A stretch of DNA of 62,484 bases from a bacterium (lineage in GTDB: Bacteria; Patescibacteriota; Minisyncoccia; Phycocordibacterales; UBA2100), in contig JAUSJH010000018.1 in NCBI GenBank assembly GCA_030647655.1, positions 1 through 62,484 on the forward strand. The letters are read 5' to 3'. Both the position numbers and the translations under genes were made by a program. Every line of letters starts with the position of its first letter. Position 1 is the first letter of the stretch. This document shows positions 1 through 62,484 of the stretch, piece by piece. The notes beneath the pieces are model-generated. The model had not been told where the DNA came from. It searched no databases and worked only from the letters and a program-made list of their open reading frames with translations.

Positions 1-2789
1 CCGAGATCGATCATCTCACCTGACGCGAGGTCCACGCCGTAGCACTTTTGACAGACGCCTCGGTAGACTTTGCAGGTCATTGGTGAGCGGACGATGACTT
101 CTTTGATACCTGCAGTGTCTTCTATTTTCTTGGCGTCGTCGCGAGTGAGCATGACATTGCGCTTGAAGATGACTTCAGTGCCGGCCATTGCATCCTCCGC
201 GAGTACGCGGCCATTGACGCGATCAGCGAAACTGCCGCCGATGTTTTCCTTGCCCGGGCGCTTGATGAGAGCACCATCTTTGGTACCGCAATCAGCTTCC
301 AAGATGATGACATCGTGTGACACATCGAAGAGACGGCGTGTGAGGTAACCAGCGCGTGCGGTGTTGAGCGCGGTGTCAGCGAGACCTTTGCGGGCGCCGT
401 GTGTCGAGATGAAGTATTCGATCGGAGTGAGGCCTTCTTTCAAGCTGGATGTGATGGGGAATTCGATGATTTCTCCGCGCGGGTTCGTGATGAGACCTTT
501 CATACCCACCATCTGGTGGAGCTGGACCACGGAACCGCGCGCGCCCGAGGTAATCATGTCGTGGACAGGGCCGTGCTCGTCGAGTGCGTCAACTACGTGC
601 TTGCGGAGTTCTCCGGAGACCTTGCCCCATATCTCAATCGTCATGCGGCGGCGCTCATCTTCGGTGAGGAGTCCGCTCTGGTAGTTCTCGATTTCTTTCG
701 CCGCCTTCTCGCGCCCCGCGCGGACCAGTTCTTCTTTCTGCTTAGGCACTACGACGTCCGAGATGGCCCACGTGATGCCTGCGTGAGTCGCATAACGGAA
801 GCCGAACGCCTTAATCTTGTTGAGAATTACGGGGATGCCATCGAGCTTGTAGTGAGTGACGAGGTCCTGCACGAGTGCGCCCATGCGCTTGTTGGTAATC
901 TCTTCGTTCAGGTACGGAAAATCGCTTGGGAGGACGGAGTTGAAGAGGAGGCGACCGACAGTCGTCTCGAATACACGCCCTCCGAACTGTGCATACTTTT
1001 TGTTCTCACTCGGCAAAACCTTTATCTTCGCGCGCAAATCGATAGCGCCGAAGTCGTACGCGGTGATGGCGGCATTGGTGGAAGGATGCGCTGTCCCCTC
1101 GCCTTTCGCTTTTTCGATAGCACGCGTCATCCAGTAACAGCCGAGCACGATGTCGAGGAGCTTCGAGGCGACGACGACGTCCCCGGACCCCGGCTTCAAG
1201 ACGTTCTTGTTGGCCGACATGATGAGTTTCGCTTCAAGCTGTGCGGCTTCCGAGAGTGGCACGTGGACGGCCATGGCGTCACCGTCGAAGTCGGCGTTGT
1301 ATGCGGGACAGACAAGCGGGTGCACCTGAATCGCATTGCCTTCGATGAGAACGGGGCGGAATGCTTGGATTGATTGACGGTGCAGAGTCGGTGCGCGATT
1401 CAAGAGCACGTATTTATCCTTTATCGCCTCTTCAAGGATGGGCCAGACCTCCGGCGCCTCATCTTCGATGAGGCGGCCGGCGCCGCGGATGTTGTAAGCA
1501 AGCTCGCGCGCAAGGAGTCCTGCGATTACGAACGGGCGGAAGAGCTCCAAAACCATGTGCTTCGGCAACCCGCATTCATCGAGTGCGAGATCCGGTCCGA
1601 CGACGATGACCGAGCGACCGGAGTAATCCACGCGTTTTCCGAGGAGATTCTGGCGAAGATACCCGTGTTTGCCTTTGAGGTAATCAGCGAGCGACTTTAA
1701 AGCACGGCGGCGGCCTCCCAAGATCCCAAGCACGCCCGCGCCGCGACGCATCGAGTTGTCGAGAAGCGCGTCTACGGCTTCCTGCAAAATCCTTTTTTCA
1801 TTGCGCAAAATCACCTCAGGCGCGTGTATGGCGAGGAGTCGCTTCAAGCGATTGTTGCGGTTGATGACGCGACGGTAGAGATCGTTCAAATCCGAGCTCG
1901 CGTGGCGGCCGCCTTCGAGTGCGACCATTGGGCGAAGCGCCGGCGGCACGACGGGGAGGCGCGTCAGGAACATCCATTCTGGGCGCACCCCTGCCCGTTG
2001 CAGACTTTCGGCGAGCCCCAAGCGTTTGCGCAGTTTGTCGCGATCGGCAACGCCGGACTTCTCGTACTGTTCTTTCACTTTCTTGATGAACTGTCCGATG
2101 TCGATGTGTTTCAAAATATTGTAGAGAGCCTCGGCTCCGATGAGGGCACGGAACATTGCGCCATATTTGACGGCAAAGAGGTGATACGACGCCTCGTCCA
2201 AAACGGCACCCATGCGGATGGACTCGATCTCTTTCTTCGCCTTTGTGGCGCGTTCCTTAAGATCGGTTTTCACCTCGGCGCTTGCGGCCGATTTGTTCTT
2301 GGTCTGGAATTCCTGCTCGAGATCTTTCAAAAGTCTGTCGCGCTCTTTCTCATCCACGTGTGTCACGATGTATCCTGCAAAATAGACGACCTTCTCCACC
2401 TCGGCGGCAGAAAGGCCGAGCATCAAGGCAATGCGTGATGGAATACCGCGCAAAAACCAGATGTGGGAAACCGGAGTCGCGAGATCGATGTGGCCCATGC
2501 GCTCTCTTCGCACGATAGCACGTGTAATCTCTACACCGCACTTCTCGCAGGTAATGCCGCGGAAGCGGATACCGCGGTATTTGCCGCAGTAACATTCATA
2601 ATCTTTTTCCGGACCGAAAACGCGCTCGTCGAAAAGACCGTTCTTCTCGGGGCGCTGGGTTCGATAGTTGATGGTCTCGGGCTTTGTTATCTCGCCGAAG
2701 CTCCACTCCAAAACGCGATCTGGTGCCGCGAGACGCATCGCGACTGCTTCGAAATCTTGCGGAATCATATCTTTCTTTTTCATAGCCAT
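1..2789 (-). CDS. rpoC: DNA-directed RNA polymerase subunit beta' (partial, runs off left edge)
   Basis: Manual minus-strand translation from ATG at 2789 (alt 2783): Zn-finger CYCGKY...[25 protein letters not shown] and catalytic NADFDGD; directly downstream of rpoB; no stop before position 1. Confidence 0.98.
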
Positions 2790-2800
2790 AGGAATTTTGA

Positions 2801-5800
2801 TTAGAAGTTCTGCGAACCGCCTTTAAATTCGATGTCGATACCCAAGCCACGCAAGTGCCGGACCAAGACACTGAAAGTGGCGGGGGTGTTCGACTCTTCA
2901 ATGCGTTTTCCGGAAACGATGGCATCGAACGCGGCGCTTCTTCCGAGGATGTCGTCGGATTTAATGGTGAGGATTTCGCGCAAGCTGTATGCGGCACCGT
3001 AGCCCAAGAAGGCCCAGACTTCCATTTCCCCCACGCGCTGACCGCCATTCTGTGCTTTGCCGCCCAAGGGTTGCTGTGTCGTGAGCGAGTAGGGGCCGAT
3101 GGAACGCATGTGGATTTTGTCCTCAACCATGTGGTGGAGCTTCAAGATATACATGACGCCTACGGAAACCGGCTGTGCAAAAGCTTCGCCGGTGCGTCCG
3201 TCGAAGAGAATGCGCTTGCCTGTTTCGGCAACGCCGGCGGCCTTTAGCTCGCTGCGGATCTCTTGTTCGGTAGCTCCCGCAAATGATGGCACAACTGCCT
3301 GATAGCCGAGCATGTCGGCGGCAAGTCCGAGATGGAGCTCGAGGATTTGCCCCAAGTTCATACGCGAAGGAACGCCCAACGGAGTAAGAATGATGTCCAC
3401 CGGATTCCCTTCCGCGTCGAACGGCATGTCTTCCTCGGGAAGAATGCGCGAAATGACACCCTTGTTGCCATGCCGGCCCGCGAGCTTATCGCCCACCGAA
3501 ATCGTGCGGAGCTGCGCGACCTCGACGTGCACACGCTTTATGACGCCGCTTTCGAGCTGGTCGCCGGTCTCGCGCGAAAATATCTTGACACCGATAACGC
3601 GGCCGCGTTTCCCGCCCTCCATACGAAGAGAGGTGTCTTTCACGTCTTTCGCCTTCTCGCCGAAGATCGCGTGTAAGAGCCTTTCTTCGGGCGTGAGCTG
3701 CGTCTCGCCTTTCGGCGTTACTTTGCCGACCAGAATATCTCCCGAGCGGACTTCTGCGCCGATACGAATAATGCCGTCTTCGTCGAGATTACGAAGCTTG
3801 AATTCGCTGACGTTCGGAATGTCGTGGGTCGTAACTTCCGCACCAAGTTTGGTGTCCCTTACGACGCAAATAAACTCTTCCATGTGTATGGAAGTGAAGC
3901 GTGCTTCCTTGGCGAGACGTTCTGAAATGACGATGGCGTCCTCGAAGTTGGCACCGAACCACGGCAAAAAGGCGACGCGTACGTTCTGACCGATGGAGAG
4001 CTGGCCGCCGACCGAAGTGGATGTATCGGCAAGAAGGCCGCCCTTTTTCACCGTGTCGCCGACAGATACGGCGGGGCGCTGGTGGAAAGTGGTAAAGCCG
4101 TTGGTTCGGGAGAAATTGACGAGTGTGTGTTCTTTGGTCTTTCCTTCTGCATTTTTGACCTTTATCATTTGAGCGTCTGCATACACGACCTCACCTGCCT
4201 CTTCTGCAAGGACAAGGCGGCCCGAATCGCGTGCCGCGGCGGCCTCCACTCCGGTTGCAACGACCGGTGCCTCGGGCACCACGAGCGGGACCGCCTGCTT
4301 TTGCATGTTCGAACCCATGAGGGCTCGGTTGGCGTCGTCGTTCTCGACAAAAGGAATGAGCGAGGTCGCAACCGAAAAGGGCTGATTGGTGGCAACCTCC
4401 ATGAAATCCACCTGCTCGCGCTTCACGAGGGTCGGATTCCCTTCGCGCCGCACTTCCACCATTTTTACCGAAATGTGACCGTCCTCATCGCGCGGGGTCG
4501 CCGCGTGCGCGATAGCATACTGTTCTTCCTCGAGTGCATTTAGATAAACGATACTTTTGGTCACTGTTCCCTTCTCGACTTTTGCATATGGGGTTTCGAT
4601 GATGCCGAATTCGTTGGGACGCGCGTAGAGCGACATGTGCAATACGAGCCCGATGTTCTTGCCTTCGGGAGTGTGGATGGGGCAGACGCGGCCGTAGTGC
4701 GAGGAGTGCACATCGCGGACCTCGAGACCTGCACGCTCCGAGGTAAGCCCACCGCGCCCGAGTGTCGAGAGCGTGCGCAAGTGCTCGATCTCGTCGAGCG
4801 TATTGTATTGCTGCATGAGCTGAGAGAGTTGGTCGGTCGTGAAAAATTCCCGTATCGCCGCTTGAAACGGGCGTGGATTGATGAAGGAAACCGGATTGGT
4901 GGTCTCCGCGTCTACCATCGCCATACGGTCCTGAATGTTGCGCTTCATGCGTGAGAGTCCCACGCGCATGCGGCCCTCGAGAAGCTCGCCTGCAAAACGC
5001 ACGCGTCGGAAGCCAAGGTGGTCAATATCGTCTGCCTGAGCGAGCGGGTCGGCGTTCAATTCGGCGATGTGGGTGATGATGCGAACGATATCGGAGAGCG
5101 TGAGCGTCGAATTAACGAGATCTTTTTCAGAAATGCCGAGGCCGAATCTTCGGTTGAAATGAAAGCGGCCGACGCGGGAGAAATCATAGCGATCCCCCGA
5201 GAGGATGGATTCCACGTGAGCGCGGGCCGACTCGGGTGTTGCTATGTCGCCATCGCGGAGCCTTCTATAGATCTCGACGAATGCCTCCTCGGGCGTCATC
5301 GCATGGTCATGTGCGAGTGTCGACGCAACCGCGTCCCGAGCGAGCGGGGACTTTTCAAATGCAGAGAGTATTTTCTTCTCGGTCGCGAGTCCCAAGACGC
5401 GCAAAAGCGAAGTTACCGGAAACTTCCGCTTACGGTCTATCTTAACGTAAATGCCTCCATCCGCGTCGGATTCTATTTCTATCCAGACTCCGCGGGCGGG
5501 AATTATCTTGGCGGCAAAATAATTGTTGCCTTTGTAGGGAATGGACTCGAAGAAGACGCCGTACGAGCGCGCAAGCTGCGGCACGACGATTCTCTCGACA
5601 CCGTTGATGATGAACGTGCCGTGCGGTGTCATCCATGGAAAATCTGCAAGGAAAATCTCCTGTTCCTTTTCATCTCCCGTCGTTTTGTTCTTCAAGCGGA
5701 CGACCATCGAGAGCGGCGCTTCGTAGGTGCGCATGGCGCGCTTCGCGTAGTGCTCGTCCCAGCGCAGTTCACCGAAAGTGAATTTCACCAGCTTCAATTC

Positions 5801-5977
5801 GAACTTCTTTGCGGAGTGGTCGGTGATAGGGGAAAACTCCTTGAAGACACGCTCCGCGCCACCCTCCACGAATTGTCGGAAGGATGCGATCTGACTCTCG
5901 ACGAGCGAGGGGAATTTGACGAGCGGCTCTCGGAATTTGCCGAAGTATTTCTGCGGTCGCATTTTTGTCTTCGCCAT
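2801..5977 (-). CDS. rpoB: DNA-directed RNA polymerase subunit beta
   Basis: 1058 aa; GDKLAGRHGNKGV, HYGRVCPIHTPEG, GGQRVGEMEVWA motifs. Confidence 0.99.
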   Translation of the reverse strand: MAKTKMRPQKYFGKFREPLVKFPSLVESQIASFRQFVEGGAERVFKEFSPITDHSAKKFELKLVKFTFGELRWDEHYAKRAMRTYEAPLSMVVRLKNKTTGDEKEQEIFLADFPWMTPHGTFIINGVERIVVPQLARSYGVFFESIPYKGNNYFAAKIIPARGVWIEIESDADGGIYVKIDRKRKFPVTSLLRVLGLATEKKILSAFEKSPLARDAVASTLAHDHAMTPEEAFVEIYRRLRDGDIATPESARAHVESILSGDRYDFSRVGRFHFNRRFGLGISEKDLVNSTLTLSDIVRIITHIAELNADPLAQADDIDHLGFRRVRFAGELLEGRMRVGLSRMKRNIQDRMAMVDAETTNPVSFINPRPFQAAIREFFTTDQLSQLMQQYNTLDEIEHLRTLSTLGRGGLTSERAGLEVRDVHSSHYGRVCPIHTPEGKNIGLVLHMSLYARPNEFGIIETPYAKVEKGTVTKSIVYLNALEEEQYAIAHAATPRDEDGHISVKMVEVRREGNPTLVKREQVDFMEVATNQPFSVATSLIPFVENDDANRALMGSNMQKQAVPLVVPEAPVVATGVEAAAARDSGRLVLAEEAGEVVYADAQMIKVKNAEGKTKEHTLVNFSRTNGFTTFHQRPAVSVGDTVKKGGLLADTSTSVGGQLSIGQNVRVAFLPWFGANFEDAIVISERLAKEARFTSIHMEEFICVVRDTKLGAEVTTHDIPNVSEFKLRNLDEDGIIRIGAEVRSGDILVGKVTPKGETQLTPEERLLHAIFGEKAKDVKDTSLRMEGGKRGRVIGVKIFSRETGDQLESGVIKRVHVEVAQLRTISVGDKLAGRHGNKGVISRILPEEDMPFDAEGNPVDIILTPLGVPSRMNLGQILELHLGLAADMLGYQAVVPSFAGATEQEIRSELKAAGVAETGKRILFDGRTGEAFAQPVSVGVMYILKLHHMVEDKIHMRSIGPYSLTTQQPLGGKAQNGGQRVGEMEVWAFLGYGAAYSLREILTIKSDDILGRSAAFDAIVSGKRIEESNTPATFSVLVRHLRGLGIDIEFKGGSQNF

Positions 5978-6210
5978 GGTTGCAACAGGCTACCCGTGGG
6001 GCGCCAGAGGCGCTCCAGGTGTGACTTCGGTTATTAAATTTTCGTATATATGAGACTTTGTCTCATGCTGCCTGCGTCGCTCGGAAATTAAAATGCAAAG
6101 CATTTTCATTTCACTCGCTATCCTCGGCAGAACAAATGCATCTTTCGATGCTACCCTACTTTTCTCCAAAAGCGCAACCGCAACTCAATCAGCTCTTGAA
6201 ATGTCCGCAG

Positions 6211-6239
6211 AGTATAAGCGAGGTGCTCTGGAGTGTCAA
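6211..6239 (-). promoter_or_regulatory. sigma70-type promoter upstream of rpoBC
   Basis: Minus strand TTGACA-17nt-TATACT; implies a ~225-nt leader before the rpoB ATG. Confidence 0.75.
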
Positions 6240-6250
6240 GCGTTTTCGGG

Positions 6251-6691
6251 CTACTTGTACTTTTGTACCTTTGTAAGCATTATAACGAGCTCTTTTGCAG
6301 TGCCATCTGACATTTGAGCTTCTTCTTCATGGGGTCTATGTCTCACATTTCCCGTAGCGAAGAGGCCCTCAAGTTCTTTCCAGAGAAGTGTGGCGCGCGA
6401 AGCATATCCCTCCTGCACTGAAGCGACATAATAATCATAGGGTTCTGCTTCGTGATAATCCTTTGCGGGAGTGATACCTATGGCGCCGATAATGTTCCAG
6501 TATAATGTCCGCGCTGTACTCCAGCGCTTCTGTAAAATAACGTTAGCACTCGCGTTTGACTGACTTTCTGAATCTCCCGTATTTTTTCTCTGAAGATCCT
6601 TGGCTAATTCTAGTGCCGCTTTTTTGAATAGTTCCTGCCGCTGCAATTCGAGTGAGTTCTGTTGAAGCGACTGGGGCTTTTCTGGATTCAT
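6251..6691 (-). CDS. hypothetical protein (visibly AT-richer than flanks)
   Basis: 146-aa ORF filling the trmD-rpoB gap; no recognised motif. Confidence 0.6.
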   Translation of the reverse strand: MNPEKPQSLQQNSLELQRQELFKKAALELAKDLQRKNTGDSESQSNASANVILQKRWSTARTLYWNIIGAIGITPAKDYHEAEPYDYYVASVQEGYASRATLLWKELEGLFATGNVRHRPHEEEAQMSDGTAKELVIMLTKVQKYK

Positions 6692-6701
6692 GTTGTATAT
6701 A

Positions 6702-7343
6702 TTACCTCCGCGTGCGTTTTTTCCACTCCTCTATCTTGGCGTGGTGGCCGGATTTGAGGACCTCCGGCACCTTGTACTTTTTGCCTTTCCAGACCAAAAC
6801 ATCAGGACGTGTGTAGACCTCGGGGCTTGATACGCGGCTCGCTTCGAGCGATTCGGCTTTACCCAAGACGCCGGGGACAAAGCGCGAGATGGCATCAATA
6901 ACGGTTGCCGCGGGAAGCTCGCCGCCAGTCAGAACGTATGGGCCGACGGAGACTTTCTTCGCTTTGAGTATTTTTTGTACGCGTGCATCCACGCCCTCGT
7001 AGTGCCCGCAGATAAAAAGAATGCCTTTCTTTTTTGAGAGCTTCTTCGCCATCGCCTCGTCGAACAACTTCCCATCGGTCGAGAAAAATATCTTTTCGAC
7101 ACCTTCCTTATTCCCTATCGCCTTGTGTGCCGCTCGCAACACGCCGTCGGGTTCCAAGACCATCCCAGGTCCACCACCATACGGTCGCCTATCCACACGA
7201 CCGTATTTGTCGCGGGTGAATTTCTTCGGGTCGTAATATGAAATCTTTATCTTCTTCGCCGCGAGCGCGCGGCCGATGATTGAGCTCTTGAGATATGGCT
7301 CGATGGATTCGGGAAATAAACTGATTATGTGAAAGTGGAGCAT
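6702..7343 (-). CDS. trmD: tRNA (guanine37-N1)-methyltransferase
   Basis: VDRRPYGGGPGMVL, ICGHYEGVDARV, YVLTGGELPA, YTRP motifs. Confidence 0.97.
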   Translation of the reverse strand: MLHFHIISLFPESIEPYLKSSIIGRALAAKKIKISYYDPKKFTRDKYGRVDRRPYGGGPGMVLEPDGVLRAAHKAIGNKEGVEKIFFSTDGKLFDEAMAKKLSKKKGILFICGHYEGVDARVQKILKAKKVSVGPYVLTGGELPAATVIDAISRFVPGVLGKAESLEASRVSSPEVYTRPDVLVWKGKKYKVPEVLKSGHHAKIEEWKKRTRR

Positions 7344-7373
7344 GGTATTCCGTGGTGTGGTATCCTTTATCTT

Positions 7374-7688
7374 ATGGGAAAACTCATCTTATTTCTGTGG
7401 TCGCTAGCGGGAAGCATGGCTTTGCAGATGGGTTGGATTGTAGCGCTTGGGCTTATAGACATTGCAAAGGGTGTAGCGCTCGATTGCCCTCAATTTAGTT
7501 TTTGGGGACCAACTGTACATAATGTCTGCTCATTCGGAGAATATATGTCCTACTCAATAACGTGGGTAACGATGATTAACGTACTGTCTCTCGGCCTCCC
7601 TACACTAGTCATCACGCTGGTGCTTTTCTTAATTTTACTGTTCGTCCAAAAAATTCGATCGATTGCTACTCCCCCTTCAAATCCTTGA
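7374..7688 (+). CDS. small hypothetical membrane protein
   Basis: Hydrophobic segments at both ends; ATG 7 nt after a TATCCT -10-like box; antisense to neighbours, slight overlap with khpA end. Confidence 0.5.
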   Translation: MGKLILFLWSLAGSMALQMGWIVALGLIDIAKGVALDCPQFSFWGPTVHNVCSFGEYMSYSITWVTMINVLSLGLPTLVITLVLFLILLFVQKIRSIATPPSNP

Positions 7689-8040
7689 TGACGTCGTCCA
7701 CCGTCGTGTCGCGCACGTAGGGCTTGGCGGGGCCCGAGTCAATTTCGCCTGCGCCACCCATACTGCGCTCGCCCCGCCCTTCGCGGGGCTCGCTTCCCTC
7801 CGGCTCTTCAATCTTGAGATTGACCCGCGCATCGTTCTTCATCCCGACCACGCGCAAGACGGTGCGGATGGCTTTGGCGGTCGCACCAGAGCGGCCGATG
7901 ACCTTGCCCATGTCGTCTTTGTGCACCGAGAGCGTGAGAAGGACTCCCATCTCATCCACCGTGCGATTAATCTTTACGTCATTCGGATTGTCAACCAATG
8001 CCTTTACCACATAGTCCAAAAATTTCTCATCTTGTTCCAT
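7666..8040 (-). CDS. khpA: KH-domain RNA-binding protein (KhpA/YlqC family)
   Basis: DMGKVIGRSGATAKAIRT (GxxG KH loop); position downstream of rpsP. Confidence 0.9.
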   Translation of the reverse strand: MEQDEKFLDYVVKALVDNPNDVKINRTVDEMGVLLTLSVHKDDMGKVIGRSGATAKAIRTVLRVVGMKNDARVNLKIEEPEGSEPREGRGERSMGGAGEIDSGPAKPYVRDTTVDDVIKDLKGE

Positions 8041-8079
8041 ATCTGAATTGCTATCTTCTAATGGTCTTTTTAGTATACC

Positions 8080-8541
8080 TTATGCGGCCGGCGTCTCCAC
8101 AACATCAGGCGTTTTCTTTTCTACCACTGGCTCCTCTGGTTTTGCCTCTTCGGCAGGAACTTCTGCGGGCGTCTCTGCGGGAGCTACAACTTCTTCCTTC
8201 TTCGCCTCGCCAGAGCCTTCCTCGCCCGTAGTAGCTTTAGCAGAGTCGGGGGCGACGGCGGGTGCTGGTTCTTTGTATTTCGGAAGTACGTTTATCTTCT
8301 TCGCATTCAAAATGCCGAGCGAGACAAGCATATTGTGCACCGTGTCCGACGGCTTGGCGCCTACCGACATCCAATATTTGATGCGTTCGGCATTGAGTAC
8401 GCGCTCCTTGGTCTTGGGGTTGTAGGTGCCGACTTTCTCTACGACGTTGCCTGTCTTGGGACCCTCAGTGTGTTCCACTACGACAATGCGATATGAAGGC
8501 GTATTTATGCGCCCCGTCCTTTGCATTCGTATCTTCAACAT
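8080..8541 (-). CDS. rpsP: 30S ribosomal protein S16 with acidic Pro/Ala/Glu-rich C-terminal extension
   Basis: MLKIRMQRTGR...YRIVV...GTYNP...ERIKYWMSVGAKPSDTV. Confidence 0.96.
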   Translation of the reverse strand: MLKIRMQRTGRINTPSYRIVVVEHTEGPKTGNVVEKVGTYNPKTKERVLNAERIKYWMSVGAKPSDTVHNMLVSLGILNAKKINVLPKYKEPAPAVAPDSAKATTGEEGSGEAKKEEVVAPAETPAEVPAEEAKPEEPVVEKKTPDVVETPAA

Positions 8542-8554
8542 ATGTCGCGACACT

Positions 8555-8660
8555 GTACCCCATGAGATAAAAATAGTCCAGTTTATTTACCCTGACATTC
8601 AGGTACGTGCGGCGCGCTACTTTGTTCAATATTCGGAATGACTTATCTCACGGGGTGTAC
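8555..8660. mobile_element. ~106-bp inverted-repeat-bounded element (copy A)
   Basis: Arms gtaccccatgagataa (8555-8570) and ttatctcacggggtgtac (8643-8660); same arms as element at 31794-31900. Confidence 0.6.
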
Positions 8661-8674
8661 CAGATAACTATATA

Positions 8675-8709
8675 AAATCAACGGCCGGCGCCCCGCAGTG
8701 GGCGCCGGC
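8675..8709 (-). terminator. putative intrinsic terminator
   Basis: 10-bp GC stem gccggcgccc/gggcgccggc (8684-8709) followed on minus strand by a weak T-rich tract. Confidence 0.5.
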
Positions 8710-8722
8710 ACATGACACGTTG

Positions 8723-9004
8723 TCAGCCGTGCGAAAAGCGGTCGTCAGGCAACGAAGGGTCGGAGGCCCCGAGCTCCGGCCGATCCGGAAACGGAAACTG
8801 ATCCGCAGGCCGTTCGACTTTTTCGAAGTCCTCCGCCGGCAACCAGCCACCGTAGCCGATGTGCAGTCCTGCCAACAAGACCTTCCAGCCGTCTCTGCCG
8901 AGCATCACCGCGTCAACGGTGTAGTTATCTCGAACCGGCATATGGACGCCCGCCTTCGGACGCACTTGGTCGTCGGGGTCGAATGGTACTCTCTGACCCT
9001 CCAT
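8723..9004 (-). CDS. small hypothetical protein, possible SH3/KOW-like beta-barrel
   Basis: MEGQRVPFDPDDQVRPK...YTVDAV...WKVLLAG...WLPAEDFEKV pattern resembles small SH3-like barrels; purine-rich SD-like (AAGG) upstream; fold call is inference. Confidence 0.5.
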   Translation of the reverse strand: MEGQRVPFDPDDQVRPKAGVHMPVRDNYTVDAVMLGRDGWKVLLAGLHIGYGGWLPAEDFEKVERPADQFPFPDRPELGASDPSLPDDRFSHG

Positions 9005-9082
9005 GACACCTTCTCTCGCTCGGCGAACATGCGACGCATGTTCTCCCAACCGAGCTTCCGACGACACTCTACGCTTCGTATG

Positions 9083-11308
9083 TTATTTGGCAACCTTTTC
9101 CGCCTCCTCTAATTTCACCGACAACAACTTTGATACGCCGTCCTGCCCCATGGTGACGCCATAAAGCTCGCCGGCGGCGGACATGGTCGCCCTATTGTGG
9201 GTGATGACGATGAGTTGTGATTTTGCCCCAAGTTCTTTTATCATGTCGGCGTAGCGCTTTGAGTTGGCTTCGTCGAGCGCGGCGTCGGTCTCATCAAGAA
9301 TTAAAAACGGTGGGGGATTCACTTGGCTCATAGAAAAGATGAGTGCGATGGATGTAAGCGCACGCTCGCCGCCCGAGAGCACTTCGAGCCCGCGGATTTT
9401 CTTTCTCGGGAGCGAGACATCAATAGAAAGACCGGCATATAACTCTTCTTCTTCATCAATCCCTTCTTCGCCATCGTCATCCTCCTCACTTTCCGTGTCA
9501 AGGACGGTCCTTGACACGCGGCGGCGGGGCTCCTCGACCTCGAGCTTGGCGTAACCACCCCCGAACAATTTATTGAAGAAGCCTTTGAGCGCTTCGTTGA
9601 TGTGCTTTAGCCCTTCGGTGAATCGAGCGTCAATGGTCTTTTCCAGCTCGGCAATGATGTCCTCGAGTTTCCCAGCCGAAGATTCGAGGTCGGCGAGTTC
9701 CCTCGCAAGAAATTCTTCGCGCTCTTTAGTCTGTTTGAATTCCCGCACGACGGCATCCCCGCTCCCCACCCCCGATTCCTCTATTTTTATCTTCAAGCGC
9801 TCGATATCGCGGCGGCGCTTATCTTGTCGTTTCCTATCTTCCTCGAGAAGTGCACCTTCCGGCACTCCTGCCTTCTCCCAACCATGCACCGCTTCTCCGA
9901 TGAGTGCGATGCCTTCCCGCACTTCTTCCTCGAATCGCGCGCGCAAAATCGCGAGTGCGGTGCGTGCGCTCGAAACGGCGCCGAGTTTGGCTTGCGCCTC
10001 ACGCACCTGTCCCTCCAATTCCACCAAGTCGCGCTCGGCAGTGAATCCTGCCTCGCGCGCTTCCGCAATTTTCTTGCGTAGTGTTTCCAGCTCACCCGCG
10101 AGCGCCGTTTCCTCTTTGCGCACGCGCTCAAGTGAATTCGCGAGCGAATTCACTTGCTGGCGCACTTCTTCGTTGGTCTCGGGTGCCGAGCCGGAAAGCC
10201 CGTCGACAAAAGCCTTGATGCGCTCACGAATCTGTCCGAGACGGCTTTTGAGCTTCACTATATCGGTCTCCCGCTCGGCTTCTGCGACAGTCAGAGAAAG
10301 CTCGCGCGCGAAGCTACGCACATGCGGCACGGGGACTATCTGCTCCACAGTGATGGTGTTGGCCTCGAGTGCTCCTTCGGCGCGTCCGAGCTCTCGGGTG
10401 AGTTTTTCACTCTCGCGACGCGCCTCCGATAGTTTCCCTTCCCGCTCCGACAACTTCTTTTGCAACTCTTGCAGGGCGCCTTGCCCCGCCGAAGCTTTTG
10501 CCGAACGGGTTTGCGAGACCGATTCGTTTAACTTTTTCAACTCGTGCACTTGTGCCTGTTCTTCTTGGCGAAGCCGTGCGTCTTCCTGCGTAATCCACGC
10601 GTTCTCGCGCGCGAGGTAGTCACTCAATTTCACAGCAAGCTCTTCCTTCATCTCACGGGCTTTCTCTATCTTTTCCACCTGCACGCGCAAGAAATTGATG
10701 TGCGGCGCGAGCTCGCGCCGGAGCGATTTTGTCTTATCGATATTATTCCCTGTCTCCTCGAGTTTGCGCTTGCTCTCCGCTTTCTTGTGCTGGTAGAGCT
10801 TCAGGCCGAGCGCGTCTTCCACCATCTCTCTGCGCTCGCGCGGGTGCGCATTCAATATCCTGTCCGCCTCACCTTGCGAAATTATCTGATAGCCCGAGCC
10901 GCCGATATTCGCTCCAGCGAGGAGGCGGGTGACGTCTTTGAGCCGCACCTGCGTGCCGTTCAACAAATACTCATTTTGCCCGTCGCGATAGACGACACGT
11001 TCCACCGTGACCTCCTTGAAGTCCAAATCCAAGAGGCGTTTTGAATTATCAAAAACCACTTTCACCCCCGCGCGATTCATGCGCGGCAAGGAAGGCGAGC
11101 CGCCCCAGATGAGGTCTTCGCCGCGCTTGCTTCTCATGGATTTCATCGATTGCTCGCCCAAGACGAAACGGAACGCCTCCGCGACATTGGACTTGCCCGA
11201 GCCATTCGGCCCGACAGCGGCGGTGATAGGGGACCCGAATACGAGCTCGGTCTTTTTGCCGAACGACTTGAATCCAGACAGTTCTATTGATTTCAAACTA
11301 AGAAACAT
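9083..11308 (-). CDS. smc: short SMC-family ATPase (no recognisable hinge)
   Basis: Walker A GPNGSGKSN, Q-loop IISQG, signature LSGGE, Walker B/D-loop LDETDAALD, VITH; central coiled coil; downstream of rnc. Confidence 0.88.
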   Translation of the reverse strand: MFLSLKSIELSGFKSFGKKTELVFGSPITAAVGPNGSGKSNVAEAFRFVLGEQSMKSMRSKRGEDLIWGGSPSLPRMNRAGVKVVFDNSKRLLDLDFKEVTVERVVYRDGQNEYLLNGTQVRLKDVTRLLAGANIGGSGYQIISQGEADRILNAHPRERREMVEDALGLKLYQHKKAESKRKLEETGNNIDKTKSLRRELAPHINFLRVQVEKIEKAREMKEELAVKLSDYLARENAWITQEDARLRQEEQAQVHELKKLNESVSQTRSAKASAGQGALQELQKKLSEREGKLSEARRESEKLTRELGRAEGALEANTITVEQIVPVPHVRSFARELSLTVAEAERETDIVKLKSRLGQIRERIKAFVDGLSGSAPETNEEVRQQVNSLANSLERVRKEETALAGELETLRKKIAEAREAGFTAERDLVELEGQVREAQAKLGAVSSARTALAILRARFEEEVREGIALIGEAVHGWEKAGVPEGALLEEDRKRQDKRRRDIERLKIKIEESGVGSGDAVVREFKQTKEREEFLARELADLESSAGKLEDIIAELEKTIDARFTEGLKHINEALKGFFNKLFGGGYAKLEVEEPRRRVSRTVLDTESEEDDDGEEGIDEEEELYAGLSIDVSLPRKKIRGLEVLSGGERALTSIALIFSMSQVNPPPFLILDETDAALDEANSKRYADMIKELGAKSQLIVITHNRATMSAAGELYGVTMGQDGVSKLLSVKLEEAEKVAK

Positions 11309-11374
11309 TGATACCCATTGTACCAAACCTAAAAGCGAGCCTTGGCATTTGTATTTCTCAACCTTAAGCGAGCG

Positions 11375-11470
11375 CGGATGTTCCCTTTTGCCGTCTTCGT
11401 AGCGCCGACGGGCGCGAGACCGAGCGCTGGCCTAGCAAGGCCAGACAGCGACGGCAAAAGGGAACATCCG
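11375..11470. repeat. perfect 21-bp inverted repeat enclosing two small hairpins
   Basis: cggatgttcccttttgccgtc (11375-11395) / gacggcaaaagggaacatccg (11450-11470); inner hairpins gcgcc-gacg-ggcgc and ctggcc-tagcaa-ggccag. Confidence 0.85.
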
Positions 11471-11481
11471 TCGAGCGCCCC

Positions 11482-12171
11482 CTACCATCCCTTCGCCGCA
11501 AGGGCTTTCTGCGCGGCATCCTGCTCCGCTTCCTGCTTTGAGCGGCCGGAGCCTTCTGCGACTTTTTCCTCTCCGATGTAAGCGCCGACGACAAACACCT
11601 TGTTGTGGTCGGGGCCGGACTGGTCCATCAGCTTGTACGTCGGGGTCACGCCGTGTTTTTCTTGCGCGATTTCCTGCAGTTTGCTCTTGGCATCCTGCCA
11701 CAAGCGCTTCTCGACGACCTCATCGGTCTTGTGAAAAATCTGAGTCGCAATAAAGCTCTTTGCCGTTCCGTATCCGGAATCAAGATATAAAGCACCTATC
11801 AAGGCCTCGAATGCATTGGCAAGGATTATCTGTCGAGCGCGGCCCATGTCGCGCGCTTCGCCACGACTAAGCAGAAGATATTCATTGATGCCAAGTTTGG
11901 TGGCGGCGTCCGCAATGCTCACAGTATTCACAAGAGCCGCGCGGTAAGCGGTCAGGTCACCTTCGGGCTTGTCGGGATATTTGGCATACAAAAATTCCGT
12001 GACTACGAGTTCCAAGACGGCGTCACCGAGGAATTCCAGCCGCTCATTGTGTTCGCGGCCGGCGCTTCGATTTTCGTTGAGGTGCGAGCGGTGCGTGAAG
12101 GCTTGCTCAAGAAGCTCCTTCTTGTTGAACACATAGCCAATCTTAGTCTCAAAGGATGCTAGATCCGCCAT
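11482..12171 (-). CDS. rnc: ribonuclease III
   Basis: HNERLEFLGDAVL signature, ANAFEALIGALYLD, C-terminal dsRBD. Confidence 0.98.
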   Translation of the reverse strand: MADLASFETKIGYVFNKKELLEQAFTHRSHLNENRSAGREHNERLEFLGDAVLELVVTEFLYAKYPDKPEGDLTAYRAALVNTVSIADAATKLGINEYLLLSRGEARDMGRARQIILANAFEALIGALYLDSGYGTAKSFIATQIFHKTDEVVEKRLWQDAKSKLQEIAQEKHGVTPTYKLMDQSGPDHNKVFVVGAYIGEEKVAEGSGRSKQEAEQDAAQKALAAKGW

Positions 12172-12173
12172 AT

Positions 12174-13151
12174 TTATTTCCGGCGTGAACGCGTCGAGCG
12201 CTCTACCGGAGCAGGCTTCGCCCGTGATTCTACGACTGATGGCTTTTCTTTTTGCGCCAGTACGTTGATGGCGGGCACGATTATCTTCAATGTGTCGTCA
12301 TAGAAATTCAAGTCTCCGACGGCCGAAAGAGGGAACCACTGCGCGTCGTCAAGGCCTCCGCTCGAGCCCAGACGTAGTTCACTAAAAGGGGATTCTGCGA
12401 GAAAATAACTCACGCGCTTGCGTTTCTTGCCTCCATCTATCTTGGAATCGTTCGCGATATACTCATTGACCCCGAGTTCCTGTACTATTTTTATATCGAG
12501 ACCCATTTCTTCTTTTATCTCGCGAACAGCACCGGCTTGTATATCCTCCCCTTCTTCTATCTTTCCCTTGGAAAGCGTCCAGTGACCGAAAATATCGTGT
12601 ACGAACGCGAGATACGTCTCCCCTTCCGAGCGAGCGTAGACGACGGCGCCGGCTAGGTGTTCGGTCGGCATCTTAGCTGGTTTACTCCCCGTTTCCTTGC
12701 GCACTCCCCCTTCATTTTTGCCCGGCTCGCCCAATTCCACGTAGACGGCGCCGAGAACTCCGTTCACGAAGCGGCCCGACGAATTACTGCCGAATGCTTT
12801 GGCGAGCTCTATCGCCTCGTTGATTGCAACCTTGGCCGGAACCTGTGTTCTGTCCGCGAAAAGAAGCTCGGTCAAGCCCAATCGCAGGACGTTGCGGTCG
12901 ATGGCGCTTATCTTATCGATGGGCCACTCGGGTGCCGCACGGATGATGACCTCGTCTATTTCATTCTGCTTCACTATCGCCGTCTGTAGGAGATTCTTCA
13001 TGAACGGCATATCGCTCTCGCGCGCGCCGAATTCCTTTCCATAGTCGGCAAGGCGCGAGAATCCTTCGTCGTTAGTCATTTTCCCCTCCGAAGCATCGCG
13101 CTCAAAAAGCACTTGGAGAACCACCGAACGAGCAAGGTGCCTATTTGCCAT
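12174..13151 (-). CDS. nusB: NusB antitermination factor fused to C-terminal Nudix hydrolase
   Basis: NRHLAR...IDRNVLRLG...VAINEAIELAKAFG...RFVNGVLG; then complete Nudix box GKIEEGEDIQAGAVREIKEEMGL. Confidence 0.93.
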   Translation of the reverse strand: MANRHLARSVVLQVLFERDASEGKMTNDEGFSRLADYGKEFGARESDMPFMKNLLQTAIVKQNEIDEVIIRAAPEWPIDKISAIDRNVLRLGLTELLFADRTQVPAKVAINEAIELAKAFGSNSSGRFVNGVLGAVYVELGEPGKNEGGVRKETGSKPAKMPTEHLAGAVVYARSEGETYLAFVHDIFGHWTLSKGKIEEGEDIQAGAVREIKEEMGLDIKIVQELGVNEYIANDSKIDGGKKRKRVSYFLAESPFSELRLGSSGGLDDAQWFPLSAVGDLNFYDDTLKIIVPAINVLAQKEKPSVVESRAKPAPVERSTRSRRK

Positions 13152-13219
13152 ACACGAAGAACAACTTCACTGCTTCAGTATACACAAGAAAATAAAGAAC
13201 AAACGAAAACGGGTGTGTA

Positions 13220-13492
13220 TTAAGTTTTCGCTGGTTCTTTTTCTTTTGTCTCGGCGGTTTGCCCGCTCGCGCGCAATTCTGTTTGCTTGCGCTTATCACG
13301 GCGCGCATCACGCTTGGCGCGTGCGACGATATCAATAATTACATTGCCATTGTACTTGCCGCACTCCGGACACGCGCGATGCGACATACGTGAGGCGCCG
13401 CACTCACACTTCGCAAGGCGCTGACCCGCAATTGCGTGGTGGCTCCGCCGCATAGCGGTCTGGGAGCGATTTCTGCGCATTCGTACAACCAT
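13220..13492 (-). CDS. rpmF: 50S ribosomal protein L32 (Zn-ribbon type) with basic C-terminal extension
   Basis: MVVRMRRNRSQTAMRRSH...CECG...HRACPECGKY. Confidence 0.9.
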   Translation of the reverse strand: MVVRMRRNRSQTAMRRSHHAIAGQRLAKCECGASRMSHRACPECGKYNGNVIIDIVARAKRDARRDKRKQTELRASGQTAETKEKEPAKT

Positions 13493-13515
13493 AATCCGCA
13501 GTCTACTGCGGAAAG

Positions 13516-13608
13516 TAACAAATATCAAGTTTCAAGTATCAAGAAATCCTCTTCTTCTAATTGAAACTATTTTATTTGTTTGATACTTGCTACCTGTTAC
13601 TTGATACT
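13516..13608. repeat. inverted array of degenerate 7-mers (consensus TATCAAG / CTTGATA)
   Basis: taacaaa-tatcaag-tttcaag-tatcaag then tttgata-cttgcta-cctgtta-cttgata. Confidence 0.65.
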
Positions 13609-14196
13609 TCCGCTGACAAAGTCCGAGCAAAACGATGTCCGGTGTAGCGGACACAAACCATGCTTGTGTATCATTTTTTGATGCCGCGGCGTGCCGTAGC
13701 CTTTGTGAGCACGAAAATCGTATGCGGGATATTTCTCTGCGAGTCTCTGCATCAATCTGTCGCGCGTGACCTTGGCGGCGATGGAAGCGAGCGAGATGAC
13801 GGGCTCGGATTCGTCTCCGCGGATGATGGTCTTTTGCACGGTGAATATTTCCGGCGCGCGCAAGCTGCCATCAAGGCGGATTTCGCACTGCTCCGGCGTA
13901 GCATCAAGCTTGATGAGACAGCGCGTGAGCGCCGAGTGAATAGCAAAGACGATGCCGCGGCGGTCTATTGTCCCCGCGGCAGAAAAAGAAACCGAAAAAT
14001 CCAACATGCCCGCCTGCCGCATTGCACGCAACTTTCTATACCACTCTTCGCGTGCAAACGGCGTCAACTGTTTTGAATCCCGCACACCTTTCAAGATTTT
14101 CCAATCAAAATCGTGCGGGACCATGACCGCGCCGACGGCAACGGGGCCCGCGAGCGGCCCCCGCCCCGCCTCATCGATGCCTATGAGATATCTCAC
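13597..14196 (-). CDS. rnhB: ribonuclease HII
   Basis: GIDEAGRGPLAGPV, DSKQL, ISLASIAAKVTRD, HKGYGT, HRTSF. Confidence 0.97.
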   Translation of the reverse strand: MRYLIGIDEAGRGPLAGPVAVGAVMVPHDFDWKILKGVRDSKQLTPFAREEWYRKLRAMRQAGMLDFSVSFSAAGTIDRRGIVFAIHSALTRCLIKLDATPEQCEIRLDGSLRAPEIFTVQKTIIRGDESEPVISLASIAAKVTRDRLMQRLAEKYPAYDFRAHKGYGTPRHQKMIHKHGLCPLHRTSFCSDFVSGSIK

Positions 14197-14207
14197 CCAT
14201 TAATCAT

Positions 14208-14243
14208 AACAACAAACAGGACCGCGACACCGCCGCGGTCCTG
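14208..14243 (-). terminator. intrinsic terminator
   Basis: 10-bp stem caggaccgcg/cgcggtcctg followed by TTTGTTGTT on minus strand. Confidence 0.75.
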
Positions 14244-14267
14244 CAAACACGGAAATTGGACTCGGCT

Positions 14268-14489
14268 TCAGCCTTGTCCGGTGCCGGGCTCAACAACGCC
14301 AACTTGACCCTTGACACGCCGTTGGCCATCGCCTTTGCGTGTTCCCGGCACCAAGCCCGCTGGGTTGTGCGGGTCGTAGGATTTGTCCTGATCACGATAG
14401 ATCCTGCTCGCGCCGATGTGGTGAGTTTCGCCCCCCAGAGCTGCACTTCTTTCGACAACCAGATCCTTATCCTTCCTCTTCTTCGCCAT
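14268..14489 (-). CDS. small basic hypothetical protein (73 aa)
   Basis: GGGAG SD, upstream TTGACT-17-TAGAGT promoter-like, downstream terminator. Confidence 0.6.
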   Translation of the reverse strand: MAKKRKDKDLVVERSAALGGETHHIGASRIYRDQDKSYDPHNPAGLVPGTRKGDGQRRVKGQVGVVEPGTGQG

Positions 14490-14652
14490 GATCTACTTCT
14501 CCCGATTAGGATTCAAGTCTGGCGACTGCCGCCTGACCTGTAGGCACGCATATTCAAACAACCAGACCGCACTCTAAATGTCGGCTTGAAAGAAGTCAAA
14601 GCCTGTCTGCGCAGGCAGATGGGGAAAACTCGCGATGATATACTCTCCCTGC

Positions 14653-14703
14653 ATGTCGTCCGCCTTTGCTAAAGCTTCGGCGGGACAAGCGCGCGCACTA
14701 TGA
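14653..14703 (+). other. 16-codon leader ORF built from a palindromic repeat, stop overlapping dnaE start (ATGA)
   Basis: TATACT (14639-14644), 8 nt, ATG 14653, MSSAFAKASAGQARAL*, TGA 14701-14703 overlaps ATG 14700-14702. Confidence 0.5.
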
Positions 14704-17700
14704 AAACTGATTTTGTGCACTTGCATACTCATTCGCACTATTCCCTTCTTGAAGCACTGCCAAAAATCCCCGACCTTGTTGCCACGGCCAAGATTGATGG
14801 GCAGGAAGCGCTCGCACTCACCGACAACGGCAATCTCTACGGCGCAATAGAATTTTACAAGGAGTGCACGGAGAACGATATCAAGCCTATTATCGGCGTT
14901 GATTTTTTCGTGGCGCCCCGCACGCGGCACGACAAAGAACACCGCGTCGACGACCACACTTCACGGCTCGTACTTCTGGCGAAAAACGAGGTCGGATATC
15001 GCAATCTTCTCCAGCTCGTCTCCACATCGCACCTCGAAGGTTTTTATTATCGCCCGCGTATTGATTGCGAGCTCATCGAGAAACACCGCGAAGGCCTTAT
15101 CGCCATTCTTCCTTCTTTCGGCGGAGAACACGCGAAACTTTTGCGCGATGGCAATACGGAGCGCGCGCGCGAAATGCTGGATTGGTACAAGAAAATATAC
15201 GGAGAGGAGCTCTTTTTGGAAATAACTCGTCATCCGGAGATAGACGGTCACGAGAAACAGATGCAGGCGCTTATCTCGCTCGCGCACGACGCAAACGTAC
15301 CGATTGTCGCCGCCCACGACACGTATTACCTGAAACAGGAAGATGCGCTCGCGCGCGAGCTCGTCGTGAAGATTCGCACAGCCACCGTCTTGAATCGCGA
15401 CTTCGAACAAAGTGCCCATGACTTCTCATTTATCCCCCGCGCGCGTGCCCTCGAGCTCTTTGCCGATATTCCAGAAGCACTTGAAAATACCGCCCGAATC
15501 GCCGAAATGTGTGAGCTCAAATTAAAGCTCGGTAAAGCCATATTCCCCGGCTTTCCGGTCCCCAAAGGTTCTAGTGACGATATAGAGCTGCGCATACTTG
15601 CCGAGAGTGGAGTCAGCGAGCGTCAGATGAAAGACACACCGGAATTACGCAAGCGCATTGACTATGAACTCAAAATAATTGCCGACAAAGGCTATGCCTC
15701 GTATTTTCTTATCGTCGCCGATCTCCTGCGTCATGCGCGCTTGACCGGCATTTTCACCAACACACGCGGCTCGGCAGCGGGCTCCCTTGTCTCGTACCTC
15801 TCCGGCATTACGACGGTTGACCCTATCGAATTCAACATGCCGTTCGAGCGTTTTCTCAATCCTGAACGGCCGTCCGCGCCGGATATCGACATGGATATCG
15901 CCGACAACCGGCGCGACGAGCTCATCGAATATGTGCGGCACAAATACGGCGAGGACAAGGTGGCGCAAATCGGCACGTTCGGCACGATGATGGCGCGCGC
16001 CGCGGTGCGCGACGTCGCACGCGCGCTCGGACATCCCTACGGTCTAGGCGACACGATTGCCAAGCTCATCCCCTTTGGCAAACAGGGATTCCCCGTCACG
16101 CTCGAGAAAGCCCTGAAAGACACACCAGAGCTTGCGCAGATGTACAAGACAAGCGCCGACGCGCGTGAGATTCTCGACCTCGCGCAAAAGATAGAAGGGA
16201 ACGCGCGTCACGTCGGTGTACACGCCGCCGGAGTCGTCATCGCGCCCACTGCCGTCAGTGATTTCTCCCCCATCCAAATAGACCCGAAGGGCAACCACAT
16301 CATCACTCAATACGACATGTACAGCATAGCCGATGAGTATGGCGGCATCGGTCTCCTGAAATTTGATATCCTCGGCCTCACCAACCTGTCGGTCTTGGCG
16401 GATTCTGTGGCAAGAGTGAAGGTGCGGCTTGGTCTTGACGTGGACCTCGACAAGATCCCGCTTGACGACAAAAAAGTGTACGAACTTCTCACGCGCGGCG
16501 AAACACTCGGCGTCTTCCAAATGGCAGGCAGTGGCATGACCTCCTACCTCAAAGACCTGAAGCCCACGGTAATCCATGACATAAACGCAATGGTGGCGCT
16601 CTACCGCCCCGGCCCAATGGCATTCATTCCAGAGTATATCGAGCGCAAGAAGGATCCCGCGCGCGTGAAATATCTCGATCCGCGCATGGAAGAAATACTA
16701 AAGCCGACATATGGCGTCCTCATTTATCAAGACGACGTCATGATGATAGCGGTTCAGCTCGCCGGCTACTCGTGGGGCGAGGCCGATAAACTCAGGAAAG
16801 CGATGGGGAAGAAGATACCCAAAGAAATGGCCGCCCAAAAAGAGAAATTCGTCTCGGGCTGTGCCGCGGGTGGCATGAAGAAAGATGTGGTGCAGAAATT
16901 GTGGGAACAGATAGAAACATTCGCCGCCTACGGCTTCAACAAGGCGCACGCCGCTAGCTACGGCAACCTAGCGTACAAGACGGCATACATGAAGGCCAAC
17001 TTCCCCATCGATTATATGGCTGCGGTCTTGACCGCCGACGCGGGCGACGTGGAAAAGATAGCGGAGGTGGTCGCGGAGTGCAAGCGCATGGGGATTAATG
17101 TACTCCCACCTTCGGTTAATGAGAGTAAAGGAAATTTCACAGTCAAAGATGAGAAAAATATACGCTTCGGACTCTATTCCATCAAGAATTTCGGCACCGG
17201 CGTGGCCGATTCCATCATTGCCGCAAGAGACGCTAATGGGTCGTTTACTGACATCGCGAACTTACTTTCCCGCATCCCCGATAAGAATCTCAACAAGAAA
17301 TCGCTCGAATCGCTGATACAGTGCGGTGCCTTCGACGATATGCAAATAAGTCGCGGCGAGCTCATGGCGAACGTCGAGACGCTCCTCACTTTTCACCGCG
17401 AACATCTCAACACTCCGAAGAATCAGGGCCTGCTGTTCGGTACCATGAGCTCGCCGCGGCTTTCGCTCTCGTTGCAACACGCCCCGCCCGTGCTACTCGA
17501 GACGCTGCTCGGATGGGAAAAAGAATTGCTCGGTCTCTACATTTCGGGCCACCCGCTCGACAAGTACAAAGACAAATTCAAGGACGAGAAAAAGAGTATC
17601 AAGCACGCCAAAGAACACCTTCGCGGCGTCGAGACCGTCATCGCTGGATTCATAGAAAGCGCTCGCATCAATCAGACGAAAAATGGAGAGCGTATGGGAT

Positions 17701-17870
17701 TCTTGAAGGTCGCCGACTTCTCGGATTCCATCGAGGTCGTCGTTTTTCCACGCACATTCAAGGAATACGAAAAGATTATGCTCACCGGCGCCTGCATAGC
17801 CGTCAAAGGAAAAATATCCGAGCGCAATGGCGAAATGAGTTTTGTTGTAGAACGCGCGAAGTCGTTGTAA
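14700..17870 (+). CDS. dnaE: DNA polymerase III alpha subunit
   Basis: PHP HLHTHSHYSLL, GRGS-like TRGSAAGSLV, catalytic PDIDMD, LLKFDILGL, YGFNKAHA, C-terminal OB fold. Confidence 0.98.
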   Translation: MKTDFVHLHTHSHYSLLEALPKIPDLVATAKIDGQEALALTDNGNLYGAIEFYKECTENDIKPIIGVDFFVAPRTRHDKEHRVDDHTSRLVLLAKNEVGYRNLLQLVSTSHLEGFYYRPRIDCELIEKHREGLIAILPSFGGEHAKLLRDGNTERAREMLDWYKKIYGEELFLEITRHPEIDGHEKQMQALISLAHDANVPIVAAHDTYYLKQEDALARELVVKIRTATVLNRDFEQSAHDFSFIPRARALELFADIPEALENTARIAEMCELKLKLGKAIFPGFPVPKGSSDDIELRILAESGVSERQMKDTPELRKRIDYELKIIADKGYASYFLIVADLLRHARLTGIFTNTRGSAAGSLVSYLSGITTVDPIEFNMPFERFLNPERPSAPDIDMDIADNRRDELIEYVRHKYGEDKVAQIGTFGTMMARAAVRDVARALGHPYGLGDTIAKLIPFGKQGFPVTLEKALKDTPELAQMYKTSADAREILDLAQKIEGNARHVGVHAAGVVIAPTAVSDFSPIQIDPKGNHIITQYDMYSIADEYGGIGLLKFDILGLTNLSVLADSVARVKVRLGLDVDLDKIPLDDKKVYELLTRGETLGVFQMAGSGMTSYLKDLKPTVIHDINAMVALYRPGPMAFIPEYIERKKDPARVKYLDPRMEEILKPTYGVLIYQDDVMMIAVQLAGYSWGEADKLRKAMGKKIPKEMAAQKEKFVSGCAAGGMKKDVVQKLWEQIETFAAYGFNKAHAASYGNLAYKTAYMKANFPIDYMAAVLTADAGDVEKIAEVVAECKRMGINVLPPSVNESKGNFTVKDEKNIRFGLYSIKNFGTGVADSIIAARDANGSFTDIANLLSRIPDKNLNKKSLESLIQCGAFDDMQISRGELMANVETLLTFHREHLNTPKNQGLLFGTMSSPRLSLSLQHAPPVLLETLLGWEKELLGLYISGHPLDKYKDKFKDEKKSIKHAKEHLRGVETVIAGFIESARINQTKNGERMGFLKVADFSDSIEVVVFPRTFKEYEKIMLTGACIAVKGKISERNGEMSFVVERAKSL

Positions 17871-17872
17871 TA

Positions 17873-17901
17873 TTGACAATTTGGAGGAGACAGGTTATAA
17901 C
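17873..17901 (+). promoter_or_regulatory. sigma70-type promoter
   Basis: TTGACA-17nt-TATAAC. Confidence 0.75.
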
Positions 17902-17943
17902 AGCACCTGCGTCCTCTTGAACATTGTGACTGGAGAAAAAGCG

Positions 17944-18285
17944 ATGGATATTCTTCGTAGACTGGCCGCAGATACGGCCACCGAGATCCGCTCCGCAAAC
18001 GGACCGGGTCCATGCACGCAAGCGCTCGCGAACTACTTCAACTCGCTGATCACCACCATCGTGAGAACCAAGTCGGTCGTGTTCGATCACCGATATTGGA
18101 CGAAGATAGTGCGGGCGATGGGTGCAAACGGCGCCCACGGCGATGAGAATCTTCTGCTGTGGGTCTCGGCGATGGGTGGACAAATAAGCCTCCTGCTCAT
18201 CGCGCACCAAAAACAGGTGCCTCGTGAGCACCTGAAAACAAGCGTGCTCGCATTTTGTGATGCGGTCGAAAGTGTCGACGGCTGA
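17944..18285 (+). CDS. hypothetical helical protein (monocistronic cassette)
   Basis: GGAG SD before ATG 17944; own promoter and terminator. Confidence 0.65.
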   Translation: MDILRRLAADTATEIRSANGPGPCTQALANYFNSLITTIVRTKSVVFDHRYWTKIVRAMGANGAHGDENLLLWVSAMGGQISLLLIAHQKQVPREHLKTSVLAFCDAVESVDG

Positions 18286-18309
18286 ACAGGCGTTCCCTCC
18301 TCCAAAAAC

Positions 18310-18341
18310 CGGTCGCCGCGCTCTTCGCGGCGGCCGTTTTT
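18310..18341 (+). terminator. intrinsic terminator
   Basis: cggtcgccgcg-ctctt-cgcggcggccg + TTTTT; A-run upstream. Confidence 0.8.
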
Positions 18342-18382
18342 ACTTTTTACATACTGCAAAAAGTTGTTATGATGTCTGAATC

Positions 18383-19627
18383 ATGAACGAACCGGCCAAG
18401 GATGCGGAAAACAGAGACCACAAAAAGCTGGGGAAGGAGCTCGATCTTTTCACCTTCTCCGACGCCGTCGGCAAAGGCCTTCCGCTCTGGACACCAAAAG
18501 GTTCAGTCATCCGTCGCGAGCTCGAGCGATTTATCGTAGACGAGGAGATCCGCCGCGGCTACCTGCATGTCTATACGCCCGATATTGCCAAGCTCGACCT
18601 CTACAAGAAATCCGGCCACTACCCGCACTACAAGGATTCGATGTATGCGCCGATAGTTATTGACGACGAGGAATACATGCTGCGGCCGATGACGTGCCCG
18701 CATCATTTCGAACTCTATCTCGACAAGCCGCACAGCTATCGAGAGCTCCCCATGCGCATCGCCGAACTCGCCAAGCTCTATCGCTATGAGCAATCGGGCG
18801 AGCTGATGGGCCTCCAGCGTGTACGCACATTCTGCCTCGCTGATGCGCACATCATCTGTGCCACCGAAGAGCAGGCGGCTGATGAAATCTCGAAATCTCT
18901 CGATCTTATCGAATACGTCGCGGGAGTCTTTGGTCTTAAACAGGAAACGGATTATCATTTCCGTCTCTCGCTCGGCGACAGGAATAATACGGGAAAATAC
19001 TACAAGAACGACGCCGCGTGGGAAAAGAGTGAAGCCCTTTTGCGCGACCTGCTCAAAAAACGCGGCGAGAAATTCGAGGAGGCAAAAGACGATGCCGCGT
19101 TTTACGGCCCAAAGATAGACGTCCAAATGAAGAACGCGAATGGCAAAGAAGACACTGCTTTCACCGTGCAATACGACTTTTGTATGCCCGACAGATTCGA
19201 CCTCACGTACGTCGCGACTGATGGCTCCAAGAAGCGCGCGTTCGTCGTACACCGCTCATCCATAGGCGCTATAGAGCGTATTGTGGCCTTCCTCATCGAA
19301 CATTACGCCGGTGCCTTCCCCCTCTGGCTCTCGCCGGTACAGGTGAAGCTCCTACCGATTTCCGAAAAGCACGCGGGGTATGCGAAAGAAATCCTCGAAC
19401 AACTCCGCGCCGAAAACATCCGCGTCGAGCTTGCCGAAGGAGATAGTTTGGGCAAGCGCATACGCGACGCCAAAATGGAGAAAGTTCCTTATGTACTTGT
19501 GGTCGGTGATGCGGAGGTTGAGGCAAAAACGGCCACACTCGAGGGCCGCGCGGGAAAAGTGGGCGCGCTACCAATCGCCGATATCATTGTGAAATTGAAA
19601 GAGGAAATACGAACGCGCGCCGCTTAG
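18383..19627 (+). CDS. thrS: threonine--tRNA ligase, short form (no N-terminal TGS/editing domains)
   Basis: Starts at RDHKKLGKELDLF; LRPMTCPHH, YRYEQSGEL.GLQRVR, AFYGPKID, HRSSIGAIER, anticodon domain. Confidence 0.96.
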   Translation: MNEPAKDAENRDHKKLGKELDLFTFSDAVGKGLPLWTPKGSVIRRELERFIVDEEIRRGYLHVYTPDIAKLDLYKKSGHYPHYKDSMYAPIVIDDEEYMLRPMTCPHHFELYLDKPHSYRELPMRIAELAKLYRYEQSGELMGLQRVRTFCLADAHIICATEEQAADEISKSLDLIEYVAGVFGLKQETDYHFRLSLGDRNNTGKYYKNDAAWEKSEALLRDLLKKRGEKFEEAKDDAAFYGPKIDVQMKNANGKEDTAFTVQYDFCMPDRFDLTYVATDGSKKRAFVVHRSSIGAIERIVAFLIEHYAGAFPLWLSPVQVKLLPISEKHAGYAKEILEQLRAENIRVELAEGDSLGKRIRDAKMEKVPYVLVVGDAEVEAKTATLEGRAGKVGALPIADIIVKLKEEIRTRAA

Positions 19628-19640
19628 ACGGCGCGCGCTC

Positions 19641-19675
19641 AACAAAAACTCCCCCGTTGGGGGAGTTTTTGTTTT
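19641..19675. terminator. bidirectional terminator between convergent genes
   Basis: aacaaaaactccccc-gtt-gggggagtttttgtt 15-bp stem. Confidence 0.85.
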
Positions 19676-19704
19676 CACCTTAGAGCTCTTGGGCGGCGGC
19701 GAAA

Positions 19705-21111
19705 TTAGTTGCGCGTAATTACGATGCGCGGAGCACTGCCATCCTTAGCGCGTGTGAGCACCATCGAATCAGTTGTCCCGATGCGAGTTGTCTCTACAGG
19801 CTGTGCCTCAAAGACCCTAAGCGCATCCACAAGATGCGCCGGGCGATCGCTTAGCGATATAGCTGGGAGATTCTGGAGGGGCGAGAGTGTCGGTTCGACA
19901 GGAGCTACGGCAACTACCGGAGTTTCCATTCTTACAACTTCCCTCTTTGAGCTTCCGAGCATCGCTCCGGCGAGCGCGAATGCGCCACCTTTGTAGTAGA
20001 CCAAGAGGTAGGCGCCGGCGGCTGCGAAGGAGAGCATCGAGAGCCAGTACATCGCGTTCCCTACCGGACCGAAATCGAAGCCGGTGTACGGGATCTGTGA
20101 GAGCGAGACGTACGAAGAGGTCGGAGTGTAGCGGAAGCTAGTCTGGCACGTGTTCGTACCACCTGGGCCCGTTACCGTCATCGTATAGATGGTGTTGCCA
20201 GTCGGGTACACCGCCCTCGTTCCGTAGGTCGAAACAGAACCAACGTTCGGGCTGATGTAGGCCGACGTCGCGTTCCCCGATGTCCAACTCAAGGTCGCCA
20301 ATTGGTTACTGTAGGAACCGTAATTGCCACTGGCGTTGTTTGAGATGGTGATTGTGCAGTACGGCTGGGGTTGCGTGTACGTCGGGGGGGTCGGGTACGT
20401 GGGATAGGTTGGGTAGACGTACTGGATCGGGTACGTGGTCTGGGTCTGCGAGACCGGCGTGACCACTGATACCGTGTTCGTGTTGACGTTGTTGTTATTG
20501 TTCGTGTTGGTGTTCACGATGTTAATCGGCTGCGCTGGATGCTGTTGCTGTTGCTGTTGCTGTTGTTGCTGCTGTTGCTGTTGCTGCGGCTGTTGCTGTT
20601 GCGGCCGTGGGTACGAAGGAGCGTAGTAGTTAGACGGCGCGCTGAAGGAGAACGGTCGCGAGGGAGAGTAACTTGAGCCGCCGCAACTTCCACATCCGCC
20701 GCCGCTGTAACCACAGTTCGAACCACAACCATAGTCGCGCTCCGAGTAACCTACTCCGTCTTGGACCGTGTACGTCTGATATGTGTCATACGTGTCATAA
20801 ACGTCGTACGCGTCCCATGCGTCATAGGTGTAATCGATGGAATCCGTATAACTCGGGTAGTAAGCATCGTACGTGTAGTCGATGGAGTCGGTGTAGCTTG
20901 GGTAGTAAGCATCGTACGTGTAGTCGATGGAGTCGGTGTAGCTTGGGTAATACGAACCGTATGTGTAGTCGATTGATTCGACATAACTTCCCGAGCAGTA
21001 ATCACACCCATAGCCTTCTTGTGCGAAGACTTGCGGTGCCGCTACCACAAAAAGACACATTATCATTACGGCAAGAATCCCGACACGCACACTATTTTGT
21101 AATGTATACAT
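19705..21111 (-). CDS. secreted low-complexity surface protein with IPYTG motif + transmembrane helix (candidate sortase substrate)
   Basis: Signal peptide, YDAYYPSYTDSIDYT repeats, Gly/Cys stretch, poly-Gln, Asn-rich tract, small Ig-like domain, LSQIPYTG then hydrophobic helix ending in YYK. Confidence 0.8.
   Translation of the reverse strand: MYTLQNSVRVGILAVMIMCLFVVAAPQVFAQEGYGCDYCSGSYVESIDYTYGSYYPSYTDSIDYTYDAYYPSYTDSIDYTYDAYYPSYTDSIDYTYDAWDAYDVYDTYDTYQTYTVQDGVGYSERDYGCGSNCGYSGGGCGSCGGSSYSPSRPFSFSAPSNYYAPSYPRPQQQQPQQQQQQQQQQQQQQQHPAQPINIVNTNTNNNNNVNTNTVSVVTPVSQTQTTYPIQYVYPTYPTYPTPPTYTQPQPYCTITISNNASGNYGSYSNQLATLSWTSGNATSAYISPNVGSVSTYGTRAVYPTGNTIYTMTVTGPGGTNTCQTSFRYTPTSSYVSLSQIPYTGFDFGPVGNAMYWLSMLSFAAAGAYLLVYYKGGAFALAGAMLGSSKREVVRMETPVVAVAPVEPTLSPLQNLPAISLSDRPAHLVDALRVFEAQPVETTRIGTTDSMVLTRAKDGSAPRIVITRN
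20855..20944. repeat. intragenic 45-bp tandem repeat (2 exact copies, degenerate flanking copies)
   Basis: gggtagtaagcatcgtacgtgtagtcgatggagtcggtgtagctt x2. Confidence 0.9.
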
Positions 21112-21151
21112 ACGACTCGTTAATTACTCGTTATTTTGGCTAATTACGTGC

Positions 21152-21179
21152 ATTATACTCATAAATCTCGACGTGTCAA
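21152..21179 (-). promoter_or_regulatory. consensus sigma70 promoter
   Basis: TTGACA-16nt-TATAAT on minus strand upstream of 21111. Confidence 0.8.
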
Positions 21180-21257
21180 GCCCCCGTTATAGGTAGTTTT
21201 GGGTCGCGGAATAGGAACATCCGCGACCCATTGCTCTTACTCATGTGCTTTCTCCGC

Positions 21258-21713
21258 TTAGGGCGAGACATAACCGGGGCAAGCTGGCCCCAAAAGGCAC
21301 ATCTCGAGCCGCCGAGTCTTCAGCACATCGGCTAGTTCCCCCGCGGCTCGGGTGCGTCGCGAATAGTACTGCACCACTCCGCCGGGTCCATAGACGCACA
21401 TGTAGACCTCTTCGGTTGCTTCACCGAACCAGCCGCAACCAACGCGATGGGTCACCCAGCCTGCCTTCACGTTCTTGTTGCGAGGAGCACGCCAGCGCGA
21501 TTTACCGGTCTCATCTCGAACGACAAGACCAGTTGTGCCCGCGATGGAGGGCGCGACGACCTCGACGAAGCAGCTCGTGCGGCCATGACCTCTGGAGCCC
21601 TCGCCCCAGCATGGGACGCCCGAACAAAGTTTCTTGGCCGCCTGAGCCGAAACTGGTGCCAAAGCGAGAAGAACCGTGGATAGAACAACAAAGATCACTT
21701 GAATCACTTTCAT
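21258..21713 (-). CDS. secreted Cys-containing hypothetical protein
   Basis: Signal peptide ending AQA-A, several Cys, GGAGG SD. Confidence 0.75.
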   Translation of the reverse strand: MKVIQVIFVVLSTVLLALAPVSAQAAKKLCSGVPCWGEGSRGHGRTSCFVEVVAPSIAGTTGLVVRDETGKSRWRAPRNKNVKAGWVTHRVGCGWFGEATEEVYMCVYGPGGVVQYYSRRTRAAGELADVLKTRRLEMCLLGPACPGYVSP

Positions 21714-21829
21714 GGCATCCTCCAGCCATTAGCTCCCGTACAACGCCCGAGTGCAGAAGGCTCTGTCCTTTATACGATGGACGTCATTAGGTAGTATCAC
21801 GGAGCACACATGAACGCAACATTAATATC

Positions 21830-21864
21830 AAAAAAGAAGAAGACGAGCTGGGTTGCAGCTCGCC
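21830..21864 (-). terminator. intrinsic terminator
   Basis: ggcgagctg-caacc-cagctcgtc + TTCTTCTTTTTT on minus strand. Confidence 0.7.
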
Positions 21865-21899
21865 TTCGCCGATGCGGAATAATCCGCAACGGAAGCCTT

Positions 21900-22394
21900 T
21901 CAAGTCTTCGGGCGCGTCCCGCACACCACGTGCGCGATGCCTTTGGCGCCGTCCGGACCAATCACCGCCTTGTCGTACCGATGACCGGGCGGCTTGCCCT
22001 TGCAGTTCGGGTCGTTGTTCAGGTCGGGCGAGACCTTCTGGAGCTCTGCCACGTTCGTCTCGCGACGAACGCAGGCGTCAATCTGGTCTACGTAGACCGA
22101 ATCTAGGACCAGGCAAGTTCCCTTCGCCGCAACTGGCGGAGCCGTCACGACCGGAGCCGCAGGAGGAGCCTTGGCCTCCTTTACGAGCTTGTTCAGCTGC
22201 TCGATTTGGGCCGTAGCAATCGGACCGCGGACGAAGTAGTCGTAGGCTGCGAGCCCGCCGAGGACGAGGACGAGCGCCACGGCACAACAGGCCGCGAAGC
22301 GACCGAGCCCACGATACCAAGGCGTCGATTTTTGATTGAGATTCCGTTTTCTCGCCGCACGGCGACGAGCAGCAAGCTGTTGTTTGGTCGGCAT
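21900..22394 (-). CDS. membrane-anchored hypothetical protein with Cys-containing outer domain
   Basis: Basic N-terminus, single TM, Pro/Ala linker, Cys pairs; GAGGAGG SD. Confidence 0.75.
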   Translation of the reverse strand: MPTKQQLAARRRAARKRNLNQKSTPWYRGLGRFAACCAVALVLVLGGLAAYDYFVRGPIATAQIEQLNKLVKEAKAPPAAPVVTAPPVAAKGTCLVLDSVYVDQIDACVRRETNVAELQKVSPDLNNDPNCKGKPPGHRYDKAVIGPDGAKGIAHVVCGTRPKT

Positions 22395-22477
22395 GGCTAT
22401 TTCCCTCCTCGGGTTAAGCCGGTTGAATCAAAGAGCGCGTCCCACCACGGGACGCACCCGTAGTTGACTCACGGAGG

Positions 22478-22505
22478 ATTATAGCACCCCAATCGGGATT
22501 GTCAA
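22478..22505 (-). promoter_or_regulatory. sigma70 promoter with extended -10
   Basis: TTGACA-16nt-TATAAT with TGn before the -10. Confidence 0.8.
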
Positions 22506-22532
22506 GGCTATTATATGGCTTAAACCGTGCAT

Positions 22533-22574
22533 AAAAAAGAAGCAGCGCCCCCTCCGTCGTAGAAGGAAGCGCTG
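22533..22574 (-). terminator. intrinsic terminator
   Basis: cagcgc...gcgctg stem followed by CTTCTTTTTT on minus strand. Confidence 0.65.
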
Positions 22575-22593
22575 TGTTCGGCATCGAGCCGAT

Positions 22594-23076
22594 TCAATAC
22601 CGCGGCAGAGACGTGCGCACTTCGCCGGTCCGCCGGTTGACATACACGGTCCGCTCGGATCCCGGAACGATGTGCGTCCGGAGGGATCCCGGAACAATGT
22701 GCGTCCGGAGGGATCCCGGAACAATGTGCGTCGCGGTGGTCTTGCGGGGCTGTTGGCGAGTCTGCCTACCATGGGCGTCTTGCCTCTGCCCATGACCACG
22801 CATGTCGTGACGGGCGTGACCACGATTTGCGCGATGCGCTGGCGCCGCGTGACGATACGGGCGATGCGATTTCGCGTGACTGCGCTTTGCGCGATGCGCT
22901 GGCGCTACGTGACCGCGGTAGACGTTGCGGTCCTCGTAGGTGTTGATGGGGCTGCCATAACGCGGTTCGCCCTTGCGGAACACTTTGTCCTCGTAGGTGC
23001 CTGAGAAGGCGGTGGCCGGAGCGAGCGAAAGTGTGGCGCCGATCAAGGCGAGTGATAGAACGACTCTTTTCAACAT
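22594..23076 (-). CDS. secreted His/Arg-rich hypothetical protein with THIVPGS(L/E)R tandem repeats
   Basis: Signal peptide; AGGAGG SD; 27-bp repeat x~3 at 22657-22732. Confidence 0.75.
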   Translation of the reverse strand: MLKRVVLSLALIGATLSLAPATAFSGTYEDKVFRKGEPRYGSPINTYEDRNVYRGHVAPAHRAKRSHAKSHRPYRHAAPAHRANRGHARHDMRGHGQRQDAHGRQTRQQPRKTTATHIVPGSLRTHIVPGSLRTHIVPGSERTVYVNRRTGEVRTSLPRY

Positions 23077-23139
23077 GCTGTCCTCCTGACAGTTGATGTT
23101 GCCCGCAAACTCCTACGGAGTCTGTACGGACTAGTTGGG

Positions 23140-23168
23140 ATAATACATTAGAACTGCCCAGAAGTCAA
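23140..23168 (-). promoter_or_regulatory. sigma70-type promoter
   Basis: TTGACT-17nt-TATTAT. Confidence 0.6.
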
Positions 23169-23205
23169 TAGTGTGAAAAACCCAGAAAATAAGCCCCAAA
23201 TGAGA

Positions 23206-23292
23206 CTACCGAGCGAATGTGACCGCGCGCCCTATCTCGACAGCGTAGCCGATTTCTACGGGACGCGCGACCTCGACTGCATGAGCGATGGT
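23206..23292 (-). pseudogene. 3' remnant of a paralogue of the His-hexapeptide repeat gene
   Basis: Translates TIAHAVEVARPVEIGYAVEIGRAVTFAR*, 22/28 identical to the C-terminus of 23900-24505. Confidence 0.8.
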
Positions 23293-23305
23293 GAAGGGAA
23301 TGAAA

Positions 23306-23587
23306 TCATCGATCTTGCGCGCCATGAAAAATACCCAGAATGACAACCTCTCTGCCCTTTCGGCTCAATTCATACACAATCACGTAAGGCAATCCTTTTA
23401 CCAAAAGTTCATGGGTATTTCTTGCAGCGCCAATCCGGCCCATTCGGGGAAAGAGGCCGATTGAACGAACGGTGAGATGGATACGGACAACGATTCCGAC
23501 TGCCGCGGACGGATTGCGCCCTTTGACATATGTGTATATTTCGGCAACATGCCGACGAGCTTCAAGTGTGTACTGCGGACCCTTCAT
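23306..23587 (-). CDS. RelE/ParE-family toxin
   Basis: YTLEARRHVAEIYTY...FPRMGRIG...HELLVKGLPYVIVY...VVILGIFHGAQDR; ATGA overlap with upstream small gene. Confidence 0.85.
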   Translation of the reverse strand: MKGPQYTLEARRHVAEIYTYVKGRNPSAAVGIVVRIHLTVRSIGLFPRMGRIGAARNTHELLVKGLPYVIVYELSRKGREVVILGIFHGAQDR

Positions 23588-23817
23588 AGACCGCAGCTCT
23601 TCCAGAGCGCGGTCATTTCTCGCTTTGTCGCAAGACGTGTTTTGCCGGTGTGCAGATTGCGTTGAATTCGTTTTACTTCCCTGACCTGTTCGTCCGTAAG
23701 ATGATAACCCCCGTTACCGCTCGTCATATGGACGAACAACGCCTCCGCAGCCGCATCCTGATTTTCGGCGGGAAGTTCCCGGAGCTGTTCGATCGCCTGT
23801 TCAAGCAACTTGGTCAT
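23584..23817 (-). CDS. putative antitoxin (addiction-module type)
   Basis: 77 aa, MTKLLEQAIEQLRELP...LTDEQ, translationally coupled upstream of the toxin. Confidence 0.75.
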   Translation of the reverse strand: MTKLLEQAIEQLRELPAENQDAAAEALFVHMTSGNGGYHLTDEQVREVKRIQRNLHTGKTRLATKREMTALWKSCGL

Positions 23818-23899
23818 ACCCTAAAGTGTACCACAACCCCAAATATCAAGGCAACGAAAACCCCAGCGAACCTTCGGTACACAAGTCAGACTTGTGTAT

Positions 23900-24505
23900 T
23901 TAGCGGGCGAATGTGACCGCGCGACCTACTTCAACGGCGTGGGCGATTTCGACAGGACGCGCGACTGAAACTGGGTGAGCGATAGAGACCGAGTGGGCGA
24001 TGCTGACAGGATGCGCGATGTTGACCGCGTGAGCGATCTCCACCGGATGAGCTATATCGATAGGGCGACCGATAGCGTCAGCTTTGATGGAGGCAATGTC
24101 TACGGCGTGAGCGATGTCTACGATGTGGCCAATATCGACGGGACGCGCGACATCGACGATGTGCCCTACTTCAACCGGATGAGCGATGTTGACGGGATGT
24201 GCGATGAACACAGGGTGCGCTACAGAAACAGGATGAGCGATGTTGACGGGATGTCCGACGTTCACGACGTGGCCCACGCTCACGGGATGGCCCACGCCAA
24301 CGGAGTGCCCGACCGATGCCGGGTGTCCGACAGAGGCGGGATATCCTGCCGAAAATGGATGTCCGATGCTAACGGGCTCCGCGATGGAGACCGGATAGGC
24401 AATCACGCATCCACACGTTGCCGCAGAGACGATTTGTGCAGGGTCTATAAGAGACCCACCTAGGACAGCTACGCCAAGCGCGAGGAGAAGCGTCCTTTTT
24501 TGCAT
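23900..24505 (-). CDS. secreted His-rich hexapeptide-repeat protein (predicted beta-solenoid)
   Basis: Signal peptide, CGC, ~26 repeats of [IV][AG]H[PA]V[SNED]; alternative start at 24526. Confidence 0.8.
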   Translation of the reverse strand: MQKRTLLLALGVAVLGGSLIDPAQIVSAATCGCVIAYPVSIAEPVSIGHPFSAGYPASVGHPASVGHSVGVGHPVSVGHVVNVGHPVNIAHPVSVAHPVFIAHPVNIAHPVEVGHIVDVARPVDIGHIVDIAHAVDIASIKADAIGRPIDIAHPVEIAHAVNIAHPVSIAHSVSIAHPVSVARPVEIAHAVEVGRAVTFAR

Positions 24506-24533
24506 TGTACGGATTGTCTGAAACATACGTATG

Positions 24534-25253
24534 TTAGAGCGAGCCAATGAAATCCGCCTCGACGATGAAGCGTGCGCTCTTACCGGTCAGTGTGTCGCAC
24601 GTGACGAGCGTGAGCTTCGTCCCCTGTGTGGGCGAAAGGTCTATCGTCGTATCGCCCACATCAACGCTGCGTACGGAGGTTACGCTGTAGAGATAGTTTT
24701 TGCCTTTACCCTCGAGCGTAATCGTATCGCCCACGGAAAGTTCCGGCGCTCGATTGAAAGCCTTATACATTTGGTTTTTCACGACCGGCAAGTGCGACGA
24801 GTGGCCGAAGATGAGAACGTTCCCTTCCTCGCCGAGACGCGCGGAATCGACGTAGCGAATGGGCCCTTTCTTTAGATATTCATCCAGTACGGAAAGGTCG
24901 CGACTTTCGATATTTTGCACCGGCAAATCGAGGTCGATGGCCGAGATTTTGATGCGCTCGGGCAACGTCGTCTCTACAGGTGTCGCGGTTTTGGATGTGA
25001 CAATTTCTTCACCAAGTTCCGGCAGATCTGAGAGCGCAAGTGTCTCTGTTCTCACTCCGCCGTAAGCGGAGACCGGCTCGGTTCCACTTGTGGTGAGCGA
25101 TCCGCCAGCTGGCGGAGAACCATCTATGTAGTACGGTACGAAACCGATAGAATCCGCGACGGAGACCGCGCAGAAAAATACCATTACGACGGCGGCAAAA
25201 AACACCCGCTTCGGCGGTCTTTCGTGAACTTGATATTGAGGACGTGTACTCAT
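24534..25253 (-). CDS. sortase
   Basis: N-terminal TM, RIKISAIDLDLPV, GNVLIFGHSS (His), TLVTC (Cys), ARFIV (Arg) catalytic triad. Confidence 0.9.
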   Translation of the reverse strand: MSTRPQYQVHERPPKRVFFAAVVMVFFCAVSVADSIGFVPYYIDGSPPAGGSLTTSGTEPVSAYGGVRTETLALSDLPELGEEIVTSKTATPVETTLPERIKISAIDLDLPVQNIESRDLSVLDEYLKKGPIRYVDSARLGEEGNVLIFGHSSHLPVVKNQMYKAFNRAPELSVGDTITLEGKGKNYLYSVTSVRSVDVGDTTIDLSPTQGTKLTLVTCDTLTGKSARFIVEADFIGSL

Positions 25254-25363
25254 AGAGAGCCGCGATAGTACACTATAAATATACCTTTGTCAATCCCACT
25301 CTTTCGGAATAAATAATGGGCGGGATTGACAAAGAGCAAGATATATGTAAGTATACCGATAAT

Positions 25364-26320
25364 ATGGCAGAACAGGTGCACACAGAGACCCGCACAACCA
25401 CACACACGCAAGTAGAGCAGAGGCAGAGCATGCTTTCCAACGTCCTCGCGATTATCGGCTTCATCATTCTCATTGTCATCGTGCTCTGGGGTCTTTTCCA
25501 CATCGCCTCTCTTAGTCAGCCGTGGCTCTCTTCCCTCTTCAAGAAGGCAGCTCCTGCACTCACGGTTACCATTCCCTCAAACGCGATTTCTGGAGATTCC
25601 ATCACCGTAAGCTGGAAATATTCGACACCCGAGAAGGGTATGTACGCGTTTTTGTACCAGTGCAAAAATAATTTTCGTTTTGAAACAACGGGTAACGCCT
25701 CTGCGATTCCCTGCGGTGCGGCATATGCCATTCAAACGACAAGCAACACGGTGGGCGTTACGCCAACCCTCTCCGGCACGGCCTCTACGAGCGTCCCCGT
25801 TTCTGTCATCTTCATACCAAGCGCGACAAGCTCGAAGCAGGCACAGGGAACTGCAACAGTCGTCGTGCATCCGAAAGTTGTGACGATGACTCCGGTGGAG
25901 CCAGCACCCGTAACTCCTGCAAAACCGGTAACCCCGACGCCGGTCAACCGCGGCCCTGCCGATCTCTCCGTCAGCATTATCTCCGTCACGTCGGACGGTT
26001 CGGGCAACGCGGTCGCGACCTTTGATATCGGCAACGTCGGCGGGAACGCTTCGGGCTCGTACTACTTCACCGCACAGCTTCCGATGAACGGCGGCTACAC
26101 ATACACTTCTCCCGTCCAATACTCGCTTGCGCCCGGTGACCACATCGTAAACACCCTGCGCTTCGCGCAAGCAGTATCCGGAAACGTCTCCGTCGTTGTC
26201 GACCCGCAGAATATGGTGAGCGAGTCGAGCGAGAGCAACAATTACACCTCGCAATTTCTCAACACGCCCTACAACTACAACCAGCCGTACTATCCAAACC
26301 AGTACCCGTACGTGTACTAA
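25364..26320 (+). CDS. membrane-anchored CARDB-domain protein
   Basis: N-terminal TM; Pro/Thr linker; ADLSV...IGNVG...LAPG...VVVDPQNMVSESSESNN CARDB pattern; Tyr/Pro-rich tail. Confidence 0.8.
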   Translation: MAEQVHTETRTTTHTQVEQRQSMLSNVLAIIGFIILIVIVLWGLFHIASLSQPWLSSLFKKAAPALTVTIPSNAISGDSITVSWKYSTPEKGMYAFLYQCKNNFRFETTGNASAIPCGAAYAIQTTSNTVGVTPTLSGTASTSVPVSVIFIPSATSSKQAQGTATVVVHPKVVTMTPVEPAPVTPAKPVTPTPVNRGPADLSVSIISVTSDGSGNAVATFDIGNVGGNASGSYYFTAQLPMNGGYTYTSPVQYSLAPGDHIVNTLRFAQAVSGNVSVVVDPQNMVSESSESNNYTSQFLNTPYNYNQPYYPNQYPYVY

Positions 26321-26340
26321 ACTTAGTTAGATTGAGATAA

Positions 26341-26384
26341 CAAAAAGGCGCCCCACGTTTTGTCGAGGGGCGGCCTTTTGTTTT
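26341..26384. terminator. probable bidirectional terminator
   Basis: aaaaggcgcccc...ggggcggcctttt between convergent genes. Confidence 0.6.
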
Positions 26385-28500
26385 AGACGTCGAGTGTCGC
26401 CTCCCTCGCGTGGCTTTGAATGAATGACTTACGCGCGGGGACGTCGGTGCCCATGAGCATGTCGAAGACCATGTCGGCTTCCTGCGCGTCCTCGATGGCG
26501 ACCTGCTTCAATATGCGGCGTGCAGGGTCCATTGTCGTTTCCCACAATTCTTCAGAATTCATCTCGCCCAAGCCTTTGTAGCGTTGAACAGAGACTTTTG
26601 CGGTTTTCCCGACGCTCCGACCTTCATCGGAAGTCGGGACCCCGACTTCGACTTCGTCGAGCGTCGGGGCTTCCAGCGGCATATCCTTGCCCACGAGCCT
26701 GATGCGTTCCTCGTCGGAATATGCATAGTGAATTTCTTTTCCTTTGCGCACCTTAAAAAGCGGCGGCTGGGCGATGTAGAGATATCCGCCGTCTATTACC
26801 GGTCGGAAGTGGCGGTACATGAGCGTGAGGAGAAGTGTGCGAATGTGCGCGCCATCCACGTCGGCATCGGTCGCAATGATTATTTTGTGATAGCGCAACT
26901 TCGCGACATCGAAAATATCGCCTATCGCAGTCCCGAGCGCGACAACAAGATTACGTATCTGCTCGGAGGCGAGCATCTTGTCGAGGCGTGCGCGTTCGAT
27001 GTTGAGTATCTTGCCGCGCAGAGGAAGCACGGCCTGTATGCGACGGTCGCGGCCCATCTTTGCAGTGCCGCCGGCCGAATCACCTTCTACGATAAAGAGC
27101 TCCGATTCTTCCGCGCTTTTGCTCTGGCAATCGGCGAGTTTACCGGGAAGCGTCATGCCATCCAAGGCGCCCTTGCGCAAAATGCTGTCTTTGGCGGCTT
27201 TGGCGGCTTTGCGCGCCTTCATCGCGAGCGCTATTTTCCCCAGAATAGCGCGCGCGTCGTCGGGATGCCCTTCGAGGAACGTGCTGAATGCTTCGGCAAA
27301 GACGCTATCGGTCGCACCACGCGCCTCGACACTTCCGAGTTTCGACTTGGTTTGGCCTTCGAATTGCACTTCGCGCATTTTGACCGAAATAACCGCCGTA
27401 AGACCTTCCAAGACGTCGTCGCCGGTAAAGGTATCGCTCTCCTTGCCGCCATTCCCATTTTTTATCTGTGAATTCAAGGTGCGCGTAAGTGCGCCCTTGA
27501 ATCCTGTCACGTGCATGCCGCCTTCGGCGTTGTAGATGTTGTTGGCAAAAGCCGAAAGACGTGAGGTGATATCGTCTACATACTGCAGAGCGATTTCCAC
27601 CGAGACACCGTCTTGTTCTTTCTCGATGTGGAAAATATTCTTATGGATCGGTTCGAGATAGCGGTTTTGGAATGCGACAAGAGAGCGTAAGCCTCCTTCA
27701 AAATAGAACGATGTCGAGGGGGCATCGAGCCCAAGTTCACGCAAATAAAATACGTCTGCCCCGTTAGAGCGCGAAGTGTCTCTAATGGGGTCTTTGTCCA
27801 CCTTTCTGAAATCCAGGATAGAAATACGCAGTCCCCGAACAAGGTACGCCTGCTGGCGCATGTGCGCGACGATGGTATCGGAGTGGAGCTCGCGGTCGGG
27901 GAAAATCTTGGCATCGGCCTCGAAAGTAATTATAGTCCCGTGCAGTTTTGAAGAATCGATTTTCTTCGTTTTGCCGATAGGCTTGCCGCCGTCTTTGTAT
28001 TCCTGCATATATTTTCCCCCATCGCGATACACCTCTGCACGCACATGCGAGGAGAGTGCGTTGACGACCGAGACGCCTACGCCGTGCAATCCGCCCGATA
28101 TCTTGTATCCTTCGCCACCGAATTTCCCTCCGGCATGGAGCTTGGTCATTACCGTCTCGAGCGTTGAGACTTTTGTCTTGGGATGTATTTCCACAGGGAT
28201 ACCGCGACCGTTGTCGGCGACGCGTACGCGATTGTCCGGCAGAAGGGCTATCTCGATATCATCCGCAAACCCGCCCATCGCCTCGTCGCGCGAGTTGTCG
28301 AAGACTTCCCAGACGAGATGATGGAGTCCCGAGGTACCGGTCGTCCCGATATACATACCGGGACGGCGTCGCACCGCCTCCAACCCCTCGAGAACGGTAA
28401 TGTCGCTCGCTCCGTAAGAAGAAGTCCCTACTTTAGGGCTCTTTACCTTCCCTCCGGAGGAGGGTCCGCCTCCGGCGGATTTCGCCTTCTTTTTAGCCAT
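26383..28500 (-). CDS. gyrB: DNA gyrase subunit B
   Basis: VRRRPGMYIG, DNGRGIP, GGLHGVGVSVVNALS, EGDSAGG, PLRGKILN, DADVDGAHI, QRYKGLGEM. Confidence 0.95.
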   Translation of the reverse strand: MAKKKAKSAGGGPSSGGKVKSPKVGTSSYGASDITVLEGLEAVRRRPGMYIGTTGTSGLHHLVWEVFDNSRDEAMGGFADDIEIALLPDNRVRVADNGRGIPVEIHPKTKVSTLETVMTKLHAGGKFGGEGYKISGGLHGVGVSVVNALSSHVRAEVYRDGGKYMQEYKDGGKPIGKTKKIDSSKLHGTIITFEADAKIFPDRELHSDTIVAHMRQQAYLVRGLRISILDFRKVDKDPIRDTSRSNGADVFYLRELGLDAPSTSFYFEGGLRSLVAFQNRYLEPIHKNIFHIEKEQDGVSVEIALQYVDDITSRLSAFANNIYNAEGGMHVTGFKGALTRTLNSQIKNGNGGKESDTFTGDDVLEGLTAVISVKMREVQFEGQTKSKLGSVEARGATDSVFAEAFSTFLEGHPDDARAILGKIALAMKARKAAKAAKDSILRKGALDGMTLPGKLADCQSKSAEESELFIVEGDSAGGTAKMGRDRRIQAVLPLRGKILNIERARLDKMLASEQIRNLVVALGTAIGDIFDVAKLRYHKIIIATDADVDGAHIRTLLLTLMYRHFRPVIDGGYLYIAQPPLFKVRKGKEIHYAYSDEERIRLVGKDMPLEAPTLDEVEVGVPTSDEGRSVGKTAKVSVQRYKGLGEMNSEELWETTMDPARRILKQVAIEDAQEADMVFDMLMGTDVPARKSFIQSHAREATLDV
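26608..26646. repeat. palindromic element translated in frame within gyrB
   Basis: cccgacgctccgac...gtcgggaccccgac; encodes VGVPTSDEGRSVG; related copy at 54635-54659. Confidence 0.6.
28451..28479. repeat. palindromic element in gyrB N-terminal extension
   Basis: cctccggagg plus tccgcc-tcc-ggcgga; related tccgcc-agct-ggcgga at 25101-25116 in the sortase. Confidence 0.55.
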
Positions 28501-28609
28501 ATTTGATTGATTGAGTATAGCAAAAAACAAGCTGTTTGCCTAGACCCAAAAGGTGGGTATAGTGGGTATGGACCGACAATGAAGTCGGCTGAAAAAGTGA
28601 GGAAGCGCG

Positions 28610-28938
28610 ATGAAGATTCGTTGGTTTCTCGGTGGTTTGCTGACGGTCGTCGTGGGTGCCGGCATCCTAACGGCAAAAACATCGATGACGGAAGGCTCAT
28701 GCCATATCAAGATGCTTGCGCTTGCGCTTGATTGCCCATGGGTTGCAACATTGGTGCCCTTGGGACTGATCGATAGCGACGATAGCCTCGGCACAATGCA
28801 TAATGGAGATATCTTTATCTGTCGATGGCCGGCACTACACGTGTTCGGCATTGCGATGCCAACACGCAAAATCCACAGCACACGCAAAATCGACAGGCCG
28901 AAATGCATGCGGCCTCGGATACGCTGGCATCTCAATAG
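28610..28938 (+). pseudogene. possible secreted small protein gene, probably frameshifted
   Basis: GAGG SD and signal-peptide-like start at 28610; that frame reads through the terminator into pheT, while another frame stops at 28936-28938 just before the terminator. Confidence 0.3.
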
Positions 28939-28945
28939 CCAACTC

Positions 28946-28976
28946 GGCCCGGGCGTCTCGCCCGGGTCTTTTTCTT
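28946..28976 (+). terminator. intrinsic terminator
   Basis: ggcccgggc-gtctc-gcccgggtc + TTTTTCTT. Confidence 0.7.
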
Positions 28977-30768
28977 ATCTCACTTGCCAGCCTTTTTCTG
29001 CGACAGCGGCATTTACTTTTTCCATAATCAAATTTGCTTCCGCATCAGTCAACGTCTTTTCGAATGACTGAAAGACAAGACGGAATGCGAGCGATAATTT
29101 CTCCCCTTTTTCGAATGTGTCGAAAAGTTCGCTACGCACGAGAAGCTCCCCCGCTTGTGCGCGGATAACGTTCAGCACTTCAACAGGCCCCGTTCCTTGT
29201 GAACACCACAGGGCAATATCGCGCACTATGAATGGGTATTTTGAGAATGTTTTGTAGCGTTCAGTTTTTGAAATCGGCAAGTCGTCGTAGGCGGAAGCCG
29301 CGACAACACCGAGCGGTTCTTCCGAGATTATACCTCCCTCTTCTGCCGTACCGACCATCATCATTTCTTTATTATCCTTCCACACGGCGCCAACCTCAAA
29401 CAACTTTACTTTGTAAAGTTGAAGCAGGTCCTTATTGCGTGTATTTCTCTCAAGCGCGTCTTTCAGCCCATCGGTCAGATTCGCACGAAGGTACGGACGC
29501 ACGCCGTCTACTTTGTTTGCGATGACGCGCTCGCCTTTGTCGGCAAATACAGACGTGAATACTTCGGAATAACCTTCCGAAATAAGTTTTTCACGCATCT
29601 GCTCGGCGGCGTAAAAGTTCTTGTTGATTTCCGGCTTCTTCGGAAACGGTGATAACTCGGTTGTGGGGATTTTGTCGTAGCCCACGATGCGAGCGACCTC
29701 TTCTATCAGATCTTCGGGAATGACAAGGTCGAGCCGCTCGAAAGGTGGTGTAATGACAAAATCCCCGCCGCCTATTTCAAACGGCAAATCAAGCCGCTTG
29801 AACGCGTCTACAACATCTGATTCTGCAAGTTTGGTTCCAAGGACGGCGTTGATTTTCTGGAGCGATACAGATACGGTCCATTTCTCTTGCGGCTTCGGAT
29901 ACTCATCAACGAATCCCGCGACTGCCCCACTGGCAAGCTTCACGATGAGATCGGTAGCGGCCCGTAGACCGTATGCCGTGAGCTCGGGAGAGATGACTTG
30001 CTGAAAACGGTCCGATGCGTCGGTACGTAGATTTAAAGTCTGCGAAGCTTTCCTGATGGCCACGCCATCCCAATTCGCAGCTTCGAGAATAATGGCAGTC
30101 GTCGCTTCATCAATTCCTGTTGGCTTACCACCCTTGATACCGGCGATGCTCACCGTCTCGCCCGTATTCCCGTCGGCAATTGTGAGCATGGTGGGCGTGA
30201 GCGCGTATTCTTTGTCATCAAGCCCGAGCATCTTTTCCCCCTTTTTCGCCAAGCGCACATCAAGAGCCCGTACTCCTTTATTCTCGGTAAGTTTTGCCGC
30301 ATCGAAGGCGTGGAGCGGCTGACCGATGTTGAACATCACGTAGTTTGTTGCGTCCACGATGTTGTTGATGCTTTTCTGGCCGATGCTCTCAAGCGCCGTG
30401 CGCAGCCAATCGGGCGAAGCCCCTACTTTGACGCCTGTAATGTATGCCGCACTAAAGCGCGGGCAAAGCTGCGGATTTTCAATCGTCACTTCGAGTGCCT
30501 CAGTTTTTGGTTCCAGCTTGATGTCGGTTATGCCGTACGGATGCGGTACGAGCGGAAGATTCAATATCGCCGAGACCTCTTTCGCAATTCCGCGATACGA
30601 GAGACAGTCGCGCCCGCGATTTGGCGTTACCTTCACGTCGAGAACGATATCGCCTTCATGTCGTCCAATACTTTCTACCTCAAACGCGTGAAATGTTAGT
30701 GCCTCCGAAAGCCCTTCCGGCAGAGGTTTTTCAAAATATGTCTGGAGCCAGTTACGCGAGATTTTCAT
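28975..30768 (-). CDS. pheT: phenylalanine--tRNA ligase beta subunit, short form (no tRNA-binding OB insert)
   Basis: TPNRGRDCLS, INNIVDATNYVM.IGQPLHAFD, RLDLVIPEDLIEEVARIVGYDKIP, C-terminal FDX-ACB (SKYPFIVRDIA). Confidence 0.95.
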   Translation of the reverse strand: MKISRNWLQTYFEKPLPEGLSEALTFHAFEVESIGRHEGDIVLDVKVTPNRGRDCLSYRGIAKEVSAILNLPLVPHPYGITDIKLEPKTEALEVTIENPQLCPRFSAAYITGVKVGASPDWLRTALESIGQKSINNIVDATNYVMFNIGQPLHAFDAAKLTENKGVRALDVRLAKKGEKMLGLDDKEYALTPTMLTIADGNTGETVSIAGIKGGKPTGIDEATTAIILEAANWDGVAIRKASQTLNLRTDASDRFQQVISPELTAYGLRAATDLIVKLASGAVAGFVDEYPKPQEKWTVSVSLQKINAVLGTKLAESDVVDAFKRLDLPFEIGGGDFVITPPFERLDLVIPEDLIEEVARIVGYDKIPTTELSPFPKKPEINKNFYAAEQMREKLISEGYSEVFTSVFADKGERVIANKVDGVRPYLRANLTDGLKDALERNTRNKDLLQLYKVKLFEVGAVWKDNKEMMMVGTAEEGGIISEEPLGVVAASAYDDLPISKTERYKTFSKYPFIVRDIALWCSQGTGPVEVLNVIRAQAGELLVRSELFDTFEKGEKLSLAFRLVFQSFEKTLTDAEANLIMEKVNAAVAEKGWQVR

Positions 30769-30770
30769 AT

Positions 30771-31031
30771 TCAGCCCGTTAGAGATAGAAAACGCTTGAG
30801 ACGATTCTTTATGTACCGCTTCCCCATACCAGTTTTTAAATACTTCTCGCGCGTATATGCGTCAGACTGCTCCCTGCACGCCTCGTAGTACATCAGTTCG
30901 AACGGATGTCGTTTGGCCGTGGCAACCATTTGACCGCCGTTATGTTGTCTCAGGCGTTTTCGTAGATCGTTTGTACACCCGGTATACCATTTACCATCAA
31001 CTTTGCTTCGGAGTACGTAGGTGTAGTGCAT
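30771..31031 (-). CDS. GIY-YIG nuclease family protein
   Basis: YTYVLRS...WYTGCTNDLRKRLRQHN...YYEAC...AYTREKYLK. Confidence 0.92.
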   Translation of the reverse strand: MHYTYVLRSKVDGKWYTGCTNDLRKRLRQHNGGQMVATAKRHPFELMYYEACREQSDAYTREKYLKTGMGKRYIKNRLKRFLSLTG

Positions 31032-31050
31032 AAAGAATCTCTAACGGGCT
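30773..31050. mobile_element. GIY-YIG cassette bounded by perfect 14-bp inverted repeats, between pheS and pheT
   Basis: agcccgttagagat (30773-30786) / atctctaacgggct (31037-31050). Confidence 0.7.
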
Positions 31051-31786
31051 AAAACTGATTGATGAACCGCAAATCGGCGGAATGCATAAGACGGATGTCG
31101 TCGATGCCCCAACGCAGAAGCGCGAGACGGTCGAGCCCCATGCCGAAGGCAAAGCCCTGATACTTTTTCGGGTCGACGCCCGCGTTCTTGAGCACATCCG
31201 GATGCACCATGCCCGCACCCATCATTTCTATCCACCGGTCTTTCAGCTTTTCCGGAACATTCGCGCCAACGAGCCGCATATCCACTTCGACCGACGGCTC
31301 GGTGAATGGAAAGAAGCTCGGACGGAACCGTATCTCGACTGACGCGCCTTTAAACAACTCTTTGAGAAATCGTTCGAGCGTTCCTTTGAGATTTGCGAGT
31401 GTTACATCCTCACCCACGGCAAGCCCTTCTATCTGAAAAAATTCCGCTTCGTGCGTCATGTCGGTCGCCTCGTTGCGGAAGACTTTGCCTGGCACAATGA
31501 CACGGTACGGTGGCACAATGCCCTTCTTCATCTGCGTCTCCATGTAGCGCACCTGGACGGGAGAAGTGTGTGTGCGCAGTACGTAACCCGGCTCATCTTT
31601 GATGAAAAAAGTGTCCTGCATGTCGCGCGCGGGATGGTCCTTGGGGACATTGAGGGCGTCGAAATTGTGCCATTCGTCTTCGAGAAGCGGGCCTTCCGCG
31701 CAAGTAAAGCCCATGCGATAAAATATCTGATTCGCCTCGCGGATGAGGGATGAAATAGGGTGAATGTGCCCTCGTGTTTTCTCCAT
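31049..31786 (-). CDS. pheS: phenylalanine--tRNA ligase alpha subunit, short form (no N-terminal coiled-coil arm)
   Basis: GHIHP, NFDALNVPKDHPARDMQDTF, LRTHTSPVQ, RFRPSFFPFTEPS, GFAFGMGLDRL. Confidence 0.96.
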   Translation of the reverse strand: MEKTRGHIHPISSLIREANQIFYRMGFTCAEGPLLEDEWHNFDALNVPKDHPARDMQDTFFIKDEPGYVLRTHTSPVQVRYMETQMKKGIVPPYRVIVPGKVFRNEATDMTHEAEFFQIEGLAVGEDVTLANLKGTLERFLKELFKGASVEIRFRPSFFPFTEPSVEVDMRLVGANVPEKLKDRWIEMMGAGMVHPDVLKNAGVDPKKYQGFAFGMGLDRLALLRWGIDDIRLMHSADLRFINQF

Positions 31787-31793
31787 ACACGAC

Positions 31794-31900
31794 AGTATAC
31801 CCCATGAGATAATAATTCTAATTTTCCGAGAAAATCTCTCCGCAGCAATCACCTAGACAGTCGAAGATACTTTAAAACTGCTTATCTCACGGGGTATACT
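31794..31900. mobile_element. ~107-bp inverted-repeat-bounded element (copy B)
   Basis: agtataccccatgagataa (31794-31812) / ttatctcacggggtatact (31882-31900), 18/19 complementary. Confidence 0.65.
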
Positions 31901-32717
31901 AGAGAGAAATCTCGTAGAGCGCGCTGCCGTCCTTCACGATGAGATGCCCGTTGACGATGCGGAAGTCTGCACCGGCTCGCGGATACAGGGGCACAGTAAT
32001 CGCCGTCGGGCGGATATCCGCTTCGCCCAAGAACACGCCGCCCTCGATGGTAGCGTAGACGATGCCACCGCCGAAAAATGCCGCCGTGCGGGAGGTCTGT
32101 TTGCCGCGCTCGATCGGTATTTCGCGCACACAATATGAGGGCCGGCCGCAAAAATTGCTCGGCGGGGACGACTCTGCATCGATGCGAACATATACATCGC
32201 CATGCTCGACGTAAAGCGCGGCGCCTCGCGTACCCTCGGTGGTTGTCGCAACAGGTACATCAAAAGCCGAACGGTAAAGAAGCGCGGTCGGCGGCGTGAT
32301 AATAGCGGTCGAGGATGCCCCTGTATTCGTTCCTGTAAGCAGACGGATCGGGATGATTTCTTTGGGGACGAGAAGCGCGCGTACGTCGGTCACGAGCTGC
32401 TGCTCGACGACGAGCGTGCGGTACCACGGATAATCCCCCTCCCGCGATACATGGAGCGCGTAGGCGCCAGGGGTGAGATTGTCGAGATAGAATCCGCGAT
32501 TCAATATCCCGCTTGTCCCGATCTCCTCGCCGTTGAGCGAAACATGAGCATCAGAGTACGGCACCGAGATAAAAATGCCTCCGGTTTGCACGAACCCGAG
32601 TCCGCTTTTGAAACGATATCCGCCTGCATAGAAAAAGACGAAGGGGAGACAGAGAAAGAAAAGTGTTATGAACGCAAGAAGATAGATGCGGCGTTTGAGA
32701 CGTGAGAGCGGTTGCAT
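31899..32717 (-). CDS. PEGA-domain membrane protein
   Basis: N-terminal TM then TGGIFISVPYSDAHVSLNG...LTPGAYALHVSREGDYPW PEGA-like pattern. Confidence 0.75.
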   Translation of the reverse strand: MQPLSRLKRRIYLLAFITLFFLCLPFVFFYAGGYRFKSGLGFVQTGGIFISVPYSDAHVSLNGEEIGTSGILNRGFYLDNLTPGAYALHVSREGDYPWYRTLVVEQQLVTDVRALLVPKEIIPIRLLTGTNTGASSTAIITPPTALLYRSAFDVPVATTTEGTRGAALYVEHGDVYVRIDAESSPPSNFCGRPSYCVREIPIERGKQTSRTAAFFGGGIVYATIEGGVFLGEADIRPTAITVPLYPRAGADFRIVNGHLIVKDGSALYEISL

Positions 32718-32781
32718 AGAGGACAGGGTATCGCCACTAGCCACTAGTGTCTAGCGAAGAATCAAAGAAACTGATGAATTG

Positions 32782-34347
32782 TTATTTCCCCATTGGCTGA
32801 ACCATAGTGGCTAACTTTCTATGCTTCGGCGTCACCCAGAATCCGAGGTAACGACCTGTGAGGAGCCGTATTTGTGAGTCGAGTCCGGGTATAGAGCTGA
32901 AAATGACCATCGTCGCCGGCACTAGTGTCCACTGCAAAAGGAGCATGAGGCTCCGGAAGCGCCCGTACTCGAGCGGTCGCGCGGGCACTAAGTACATCGA
33001 GATCGCAGCAGAGAACACGAGCCCGAACATCGCGGCAGAAAGGAATCCTTTTGCGACAAGCGGAAGGCTGTACGAAAGCACTGTCGCATTGAATTTGTCG
33101 CCGCCGACCAAGAGCGGGAGCCAGCCGAGCGCAAAGAGGATAAGTGGATGCGTCACCAAGGACCAGAAACCCTCGAGCTGGACGGCCGCCGCCCGAAGTT
33201 TCTTGTAAAGTGGGATGCGCGGATTCTTGCAGAAAGCGAAAAGAATGTAGGGGATGTTTTCCGCGCCGTAGGTCCACCGGCGATGCTGAAGATAAATATT
33301 CTTGACTGTGCCTAAGAAGGTCGGGGCGACATTCGCATCCATCGAGACGGGATACGCCATTGGTATCACCTCATAGTCGCCGTCATTCCTAACGAAAAGA
33401 TTCCAAAAAATTCGCGAGTCTTCCGATACGATGTTGCGCTGCCAATAGCCCACCCTGTAGAGCTGGCTAAAGGGAATGGCATGCGAAGAAAAAGTCGCCA
33501 ATTTTTCCGGCCGCTCCTGTTGTATCATCTGCCAGAACGAGCTCGAATACGCGATGACCCGAGAAAGCATCCTCGCCTGCCAGATGTTGTTGTTATAGAG
33601 CGGGACAGGTTGGAGCGATACACGCTCCGGATTCTCGGCAGTAAGAAAATGCCACGTAAGGCAGGCAAAGTAGTGCGGGTAGACTACGGTGTCGATATCG
33701 AACGCCGAGACGATGGTGTGTTCATAGGGAATGCTACGCGCATCAAGTATCCGCTGTCGGGCTTCTTCCGCCGCATATGACATGTTGGAGCCCTTACCTC
33801 GAAGCTCTCCTTCTACTCCGTCGGGGTGGACCGTCACGATACAATCGAGGAAATATGAGCCGAATTCGCCCGCGACGCGCTCCGCGATCTGAAGCTGTGC
33901 CGCTCCACCGCGCTCCTCAACAGCGATTACAACAGCTATACGGTGCGGGTCCCCTATTGCGCCCAGCAATCCGCGCACGCTCTCGGCGACCACCTCATAG
34001 CCTTCCATGTAGAACGGAAATATGACGAGATGCACGATGTGCTCATGCCGCAAGTCCTTGAGACGCTCGCTCCAATCTACGCGCAGGTTGTGTTGGATGC
34101 GTTTAAAATTGTGACGAAGGTGGATGGAAAGATACGTGGTCTTGAAAAGCCAGTAAACAGAAAAAGCGATTGTGAGATACGCCGCCCACGCAGGCTTCAT
34201 GAATGAGAAGGCAACAAAGAGGATGAGGGTCCCTATCGAAAGCAGCCCTGGCAACATTTCGAAGAAGCGGTAGAGGACACGGTCGAGGCCGGTTAGATCG
34301 CTCGCGCGACCGACGTGTAAATACCAATACGGGTCTTTGTGTTCCAT
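32782..34347 (-). CDS. processive membrane glycosyltransferase family 2
   Basis: KGSN, FDIDT (DxD), SED, QHRRW (QxxRW), TM helices at both ends; true start MEHKDPYW (upstream ORF extension is the tRNA). Confidence 0.85.
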   Translation of the reverse strand: MEHKDPYWYLHVGRASDLTGLDRVLYRFFEMLPGLLSIGTLILFVAFSFMKPAWAAYLTIAFSVYWLFKTTYLSIHLRHNFKRIQHNLRVDWSERLKDLRHEHIVHLVIFPFYMEGYEVVAESVRGLLGAIGDPHRIAVVIAVEERGGAAQLQIAERVAGEFGSYFLDCIVTVHPDGVEGELRGKGSNMSYAAEEARQRILDARSIPYEHTIVSAFDIDTVVYPHYFACLTWHFLTAENPERVSLQPVPLYNNNIWQARMLSRVIAYSSSFWQMIQQERPEKLATFSSHAIPFSQLYRVGYWQRNIVSEDSRIFWNLFVRNDGDYEVIPMAYPVSMDANVAPTFLGTVKNIYLQHRRWTYGAENIPYILFAFCKNPRIPLYKKLRAAAVQLEGFWSLVTHPLILFALGWLPLLVGGDKFNATVLSYSLPLVAKGFLSAAMFGLVFSAAISMYLVPARPLEYGRFRSLMLLLQWTLVPATMVIFSSIPGLDSQIRLLTGRYLGFWVTPKHRKLATMVQPMGK

Positions 34348-34358
34348 AGGTGAGCTTG

Positions 34359-34431
34359 AGCCGCCTCCCAGACTCGAACTGGGGACCTTCTCTTTACAAA
34401 AGAGTTGCTCTACCAACTGAGCTAAGGCGGC
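34359..34431 (-). tRNA. tRNA-Thr(TGT)
   Basis: GCCGCCT/AGGCGGC acceptor, GCTC-AGTTGGTA-GAGC D-arm, TTTGTAA anticodon loop, CCCAG-TTCGAGT-CTGGG T-arm; CCA not encoded. Confidence 0.95.
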
Positions 34432-34433
34432 GT

Positions 34434-34844
34434 CTAGATATTGTGCCCGTTGTCAGTTGTTGTATCAAGTCCGTTACCATTCTTATGCTCCGCGACTTTC
34501 TTCAAGAATTCGGAGCGCGTGTCGCGTTTCTCGAAGCGGTGCTTGTAGGACATAAGGTCAGCGAGCTGGTGCGCATGCCGCTCGGCAAAACGCGCTACTG
34601 CCGCGAGCCCGAGCGCGGCTTCGTGTATCGTGATGCGCGAGAGGCGCGCGGCCTCTGGCGGCAGTTTCTCAAGATCGACACGCAAGGCCGTGAGAAGCGT
34701 CTTCAAGAGAATCGCATGGGCATCGAGTTTGCCTCGTATGCCGGGCGCAAGTACGCGCCCGTGCCTCATTTCCCAGTTCTTAAGTAGTAAAAGAAGCACG
34801 ATACTTACGAGAGAGACCACGAAGAGTATCGCTGAAAAAGTCAT
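34434..34844 (-). CDS. hypothetical single-pass membrane protein
   Basis: N-terminal TM then helical basic domain; fills the tsf-tRNA gap. Confidence 0.7.
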   Translation of the reverse strand: MTFSAILFVVSLVSIVLLLLLKNWEMRHGRVLAPGIRGKLDAHAILLKTLLTALRVDLEKLPPEAARLSRITIHEAALGLAAVARFAERHAHQLADLMSYKHRFEKRDTRSEFLKKVAEHKNGNGLDTTTDNGHNI

Positions 34845-34847
34845 ATT

Positions 34848-35432
34848 CTATTTCACGGAGAGGCGTTCGAAACGCGCAACCTCTATTTTCTCGCCGAATT
34901 TTTGCACTGCGGAATCAATAAGTTGCTGGATAGTAATGCTCGCATCTTTGACGTATGGCTGTTCGAGAAGGACACGCTCTCCCAAATAACTCCCGACTTT
35001 GCCTTCGATGGCTCTTGCGCGTGAGGCCTCCGGCACCTTTGCCGCTTCTGCCGCAAAGACTTCGCGGGCGGCTTTGAGATCACTTTCCTTCACATCGTGG
35101 CGCGAAATAAATTGCGGTCTCATCGCCGCAACGTGCATGGCGATATCGTATGCAAGTTTGGAAAATTCCTCATTTTTTGAGACAAAATCAGTCTCACACA
35201 TGAGCACGACGGACCCGACGACGGAGCCGCCGGCATGCGTGTATGCGGATGCGACCCCCGCACCCAAGGTTCGATCGGCCTTCTTGCCAGCGATGGTCGA
35301 GCTTTGCTTGCGCAATATTATTTTTGCCCTTTCGGTGTCACCACCAGCCTCTTCGAGAGCCTTCTTGCATTGCATGATGGACACACCGGTCTCGTCCCGC
35401 AATGCTTTGACCATGTCAGTTGAAATTTCCAT
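34848..35432 (-). CDS. tsf: elongation factor Ts (short form)
   Basis: VKALRDETGVSIMQCKKALEEAGGD, CETDFV, LLEQPYVKD. Confidence 0.95.
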   Translation of the reverse strand: MEISTDMVKALRDETGVSIMQCKKALEEAGGDTERAKIILRKQSSTIAGKKADRTLGAGVASAYTHAGGSVVGSVVLMCETDFVSKNEEFSKLAYDIAMHVAAMRPQFISRHDVKESDLKAAREVFAAEAAKVPEASRARAIEGKVGSYLGERVLLEQPYVKDASITIQQLIDSAVQKFGEKIEVARFERLSVK

Positions 35433-35435
35433 ACG

Positions 35436-35498
35436 GTAAGTATCAGGTATTGCGTAATAAGTATCAAGCCAGTGCCTGATACCTGTGTGCCTTACTTA
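35436..35498. repeat. inverted array of degenerate 7-mers (second locus)
   Basis: tatcagg-tattgcg-taataag-tatcaag then cctgata-cctgtgt-gccttac. Confidence 0.55.
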
Positions 35499-36211
35499 TT
35501 CGCAGGTTGAACCTTCTCGACTGTCGCGACCTTTTTCCCCTCCGCATACGCCTCCGCAAGCAGGTTGGTGACGAGTGCGATAGAGCGGACGGATGTGTCG
35601 TTGCCGGGAATTGGATGCTGAACGAGAGAGAAATCGCAATCCGAGCTCGAGAGTCCGACCACGGGAATGCTGAGCTGGTTGGCTTCCTGCACGGCAGTAT
35701 CCTCGTGCCGCGTATCGATGATAAAGAGTGCCGCGGGAAGCTCTGCCATTTTTACCAGCCCGCCGAAGCGACCCAAAAGCTCCGTAATCTCGCGGTCGAT
35801 CATGAGACGTTCGCGTTTTGTGTACTTTTCCAACTCCCCACTTTCGCGCTCGCTCATCAATTTTTGCAGACGGTCGATGCGCTTGCGAATGTTCTTGAAA
35901 TTCGTCAGCGTACCTCCTATCCAGCGGCCCGCGACGTACGGTGCGCCCACTCGCTCTGCCGCCTCTTTCACAATACCTACCGCCTCGTGCTTGCCGCTAA
36001 CGAAGAGGACTTGTTTGCCTTTCCCGGAAATAGAAGCCACAAATGCGCGCGCCGCCTCGAGGCGCCTTTCTGTCTCTTCGAGATCGAATATGTCTGTGCG
36101 ATCCTTTGTACCGAAGATGTATGTAGCGGCACTCGGGTGTCGGCGCGCCCGTGCGTAGCCGAAATGTGCTCCTGCTTCAAATAGCGTTTGGATATCGGTC
36201 GTTGCGGCCAT
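35492..36211 (-). CDS. rpsB: 30S ribosomal protein S2
   Basis: LFEAGAHFG, RWIGGTLTNF, AVQEANQLSIPVVGL..SDCD, PIPGND. Confidence 0.97.
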   Translation of the reverse strand: MAATTDIQTLFEAGAHFGYARARRHPSAATYIFGTKDRTDIFDLEETERRLEAARAFVASISGKGKQVLFVSGKHEAVGIVKEAAERVGAPYVAGRWIGGTLTNFKNIRKRIDRLQKLMSERESGELEKYTKRERLMIDREITELLGRFGGLVKMAELPAALFIIDTRHEDTAVQEANQLSIPVVGLSSSDCDFSLVQHPIPGNDTSVRSIALVTNLLAEAYAEGKKVATVEKVQPANK

Positions 36212-36232
36212 ATTTCGAGGATACTAACAAAA

Positions 36233-37219
36233 TTAGTCGTCCGTGGCAACCGGCTCGCCCTCTTCGGCCTTCGAGAGGGATTTGATAATAGTGCCGATGG
36301 AGCCCGCCATTATCTTTGGCACATTGGACCATGATTCCTTGATGCGATGGTCGGTCACGCGGTCCTGCGGGAAATTGTAGGTGCGTATCTTTTCAGAGCG
36401 ATCTCCGGTACCCACTTGCGCTTTTCTATCAGACGCGCGTGCACGCGCTTCGCGCTCATCTTGTTCCTGTTGTAGCCTGCTCGTGAGCAATTTCATGGCT
36501 TTCTCTTTGTTTTGGGCCTGACTTCTCTCGGACGTGCATTTTACGTCCATGCCTGTCGGTTTGTGGATAATACGGACCGCTGTTTCCACTTTGTTTACAT
36601 TTTGCCCGCCTGCGCCGCCAGAACGCGACGTTTCTATCTCCAGATCTGCAGGATTTATTTCTATCTTCGTGCGCTTATAGATGGGAAGTATCGCCACCGA
36701 TGCTGTCGAAGTGTGTATGCGACCAGCCTTTTCAGTAGCCGGCACGCGCTGCACACGATGCACTCCCGTTTCAAATTGCAACTCGCGATATGCGTTCTCG
36801 CCCTTTATCTCGAATTGCGCTTCCTTCAAACCGCCGAGAGCCGCGCGCGATTCATCTAGCGATTTGGCTTGCCAGCCGCGCGATTCCGCGTAACGCAAAT
36901 ACATGTTCGCAAGCTCTTCTGCGAAAAGTGATGCCTCCTCGCCGCCGACCCCCGCACGCACCTCGACGACGACCTCATTGGGCCATTCGCGCTCGTTATC
37001 GGAGCCAACGATACTCTCTATCTGCTTCAGTAAGGTATCTTTCTGGGCCTCAATCTCGTTCAATTCTTTTTCGGCAAGTTCTTTCATCGCGGGATCAACT
37101 TCGATGAGTTCCTGTGCGTCTTTTTCCGCCTTTGAAAGGCGTTGCCATTCGACAACAAGAAAAGAAACACGATGGTCTTTCGCGTAATCCTCGGGCTTTA
37201 TGATTGGGGTCTCTGTCAT
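36233..37219 (-). CDS. prfA: peptide chain release factor 1
   Basis: [12 protein letters not shown] (PxT), [37 protein letters not shown]. Confidence 0.95.
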
Positions 37220-37303
37220 ACGAAAATTATAGTCGCTTCTTGCCGCAACACCAACTCGCGCATCATGAAAGCGCGAATTGGTGCTGGGCTGCGACCAACA
37301 AAG

Positions 37304-37645
37304 TTACTTCTCCGATTTACGAGATGCTTTCGGTTGAGATGTCTTTTTCGATTTTGCTGCGGATGCTCTGGTCTTGAATTTCTCCACGCGTCCTGCGGTA
37401 TCAATTGTCTTGGCGGTTCCTGTATAAAAAGGATGCGACGCACTTGAAATTTCGACTTGAAATACAGGATATTGCTTGCCGATTTCCCCTAAGCCCTTCT
37501 GGCCTGGCGAGCCGTCTTCGTCGGCTTTAGCCCACTTATCGGTCTTAGTAGTCTCCACTGTGGAACCAATGAGAAAACGCTTCCCGCTCGTGGAATCCTC
37601 GAATATTACCTGCCTATAGTTTGCCGGATGAATGTCCTTTTTCAT
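37304..37645 (-). CDS. rpmE: 50S ribosomal protein L31 (type B, Cys-less) with internal insertion
   Basis: [17 protein letters not shown]...[13 protein letters not shown]...GRVEKF. Confidence 0.93.
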
Positions 37646-37652
37646 GCTTTGC

Positions 37653-37710
37653 CCGTCCGAAGCCTTCTTTGACCTTCGTAGCTTTAGCGAAGTAGGTTGG
37701 CGAAGGAGGG
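37653..37710. repeat. palindromic repeat element upstream of rpmE
   Basis: ccttcgtagctttagcgaagtagg core; shares the GCTAAAGC core with 14659-14685 and with the L31 insertion. Confidence 0.55.
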
Positions 37711-37792
37711 TCGCCAAAACATACCATATATGTTAGAACTGTGCCAGTTGTTCGGGGTTCGCCCGACGACATTAACCGCTTCGGAGGACACA

Positions 37793-38122
37793 ATGAGGTG
37801 CTTTGTTCTTGTGGCTTTAGCCGCGTTAGCAATTGTTTGGACAGCTCCTGCGAAAGCTGACGACGACCTGGGGAAAAGACTCCTTGTCGTCGCATCAACG
37901 GACTGCGGCCCTGGCCCGGGATCTTTGTATAATTCCGGCACAGCTGCCTGCAACGTCGCAAAGACGATGGCGTTCACGGCCTACGGCCAGCGGATTATTC
38001 TGCTCAACCAATGCACAGCATCCGGTATCTGGATGACTAGGTGCGAGAAAAATCGTACCAAATTCGACGAAGCAATCGAAGCCCGGTTGTTCGGCAAGAA
38101 AGCGGACACGGCCAGCCGCTGA
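37793..38122 (+). CDS. secreted Cys-containing hypothetical protein (monocistronic cassette)
   Basis: GGAGG SD, signal peptide ending AKA-D, 4 Cys in the mature part, downstream terminator. Confidence 0.75.
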   Translation: MRCFVLVALAALAIVWTAPAKADDDLGKRLLVVASTDCGPGPGSLYNSGTAACNVAKTMAFTAYGQRIILLNQCTASGIWMTRCEKNRTKFDEAIEARLFGKKADTASR

Positions 38123-38148
38123 TCGACTGCCAGCTACCTTCTGGCGAA

Positions 38149-38192
38149 CGGCTCGGCGTGCGTACCTGTACGCGCCGAGTCGTTTTTCTTTT
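38149..38192 (+). terminator. intrinsic terminator
   Basis: cggctcggcg...gtac-ct-gtac...cgccgagtcg + TTTTTCTTTTT. Confidence 0.75.
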
Positions 38193-39529
38193 TACTGATT
38201 CAAAATGTCTATCTCGCCCTGTATCTTATCCGTTAGATCCATCACGCTGTCGCCATAGGGAGCGACGCTGGATTTGTTCCAGTTACTTCCGGCAAAATAC
38301 TTGAGTGCTGCCGTACGTTCCGAACTACGCGTACCGCCGTCGGCACCGTTGTCCTCCATGAGAAGTGCGGTCGCAAAAATGGCGGTACGTGCACTCCACG
38401 GGTCGGGAAATGTCTCGCCGGTGAGGCGGCCCAAGCGGTCCTTGTAGAGCATCCATGTCGAGGGAATGAATTGCGATGGACCCATCGCCCCACCATAATA
38501 TGAAACTCCCTGTGGACACGAAACCGCGGTCGTGTACCAGTTGCGCCCCAAAGCATCAAGTATTGTCTGGAACGGCACCGTGTCGCGCGGCGCCTTCATC
38601 ACGTTTGAAAATACTTTCCCTGTATTTTTCCCCACACCGCTCCCAGTCTGCATGTTCTTGACATAGCACGAGCCCACGTTCTTCCCGAGATCCGACTCCT
38701 GTGTGAGTATCGCGAGAATGAGCGCAGGACGCACTCCCGTCCCCTTTGATGCGTCCTTTGCGTAATCATATGCGGTCCCGAATGGAATGGCACTCGAATC
38801 GCGGAGCCCGAAAAGTGCCGTGCGTATCGCTGCGGCCTGCTTTTGCTTGTCGGCGATGAGTTGCTGATAGGTCTTTTCCTGACCTTTCGTTACTGATAGG
38901 ATATTTTGTTTCTGTTTTTCGTCGTTCTGCACGGCCTGTTTGGCCAAGACCTGCACCGTGCGCACCTTTTGCGCCTCATCTTCTTTCTCCTCGAGCGCCA
39001 CTTTACGACCCGAAAGATCAAAGCGGAGCGCCGCCATTTCTGTGAACGATTCACCAAGCGCACGCTGGAGGGTCTGGAAATCATCGATGTCTTGGAAGAA
39101 ATCGTTCAGATTCTTGGCGAGAGCCAATTCTGCGAGCGACAGGTCGTCGATCTCGCGCGTACGCCGCAGGAGCTGGGCAAGCGCTTCTTGCCCGCGCGCG
39201 ACCTTGGCATCCACGGCACGAATAGCAGACTGCTTCTCTGAAATGTTGGTCTTGATCTGGGAGAGCGCGACGTCGCTCTTTTTTATCTGGAGCTGGGCGG
39301 TCTTGATTTTGTTGTCAAGTATACTGATGTCGCGCTCAAGTGTTGTGCGCTGTTTTTGCAGGTCCGTGAGAGTGCCCTGATTGTTCGCGATGTCCTTCTC
39401 TATTTTATCGAGCTCTGCCTGCAGTGCCGCACGCTCCTCGACACTCGTCACGGCGAGCGCTTGTTGTGGCAACGCAGAGAACCCCGCACACACGAGTACC
39501 ACAAAAAGGCCTGCCCACATCGAGCGCAT
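38192..39529 (-). CDS. secreted coiled-coil protein with C-terminal lytic transglycosylase/lysozyme-like domain
   Basis: Signal peptide, long coiled coil, LILAILTQESDLG, GGAMGPSQFIPSTW, DPWSARTAI, AALKY. Confidence 0.85.
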   Translation of the reverse strand: MRSMWAGLFVVLVCAGFSALPQQALAVTSVEERAALQAELDKIEKDIANNQGTLTDLQKQRTTLERDISILDNKIKTAQLQIKKSDVALSQIKTNISEKQSAIRAVDAKVARGQEALAQLLRRTREIDDLSLAELALAKNLNDFFQDIDDFQTLQRALGESFTEMAALRFDLSGRKVALEEKEDEAQKVRTVQVLAKQAVQNDEKQKQNILSVTKGQEKTYQQLIADKQKQAAAIRTALFGLRDSSAIPFGTAYDYAKDASKGTGVRPALILAILTQESDLGKNVGSCYVKNMQTGSGVGKNTGKVFSNVMKAPRDTVPFQTILDALGRNWYTTAVSCPQGVSYYGGAMGPSQFIPSTWMLYKDRLGRLTGETFPDPWSARTAIFATALLMEDNGADGGTRSSERTAALKYFAGSNWNKSSVAPYGDSVMDLTDKIQGEIDILNQ

Positions 39530-39570
39530 GACACTACAGTATACCAAAGCTCTCACACTGCTTCGACGCG

Positions 39571-40260
39571 CTACTCTTTCTTTTCTTTCTTTTCTTTTTT
39601 CTCCGCTTTTTCCTCTTTTACCCCAGAGGCGGACCCGTCTTTGGCGGGTACAGCTCCCTCCTCCGGCTTTTCGGTCGTGATTATTGTCTCCGGCGGCGGC
39701 GTTATCTCTACCTTCTCTTCCCTGAATTCGGTGACGGATGCGACTATCTCTTCGCCATGCACAATAAGGGTTGCGCTTGGTGGGAGTGTAATCTCGGAAG
39801 CGGTTATGCGGTCGCCGACATTCACGAGCTTCGTGAGGCCAACGGATAGATGGTGCGGCAGTTCTGTCGGTAAAACCTCGATTTCTATCTCGTGAAGCGC
39901 TTTGACGACAATGTGGCCCGCTTTTTCCGCAGGTGCTACGCCAGTCCATTCGAGCGGTACTTTGATCTTGATTTTCTTTCCCTTCTCGAGCACGTAGAAA
40001 TCGGCATGCAAAAGCTGCCCGTTTACCGGATGGAACTGCGTATCATGGATGAGGGTATCCTTGTCTTCTCCGACACCCTTTAGGGTCACGATGGTCGTCT
40101 CTCCCGCTTCGCGCCACACGTGCGCAAGCTTGCGGGCATCCACGGAGATCGCGGTCGCCGCCTGTTTGGGACCATAAAAAACAGCGGGTACGGCGCCATG
40201 CTTGCGCAGTGTATCTGCGGATTCATTCGCTTCACGCGGCTTTACTTCAAGCGCTAACAT
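39571..40260 (-). CDS. rplY: 50S ribosomal protein L25/Ctc
   Basis: LRKHGAVPAVFYG, QFHPVNGQLLHADFY, IEIEVLPTELP. Confidence 0.94.
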   Translation of the reverse strand: MLALEVKPREANESADTLRKHGAVPAVFYGPKQAATAISVDARKLAHVWREAGETTIVTLKGVGEDKDTLIHDTQFHPVNGQLLHADFYVLEKGKKIKIKVPLEWTGVAPAEKAGHIVVKALHEIEIEVLPTELPHHLSVGLTKLVNVGDRITASEITLPPSATLIVHGEEIVASVTEFREEKVEITPPPETIITTEKPEEGAVPAKDGSASGVKEEKAEKKEKKEKKE

Positions 40261-40334
40261 GGCGAGCAGTATACGGATTTGCGGCGCATATGCAAATATC
40301 TGGGCGAATAAATTATTATGCTACAATTCTTTTC

Positions 40335-41318
40335 ATGCAGTATGACTTCGTCGCTATCGGCGACATCACGACCGACGCGTTTATCAAGCTCAAAGACGCA
40401 GAGGAGATGATGAATCACAATACGCGCGAGCTATGCGTGCGCTTCGCCGATAAAGTACCGTACGAAGAGGTCATCGAGGTGCGGGCGGTTGGCAACGCGG
40501 CGAACGCTGCCGTTTCTGCGAAGCGTATCGGCCTTACGTCGGCACTTATCGCACGCGTGGGTGACGACGAAAATGGCAGGAATTGCCGTGCGACTCTGAA
40601 GGAAAATGGTGTCGCCGACGAATACGTCGAGACACAGGCGGGACTTCCTACCAACTATCACTACGTCCTCTGGTTCGGCGCCGAGCGCACCATCTTGGTC
40701 AAACAAACGAAATTCACCTATTCGATGCCGCGGTTCGAGAGTCCGCCGAAATACATCTATCTCACCTCGCTCGGCGAAAGCGCCAAAGATTTCCACCATG
40801 AGATCGCGGCCTACGTGCACGAACACTCCGAGACCAAGCTCGCCTTCCAGCCCGGCACGTTCCAGATAAAGCTCGGCGCCGAAGAACTTAAAGACGTATA
40901 TGCCGTGACCGAGATATTTTTCTGCAACAAAGAGGAGGCACAGAAGATTCTCGGCTCGGCCGAGGGTAACGTGAAGAATCTTATGGAAGGGTTGCGGGAA
41001 CTCGGCCCAAAAATCGTCGTCGTTACCGATGGTCCGAATGGTTCCAACATTCTCGATGGGAGTGGCGCATGGCATGTACCTATGTATCCCGATCCTGCGC
41101 CGCCCGTTTCTCGTACTGGTGCGGGAGACGCGACGGCATCCTCGACCGTTTCCTACATCATGAAAGGTCTCGCGCCCAAAGACGCGCTTTTGCGTGGCAT
41201 GATAAACGCCGCCTCGGTGGTGCAAGGCGTCGGTGCGCAGACAGGACTTCTGACGGATAAAGAAATTGAAGCATGGGACGCGAAGCGACCGGCGGATTTT
41301 GTAGCAACGGAGCTCTAG
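40335..41318 (+). CDS. PfkB-family carbohydrate kinase
   Basis: GNAANAAV, VGDDENG, NKEEA, VTDGPNGS, RTGAGDA. Confidence 0.92.
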   Translation: MQYDFVAIGDITTDAFIKLKDAEEMMNHNTRELCVRFADKVPYEEVIEVRAVGNAANAAVSAKRIGLTSALIARVGDDENGRNCRATLKENGVADEYVETQAGLPTNYHYVLWFGAERTILVKQTKFTYSMPRFESPPKYIYLTSLGESAKDFHHEIAAYVHEHSETKLAFQPGTFQIKLGAEELKDVYAVTEIFFCNKEEAQKILGSAEGNVKNLMEGLRELGPKIVVVTDGPNGSNILDGSGAWHVPMYPDPAPPVSRTGAGDATASSTVSYIMKGLAPKDALLRGMINAASVVQGVGAQTGLLTDKEIEAWDAKRPADFVATEL

Positions 41319-42307
41319 GCACTCTTCCGCGACACTACTTTCTTCACTGCTTCCACAATGTGGGAGACACCCATACCGTAGTGCTCTATCAATTCTTTTG
41401 GTGTGCCGGATTGGCCGAATTTGTCGTGCACGCCGACAAACTCGATTGGTGTGGGACATACCTCTGCGAGTAATTCAGCGATTGCGCCTCCCAAACCTCC
41501 CATTATCTGGTGTTCTTCGACGGTAACAACGGCACCCGCGCCACGCGCAAGCGAGTGGATTATCTCGCGGTCGAGTGGTTTTATTGTGTGCACATTGGTG
41601 ACCGAAACCGCGATGCCTATTTCTTCTAACTCCCGCGCCGCGAGAAGTGCTTGGTAGAGGAGGTGCCCTGTCGCGAAAATCGCGACGACAGGAGAGTCGG
41701 ATTTCCACACGACATTCGCCTTCCCTATTTCAAATGGTGTCTCGGCTGTTGTCATGATCGGCGTCTTGTCGCGTCCGAAGCGCATGTAGCCGGGCTTGCC
41801 GGCCTTAGCGAGCGCGAGCGTTGCCTTGCGCCCCTCTTCAGAGTCGCACGGAGAAATAACTATCATATTCGGAAGCGCGCGCATGAGCGCGATGTCCTCA
41901 AGCGCTTGGTGTGTGGCGCCATCGGGCCCGACAGAGACCCCCGCATGCATGCCGCAGACCACGACTGGCACATTGTTGAGACAAATAGTCGTCCGTATCT
42001 GCTCCCAATTCCTCCCCGGAGAGAACGTCGCGTACGAGGTGATGAAGGGGAGCTTGCCGTAATTGGCCATGCCCGCGGCGACCGTCGCCATATTCTGTTC
42101 GGCAACACCCACCTGCACAAAACGCTCCGGAAATGCTTTTTGGAAATGGTGCGCCTGCGTTGATTCTGCAAGGTCAGCCGTCAAGACGACGACTCGCTCA
42201 TCTAGTTTCCCCGCTTCAACGACACCCTTGCCAAACCCCTCGCGTGTCGAGGCCATGTCGGGTTTATCGAAAATATTAGCGGCAAGTTTTGCTTCTGGAT
42301 TGATCAT
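41315..42307 (-). CDS. transketolase C-terminal (pyrimidine-binding) subunit
   Basis: LTADLAEST, VGVAEQNM, VGPDGATHQALED, VTVEEH, GQSG. Confidence 0.93.
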   Translation of the reverse strand: MINPEAKLAANIFDKPDMASTREGFGKGVVEAGKLDERVVVLTADLAESTQAHHFQKAFPERFVQVGVAEQNMATVAAGMANYGKLPFITSYATFSPGRNWEQIRTTICLNNVPVVVCGMHAGVSVGPDGATHQALEDIALMRALPNMIVISPCDSEEGRKATLALAKAGKPGYMRFGRDKTPIMTTAETPFEIGKANVVWKSDSPVVAIFATGHLLYQALLAARELEEIGIAVSVTNVHTIKPLDREIIHSLARGAGAVVTVEEHQIMGGLGGAIAELLAEVCPTPIEFVGVHDKFGQSGTPKELIEHYGMGVSHIVEAVKKVVSRKSA

Positions 42308-45300
42308 ATATATGATAGCGAGTGTCTTAAGGTATTCATGAGCCAAGTGAAAAATCTCTCTACAATGCCGGGTGAGGAGGCGGTGGCGAGGTTGGAGGAG
42401 GAGTTCGTATCGGAAGTCACGGCTACCGGAAGCGCAGCGACGTAATCAACTGCAATATTGGGACGCACGTCGCTTGCGGAGGCACCGGCGCGGCAGACGC
42501 GGACGTAACGCGCAGGGCTCGCCGAAATGTTCGCGAAATTTTGTGTGCGTTTAGCCGCCGAGAATACAAGCGTGCCGAGCGTTGTCCAGTTTATTTTGTC
42601 GGTACTTGCGAATACATTGCCTCCGGAATTTGTGCCGCAATAGGTTCCGGTGCAAGAGTCGCCGCAGATAGAATCGGGTGTCCAGTAGTCTACGCGCAGA
42701 TTGGAAAAAGACCGCACTGAGCCAAAATCTATATCAATGCATGAAGTGACGGCGTGCGCATCGACGATGTAGGCGATCTGGCCGTCTCTAAATGAGAGAC
42801 CGGCGGGTTGTGAGTCATCTGTCCTTGCACTCGAAACAGAACAGTAATTCGGCACGGTCGCCGCCGTTGCCCCCGGAGGTATAACGCCCGTAACGATGCC
42901 GGTAATCCATTGAGAAGCTCCCGTGACAGCACACGATGCAAATTGGTATGCCCTGGAGAGTACTCCATTGGTGCAGACGCGACTTTGAGAAACGCACTGT
43001 GCTCCGGCAGGGACAGATGATGTTTGGTATGCGGTCACCGATGCACCATTCGCAACGGTGCTGCCGTTGAAGGTACATGATGCACCGGGGCTGGTATTGG
43101 AAACGGTAACGGAGACTGCCGCGGACGTTCTTGTGTTCCCCGCCGCATCGCGCGCGACTGCGGTGATCGAATGTGACCCGTTCGAGACTGTAGTGGTGTT
43201 CCATGATGTTGAGTACGAAGACGCCGTGCCTGTTGTGTCTTCTGCACCGACATTCGTACCATCAACCTTGAACTGCACGCCTGCAACTGCGATGTTGTCA
43301 GAGGCTGTGGCGGTGATGTTCACTGTGCCCGAGACGGTTCCTGTGGCAGGTGCGGTGAGAGAGACTGTGGGTGCGGTGGTGTCGGACGAGCCGCCGGTGA
43401 GAGGAATTTCTACCTCGACTACTGTTGGAATACCAATCGAGCCGTCTGCAACTTTATGATTTTTGTCTCTGACCTCTTGAAGGAAAAGGATCTTCCCATT
43501 CACGAGAGCCGCGCCGCTCTTCGCTTTCATCGTGAATACTTGATTGTAGGAATATTCAGTACGCGAATACCCAGTTAGGGAAAACGTGCGGACATTCCAT
43601 GTGTTCCCGCCATCCATACTCGTCGCTATCTTTCCTCCGCCGAGCACGTCGATACGCGAGCCGTTGACCACGATATTGTGCTGGGACCCGACTATTCCGG
43701 GGATCGGCGCACCTCTGCTCCACGCACCAGTAGTTTTGTTGATTGTATAGAGATACACAGGAACCCCGGTTGCTTCTGTTCGCGCTCCCACAAGATAAAG
43801 CGTGTTTTGCCCATCAAAATCCATATCTTCTTGATGAAACTGCGTGTCATTCGCTCGATTTCCCAACTCTACTGCGCTCACTTTGTTAGACGCATAGTTG
43901 CTCAAGAGTACGAGTTTGTTCTTTTCGCGCTGCGCATTATTTTCTGCGCCCGGATACAAGAACGCACCTGCCACAATCAAGAGTTTATCGCCCCATGCAT
44001 ACATGTTGGGATAAATATACAGAAGGCCCGGTTCATTCAATACCACGTACGGGCCACCCCAAACGCCGTTGCGGTAGGCCCCGCAGCGAAAGTTTTGCAC
44101 TCCGGTACCGTTCGAACTCCTGTCGTACCCGCAGGTGTACAGCGTATCGGAGTCAGCCGCATATGCGACGCCAAGATATCCGATATATCTGCCCTGCGGC
44201 CAACCCGACATATCAACACTGATAGGTGCCGAGAGCGTACCGCTCGAGGCCCTCGTGAATTTGTAATGGACCATCTGATTCACGCTAGCGCCCCCCTCCG
44301 TCGCATATATGAGATGAAGCGTGCCATTCTTATCGACGACAAGGCTCGGCGGCTGGTGCGCGTTGTGCGCAGGAATGTGCTTCGCGAGCGTCCAGCCCGC
44401 CGTAGGGTTATTCTCGTCAAACTTGTAGATGTCAACGGGAAAACCGACTCTCTCATTAGTGCCCACTGTCCTGTTCATGGGGATTTGCAACGTCGCGTAG
44501 CGATAGCGCCCGACACGGATGTACTTCGAACTATGACGCCCCCAGAGAGTTTCGAACTCCGCGTTTGGATCCGGGCCAATCACGCGCCGCGCTGAGTATG
44601 TGCTAGTCGTTGGTGCATCCACGGAGCACGACGCATATTGATACGAGGTATTTCCTGAGAGTACGCCATTGGTACAAGTGCGCTGGACGCTTGAGCACGT
44701 TTGTCCATACGGTACGGAAGGCGTGTTGTAAAACGCTCGCGACTGTCCGCTCGGGACCTCCACATCATCCAACGTGCAGGAGGCGGCCGGCGCGTTCGAC
44801 ACCATCAGATCCCTTGCCTTGCTCGTACCCCCAACGGTCGTGACGGTAAGGCTATAGGTGGCCGGAGGAATGTCGGAGGGAACAGTGAAGCTGATGGTGG
44901 TGCCGTCAGAAGAGGGTGCCGGTATGGCGGTGCTCTGTGCGCCGAAGAACGTATCCCAAATGAGCGCGACGGCGGCGGCGAGGATGCCATTGGGCTTCTT
45001 GGTGAGGCGGACGGTATTGCTTGGGGCGAAGTTGGCACCGGTGATTATCTCCTGTGCTCCTTGTGCAACCGGATTCGGAGACAGGCCGGAGATAGTAGGA
45101 AGAGGCAGGCTCGGGGTGCACGTGGAGAACGCGTAGGTTCCCGTGAGAGTGCCGTTTCCGCAAACACGTGACTGCGATGCACACGTTTGTCCCACGGGGA
45201 CAGACGCGGTTTGATGCGCGGTCACACTTGCACCGTGCGCGACAGTTTGTCCATTGAACGTACAGGAGAGAGGTGCGGCCGTGGAGCAGGTACGGTACTG

Positions 45301-46740
45301 GTGGGTGGTCGGTGCAGAGAGGACTCCGTTGGCACAGGTGCGTGTTTGTGCGATGGATGAACAAACTTGGCCGAAGGCGACGGTGCGTGCGGAGTACGCG
45401 GTCACGAAGGAACCGTGGGAGACGGTGGTGCCGTCGAGGGTGCAGGAAGAAGGTTGACCCGGAGTGCATGTGGCGTTTTGGTATGTTCCCGACAGCACTC
45501 CATTAGTACAGAGTCTTGACTGTGAGATGCAGGTTTGGTCGAAGGGTACGGAGGCACTCTGGTATGCGGTGATGGAGTTTCCGTTCAATACCTGTGCTCC
45601 GTTGAAAGTACAGCTGGTGGGTTGTCCCGGCGTGCAGGCGGAGTATGCGTATGTGCCGGAGAGAGAGCCGTTCGTACACGTGCGGGTTTCAGAGGTGCAG
45701 GTATTGCCGACGGGGACGGAGGAGGATTGATAGAAGGTGTGGGAAGAGGCGTGCGGGATTGAGACGCCGTTTTGTGTGCAAGAGGCGGGTTCTCCTGTTG
45801 TGCAGGAGGTGTATATATTGAGGGAGCTTCCGGTGAGGACTCCGTCGGAGCAAGTACGGGACTGCGCGTACGTGGCACATTGTTCGCCGAAGGGAGCGTT
45901 GGTGCGGGAATACAGCGTCTGGGATGCGCCGTGTGAGAACGTGACACTGCCGAGTGTGCAGGAGCGAGGTGGTGGGGGTGGAGGGCTTCCTCCACCTCCG
46001 CCTCCTCCGCCGCCTCCACCTCCTCCTCCACCGCCTCCACCTCCGGTACTTCCTCCACCAGTTGTTCCTCCTGTTCCAGTACCAGTTCCTGTTCCACCTC
46101 CGGCGGCTGCTCTCGTTGCAATGAACGTTCTCGTCCTCGGACCCACTGCTCCGTATCCTGTTGTGTTTGGTGAGCCTGTAGAGACGATGCCGCTCTGCAC
46201 TTGGAATCGTTGTACGGCGGCTTCGGTGAGAGCGCCGAAGAAGCCCGTGGCGGAGTCGGTAGAGAGAAAGCCTTCTGCGATGAGAATGTGCTGGAGGATG
46301 ATGACGTCTTCTCCGGTACTTCCTTTGGATAGAGTGCGGGTGATGGCAGAGGTTGTTGGAGTTGGTGTGGGAGTTGGAGTAGGAGTGGCAACTGTTCCTC
46401 CGCAGGAGAGGGTGATGGCGGCACGGGTCCTTGGTCCCACTGCTCCGTATCCTGTGGTTGAGGGTGTGCCGCTGGAGACGAGGGAGTGAGATGCCTGCCA
46501 CTGCTTGACCACCGCTTCGGTGGTGGGGCCGAAGTATCCGGTCACGGAGTCTTGGGTGAAGTCTGCGTATTCTTGTGTGAAGAAGGTCTGGAGGGCTTTG
46601 ACATCGTTGCCCGAGACACCGCGCGATAGAGTGCGGGTGAATGTGGGGCAGGTGGAGGCGTGGGAAAAGAGAGGCATCGCGAGGAAGAGCCCCGTGAAGA
46701 TTACGAGAACGATGTGACGAGTTAGTGTCATGTTGATCAT
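42304..46740 (-). CDS. giant modular surface protein (2x peptidoglycan-binding domain, poly-Gly/Pro linker, 7x four-Cys repeat, IPT/TIG-like, BNR/Asp-box propeller, Ig-like, Cys-rich discoidin-like domain)
   Basis: LSRGVSGNDVKALQ...TGYFGPTTEAVVKQWQ x2; SCTxNG...C...RxCxNGxL...Y..C repeats; SMDGGNTW; DTTAPTVSLTAP...VAGVQFKVDG. Confidence 0.85.
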   Translation of the reverse strand: MINMTLTRHIVLVIFTGLFLAMPLFSHASTCPTFTRTLSRGVSGNDVKALQTFFTQEYADFTQDSVTGYFGPTTEAVVKQWQASHSLVSSGTPSTTGYGAVGPRTRAAITLSCGGTVATPTPTPTPTPTTSAITRTLSKGSTGEDVIILQHILIAEGFLSTDSATGFFGALTEAAVQRFQVQSGIVSTGSPNTTGYGAVGPRTRTFIATRAAAGGGTGTGTGTGGTTGGGSTGGGGGGGGGGGGGGGGGGGSPPPPPPRSCTLGSVTFSHGASQTLYSRTNAPFGEQCATYAQSRTCSDGVLTGSSLNIYTSCTTGEPASCTQNGVSIPHASSHTFYQSSSVPVGNTCTSETRTCTNGSLSGTYAYSACTPGQPTSCTFNGAQVLNGNSITAYQSASVPFDQTCISQSRLCTNGVLSGTYQNATCTPGQPSSCTLDGTTVSHGSFVTAYSARTVAFGQVCSSIAQTRTCANGVLSAPTTHQYRTCSTAAPLSCTFNGQTVAHGASVTAHQTASVPVGQTCASQSRVCGNGTLTGTYAFSTCTPSLPLPTISGLSPNPVAQGAQEIITGANFAPSNTVRLTKKPNGILAAAVALIWDTFFGAQSTAIPAPSSDGTTISFTVPSDIPPATYSLTVTTVGGTSKARDLMVSNAPAASCTLDDVEVPSGQSRAFYNTPSVPYGQTCSSVQRTCTNGVLSGNTSYQYASCSVDAPTTSTYSARRVIGPDPNAEFETLWGRHSSKYIRVGRYRYATLQIPMNRTVGTNERVGFPVDIYKFDENNPTAGWTLAKHIPAHNAHQPPSLVVDKNGTLHLIYATEGGASVNQMVHYKFTRASSGTLSAPISVDMSGWPQGRYIGYLGVAYAADSDTLYTCGYDRSSNGTGVQNFRCGAYRNGVWGGPYVVLNEPGLLYIYPNMYAWGDKLLIVAGAFLYPGAENNAQREKNKLVLLSNYASNKVSAVELGNRANDTQFHQEDMDFDGQNTLYLVGARTEATGVPVYLYTINKTTGAWSRGAPIPGIVGSQHNIVVNGSRIDVLGGGKIATSMDGGNTWNVRTFSLTGYSRTEYSYNQVFTMKAKSGAALVNGKILFLQEVRDKNHKVADGSIGIPTVVEVEIPLTGGSSDTTAPTVSLTAPATGTVSGTVNITATASDNIAVAGVQFKVDGTNVGAEDTTGTASSYSTSWNTTTVSNGSHSITAVARDAAGNTRTSAAVSVTVSNTSPGASCTFNGSTVANGASVTAYQTSSVPAGAQCVSQSRVCTNGVLSRAYQFASCAVTGASQWITGIVTGVIPPGATAATVPNYCSVSSARTDDSQPAGLSFRDGQIAYIVDAHAVTSCIDIDFGSVRSFSNLRVDYWTPDSICGDSCTGTYCGTNSGGNVFASTDKINWTTLGTLVFSAAKRTQNFANISASPARYVRVCRAGASASDVRPNIAVDYVAALPVAVTSDTNSSSNLATASSPGIVERFFTWLMNTLRHSLSYI

Positions 46741-47162
46741 ACGTGCAAAAGATTGAGACCTATATCTTCATCGAGACCGCGAAGAAGCGGCTGGGTCACA
46801 AGCCAGAGACAGAGTTCGAGCGTCACGGCAACCGTCGCAGACCGGAGGTGCCCTCCGATGCACTCAAGAGTTTCATCGCACCTTGAAAGCACCGCGTGCG
46901 CATGGACGAGGGGTCGTTCATTAAGCTCGGAAACATTGCCGTCCATACTCGCGACCTCGAGCGGCCCTTCTTCTTCACGGAACACGTATCTACGATTTAC
47001 CAGATCATAATAGCCAATTTCCACATCCTTGACGGCACCGATCGCCTGAAACTGCGCCCAGTGCACGTCCTGCTCTTCGCAAAAACGCGTCAACGTGTCT
47101 ATGAGCTCTTCCTCACGCGAGAGTACTAGGAAAAAACCATTGTGTATTTGGATAGCTTGCAT
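46737..47162 (-). CDS. PPC/DUF296 domain protein
   Basis: LSREEELIDTL, AIGAV, EVASMDGN, VHAHAVLS, GGHL, TLEL. Confidence 0.88.
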   Translation of the reverse strand: MQAIQIHNGFFLVLSREEELIDTLTRFCEEQDVHWAQFQAIGAVKDVEIGYYDLVNRRYVFREEEGPLEVASMDGNVSELNERPLVHAHAVLSRCDETLECIGGHLRSATVAVTLELCLWLVTQPLLRGLDEDIGLNLLHV

Positions 47163-47163
47163 A

Positions 47164-48051
47164 TTACGGATGCCCGACCGCAACATTTTTTTGTACCGTG
47201 CGGAGCTCCGCCAAGAAAACCTCTTTCTGCTTGTCGGCGGGGATTTTGTCGGTCGGGCCTTTGCCAGGCGGATTGCCGTGCCAGCGATAATCGTTTTCAA
47301 TGGTCGGCACACCTTTGCCGGGGATGGTGTGCGCGAGGATGAGGGTCGGTTTTTCCTTAATAGCTTTCGCCTCATCGCAGGCGGCGACGAATTGCGGGAT
47401 ATTGTGGCCATCTACCTCGATGACATGCCAGTTGAACGCGCGGTACTTGTCGGCCATAGGCTCGAGCGGCATCACATCCTCTGTGTTGCCGTCTATTTGA
47501 ATGTTATTGCGGTCCATAATGGCGGTCAGATTGGTCAGCCGGTATTTACCAGCGAACATCGCGGCTTCCCACGTATTGCCTTCTTCCTGCTCGCCGTCCG
47601 ACATCGCGCAGAAAACGCGAAATGTCTTGCCGTCCATGCGCGCGGCATAGGCGTATCCGGCGGACTGTGAGAGCCCGCTTCCAAGTGGCCCCGATGTGGT
47701 TTCCATACCGGGCAACATATCGCGCTCCGGATGCCCTTGCAGTCGCGAGCCGAATTTGCGAAGTGTCATACATTCCTCAATAGGAAAATATCCAGCATGC
47801 GCCATTGCGGCATAGCGCACGGGGACGATGTGGCCGTTGGAGAGCATCAGGCGGTCGCGCAGTGGCCACTCGGTATTTTTAGGATCGTGCTTCATGACGC
47901 GGAAATAGAGCGCCGTGAAAATGTCCGCCATGCCGAGCGGCCCCGACAAGTGGCCGGAGCCTGCGGCAACAAGCATCTCGATTATGGTTACACGAATGGC
48001 ATTGGCACGCTGTTCGAGTTTCTTTATCTCTTGGTCGGTTAGCGCTTCCAT
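47164..48051 (-). CDS. transketolase N-terminal (TPP-binding) subunit
   Basis: SGHLSGPLG, RDRLMLSNGH, RLQGHP, TSGPLGSGLS, SDGEQEEGNTWEA, DRNNIQIDG. Confidence 0.94.
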   Translation of the reverse strand: MEALTDQEIKKLEQRANAIRVTIIEMLVAAGSGHLSGPLGMADIFTALYFRVMKHDPKNTEWPLRDRLMLSNGHIVPVRYAAMAHAGYFPIEECMTLRKFGSRLQGHPERDMLPGMETTSGPLGSGLSQSAGYAYAARMDGKTFRVFCAMSDGEQEEGNTWEAAMFAGKYRLTNLTAIMDRNNIQIDGNTEDVMPLEPMADKYRAFNWHVIEVDGHNIPQFVAACDEAKAIKEKPTLILAHTIPGKGVPTIENDYRWHGNPPGKGPTDKIPADKQKEVFLAELRTVQKNVAVGHP

Positions 48052-48127
48052 TAATAGCAATATAGCAGACTTTGTTACGCGAACCGCCGTCAAGTCCTGT
48101 GGACTTACGAAGCCCTTCTACCCGACC

Positions 48128-48805
48128 CTAGAGAGCCTGCTTTGCGATTTGCATCAACTTCTCGTACGCCGCTTTCGGGTCGGGCGCTTTTGATATCGCA
48201 GAACCAATGCCAAACCGCGTGGCTCCCGCTCGAACCAAGTCGGCGATATTGGATTCTGCAACACCACCATCGACTGAAATTTTGACTTCGGGAAACTGCA
48301 TATGAAACTGTGCGATGCGCGCCGGTGCCGAAGGGTCATAAGGAATTCCCTGTGTTCCAATCGTTGCGATAGACATCAGATGCACGACATCACACGCCGG
48401 CACAAGCGGAGCGATAACCTCAAATGGTGTCGGGAGAAGGAGGCCGAGACCGACCTCTTTCGCTCCCGCCTGTCTCCACGCATTGAGTGCGCCGTGCGCT
48501 TCGTTCGTATCAGCAAAAGCTTCCGCGTGTCCCATGATACGCACGGCGCCGGCGTGCGCAAAAGCGATCCCAAGTTCTCGCGGCTCTTCAATCATGAGAT
48601 GCACATCGGCAGAGAGACCTCGTACTGCGCCAAGACCAAAGGCACGAAATTCCCCCTGCTTCACGTATGGCCATGTGATATGCGGAGCAAAAAGTCCATC
48701 ATCGACATCGATATGGATGGCGGTCGTGAACGAACGAATTCGCTCTGCCCCCGCCGCTAAATCCTCTTCATCGCGAGGCACGTACGTCGGGATTATTTCG
48801 ATCAT
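48128..48805 (-). CDS. rpe: ribulose-phosphate 3-epimerase
   Basis: IHIDVDDGLFAP, DVHLMI, VHLMSI...GTQG, ISVDGG, GSAI. Confidence 0.9.
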   Translation of the reverse strand: MIEIIPTYVPRDEEDLAAGAERIRSFTTAIHIDVDDGLFAPHITWPYVKQGEFRAFGLGAVRGLSADVHLMIEEPRELGIAFAHAGAVRIMGHAEAFADTNEAHGALNAWRQAGAKEVGLGLLLPTPFEVIAPLVPACDVVHLMSIATIGTQGIPYDPSAPARIAQFHMQFPEVKISVDGGVAESNIADLVRAGATRFGIGSAISKAPDPKAAYEKLMQIAKQAL

Positions 48806-48816
48806 GGAAAAACTCG

Positions 48817-49245
48817 CTACGGGCCAACAACATAATTGCCGTCAGGCGCAGGCCCACCGAGCCCTGTCGATCCTATGTTGCACGACGAGACTGGCTGCGG
48901 CGTCGTTTCCAACATAGCGCCAAGGCAATAAAACTCACCGCCTTCCGACCTGTGTGTATAGGTGTAATCATCACCCGTTCCGGGATCCTTCGGCACGTTA
49001 GCGATATAAGAGGAACCAATCGAAGAAAGATCGGGCGGATATGCTGGCACTGGCTGGTCACTGTAATAGAGCTCCATGGCCACCTGTAGCTGCTTTAAGT
49101 CAGCAAGGCGGCGAGCATCGCGCCCCTTCTTCCGCGCGCCATTAAGCGACGCAAGTACGACAGACGAGAGGAGTCCGATAATCGCAATCACGACCAAGAG
49201 TTCGATGAGCGTGAAGCCCCGAGATTTCTGTGCAGATGTAAACAT
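48817..49245 (-). CDS. type IV pilin / T2SS pseudopilin-like protein
   Basis: Class III signal KSRG|FTLIELLVVIAIIGLL; ARKKGRDARRLADLKQLQVAMELYY; DP motif; C-terminal Cys pair. Confidence 0.9.
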   Translation of the reverse strand: MFTSAQKSRGFTLIELLVVIAIIGLLSSVVLASLNGARKKGRDARRLADLKQLQVAMELYYSDQPVPAYPPDLSSIGSSYIANVPKDPGTGDDYTYTHRSEGGEFYCLGAMLETTPQPVSSCNIGSTGLGGPAPDGNYVVGP

Positions 49246-49260
49246 AGAGAGTCTGAATAA

Positions 49261-49506
49261 TTAATAGGTGGCGGTTCCCCAGTTCGGCGTCGTTGGGACA
49301 TTGGAAGAACCCGAGCTACTCATATAAACAAAAATGGCAACTATCAGAGCAATGACCCCAATTCCAATCAACACATACTCTGCCTCTTTTCGCGATGACA
49401 CAAGTCCCCATGCGACAAGTTTGCCGCTAAAGTCGAAGCCTCCTGAAGCTACGGGCGGCCTGCCAAACTCATTCTGGTCGTCGGTCTGAAATTGCATCTC
49501 ACTCAT
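49261..49506 (-). CDS. small hypothetical membrane protein
   Basis: 81 aa, single TM; -10 TATACT 6 nt upstream of ATG. Confidence 0.7.
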   Translation of the reverse strand: MSEMQFQTDDQNEFGRPPVASGGFDFSGKLVAWGLVSSRKEAEYVLIGIGVIALIVAIFVYMSSSGSSNVPTTPNWGTATY

Positions 49507-49560
49507 AGGATGAGTATACCCTGTTGGTATGAGTTGTATAGATTAAGTGTGGATTGCGTA

Positions 49561-50010
49561 TCAGGACCTCTCTTCTATCCTCATTATCTTCTTGAGTCGC
49601 CGTAAGTGCCGATCCTCTCCGCTGAAAGACGTGGAAAGAAATGCTGCGATTATATCCCGAGCTTCTTCTGCAGTGAGTGCATCGCTTGAAAGCGCGACCA
49701 CGTTGGCATCGTTGTGCTCGCGCGCGTGCTGTGCTTCTTCCTTCGTCCGAGCGACCACGGCCCGCACGTCCTTGACCTTATTCGCAACGATTGCGGCTCC
49801 GGCACCGGAACGACACAGGAAAATGCCGCGGGCGTTCATATCTTCTCCGATCTTTTGCGCCGCCGGATACATAAAATCCGGATAGTCGTCCGCAGGGTCG
49901 AGCGTATGTGCGCCCTCATCTATAACGTCGTACCCCTGAGTCAAGAGGTATGCCTTCAGCGCCTCTTTGAGGTTGAACCCGCCGTGATCCGTCGCCAGAT
50001 ATACCTTCAT
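49561..50010 (-). CDS. rpiB: ribose-5-phosphate isomerase B (RpiB/LacAB family)
   Basis: TDHGG, DDYPD, LCRSGAG, ANKVKDVRA, AREHNDANVVAL, RHLRRL. Confidence 0.92.
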   Translation of the reverse strand: MKVYLATDHGGFNLKEALKAYLLTQGYDVIDEGAHTLDPADDYPDFMYPAAQKIGEDMNARGIFLCRSGAGAAIVANKVKDVRAVVARTKEEAQHAREHNDANVVALSSDALTAEEARDIIAAFLSTSFSGEDRHLRRLKKIMRIEERS

Positions 50011-51017
50011 GACCTTAGGCGCTTTGCGACTTCGGAGACGTGCTCGATGAGCGTGTGCGTGTAGCCCATTTCGTTGTCGTACCACGCGAGGACTTTCACC
50101 AAGAGGCCGTCGACGACGCGCGTCATGCCGAGGTCGGCTATCGCGCCATATGGCAGACCGAGAATATCAGATGAAACGAGAGGCTCGTCGGAGACTGCAA
50201 ACACGCGTTTCCAACGGTCGGTTGCGGCGGCCTTTCTCATCGCATCGTTCACCTCTTCGACAGTGGTCGGGCGCGATGGAGTGAAGGTTATGTCGACGAT
50301 GGAGCCGGAAGGCACCGGCACGCGCACCGCGATGCCGTCGAATTTGCCTTTGAGTTTCGGATATGCGATCGCTGTCGCCTTCGCCGCACCTGTGGAAGAC
50401 GGCACGAGATTTTGTGCGCCTGCCCTACCGCGACGGAAATCGTCGGGCGCCGTGCCGTCGACGATACCCTGCGTTGCCGTATAGGCGTGGGTGGTGTTGA
50501 GAAGCGCCCGCTCGATGCCGATGGCTTCATCCAAAATGCCGATAAGAGGGCTCGCGCAATTGGTCGTGCACGACGCGTTCGATGTGATGTCGCACGTACC
50601 GAATTTCTCTTCGTTGGCGCCGATGAGAATGGTTTCTACGCCCTCGCCTTTGCCGGGTGCGGTGATGACAACCTTTTTCGCTCCCGCATCAATGTGCGCA
50701 TGCGCCTTCGCTCCATCTGTAAAATATCCGGTCGACTCGATGACGATATCGACCTTCATGTCCCTCCACGGCAACTTCGCCGGATCTTTCTCCGCAAAGA
50801 CCGGAATGGTTTTCCCGTCAACGACAAGCGCCTTGTCCGCCAACGCGACAGAGAACTTCGCGCGGCCATAGACCGTGTCGTATTTCAAAAGGTAGGCGAG
50901 ATTTTCCGCCGGCGCCAAATCATTCACGGCGACAATCTCAAATTCTGCGCGCCCATGGACTGCTCGCATGAATCCCCTGCCAATTCTCCCGAACCCATTT
51001 ATTGCTATGCGTGCCAT
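50007..51017 (-). CDS. gap: type I glyceraldehyde-3-phosphate dehydrogenase
   Basis: INGFGRIGR, SNASCTTNC, PSSTGAAKA, WYDNEMGY. Confidence 0.97.
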   Translation of the reverse strand: MARIAINGFGRIGRGFMRAVHGRAEFEIVAVNDLAPAENLAYLLKYDTVYGRAKFSVALADKALVVDGKTIPVFAEKDPAKLPWRDMKVDIVIESTGYFTDGAKAHAHIDAGAKKVVITAPGKGEGVETILIGANEEKFGTCDITSNASCTTNCASPLIGILDEAIGIERALLNTTHAYTATQGIVDGTAPDDFRRGRAGAQNLVPSSTGAAKATAIAYPKLKGKFDGIAVRVPVPSGSIVDITFTPSRPTTVEEVNDAMRKAAATDRWKRVFAVSDEPLVSSDILGLPYGAIADLGMTRVVDGLLVKVLAWYDNEMGYTHTLIEHVSEVAKRLRS

Positions 51018-51080
51018 GGTCAACCTATTATATCCTATTCTGTATCAATGCGTGCGCACGATGACGGTTTCCTTTGAATA

Positions 51081-52052
51081 TTACTTGAAACTGCTTCCCG
51101 AGCTTGCTCTTTTTGGCGTGGTAATAGAAATAAAACTCACTGTCGGGTCGACATATGCTTCGGAGCCCATCGTCAGCTCTATCCCCTTGTTGCCGTTACG
51201 AATTATCGTAGTACCGCCACTAGCGTTAAACAGCAAGTCCGAAGTACGGGCAGCTAGCACGACATGGCTGGTTGCGGTGCCTCCTCCACCTTGCAGTGTG
51301 CCGCCGAGCCAAGATACCCGAGATGCGGACGCATACAACACCGTTTTGCTACCACCCTTAACCGTAAGGTTGTAGCCTGGCCACGTCGAAGCCCAGAAAT
51401 ACGAATCGTAATATATCTCCAACACTGCTGGAGCAGTCGTATTGCCCGAATAGTCTATTGATACGTTATCATCTTTGGCGCGCAGATAGACTGTGCCACG
51501 GCCTGTTTGTATCATGGACTTGTTTCCTGACTGCCACTCGCCGGCGATTGCGGTGAGCCATAACGTACCGCCGCCACGAACCATTATCTGTGCAAACTGC
51601 TCCCATGCGTCGTTATAGTTGTTCAAAGGTTTTGATATCTGTCGGATAGTGATGCCGCCGATATAGACGATTGCACCTCCGGAGATGTTCATCTCTGCGG
51701 TGACCACGGCGCTACGCGGACCGGTTATCGCTATGGATTTGCGGATTTGAACGGGAACAGTACTGTCGTATGTTCCGGCGGCAAGTTGCAAGGTCTTCAT
51801 ATCATTTGTCATCGCGACACCGCGCGTGAGCGTTTGGCACGGCTGAGCGGACGTGCATGAATTCGAGTCGTTGCCCGAAGGAGAGATATATACGTCAGCC
51901 ACGCCAGACGCCGCAACTTCCATCGAAGCTGGTTCCGTTGCGACCTCCGCTGTAGCAAACATGCCGGATCGGTTGAATGCGGAAACGCTGGCCACACCAG
52001 TCAGAACAAGCGCGAACAAAAGTGCATATATGTGGAGGGGTTTGAATTTCAT
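51081..52052 (-). CDS. secreted pectin-lyase-fold (DUF1565-like) beta-helix protein
   Basis: Signal peptide; VYISPSGNDSNSCTSAQPCQTL...LQLAAGTY pattern followed by beta-helix-like rungs. Confidence 0.7.
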   Translation of the reverse strand: MKFKPLHIYALLFALVLTGVASVSAFNRSGMFATAEVATEPASMEVAASGVADVYISPSGNDSNSCTSAQPCQTLTRGVAMTNDMKTLQLAAGTYDSTVPVQIRKSIAITGPRSAVVTAEMNISGGAIVYIGGITIRQISKPLNNYNDAWEQFAQIMVRGGGTLWLTAIAGEWQSGNKSMIQTGRGTVYLRAKDDNVSIDYSGNTTAPAVLEIYYDSYFWASTWPGYNLTVKGGSKTVLYASASRVSWLGGTLQGGGGTATSHVVLAARTSDLLFNASGGTTIIRNGNKGIELTMGSEAYVDPTVSFISITTPKRASSGSSFK

Positions 52053-52134
52053 GTGGCCATTATAACCTATAGCTATACCGAGAGGGCAACTCTGGGGTCA
52101 TCCACGGGTTGAAAGCACGCCTAGAATATGGCGT

Positions 52135-54552
52135 TCAAGTGTGCCTTATGTTCATAATGAGATTCGCGAGCCACACAAAGAATCTCTCTACGAGGCCAGG
52201 TGAGGAGGCGGAGGCGAGACTGTCTTTGGGCTCCGATCTATCGGACGCACTCTCACTTGCAGTAGAAAGCACATCACCCAAAGGCATCTCAACTTCCAGA
52301 ATTGCCTGCCTTCCAGTGGTAAGATTTCGCACATTTTCCAAAAGCAGTATCCTGTCGTCGGGCAGAGCCGCACCGCTCTTTGTTTTCATGATGTGTGTAC
52401 GCACATATGCATAGTCGTTGAGCGGATATCCGGCTATTGTGTACGGACTCACCGACCACGTAGTTCCGGCATCTATGCTCACCGCATGTTGGCCATTCCC
52501 AATCACGTCAATCCGCGCACCGTGGACAATAAGATTGTGCCCCGCTTCATTCGTTTGGGCGCCGAAGCCGGCAATGGGAAGCCATATCTTCTTCCGAAAT
52601 CCCGTAGCAGTATCGATCACAAAGAGGTAGTTGGCATTGGTTGCAAGAGCCGTCCCCAGAAGGTAGAGGGTGTGTTGGCCGTCAAAATCTATATCTTCTT
52701 CAAAGAATTGCGTGCTGTTGCTTATGTTTCCGAGCGTCGCTTTGGAGTCAACGTGCGACCCATATCCACTCACCAGAATAAAGCGGTTGAGCTGACGTAT
52801 ATCGTAGTCGGCTTGGTCCATATGAAGACCGGAAGCAATCCGTAACTTATCACCCGATGCATACAGATTGGGGTACAAGAGCCGACCGCCCACTTCTTTT
52901 GAGATTTCGTAGGCCTGACTCCAGGCTCCACTGCGGTACGCTCCACAGCGAAAGATGTCCGATATATGATCGGTCGCACAGAAGTAGATGGTATCGGAGT
53001 CTACAGCATATGCCACACCGTGGTAGGCAAAATAAAAATTCCCTAGTAACGAATTGAAGGGCGAGGTATTAATAATCTGTGGTGAAGAGAGCGTGCCTGT
53101 CGAGGCCCCGGTAAATTTGAGGTGCGCCAGTTTGCCATTAGCATCATCGTAGAGTATGTTAAGTGCGCCATTGTTATCCAAAATCAACGATGGTGGCTGA
53201 TGTGCGTCTTTGCTCGGTTGCATCCACGCGAGTTGCCATCCGCTGCCCGGAGCATTCTCATCAAAACGGTAAATAGCAGCTGGTATCGGAAGTGTTGTTA
53301 AGTCGTTCTGAAGTACCGCGTAGCGGTAATGCCCTACACGCACATATTTTGGGCTGTGGCGGCCCCACATCAGCGTGAGTTGGGAGAGCGCGTCTGTAAT
53401 AATAGGGCGGGGCGTATACTCCTGCGCGGCGGCGACGGTACATTGAGCGAAGCGATATTGAAGCTCGCCCGACAACACTCCGTTGGTACACGTTCTCGTC
53501 TGGACATACGAAGAGCAGAGCGCGGGAGGTGCCACGATGGATGTAGAATAGAATGTGGCCGATTGTCCGGACAAAATCTCTACGCCATTGAGTATGCAAG
53601 GAGCTTGTGTGTTCAGTACATTTGCGGTACGTGCTGCAGATACTTTGATATTTCCCGACGCGTCAGTAGCGATGGCGACCACCGTATGCGGCCCGTCTGC
53701 GACACGAGTTGTGTCCCATGAGGCTGAATATGGAATTGTGGTATCTCTATCGCCTACACTCGCATTGTCGACTTTGAATTGCACGCCCGCCACACCTTTT
53801 TCGTCGGAAGCCGTTGCGGATAGTACGATTGCGCCCGATATAATTTGATTATTCGCCGGAGTGTAGAGGGAGACAGAGGGAGGAGTCGTGTCGGGAAACA
53901 CTGTATTCCCCGCCAAAAAGTCAACCGCAATACCTCCCCGGACAAAGCTTGCGGCTGCACCCGCGCGGCACACCCGGGCGTAGCGTAGAGGCATTGTTGA
54001 GACTTTCGCATAATTCACCGTGCGCTCAATCGTCGAATATGGCAGGGAGCCGAGTAGTGTCCACGTCGCCTTGTCTCTGCTCACTAATATGTAGCCTCCC
54101 GGGTTGGTTCCGCAATAGTTTCCGGTACACGAGTTGCCGCAGATGGAATTCGGCATCCAATAATCCACGCGCAGAGAGGAGAAAGACCGCACCGAGCCGA
54201 AATCCATGTCAATGCATGAAGTAACGGCGTAGCTGCCTACTCTGTATGCAATATTCCCTTTGCGGTAAGAAAGTCCTGCAGGAAGCGAGTCATCAGTTTT
54301 GAGTCTGGCGATTGAGCAGTAGTTCGGCGTAGTCGTTGCGGAAACTCCCGGCGGTATGACGCCAGAAACCGCGCCCGTAATCCACGCCGGTGCAACCGCC
54401 AACGCCTCTGTGGCCGCCGTTGCCACATCTGGTGCCAACATTTCTTCGGCGACCGCCAGATTGTTGCCCTGAAATAAGGCAGACGAAACAATAAGTAGAA
54501 GAACGAGACCGAGAAGGATCAGGAGTGGGTATACTCTCGGACGAAGGGTCAT
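52135..54552 (-). CDS. modular surface protein (Cys-rich discoidin-like, Ig-like, four-Cys repeat, BNR propeller)
   Basis: Same domains as 42304-46740 in different order; RPRVYPLL signal-anchor; shared C-terminal SSPGLVERFFxWL motif. Confidence 0.85.
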   Translation of the reverse strand: MTLRPRVYPLLILLGLVLLLIVSSALFQGNNLAVAEEMLAPDVATAATEALAVAPAWITGAVSGVIPPGVSATTTPNYCSIARLKTDDSLPAGLSYRKGNIAYRVGSYAVTSCIDMDFGSVRSFSSLRVDYWMPNSICGNSCTGNYCGTNPGGYILVSRDKATWTLLGSLPYSTIERTVNYAKVSTMPLRYARVCRAGAAASFVRGGIAVDFLAGNTVFPDTTPPSVSLYTPANNQIISGAIVLSATASDEKGVAGVQFKVDNASVGDRDTTIPYSASWDTTRVADGPHTVVAIATDASGNIKVSAARTANVLNTQAPCILNGVEILSGQSATFYSTSIVAPPALCSSYVQTRTCTNGVLSGELQYRFAQCTVAAAQEYTPRPIITDALSQLTLMWGRHSPKYVRVGHYRYAVLQNDLTTLPIPAAIYRFDENAPGSGWQLAWMQPSKDAHQPPSLILDNNGALNILYDDANGKLAHLKFTGASTGTLSSPQIINTSPFNSLLGNFYFAYHGVAYAVDSDTIYFCATDHISDIFRCGAYRSGAWSQAYEISKEVGGRLLYPNLYASGDKLRIASGLHMDQADYDIRQLNRFILVSGYGSHVDSKATLGNISNSTQFFEEDIDFDGQHTLYLLGTALATNANYLFVIDTATGFRKKIWLPIAGFGAQTNEAGHNLIVHGARIDVIGNGQHAVSIDAGTTWSVSPYTIAGYPLNDYAYVRTHIMKTKSGAALPDDRILLLENVRNLTTGRQAILEVEMPLGDVLSTASESASDRSEPKDSLASASSPGLVERFFVWLANLIMNIRHT

Positions 54553-54581
54553 ACAGGCACTCTATTGTACTACGGGATACG

Positions 54582-54680
54582 TCATGGTTGCGGTGCTTCT
54601 GCGGTTGGTGCTGGAGGCGGTTCTAGTGTAGCTTCGACGCTTTCGGTCGGGGTCCCGACCTCTTCGACCCCCACAACAGA
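54582..54680 (-). pseudogene. 3' remnant of a Pro-rich gene ending ...EAPQP*
   Basis: tcatggttgcggtgcttctgc identical at 54582-54602 and 58257-58277; no upstream ATG in frame. Confidence 0.5.
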
Positions 54681-54827
54681 CCTATTCGGCGATGTATTTC
54701 GTAACTATCCGAAGACCATTTCTACGTACTTAAAAGATATTGAGCTCTCACCCGTGAGGCCTTACCTCTTCGAGTAGGGATATCTGGATTTACGAAATCC
54801 AGATTTTGTGCTCACATGTACATCTTA

Positions 54828-56891
54828 TTACCTAGCGAGCACGTAATCAACAGCGGCGTTGCTAATCGCAGCGCTACCCCCGCCTCTGCAGACGCGCACA
54901 TAGCGGAAGGGCGTGGGCGATGTGGCCGTGTTGCTTGTGAGCGTGAGCGATGGGGCCAGGCTTGTGAGGCGACTCCATGCAGAGGTGGCGCGGCTCGTGC
55001 TCGTGAACACATGCAGTGACGGATAGGTACTGCAATACGTCCCCGAGCACGAGTCTCCGCAGATAGTTTTGAGCATACGGTATCCGATCTTCGCCTCCGT
55101 ATACTGGGTACTACCAAAGTCAATGTCAAAGCAGGCGGTTACGCCCAGCCCCGCAATGGTTGAATATCCACCGGTGGCCTGTGCGAGCCCTGCCACTTGC
55201 CCGTTCTCGGTCCGTGCATTTCCGATTGTGCACGCGATACCGGCAAGCCCAGAGACCGGAAGTATGGTGCCGCTCTGCCATTGCGCTACTGGTGCGGGGG
55301 GAAACACCGCTCCTGCTCCATTTCCAACAATTGTATTAATTGAAGATACTGTATTACTTGTAGCATATGCGCCTGTGCCTGCGATTTCTACGCCATAGCG
55401 TGGATTGAACTTGATGATATTCGCGCTACTTGCATCGCCATCTTTACCCACGGAATTATTCAAAGCGTCTTTAATATAAATGCCATCCCTTGCGTTCCGA
55501 ATTGCAATTTGACCGGTAACATCAGTGCCAATCTTGTTGCCGATAATGTTATTGTCGTGCGCTATCCAATTGAGGGGGTTTGTGGTCAGAGGGTCTGTAT
55601 TCGCGGCTGCCCCCGCAGGGTCGCCACGTATCCAGATACCGTCATTTGTATTTCCCGATATGAGATTGCCCTGTATCGTTGCCGTTTGAGCTTCAAAAAT
55701 AATTATCCCCCACGTGCCGTTCCCCAACGGGCCCGTACCGGACGCATTTGTCCCGATATAGTTTCCTACCACAAGATTGTCGTGACTAAAGCCCTTGTGG
55801 CCGAAGTGGGGCTCCGGAGTGGTTGGCGTCGGTGGCGAGCCGTCAAGATTGATGCCGTGCCGGTTGTTACCGGAAATAACGTTGCGGGCAAGCGGGTTAT
55901 ACCCGCCAATCTGGTTGTTCGGGCTATTGTGCAGAAGAATTCCCGTACGGATGTTCGGTATTTTGTACGACCCGGTGATATCCGTGCCTACATAATTCCC
56001 CTGGACGACGTGCCCGCTGGATTTGTCTCCTGCAATATTAATGCCGTATACGCCATTTCCTGAAATAATATTTCGATACTGCACTCCCGGGCCGCCAATG
56101 GTATTTTTGTCCGACTGACGAATAGAAATCCCGTTCCCGTTCCCAGTGCCGTTAGCGCCATTGCCAACGGCTGCTGTGCCAGCCGCATTGGTCCCTATCA
56201 GGTTGTTCAAAATCCAATTTCCCGTGGAGCCCTCCGGAATACTTATCCCGTTTTCTCCATTCCCGGAAATGACGTTCCTCTCCTGCGGGAGCGGCCCGCC
56301 GATTTGGTTGCGTGACGACGTGCTAACAAGAATGCCATTCCCTTTATTTGCACTTGCCGCCAAGCCGTCTGCACGAGTGCCGATATAGTTTCCTATGATT
56401 TTATTTGAGCCTCCTCCATTTAAATTGATTCCGTCTCCCGTAAAATTCTGAATCACGAGTCCTTGCACAGTGCTACCGCCCGCCTTTATCGTAAGGCCTG
56501 TGCTAGTGCTTGCGCCCATACATGAACCGTTGAGAATGATAAGCGGGGTGCCGGCATATCCGCTTTGCGTGGTACCGTCAATATGCACCGGTTTGGTGAT
56601 GTCCGGCAACGGAGAGGTGGGGCAAATCCGTTTTGAACTGGTGCTGATATTAAAGACAATCCGCCTTGTACCGCTTGCAAGCGCATTTGATTGCAAGATA
56701 GCCTCCCGCAAAGAGCCGGGACCGGAATCGTCCGTAGTCGTGACATATTGGATTCCGGCTGTGACCGCAGCGGCGGATTGAGACGAACTCATACGACCAC
56801 CAATAGTAGGGGCGAATGAAATAAGAAACAGAACAAAGAGAAGAAAGCCGAGAAGAGTCAGGAGTGGGTATACTCTCGGACGAGGGGTCAT
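54828..56891 (-). CDS. surface protein with CSLREA-type N-domain, parallel beta-helix repeats and C-terminal Cys-rich discoidin-like domain
   Basis: DDSGPGSLREAILQSN; repeated GNYIGT..G...NxISGN..GI rungs; ICGDSCSGTYC. Confidence 0.85.
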   Translation of the reverse strand: MTPRPRVYPLLTLLGFLLFVLFLISFAPTIGGRMSSSQSAAAVTAGIQYVTTTDDSGPGSLREAILQSNALASGTRRIVFNISTSSKRICPTSPLPDITKPVHIDGTTQSGYAGTPLIILNGSCMGASTSTGLTIKAGGSTVQGLVIQNFTGDGINLNGGGSNKIIGNYIGTRADGLAASANKGNGILVSTSSRNQIGGPLPQERNVISGNGENGISIPEGSTGNWILNNLIGTNAAGTAAVGNGANGTGNGNGISIRQSDKNTIGGPGVQYRNIISGNGVYGINIAGDKSSGHVVQGNYVGTDITGSYKIPNIRTGILLHNSPNNQIGGYNPLARNVISGNNRHGINLDGSPPTPTTPEPHFGHKGFSHDNLVVGNYIGTNASGTGPLGNGTWGIIIFEAQTATIQGNLISGNTNDGIWIRGDPAGAAANTDPLTTNPLNWIAHDNNIIGNKIGTDVTGQIAIRNARDGIYIKDALNNSVGKDGDASSANIIKFNPRYGVEIAGTGAYATSNTVSSINTIVGNGAGAVFPPAPVAQWQSGTILPVSGLAGIACTIGNARTENGQVAGLAQATGGYSTIAGLGVTACFDIDFGSTQYTEAKIGYRMLKTICGDSCSGTYCSTYPSLHVFTSTSRATSAWSRLTSLAPSLTLTSNTATSPTPFRYVRVCRGGGSAAISNAAVDYVLAR

Positions 56892-56915
56892 ATACGCATT
56901 CCATTGTACTACGAG
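56770..56915. repeat. 146-bp promoter+signal-anchor cassette, copy 1
   Basis: 144/146 identical to 58106-58251; partial third copy at 54509-54574. Confidence 0.92.
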
Positions 56916-56925
56916 GTATTTCATT

Positions 56926-58227
56926 TTATGGGGCGCTTGAAAGTTGCTTTACCATATCGTCGCTTGGGATGTTTTTGCTGAACGCAAATTCTTGAAGGTA
57001 GCAATTACATATAGGGCCCCCGTGTCCGTAGGAACCGCCCAGTACGGCAACTCTCAAAATTGGTGGCCACGTATTGGCGTGCTCGTTGATGCGAACATCG
57101 CTACCGTCGAGGGCGACGACCGCGCGCAGGCCGGTGGCATTCATGGCTCCGACGAACGTATGCTGACCCTTGACGAACGGGCGCAGTGGGTCGAAGCCTT
57201 GGGCGTTGTTGTCCCCGTTCATAGCGGTCATGCCGTAGTGTGCAGTAATCGGGTTCCCGTTGAAGGAGACGCGGTGATAATCGTCGTCCTTGGCCGTGTG
57301 CAATGACAGCATGGTGATGCTATGTACGTCTTGGTTTGAGTAGAACTTGACCAGCACACTGCCATTCGGGACCGGAAAGTGAGCGCCAAGGGGGACCAAC
57401 GCCATCGTGACGTGGTCTTGCTCGCGCGTCACGGGCGTCGCCCCGACCTCCATTGGTGAGGTCTTAAAGGCACCGTTCTCGTTGAGCACGAAGTCAACGC
57501 CGAACTCATCGCCCCTTGTCTCAACTTTGAAGCCGACCTTCGGATTGGCGAGCGTCCGCGACGGAATATCCTTCCACGCCCACCGGCTGTTGGGGGGTGT
57601 TATATCTGTCCAGTGCGCGCCGCCGTCCATTGTCATAAACAGCTGTCCGGTACCGGTGCCGATTCTCCTAACGAAAGCGGACTGCGAGCGAACTGACGAC
57701 GGCAACGTAATCTTTTGCAAGACCGTGGCGTTATTTGCCGTCGCCTTGATACGCGATGCCGAGTGGGCAATGCCGTCCACACCGGCAATACCGCGCGTGA
57801 CGAGCATATTGGTGCGGACCCATACCGATGCCGTCAAGTCCCGATTGTAAAGTGCAACGAACGTGCGGACGCCCTCAATGAGCGCACCGCGATCTGACCG
57901 TCGCAGAGTGTTCGGCGGAACTTTCTTCCAAACGCCAGCAGTATTATCAATCCAGGCAGATGATGCGCGTTGTGTTTTAATGCCGAGTGCACCGATCGTC
58001 GTCGGGCCGTTGAGATAGGCGCGGTTGTTAGCGAAGTCGACATCCATAAACATGCTGGGGGTGGGCCATGCTTGTGCGCCGAGGATAACTGGCACCACGA
58101 CAGCGGCGGCGGATTGAGACGAACTCATACGACCACCAATAGTAGGGGCGAATGAAATAAGAAACAGAACAAAGAGAAGAAAGCCGAGAAGAATCAGGAG
58201 TGGGTATACTCTCGGACGATGGGTCAT
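56926..58227 (-). CDS. surface protein with phage head-spike/tail-fibre-like carbohydrate-binding modules
   Basis: QRASSAWID..G...RRSDRGALIEGVRT and ENGAFKTSP...TPVTREQD resemble TRASxA...GLLIEGxRTN and EAGAFATSYIP...VTRAAD motifs of phage structural proteins. Confidence 0.65.
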   Translation of the reverse strand: MTHRPRVYPLLILLGFLLFVLFLISFAPTIGGRMSSSQSAAAVVVPVILGAQAWPTPSMFMDVDFANNRAYLNGPTTIGALGIKTQRASSAWIDNTAGVWKKVPPNTLRRSDRGALIEGVRTFVALYNRDLTASVWVRTNMLVTRGIAGVDGIAHSASRIKATANNATVLQKITLPSSVRSQSAFVRRIGTGTGQLFMTMDGGAHWTDITPPNSRWAWKDIPSRTLANPKVGFKVETRGDEFGVDFVLNENGAFKTSPMEVGATPVTREQDHVTMALVPLGAHFPVPNGSVLVKFYSNQDVHSITMLSLHTAKDDDYHRVSFNGNPITAHYGMTAMNGDNNAQGFDPLRPFVKGQHTFVGAMNATGLRAVVALDGSDVRINEHANTWPPILRVAVLGGSYGHGGPICNCYLQEFAFSKNIPSDDMVKQLSSAP

Positions 58228-58251
58228 ATACGCATTCCATTGTACTACGAG
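58106..58251. repeat. 146-bp promoter+signal-anchor cassette, copy 2
   Basis: See copy 1. Confidence 0.92.
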
Positions 58252-58323
58252 ATGCATCATGGTTGCGGTGCTTCTGCCGGCGGTGGTAGCTCTAGTGCAG
58301 GAGCGGGTGACGGAGATGGTTGG

Positions 58324-58539
58324 CTAGTCCTTGAAAATATAGTTACAGGAAAGCCTTGTATCGCGCATTATTTTCCGAAGTAATCCTGGACCTATCACGT
58401 CATGTAACGGCACAGTTGTCGGCGACAGTGTCGGATGTTTGAGCCGAACATGGCTACCTGTTGTGCGAACTTGAACATATCCGACTCGTTCAAGTCGCTT
58501 GATAATCTGCGCACCCGATATGCGCGGAATATGCGGCAT
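58324..58539 (-). CDS. hicA: HicA-family toxin
   Basis: ISGAQIIKRLERVGY.QVRTTGSHVRLKH...TTVPLH...GLLRKI. Confidence 0.88.
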   Translation of the reverse strand: MPHIPRISGAQIIKRLERVGYVQVRTTGSHVRLKHPTLSPTTVPLHDVIGPGLLRKIMRDTRLSCNYIFKD

Positions 58540-58542
58540 ATA

Positions 58543-58773
58543 CTAAACAGTAATGACGTGTACGCTCACGCTTGACGCAGTCCCAGCAACATCTTCCGTC
58601 TTCTGCTCCGCAAGGCACGCCTCCGTCGCTTCGCGCACGTTCAGAAGTGCCTCCTCCATGTTTTTGCCTTGACTATAGCAACCAGGGATTGCGGGATTCG
58701 TAGCAACAAAGAAGCCCCCATCGTCTTTCTCAACGATGATTGGAAATGATTGTGTGCTACGGATTCCTTTCAT
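58543..58773 (-). CDS. hicB: HicB-family antitoxin (short, no DNA-binding domain)
   Basis: IIVEKDDGGFFV..PAIPGCYSQGKNMEEALLNVREA. Confidence 0.88.
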   Translation of the reverse strand: MKGIRSTQSFPIIVEKDDGGFFVATNPAIPGCYSQGKNMEEALLNVREATEACLAEQKTEDVAGTASSVSVHVITV

Positions 58774-58826
58774 GATGGCAGTATACCCCCGCGAGATAAT
58801 AGTTTCAATGCACCACATTATATACG

Positions 58827-61800
58827 CTACGGGGTGGTTGAGATCGCGCTTCCAGTATCGGTGCCGCTCCCCCCATCAGCGGGCGGGGTTTCGGATGGCG
58901 GAGGTGTAGGAGCAGGAGCAGGAGCGAGCTCTGGTTGTGGCGCTGGTTCAGGTGCGGGCGTTGGCTCCGGTGCAGGAGTCGGAACGGGGGCTGGCACTGG
59001 TTCCGGGGAAGGTTCTGGTGCAGGCGACGGCTCTGGCGCAGGGGTGGGGGCCGGAGCGGGCTCTGGTGTTGGAGCGGGTGCGGGTGAAGGTTCAGGAGCC
59101 GGAGCCGGCGCAGGTGGGGTTGATGTCGCGTCCGTAGGAGGAGGAGTGCTTCCGCCGGCACCTCCGGCACCGCCCGTGTCTCCGGCCTGCGGCGGCGCGC
59201 TCTGCGCGCCGCCGCTCCCACCGCTTCCGCTTCCCACATTCCCCGAGTTGCTACCCGCCCCTGCCGCAAGCAATGAATCGAGTTGTACCTTGGTGATGCA
59301 GGTCTCCCCGCCTTCGCCCGAGACGCAAAGCTTGTCGGTGTGCACTTCTTTGGCGAAGACTTTCTCAAAGATGCCGGTCGCGGCGTAGAGCGCTTCTTTA
59401 AACGCGCGAATCACTATGTCGCCGAGACCGGAAATCGCGCTCTTCAGTCCATCCGACGCATCAGTAAATGATGCGTACCACGGCGTCGACGATGCAAATT
59501 GCTCTCTCGGCGTCGTGGTCGCGCTCACCAATTCCCCCGCCGATGTCGTCGCAAGAAGCGGCTGGACCTCTAGATTGAGTTCTTGTATCGCCTTTATAGT
59601 CGGAGAAACAAGGGCCTGATATTGAATCCCCCACGGGTCTACATGCGGGTCCGCGCCGCCAACGTGGACGAACTGGGGAAAGACATCGTAAAGTTCTTGA
59701 GCGATAAGGCCTGTCTTCCGGCCCTCCTCCCCTTCGAAGTTGAAGTCAACAACGTGGATATTCATAAGATTGGCGAGCGAGGAGGAAGTATTCGTAATAT
59801 CGGATTTCAAGCGGACGTCCGAGGGGATAACACATCCACCAGTTGTTGCACCGCGAAGAGAGCCGTTGGAATCTACGATACACACACCTCGATTTCCATT
59901 GTTATCAGCCGAAAGACCGGAAAAGGCCACTGGGCCAGTTGCCGTAAGATTGAGCATACCTGTGATTGAACCGACACTATTTATGGTAAGCGCTCCGCCT
60001 CCAAAAGTTGCAACACCGGTATTGGAGATCGACCAGTCAGTGCTGCCATCGCTAATCGTATTGCTGAAATTAGCTGCGGTCGCAATAATTGTGCCGGTAA
60101 AGGTGGGAGAAGCCGAAAGCACCATGTTGCCCGTTCCCGTAACCGCGTTGGAAAGTGTAACGCCGCCGTATTGTAAGGTGCCATTCGTACCTCCTGCCGT
60201 AGACGCGCCGATAACTACATTTCCACCGACTGAGAAAAGTTTTGATGGTGATGTCGTCCCGATGCCGACGTTGCCGGAAGAGTCAATGCGCATGGCTTCG
60301 GCAGGGCCGCTCCCTGTTCTGAAAACAATGTCTCCTGTTGTAGTCCCATTGTCAAAATAGAAGTCTGGGTCGGATTTCTTGCCGCCCAAAATGCGCATCC
60401 CGACCGCGCCGAGCTCACCGTTAAAGATAAGGGAATTATAGCCGTTGGAAGTGCCAATTATTTGTAAGTCCGTTTCAGCTCCAGTTGATACTACAAATTT
60501 CGATCCCGGTGTTGTGGAGCCAATCCCGACGTTGCCGCCATTCGCAATCGTGAGATACGTCGAGGTGGCATAGACATCGGTTGACGTACCGATTTGGAGA
60601 CTCCCGAGGACCGAGCGGAACGTCCAGTGTTTTGCGTTTACCCCCGCAAGGGTGTCGGTCAAGGTGAGCTGGCCGCGGAAGGTTGAATCTGCGCTCGTGG
60701 TGGCGAATTGTGCGGGCCAGTAGGGAGAGGTGGTGCCGACACCGATGCGATTTGCTCCGTTGAGGAAGATGCCGAAGACATCATTTGTCGAAGATGCCCA
60801 CTTGGAATTGGGGCCAGCTCCTCCACCGTCATCAACTTCGCATCCGAAGTTACCCGCTGTCCACGTCAGCACATTGTTTGACGAACAGTCTATAAGACCG
60901 TCGGCAAAGAAGTCAGAAGTGGAAGCGACACCGGAAACAGTGAGCGCGGTGGATGAGGCATACGGGAATCTGTTGGCGACGAGCCCTGTGGAGTAGAACG
61001 TGAGAGCTGTGGGAGTGGTCGTTGCGCGAAGCGAGCCACCTGCATCAATCCACGGCAAGACACTTGCAAGTCCGGCACTCGAGAAAATTGCGTTTCCTGT
61101 GATTGTCATGTTGGTCGTCGTGGCGTCTGTCGAGCTCGCGTTGACCATTCTCAAATTGGTAATCGTCGAAGTGCCGGAGTTCACGATGATGCCGCCTGTG
61201 AACGAGAGACGGGTCGAGGTGGCGTCAGATGGGAAGGGCCATGAGTAGCCATTCTTGTTGTTGAAGGTCGTCCAGTCGGTGGAGGAGAGACAGCCCGCGG
61301 CGCTTCCGCTTCCGACGGTGCAGTCGACGGCCAAAGCGCCGCCCACCGCAGAGCGTCCCGCCGTGACCGTGATGCCGTTCGTACCCGAGACGGTTCCTGT
61401 CGCGACAGAGGAGAGATTGCCCGTGCCGTTGCCGTATATGAGTTGGGAGGAGGTGAAGGTGTCGACACCGGTACCACCCTTTGCAACAGCGAGAGTGCCC
61501 GTGATATTCGCAAGTGTCGTCGTTGCGACCCACGAAGACGCTCCGTCGATGAAGGTGAGGACGTATCCGGGAGTGCCGACGCCGAAGAATGTTGACGTGG
61601 CGATGGAGCGGGCGTCCCCCGTTGAACCGGTCTGGTTGCCGAGGATGCTCGCGGCGGCGACTTGGGCGAGATTGGCAAACGGAAGGTCGCCCGTGACGTC
61701 GAGGGTGAGGTCAACCGTGGCACAGGTCGCCGCACCTGCTCCGTTGAGACTTCTGACAAATTGATTGGTGCAGGAGGCACCGGCGTATTCGGATAGCGTT

Positions 61801-62484
61801 CCTCCTGCGTCGGCAAGCGGAATGGCGGAGGTAATCCCTTGAAGGATGGTGGTTCCTGTGATTGTCATGTTTGTCGTCGTGGCGTCCGTTGCAGAAAAGC
61901 GTGAGCTGTTCAAGAGTCCTGTGGTAGTGGCGTTGACCGACTTCAATGAAGTCGTTTCAAGAAAGCCTGTTGTCGTCGCGTTGGTAGCGTACAGAGAGGT
62001 GGCGAAGAAGCTCGTCGTGGTTGCGTCGGTGCCGTATATGCGGGTGAACTTGGCGTCGGTTCCTTCGAGTTTGAAGATAGTCGAGCTCGCGGTGGTGGAG
62101 GTGGCGTTGAAGTACGGAGCGGCAATCTTTGTCCACACTTCGAGTCCTGCGGCAAAGGTGGAGGTGGCGGTGGATTCAACGGCGATTGGGACGGTCGAGG
62201 TGGGACGTATCGCCTGCACACCGAAGAGGTTGGAAAACTGACTCCATGATTCTCCGAATCCTCCGATACAGGTGCCATTGAGTGACCAGCATCCTGCCGT
62301 CAGATTCACTCCGTTCCCGAAACTGGAGGTCGCGGTACTCGATACATACAGGGCTTTGGAAAGTGTGGTGGAGGCGTTGGTGAGGGTCAAGATGGTGGAA
62401 GTAGAATTCAGGGCATCAGAGGTGGTGCCGATGGAGAAGACTCCCGAGGCGGAGGTGAGGTTCCAGTGCTTCAGGTTCACGCCT
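58827..62484 (-). CDS. giant Thr-rich tail-fibre-like surface protein with peptidase S74 (intramolecular chaperone) domain; partial, 5' end beyond window
   Basis: ATST/NATTT repeats, GNVGIGTTSP repeats, PSDVRLKSDI...GLIAQEL...IQYQAL..PTIKAIQEL, Pro-Ala-Glu-Thr tail; frame open at right edge. Confidence 0.88.
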   Translation of the reverse strand, partial: GVNLKHWNLTSASGVFSIGTTSDALNSTSTILTLTNASTTLSKALYVSSTATSSFGNGVNLTAGCWSLNGTCIGGFGESWSQFSNLFGVQAIRPTSTVPIAVESTATSTFAAGLEVWTKIAAPYFNATSTTASSTIFKLEGTDAKFTRIYGTDATTTSFFATSLYATNATTTGFLETTSLKSVNATTTGLLNSSRFSATDATTTNMTITGTTILQGITSAIPLADAGGTLSEYAGASCTNQFVRSLNGAGAATCATVDLTLDVTGDLPFANLAQVAAASILGNQTGSTGDARSIATSTFFGVGTPGYVLTFIDGASSWVATTTLANITGTLAVAKGGTGVDTFTSSQLIYGNGTGNLSSVATGTVSGTNGITVTAGRSAVGGALAVDCTVGSGSAAGCLSSTDWTTFNNKNGYSWPFPSDATSTRLSFTGGIIVNSGTSTITNLRMVNASSTDATTTNMTITGNAIFSSAGLASVLPWIDAGGSLRATTTPTALTFYSTGLVANRFPYASSTALTVSGVASTSDFFADGLIDCSSNNVLTWTAGNFGCEVDDGGGAGPNSKWASSTNDVFGIFLNGANRIGVGTTSPYWPAQFATTSADSTFRGQLTLTDTLAGVNAKHWTFRSVLGSLQIGTSTDVYATSTYLTIANGGNVGIGSTTPGSKFVVSTGAETDLQIIGTSNGYNSLIFNGELGAVGMRILGGKKSDPDFYFDNGTTTGDIVFRTGSGPAEAMRIDSSGNVGIGTTSPSKLFSVGGNVVIGASTAGGTNGTLQYGGVTLSNAVTGTGNMVLSASPTFTGTIIATAANFSNTISDGSTDWSISNTGVATFGGGALTINSVGSITGMLNLTATGPVAFSGLSADNNGNRGVCIVDSNGSLRGATTGGCVIPSDVRLKSDITNTSSSLANLMNIHVVDFNFEGEEGRKTGLIAQELYDVFPQFVHVGGADPHVDPWGIQYQALVSPTIKAIQELNLEVQPLLATTSAGELVSATTTPREQFASSTPWYASFTDASDGLKSAISGLGDIVIRAFKEALYAATGIFEKVFAKEVHTDKLCVSGEGGETCITKVQLDSLLAAGAGSNSGNVGSGSGGSGGAQSAPPQAGDTGGAGGAGGSTPPPTDATSTPPAPAPAPEPSPAPAPTPEPAPAPTPAPEPSPAPEPSPEPVPAPVPTPAPEPTPAPEPAPQPELAPAPAPTPPPSETPPADGGSGTDTGSAISTTP

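What the first reader, a model, noticed from the sequence alone, without database searches (positions are those of the whole stretch)
54509..58277. Duplicated promoter + signal-anchor cassette grafted onto unrelated passenger domains
A 146-bp block (-10 TACAAT, ATG, RPRVYPLL..TM..SSSQSAAAV) is 144/146 identical in front of two otherwise unrelated genes (beta-helix versus phage-spike-like). A diverged third copy heads the discoidin/propeller gene. Identity stops exactly where the passenger begins. A 21-bp tail of a lost Pro-rich gene (...EAPQP*) precedes two of the copies. This looks like an export/expression leader used as a recombination handle for swapping adhesin payloads, a possible antigenic or host-range variation system.
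Basis: partly seen in the sequence, partly recalled or inferred. Interest (0 to 1): 0.75.

Follow-up and report, generated by a model that had tools for sequence, protein, structure and literature searches.

The report
Shared promoter-and-anchor head on three genes
Three neighbouring surface-protein genes of an uncultured ultra-small (Kaiserbacteria-like) groundwater bacterium begin with the same short block (promoter box, start codon, membrane anchor) joined to unrelated sugar-binding or adhesin-like bodies; this looks like a scar of gene insertion and duplication, not an active switching system.

Summary
On the minus strand, genes A (56926-58227), B (54828-56891) and C (52135-54552) start with the same head: TACAAT, 11 nt, ATG, MTxRPRVYPLL, a hydrophobic helix and a Ser/Ala linker.

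- **Identity.** The A and B heads are 144/146 identical (162 nt at 95%). C is a diverged third copy. Beyond the head the proteins are unrelated.
- **Promoter.** TACAAT is plausible: promoter-box-like hexamers lie just upstream of start codons in 7 of 26 other genes here (p about 5e-5).
- **Rarity.** DNA-pattern scans of two contig collections, a word search of 5.8 billion protein clusters and a profile search of 1.84 billion representatives found the head nowhere else.
- **No switching machinery.** The contig has no recombinase or reverse transcriptase, all copies are direct, each heads an intact gene, and one sample shows no alternative junctions.
- **Context.** In four relatives an IS200-like transposase gene lies upstream of GAPDH. 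Here only its last ~37 codons survive, between B and C.
- **Similar scars.** This contig and a relative carry other insertions flanked by duplicated gene ends or heads.

Best reading: the heads were duplicated during insertion events, with gene conversion possible, which gave each body its own promoter and export anchor. The closest analogue is Borrelia erp. Interest is modest.

The parts
58106..58251 (-). Head copy 1 (gene A): the 146-bp near-identical block. It holds the -10-like TACAAT (58239-58244), the ATG (58225-58227), MTHRPRVYPLL, a hydrophobic helix and the SSSQSAA linker. The extended homology is 58099-58260.
56770..56915 (-). Head copy 2 (gene B), 144/146 identical to copy 1. TACAAT is at 56903-56908 and the ATG at 56889-56891. 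The extended homology is 56763-56924. It starts 1 nt after the stop codon of gene A.
54500..54610 (-). Head copy 3 (gene C), diverged: 86% identical to copy 1 over 111 nt, including the Pro-rich tail. TACAAT is at 54564-54569 and the ATG at 54550-54552. The upstream ATG frame is closed by a TAG.
56926..58227 (-). Gene A (433 aa from the conserved ATG): signal anchor followed by tandem jelly-roll, CBM-like lectin domains. Its relatives include a prophage-region protein.
54828..56891 (-). Gene B (687 aa): signal anchor, a right-handed beta-helix, and a C-terminal Cys-rich CBM32/discoidin-like domain.
52135..54552 (-). Gene C (805 aa): signal anchor or signal peptide, the Cys-rich CBM32-like domain, a Big_7 Ig domain, and an unassigned beta-rich region.
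58257..58323 (-). Pro-rich tail remnant 1 (QPSPSPAPALELPPPAEAPQP*). It begins one base after the hicA stop codon, and its TGA overlaps the upstream ATG of gene A. It resembles the Pro-rich region of the big gene (79% over 33 nt).
54582..54630 (-). Pro-rich tail remnant 2 (..TLEPPPAPTAEAPQP*) ahead of gene C. Its last 21 nt are 19/21 identical to remnant 1.
58324..58818 (-). The hicB-hicA toxin-antitoxin pair, lying between the big gene and tail remnant 1.
58827..62483 (-). Large tail-fibre-like surface protein (Peptidase_S74 chaperone domain, Pro-rich tail). It runs off the end of the contig.
54664..54777 (+). Remnant of an IS200-like Y1 transposase gene: its last ~37 codons. Relatives have the full gene at this position upstream of GAPDH.
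54635..54667 (.). Palindromic element at the junction between the transposase remnant and tail remnant 2. It is multi-copy in the sample, seen as loose-ended contigs.
54782..54804 (.). Hairpin with a 10-bp stem directly after the stop codon of gene B.

Best explanation
The repeated block is a compact gene head: a -10 promoter box placed for a very short 5' leader, the start codon, a positively charged N-terminus (RPR), a membrane helix of about 20 residues, and a Ser/Ala linker.

What it does (inferred). It directs Sec-type insertion with the N-terminus inside and the body outside. Each of three unrelated glycan-binding or adhesin-like bodies is therefore transcribed on its own and displayed on the cell surface. 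The cell is an episymbiont-type CPR (Candidate Phyla Radiation, ultra-small) bacterium.

How it came to be repeated (inferred). The heads were copied as by-products of DNA insertion and recombination in a variable surface-protein island between a tail-fibre-like gene and GAPDH.
- An older event duplicated the unit [Pro-rich gene tail + ATGA + head]. It now sits ahead of A and C at about 86-88% identity.
- A recent event produced the A/B pair at 98.6% identity. Most likely the body of A was inserted just behind the head of the B gene with a target duplication of about 150-160 bp. This fused A in frame to one copy and left B with the other.
- Gene conversion between the two tandem copies may also keep them alike.

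Identity stops at the body because homology ends there. The arrangement is an evolutionary product, not a programmed switch.
For: Shown:
- Exact repeat geometry. The body of A is bounded on both sides by the block, and the B copy starts 1-10 nt after the stop codon of A.
- The helix scores 2.6-2.8 on Kyte-Doolittle over 19 residues. RPR precedes it, and there is no Cys and no other hydrophobic segment. AlphaFold gives a helix at 8-25 and then a disordered linker.
- TAnn[AT]T hexamers lie within -18..-5 of start codons in 7 of 26 other genes against a 3.9% background (p=4.5e-5), and SD motifs are rare.
- The nearest homologue of A has another N-terminus.
- GC3 of A's body is 0.68, like core genes. 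B, C and D are 0.55-0.56.
- The same Cys-rich domain sits at different positions in three proteins, which shows module shuffling.
- Four relatives (L006, L009, L010, L049) carry a match to the transposase-remnant peptide; in L006, L009 and L010 this is a Y1 transposase gene (Pfam) upstream of GAPDH. Here only its 3' end survives, between B and C.
- Other insertions are flanked by duplicated gene ends or heads: a toxin-antitoxin pair plus a copied C-terminus at 23206-23900, and in relative L061 a toxin-antitoxin pair between two copies of the tktC head (77 nt, 87%).
- Insertion with long target duplication, with repeats of 46-423 bp and mostly in naturally competent bacteria, is documented (PMC2853133).

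Inferred: the order of events, the duplication mechanism, and the export function.
Against: - No genome with an empty site (head-B without A) could be found, so insertion with target duplication is not demonstrated.
- Six of the 8 mismatches in the 162-nt homology lie in its terminal 16 nt. That pattern fits a gene-conversion tract inside an older duplication at least as well.
- No -35 element accompanies TACAAT. B starts 1 nt after A, so co-transcription is equally possible.
- Signal-peptidase cleavage (AAA|V in A and B; AVA|E in C) cannot be excluded, so 'anchor' could be 'cleaved signal peptide'.
- The transposase remnant between B and C shows the history is more complex than one mechanism.
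Confidence: 0.6

Rival explanations
1. Concerted evolution only. The three heads are old paralogues from one ancestral gene whose bodies were replaced long ago. The 144/146 identity of A and B is a recent gene-conversion tract between tandem copies, with no recent insertion.
For: Mismatches cluster at the two ends of the 162-nt homology: 2 in the central 146, 2 in the 7 nt downstream and 4 in the 9 nt upstream. The AAAV codons beyond the block differ only synonymously. Tandem direct repeats are classic substrates for conversion.
Against: An earlier event is still needed to place the head on unrelated bodies. The flanking 'older homology' is only 7 and 9 nt and includes a start codon, so it is weak evidence. 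A differs from B, C and D in GC3, and its nearest homologue has another N-terminus. Both points suggest A arrived separately.
Confidence: 0.25
2. The head is a dedicated recombination handle of an active system that swaps adhesin payloads behind one expression and export leader, giving antigenic or host-range variation. It would be analogous to mycoplasma vsp/vpma or to orphan toxin-tip modules.
For: A conserved 5' region plus signal sequence on unrelated surface proteins is the hallmark of such systems (PMC2268961). The 34-nt core around the ATG is invariant in all three copies apart from one position in codon 3. The genes are surface or adhesin-like.
Against: The contig has no recombinase or reverse transcriptase. 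All copies are in direct orientation, so recombination would delete rather than switch. Each copy has its own -10 box and ATG, and there are no silent cassettes. No further copies exist in about 15 billion proteins or in two contig collections. Contigs of the one sample show no alternative junction, and depth is even: 24 for A against 26 and 19 for the flanks.
Confidence: 0.1
3. Assembly artefact, or a 1336-bp circle. The repeat caused a mis-join: the body of A with one head copy is really a separate circular or amplified molecule, or the repeat is a collapsed or chimeric join.
For: In the k=31 contig graph the body of A connects to the block at both ends. A circle plus an A-less chromosome would therefore give the same graph.
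Against: An independent assembly (Logan) reproduces every flank with zero differences. Depths are equal across A and its flanks. The longest exact repeat is 87 nt, and two copy-specific differences allow phasing with ordinary reads. The graph admits only one linear path at single copy.
Confidence: 0.04

Closest known systems
Borrelia burgdorferi erp (ospE/ospF/elp) genes with the 'upstream homology box'
   Same: A single promoter, leader and localisation sequence is joined to many unrelated sequences that encode the external part of surface proteins, with recombination inferred as the cause (PMC10016077).
   Different: The Borrelia leaders are lipoprotein signals on multi-copy cp32 prophage plasmids, with a conserved operator and many alleles. 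Here there are three chromosomal tandem genes and a non-lipoprotein signal anchor (no Cys). There is no known regulator and no other copy in public data.
Mycoplasma vsp / vpma (and vlp, vsa) variable lipoprotein loci
   Same: The 5' untranslated region and the signal-peptide coding region are conserved across clustered surface-protein genes that otherwise differ (PMC2268961).
   Different: Those loci switch by Xer1-type site-specific inversion, with an adjacent recombinase, one active promoter and genes in both orientations. None of these features is present here.
Insertion with long target duplication (Nobusato/Furuta/Kobayashi; restriction-modification gene units)
   Same: An inserted gene is flanked by long (46-423 bp), nearly identical direct repeats of a sequence otherwise unique in the genome. 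The insert has no mobility gene, and the host is likely naturally competent (PMC2853133).
   Different: The inserts described there are restriction-modification units, and the repeats are not used by the insert. Here the duplicated target is a gene head, and the insert is fused in frame to it and so gains a promoter and export signal. No empty-site genome is available to prove it.
Orphan toxin-tip modules of CDI and Rhs polymorphic toxin loci
   Same: A short conserved stretch next to variable modules provides homology for recombination that exchanges the variable part.
   Different: There the conserved handle precedes C-terminal tips, and orphans lack start signals. Here the shared part is N-terminal and each gene is complete.

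Membership tests
Sec-type N-terminal signal anchor / signal peptide | Positively charged n-region followed by an uninterrupted hydrophobic h-region | tested here: met
   MTxRPRV is followed by PLL(I/T)LLGFLLFVLFLISFA. The 19-residue Kyte-Doolittle mean is 2.56-2.83, and there is no other hydrophobic window in any of the three proteins. AlphaFold gives a helix at 8-25.
Sec-type N-terminal signal anchor / signal peptide | Signal peptidase I site (small residues at -3 and -1) 3-7 residues after the h-region | tested here: inconclusive
   A and B have AAA|V, but 13-15 residues after the helix. C has AVA|E about 8 residues after it. No SignalP-type predictor was available.
Bacterial lipoprotein signal (as in Borrelia erp and Mycoplasma vsp/vpma) | Lipobox with an invariant Cys at +1 | tested here: not met
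   There is no Cys in the first 60 residues of A, B or C.
Site-specific inversion / expression-site variation loci (vsp, vpma, vsa, shufflons) | A linked site-specific recombinase gene | tested here: not met
   Pfam scans of the locus and of the contig's other unassigned ORFs found none.
Site-specific inversion / expression-site variation loci (vsp, vpma, vsa, shufflons) | Inverted copies of the recombination site, and silent genes that lack a promoter | tested here: not met
   All three copies are direct repeats on one strand. Each carries TACAAT and an ATG.
Promoter/leader module shared by unrelated surface-protein genes (erp/UHB type) | Conserved promoter region plus leader, with unrelated mature parts | tested here: met
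   GTAGTACAAT and the ATG-to-LLG stretch are conserved in all three copies. The bodies are unrelated. Promoter activity itself was not tested.
Promoter/leader module shared by unrelated surface-protein genes (erp/UHB type) | A multi-member family across replicons or strains | tested here: not met
   Only the three copies on this contig were found by DNA pattern scans, the word-index protein search and the exhaustive profile search.
Insertion with long target duplication | Insert flanked by direct repeats over 30 bp with high identity, and no mobility gene in the insert | tested here: met
   The repeats are 144/146 identical (162 nt at 95%) and flank the 1.17-kb body of A. The insert encodes only that body.
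Insertion with long target duplication | A related genome with the empty site, where one copy of the repeat aligns to both flanks | not testable with these tools
   No other sequence with this head exists in the collections searched. Only one sequencing run holds the locus.
Diversity-generating retroelement target | A nearby reverse transcriptase and a template/variable repeat pair | tested here: not met
   No reverse transcriptase was found in the contig. The repeats are at N-terminal heads, not C-terminal variable regions.

The most novel reading that the evidence does not exclude
The head may act as a landing pad in a general, recombinase-free way of acquiring genes in naturally competent CPR bacteria. 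Incoming DNA would insert at gene boundaries with long target duplication. This would be the same process that left duplicated gene ends or heads around toxin-antitoxin pairs in this genome and in relative L061. When the duplicated target is a promoter-plus-anchor head, a promoter-less and leader-less foreign domain is at once expressed and displayed. That would give these reduced genomes a cheap route to new host-attachment proteins. Recombination between the direct repeats would then let the payload be lost or amplified at population level.
Probability: 0.15. Interest if true: 0.7.

Novelty: new member of a known kind. Interest (0 to 1): 0.35.

Why it matters
CPR/Patescibacteria live attached to other microbes, and how they acquire and vary their attachment proteins is largely unknown. 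This locus is a clean example of one promoter-plus-export head being reused for unrelated glycan-binding bodies in such a genome. The repeat geometry points to insertion with target duplication as the way domains get wired for expression and display. Combined with the duplicated gene ends around toxin-antitoxin pairs in the same lineage, it suggests a testable general mode of genome change. On present evidence it is a single, static, three-copy case, and the principle is already known from Borrelia and mycoplasmas.

Tried and rejected
- **DNA pattern for MTxRPRVYPLL.** The species-representative genomes gave one chance hit with no hydrophobic helix after it. JGI metagenome contigs gave none.
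- **Protein searches for the head.** The word-index search with residues 1-60 and the exhaustive profile search found only the window's own proteins.
- **Exact-protein look-up of A.** It is not on record.
- **Population test.** Only one run holds the locus, and only as k=31 contigs. These show no alternative junctions but cannot phase across the block.
- **Homologues of C.** The search was swamped by the Big_7 domain and gave no full-length orthologue.
- **RNA structure in the conserved head.** None was found; z-scores were -0.5 to +0.2.
- **Full sigma-70 promoter.** No -35 element was found at 16-19 nt spacing.
- **PDB sequence search for A and C.** Nothing was found.
- **Orthology of the big gene's C-terminus with relatives.** The match is too weak to claim.
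- **Repeats around the homologues of A.** L001 and L003 have none.
- **Rejected ideas.** A lipoprotein leader (no Cys), a DGR or shufflon (no RT or invertase), and a plain uninterrupted tandem duplication of A-B-C (an ancestral transposase fragment lies between B and C).
Full report
**Organism and setting.** The window is a whole 62,484-base contig. Its genes include rpoB/C, dnaE, gyrB, pheST, a split transketolase, a type IV pilin and a sortase. Earlier notes on the same genome call it Kaiserbacteria-like, and its gene content is consistent with that. Only one public run, a groundwater metagenome, holds the sequence.

**Checking the observation.** Three consecutive minus-strand genes share their 5' ends.
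- Gene A is 56926-58260, or 433 aa from the second ATG at 58227.
- Gene B is 54828-56924, or 687 aa from 56891.
- Gene C is 52135-54552, 805 aa.
- 56770-56915 and 58106-58251 differ at 2 of 146 positions. With looser ends the repeat is 162 nt at 95%.
- A 25-mer covering RPRVYPLL is exact in all three copies, with none expected by chance.
- Segment identities:

| Segment | A-B | A-C |
|---|---|---|
| 21 nt before the upstream ATG | 6/21 | 19/21 |
| Upstream ATG to conserved ATG | 28/32 | 25/32 |
| ATG to ..LLG | 48/50 | 44/50 |
| Rest of the head | identical up to ..SAAAV | 31/99 |

A therefore shares its upstream part with C and its downstream part with B, so the heads are mosaic. Beyond the head the proteins are unrelated.

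**What the block contains.**
- The conserved ATG is preceded at -17..-12 by TACAAT in all three copies.
- No -35 hexamer accompanies it.
- In 26 other genes of the contig, SD motifs are rare. A TAnn[AT]T hexamer lies within -18..-5 of the start in 7 of them, against 3.9% of random 14-nt windows (p=4.5e-5). Several are perfect TATAAT boxes at -12.
- Short-leader or leaderless transcription therefore looks normal in this genome, and TACAAT sits in the usual place.
- In gene C the upstream ATG frame is closed by a TAG, so the conserved ATG is the likely start. Gene callers chose the same start for A and B.
- The encoded head is MTxRPRVYPLL, then a helix of about 20 residues (Kyte-Doolittle mean 2.6-2.8), with no Cys. 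In A and B a Ser/Ala linker follows.
- AlphaFold models a helix at 8-25 and then a disordered stretch to about residue 55.
- This is a Sec-type signal anchor, or possibly a cleaved signal peptide. It is not a lipoprotein signal.
- No RNA structure is evident.

**The bodies.**
- A has no Pfam family and a weak PHROG tail-protein hit.
- A's homologues include a protein in a prophage-like region of a proteobacterial contig.
- A's closest homologue is 58% identical and carries a different N-terminal helix.
- A's model (pLDDT 81) is two jelly-roll domains resembling CBM40 and CBM22 modules.
- B is a right-handed beta-helix ending in a Cys-rich domain.
- That domain recurs at 38-44% identity near the N-terminus of C and near the C-terminus of a 1478-aa protein at 42304-46740. 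A low-confidence model of it consistently hits CBM32/discoidin folds.
- C adds a Big_7 domain.
- All three look like glycan-binding or adhesin-type surface proteins, and modules have clearly been shuffled among them.

**Is the head a family?** No other copy was found anywhere.
- A degenerate DNA pattern for MTxRPRVYPLL gave one chance hit in species-representative genomes and none in JGI metagenome contigs.
- A word-index search of 5.8 billion protein clusters with residues 1-60 returned only the window's own A and B.
- An exhaustive profile search of 1.84 billion representatives returned only B and C.
The rest of this genome was therefore covered only indirectly, through the protein collections.

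**Signs of a switching system.** None was found.
- The contig has no recombinase, invertase or reverse transcriptase.
- All copies are direct repeats.
- Each copy heads a complete gene.
- The independent Logan contigs of the one sample reproduce all flanks without differences and show no alternative junction or loose end at any head.
- Depths are even: 26.1 for B-C, 24.1 for A, and 19-23 upstream.
- These k=31 contigs cannot phase across the block. A 1336-bp circle plus an A-less chromosome is therefore not formally excluded.

**Context and history.**
- Directly after the hicA stop lies an open 21-codon Pro-rich remnant (QPSPSPAPALELPPPAEAPQP*). Its TGA overlaps the upstream ATG of A. It resembles the Pro-rich tail of the adjacent tail-fibre-like gene.
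- A similar remnant (..TLEPPPAPTAEAPQP*) precedes C.
- Loci from relatives were fetched through GAPDH. In L006, L009 and L010 an IS200-like Y1 transposase gene (Pfam Y1_Tnp) sits on the opposite strand directly upstream of GAPDH; L049 also matches the remnant peptide.
- In the window only the last ~37 codons of that transposase gene survive (54664-54777, + strand). They lie between the stop and hairpin of gene B and a palindromic element that abuts tail remnant 2.
- A-B and C-D therefore lie on either side of a fragment of ancestral DNA. The three genes did not arise by one uninterrupted tandem duplication.
- GC3 also separates A's body (0.68, like core genes) from B, C and D (0.55-0.56).
- The same contig has a toxin-antitoxin pair followed by a copy of the preceding gene's C-terminus (23206-23900).
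- In relative L061 a toxin-antitoxin pair sits between two copies of the first 77 nt of tktC at 87% identity.
- Such insertions, flanked by long duplicated target sequence and lacking mobility genes, are a described phenomenon, mostly in naturally competent bacteria (PMC2853133).

**Interpretation.** I read the heads as duplicated gene starts left by insertion and recombination events in a variable surface-protein island.
- The A/B pair is recent. The body of A is bounded on both sides by the block. The simplest account is insertion behind the head of B with a target duplication of about 150-160 bp, which fused A in frame to one copy.
- Gene conversion between tandem copies is the main alternative or an added process. 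The clustering of mismatches at the ends of the homology fits it.
- Either way, identity must stop where the bodies begin, because homology ends there.
- The functional outcome, which is inferred, is that each body has its own promoter box, start codon and membrane anchor.

**Comparison with known systems.**
- The nearest parallel is the Borrelia erp family. [quoted passage not shown]
- Mycoplasma vsp/vpma loci also share conserved 5' regions and signal peptides (PMC2268961). They switch through a linked recombinase and inversions, which are absent here.
- The present case differs in being a non-lipoprotein anchor, chromosomal, limited to three copies, and in a CPR bacterium.

**Verdict.** This is a new member of a known kind and of modest interest.

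Noticed in passing
window 54664-54777 (+); L006:9200-9898, L009:448-1119, L010:2145-2822: This is a 3' remnant (~37 codons) of an IS200-like Y1 transposase gene. In several relatives the intact gene sits on the opposite strand directly upstream of GAPDH. It marks the ancestral arrangement and shows that the surface-protein genes are later arrivals.
   Followed up: yes
window 54635-54667: A palindromic element (..GTCGGGACCCCGAC..) sits at the junction of the transposase remnant and the Pro-rich remnant. Several other contigs of the same sample match it and then run on into unrelated sequence, so it is a dispersed repeat. It may be REP-like and linked to the Y1 transposase.
   Followed up: partly
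window 23206-24547: The His-repeat protein gene (23900-24547) ends ..AHAVEVGRAVTFAR*. A toxin-antitoxin pair (23306-23817) follows, and then a fragment ending ..YAVEIGRAVTFAR*. This is an insertion flanked by a duplicated gene end.
   Followed up: partly
L061:8089-8935: In a related CPR contig, a toxin-antitoxin pair lies between two copies (77 nt, 87% identical) of the 5' head of the transketolase C-subunit gene. This is the same kind of scar, but with a gene start duplicated.
   Followed up: partly
window-wide, 5-18 nt upstream of start codons: Promoter-box-like TAnn[AT]T hexamers are strongly enriched just upstream of start codons, and Shine-Dalgarno motifs are rare. Examples are prfA at 37219 and the gene at 52052, both with TATAAT at -12. 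This suggests widespread leaderless or very short-leader mRNAs in this genome.
   Followed up: partly
window 42421-42873, 53893-54345, 54831-55247 (all minus strand): A Cys-rich domain of about 135 residues (CBM32/discoidin-like in a low-confidence model) is present in three surface proteins at different positions: C-terminal, N-terminal and C-terminal.
   Followed up: partly
window 60243-60300 and 60508-60540: Short stretches inside the tail-fibre-like gene (the ..SSGNVGIGTTSP.. motif region) attract very high contig depth (about 366 against about 25). They also produce many loose-ended contigs and joints from this and sister samples. The motif is shared almost exactly at DNA level by many other organisms or paralogues.
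   Followed up: no
window 58324-58818: A hicB-hicA toxin-antitoxin pair, with low GC3 (0.44-0.54), is wedged between the tail-fibre-like gene and the Pro-rich remnant that precedes gene A.
   Followed up: partly
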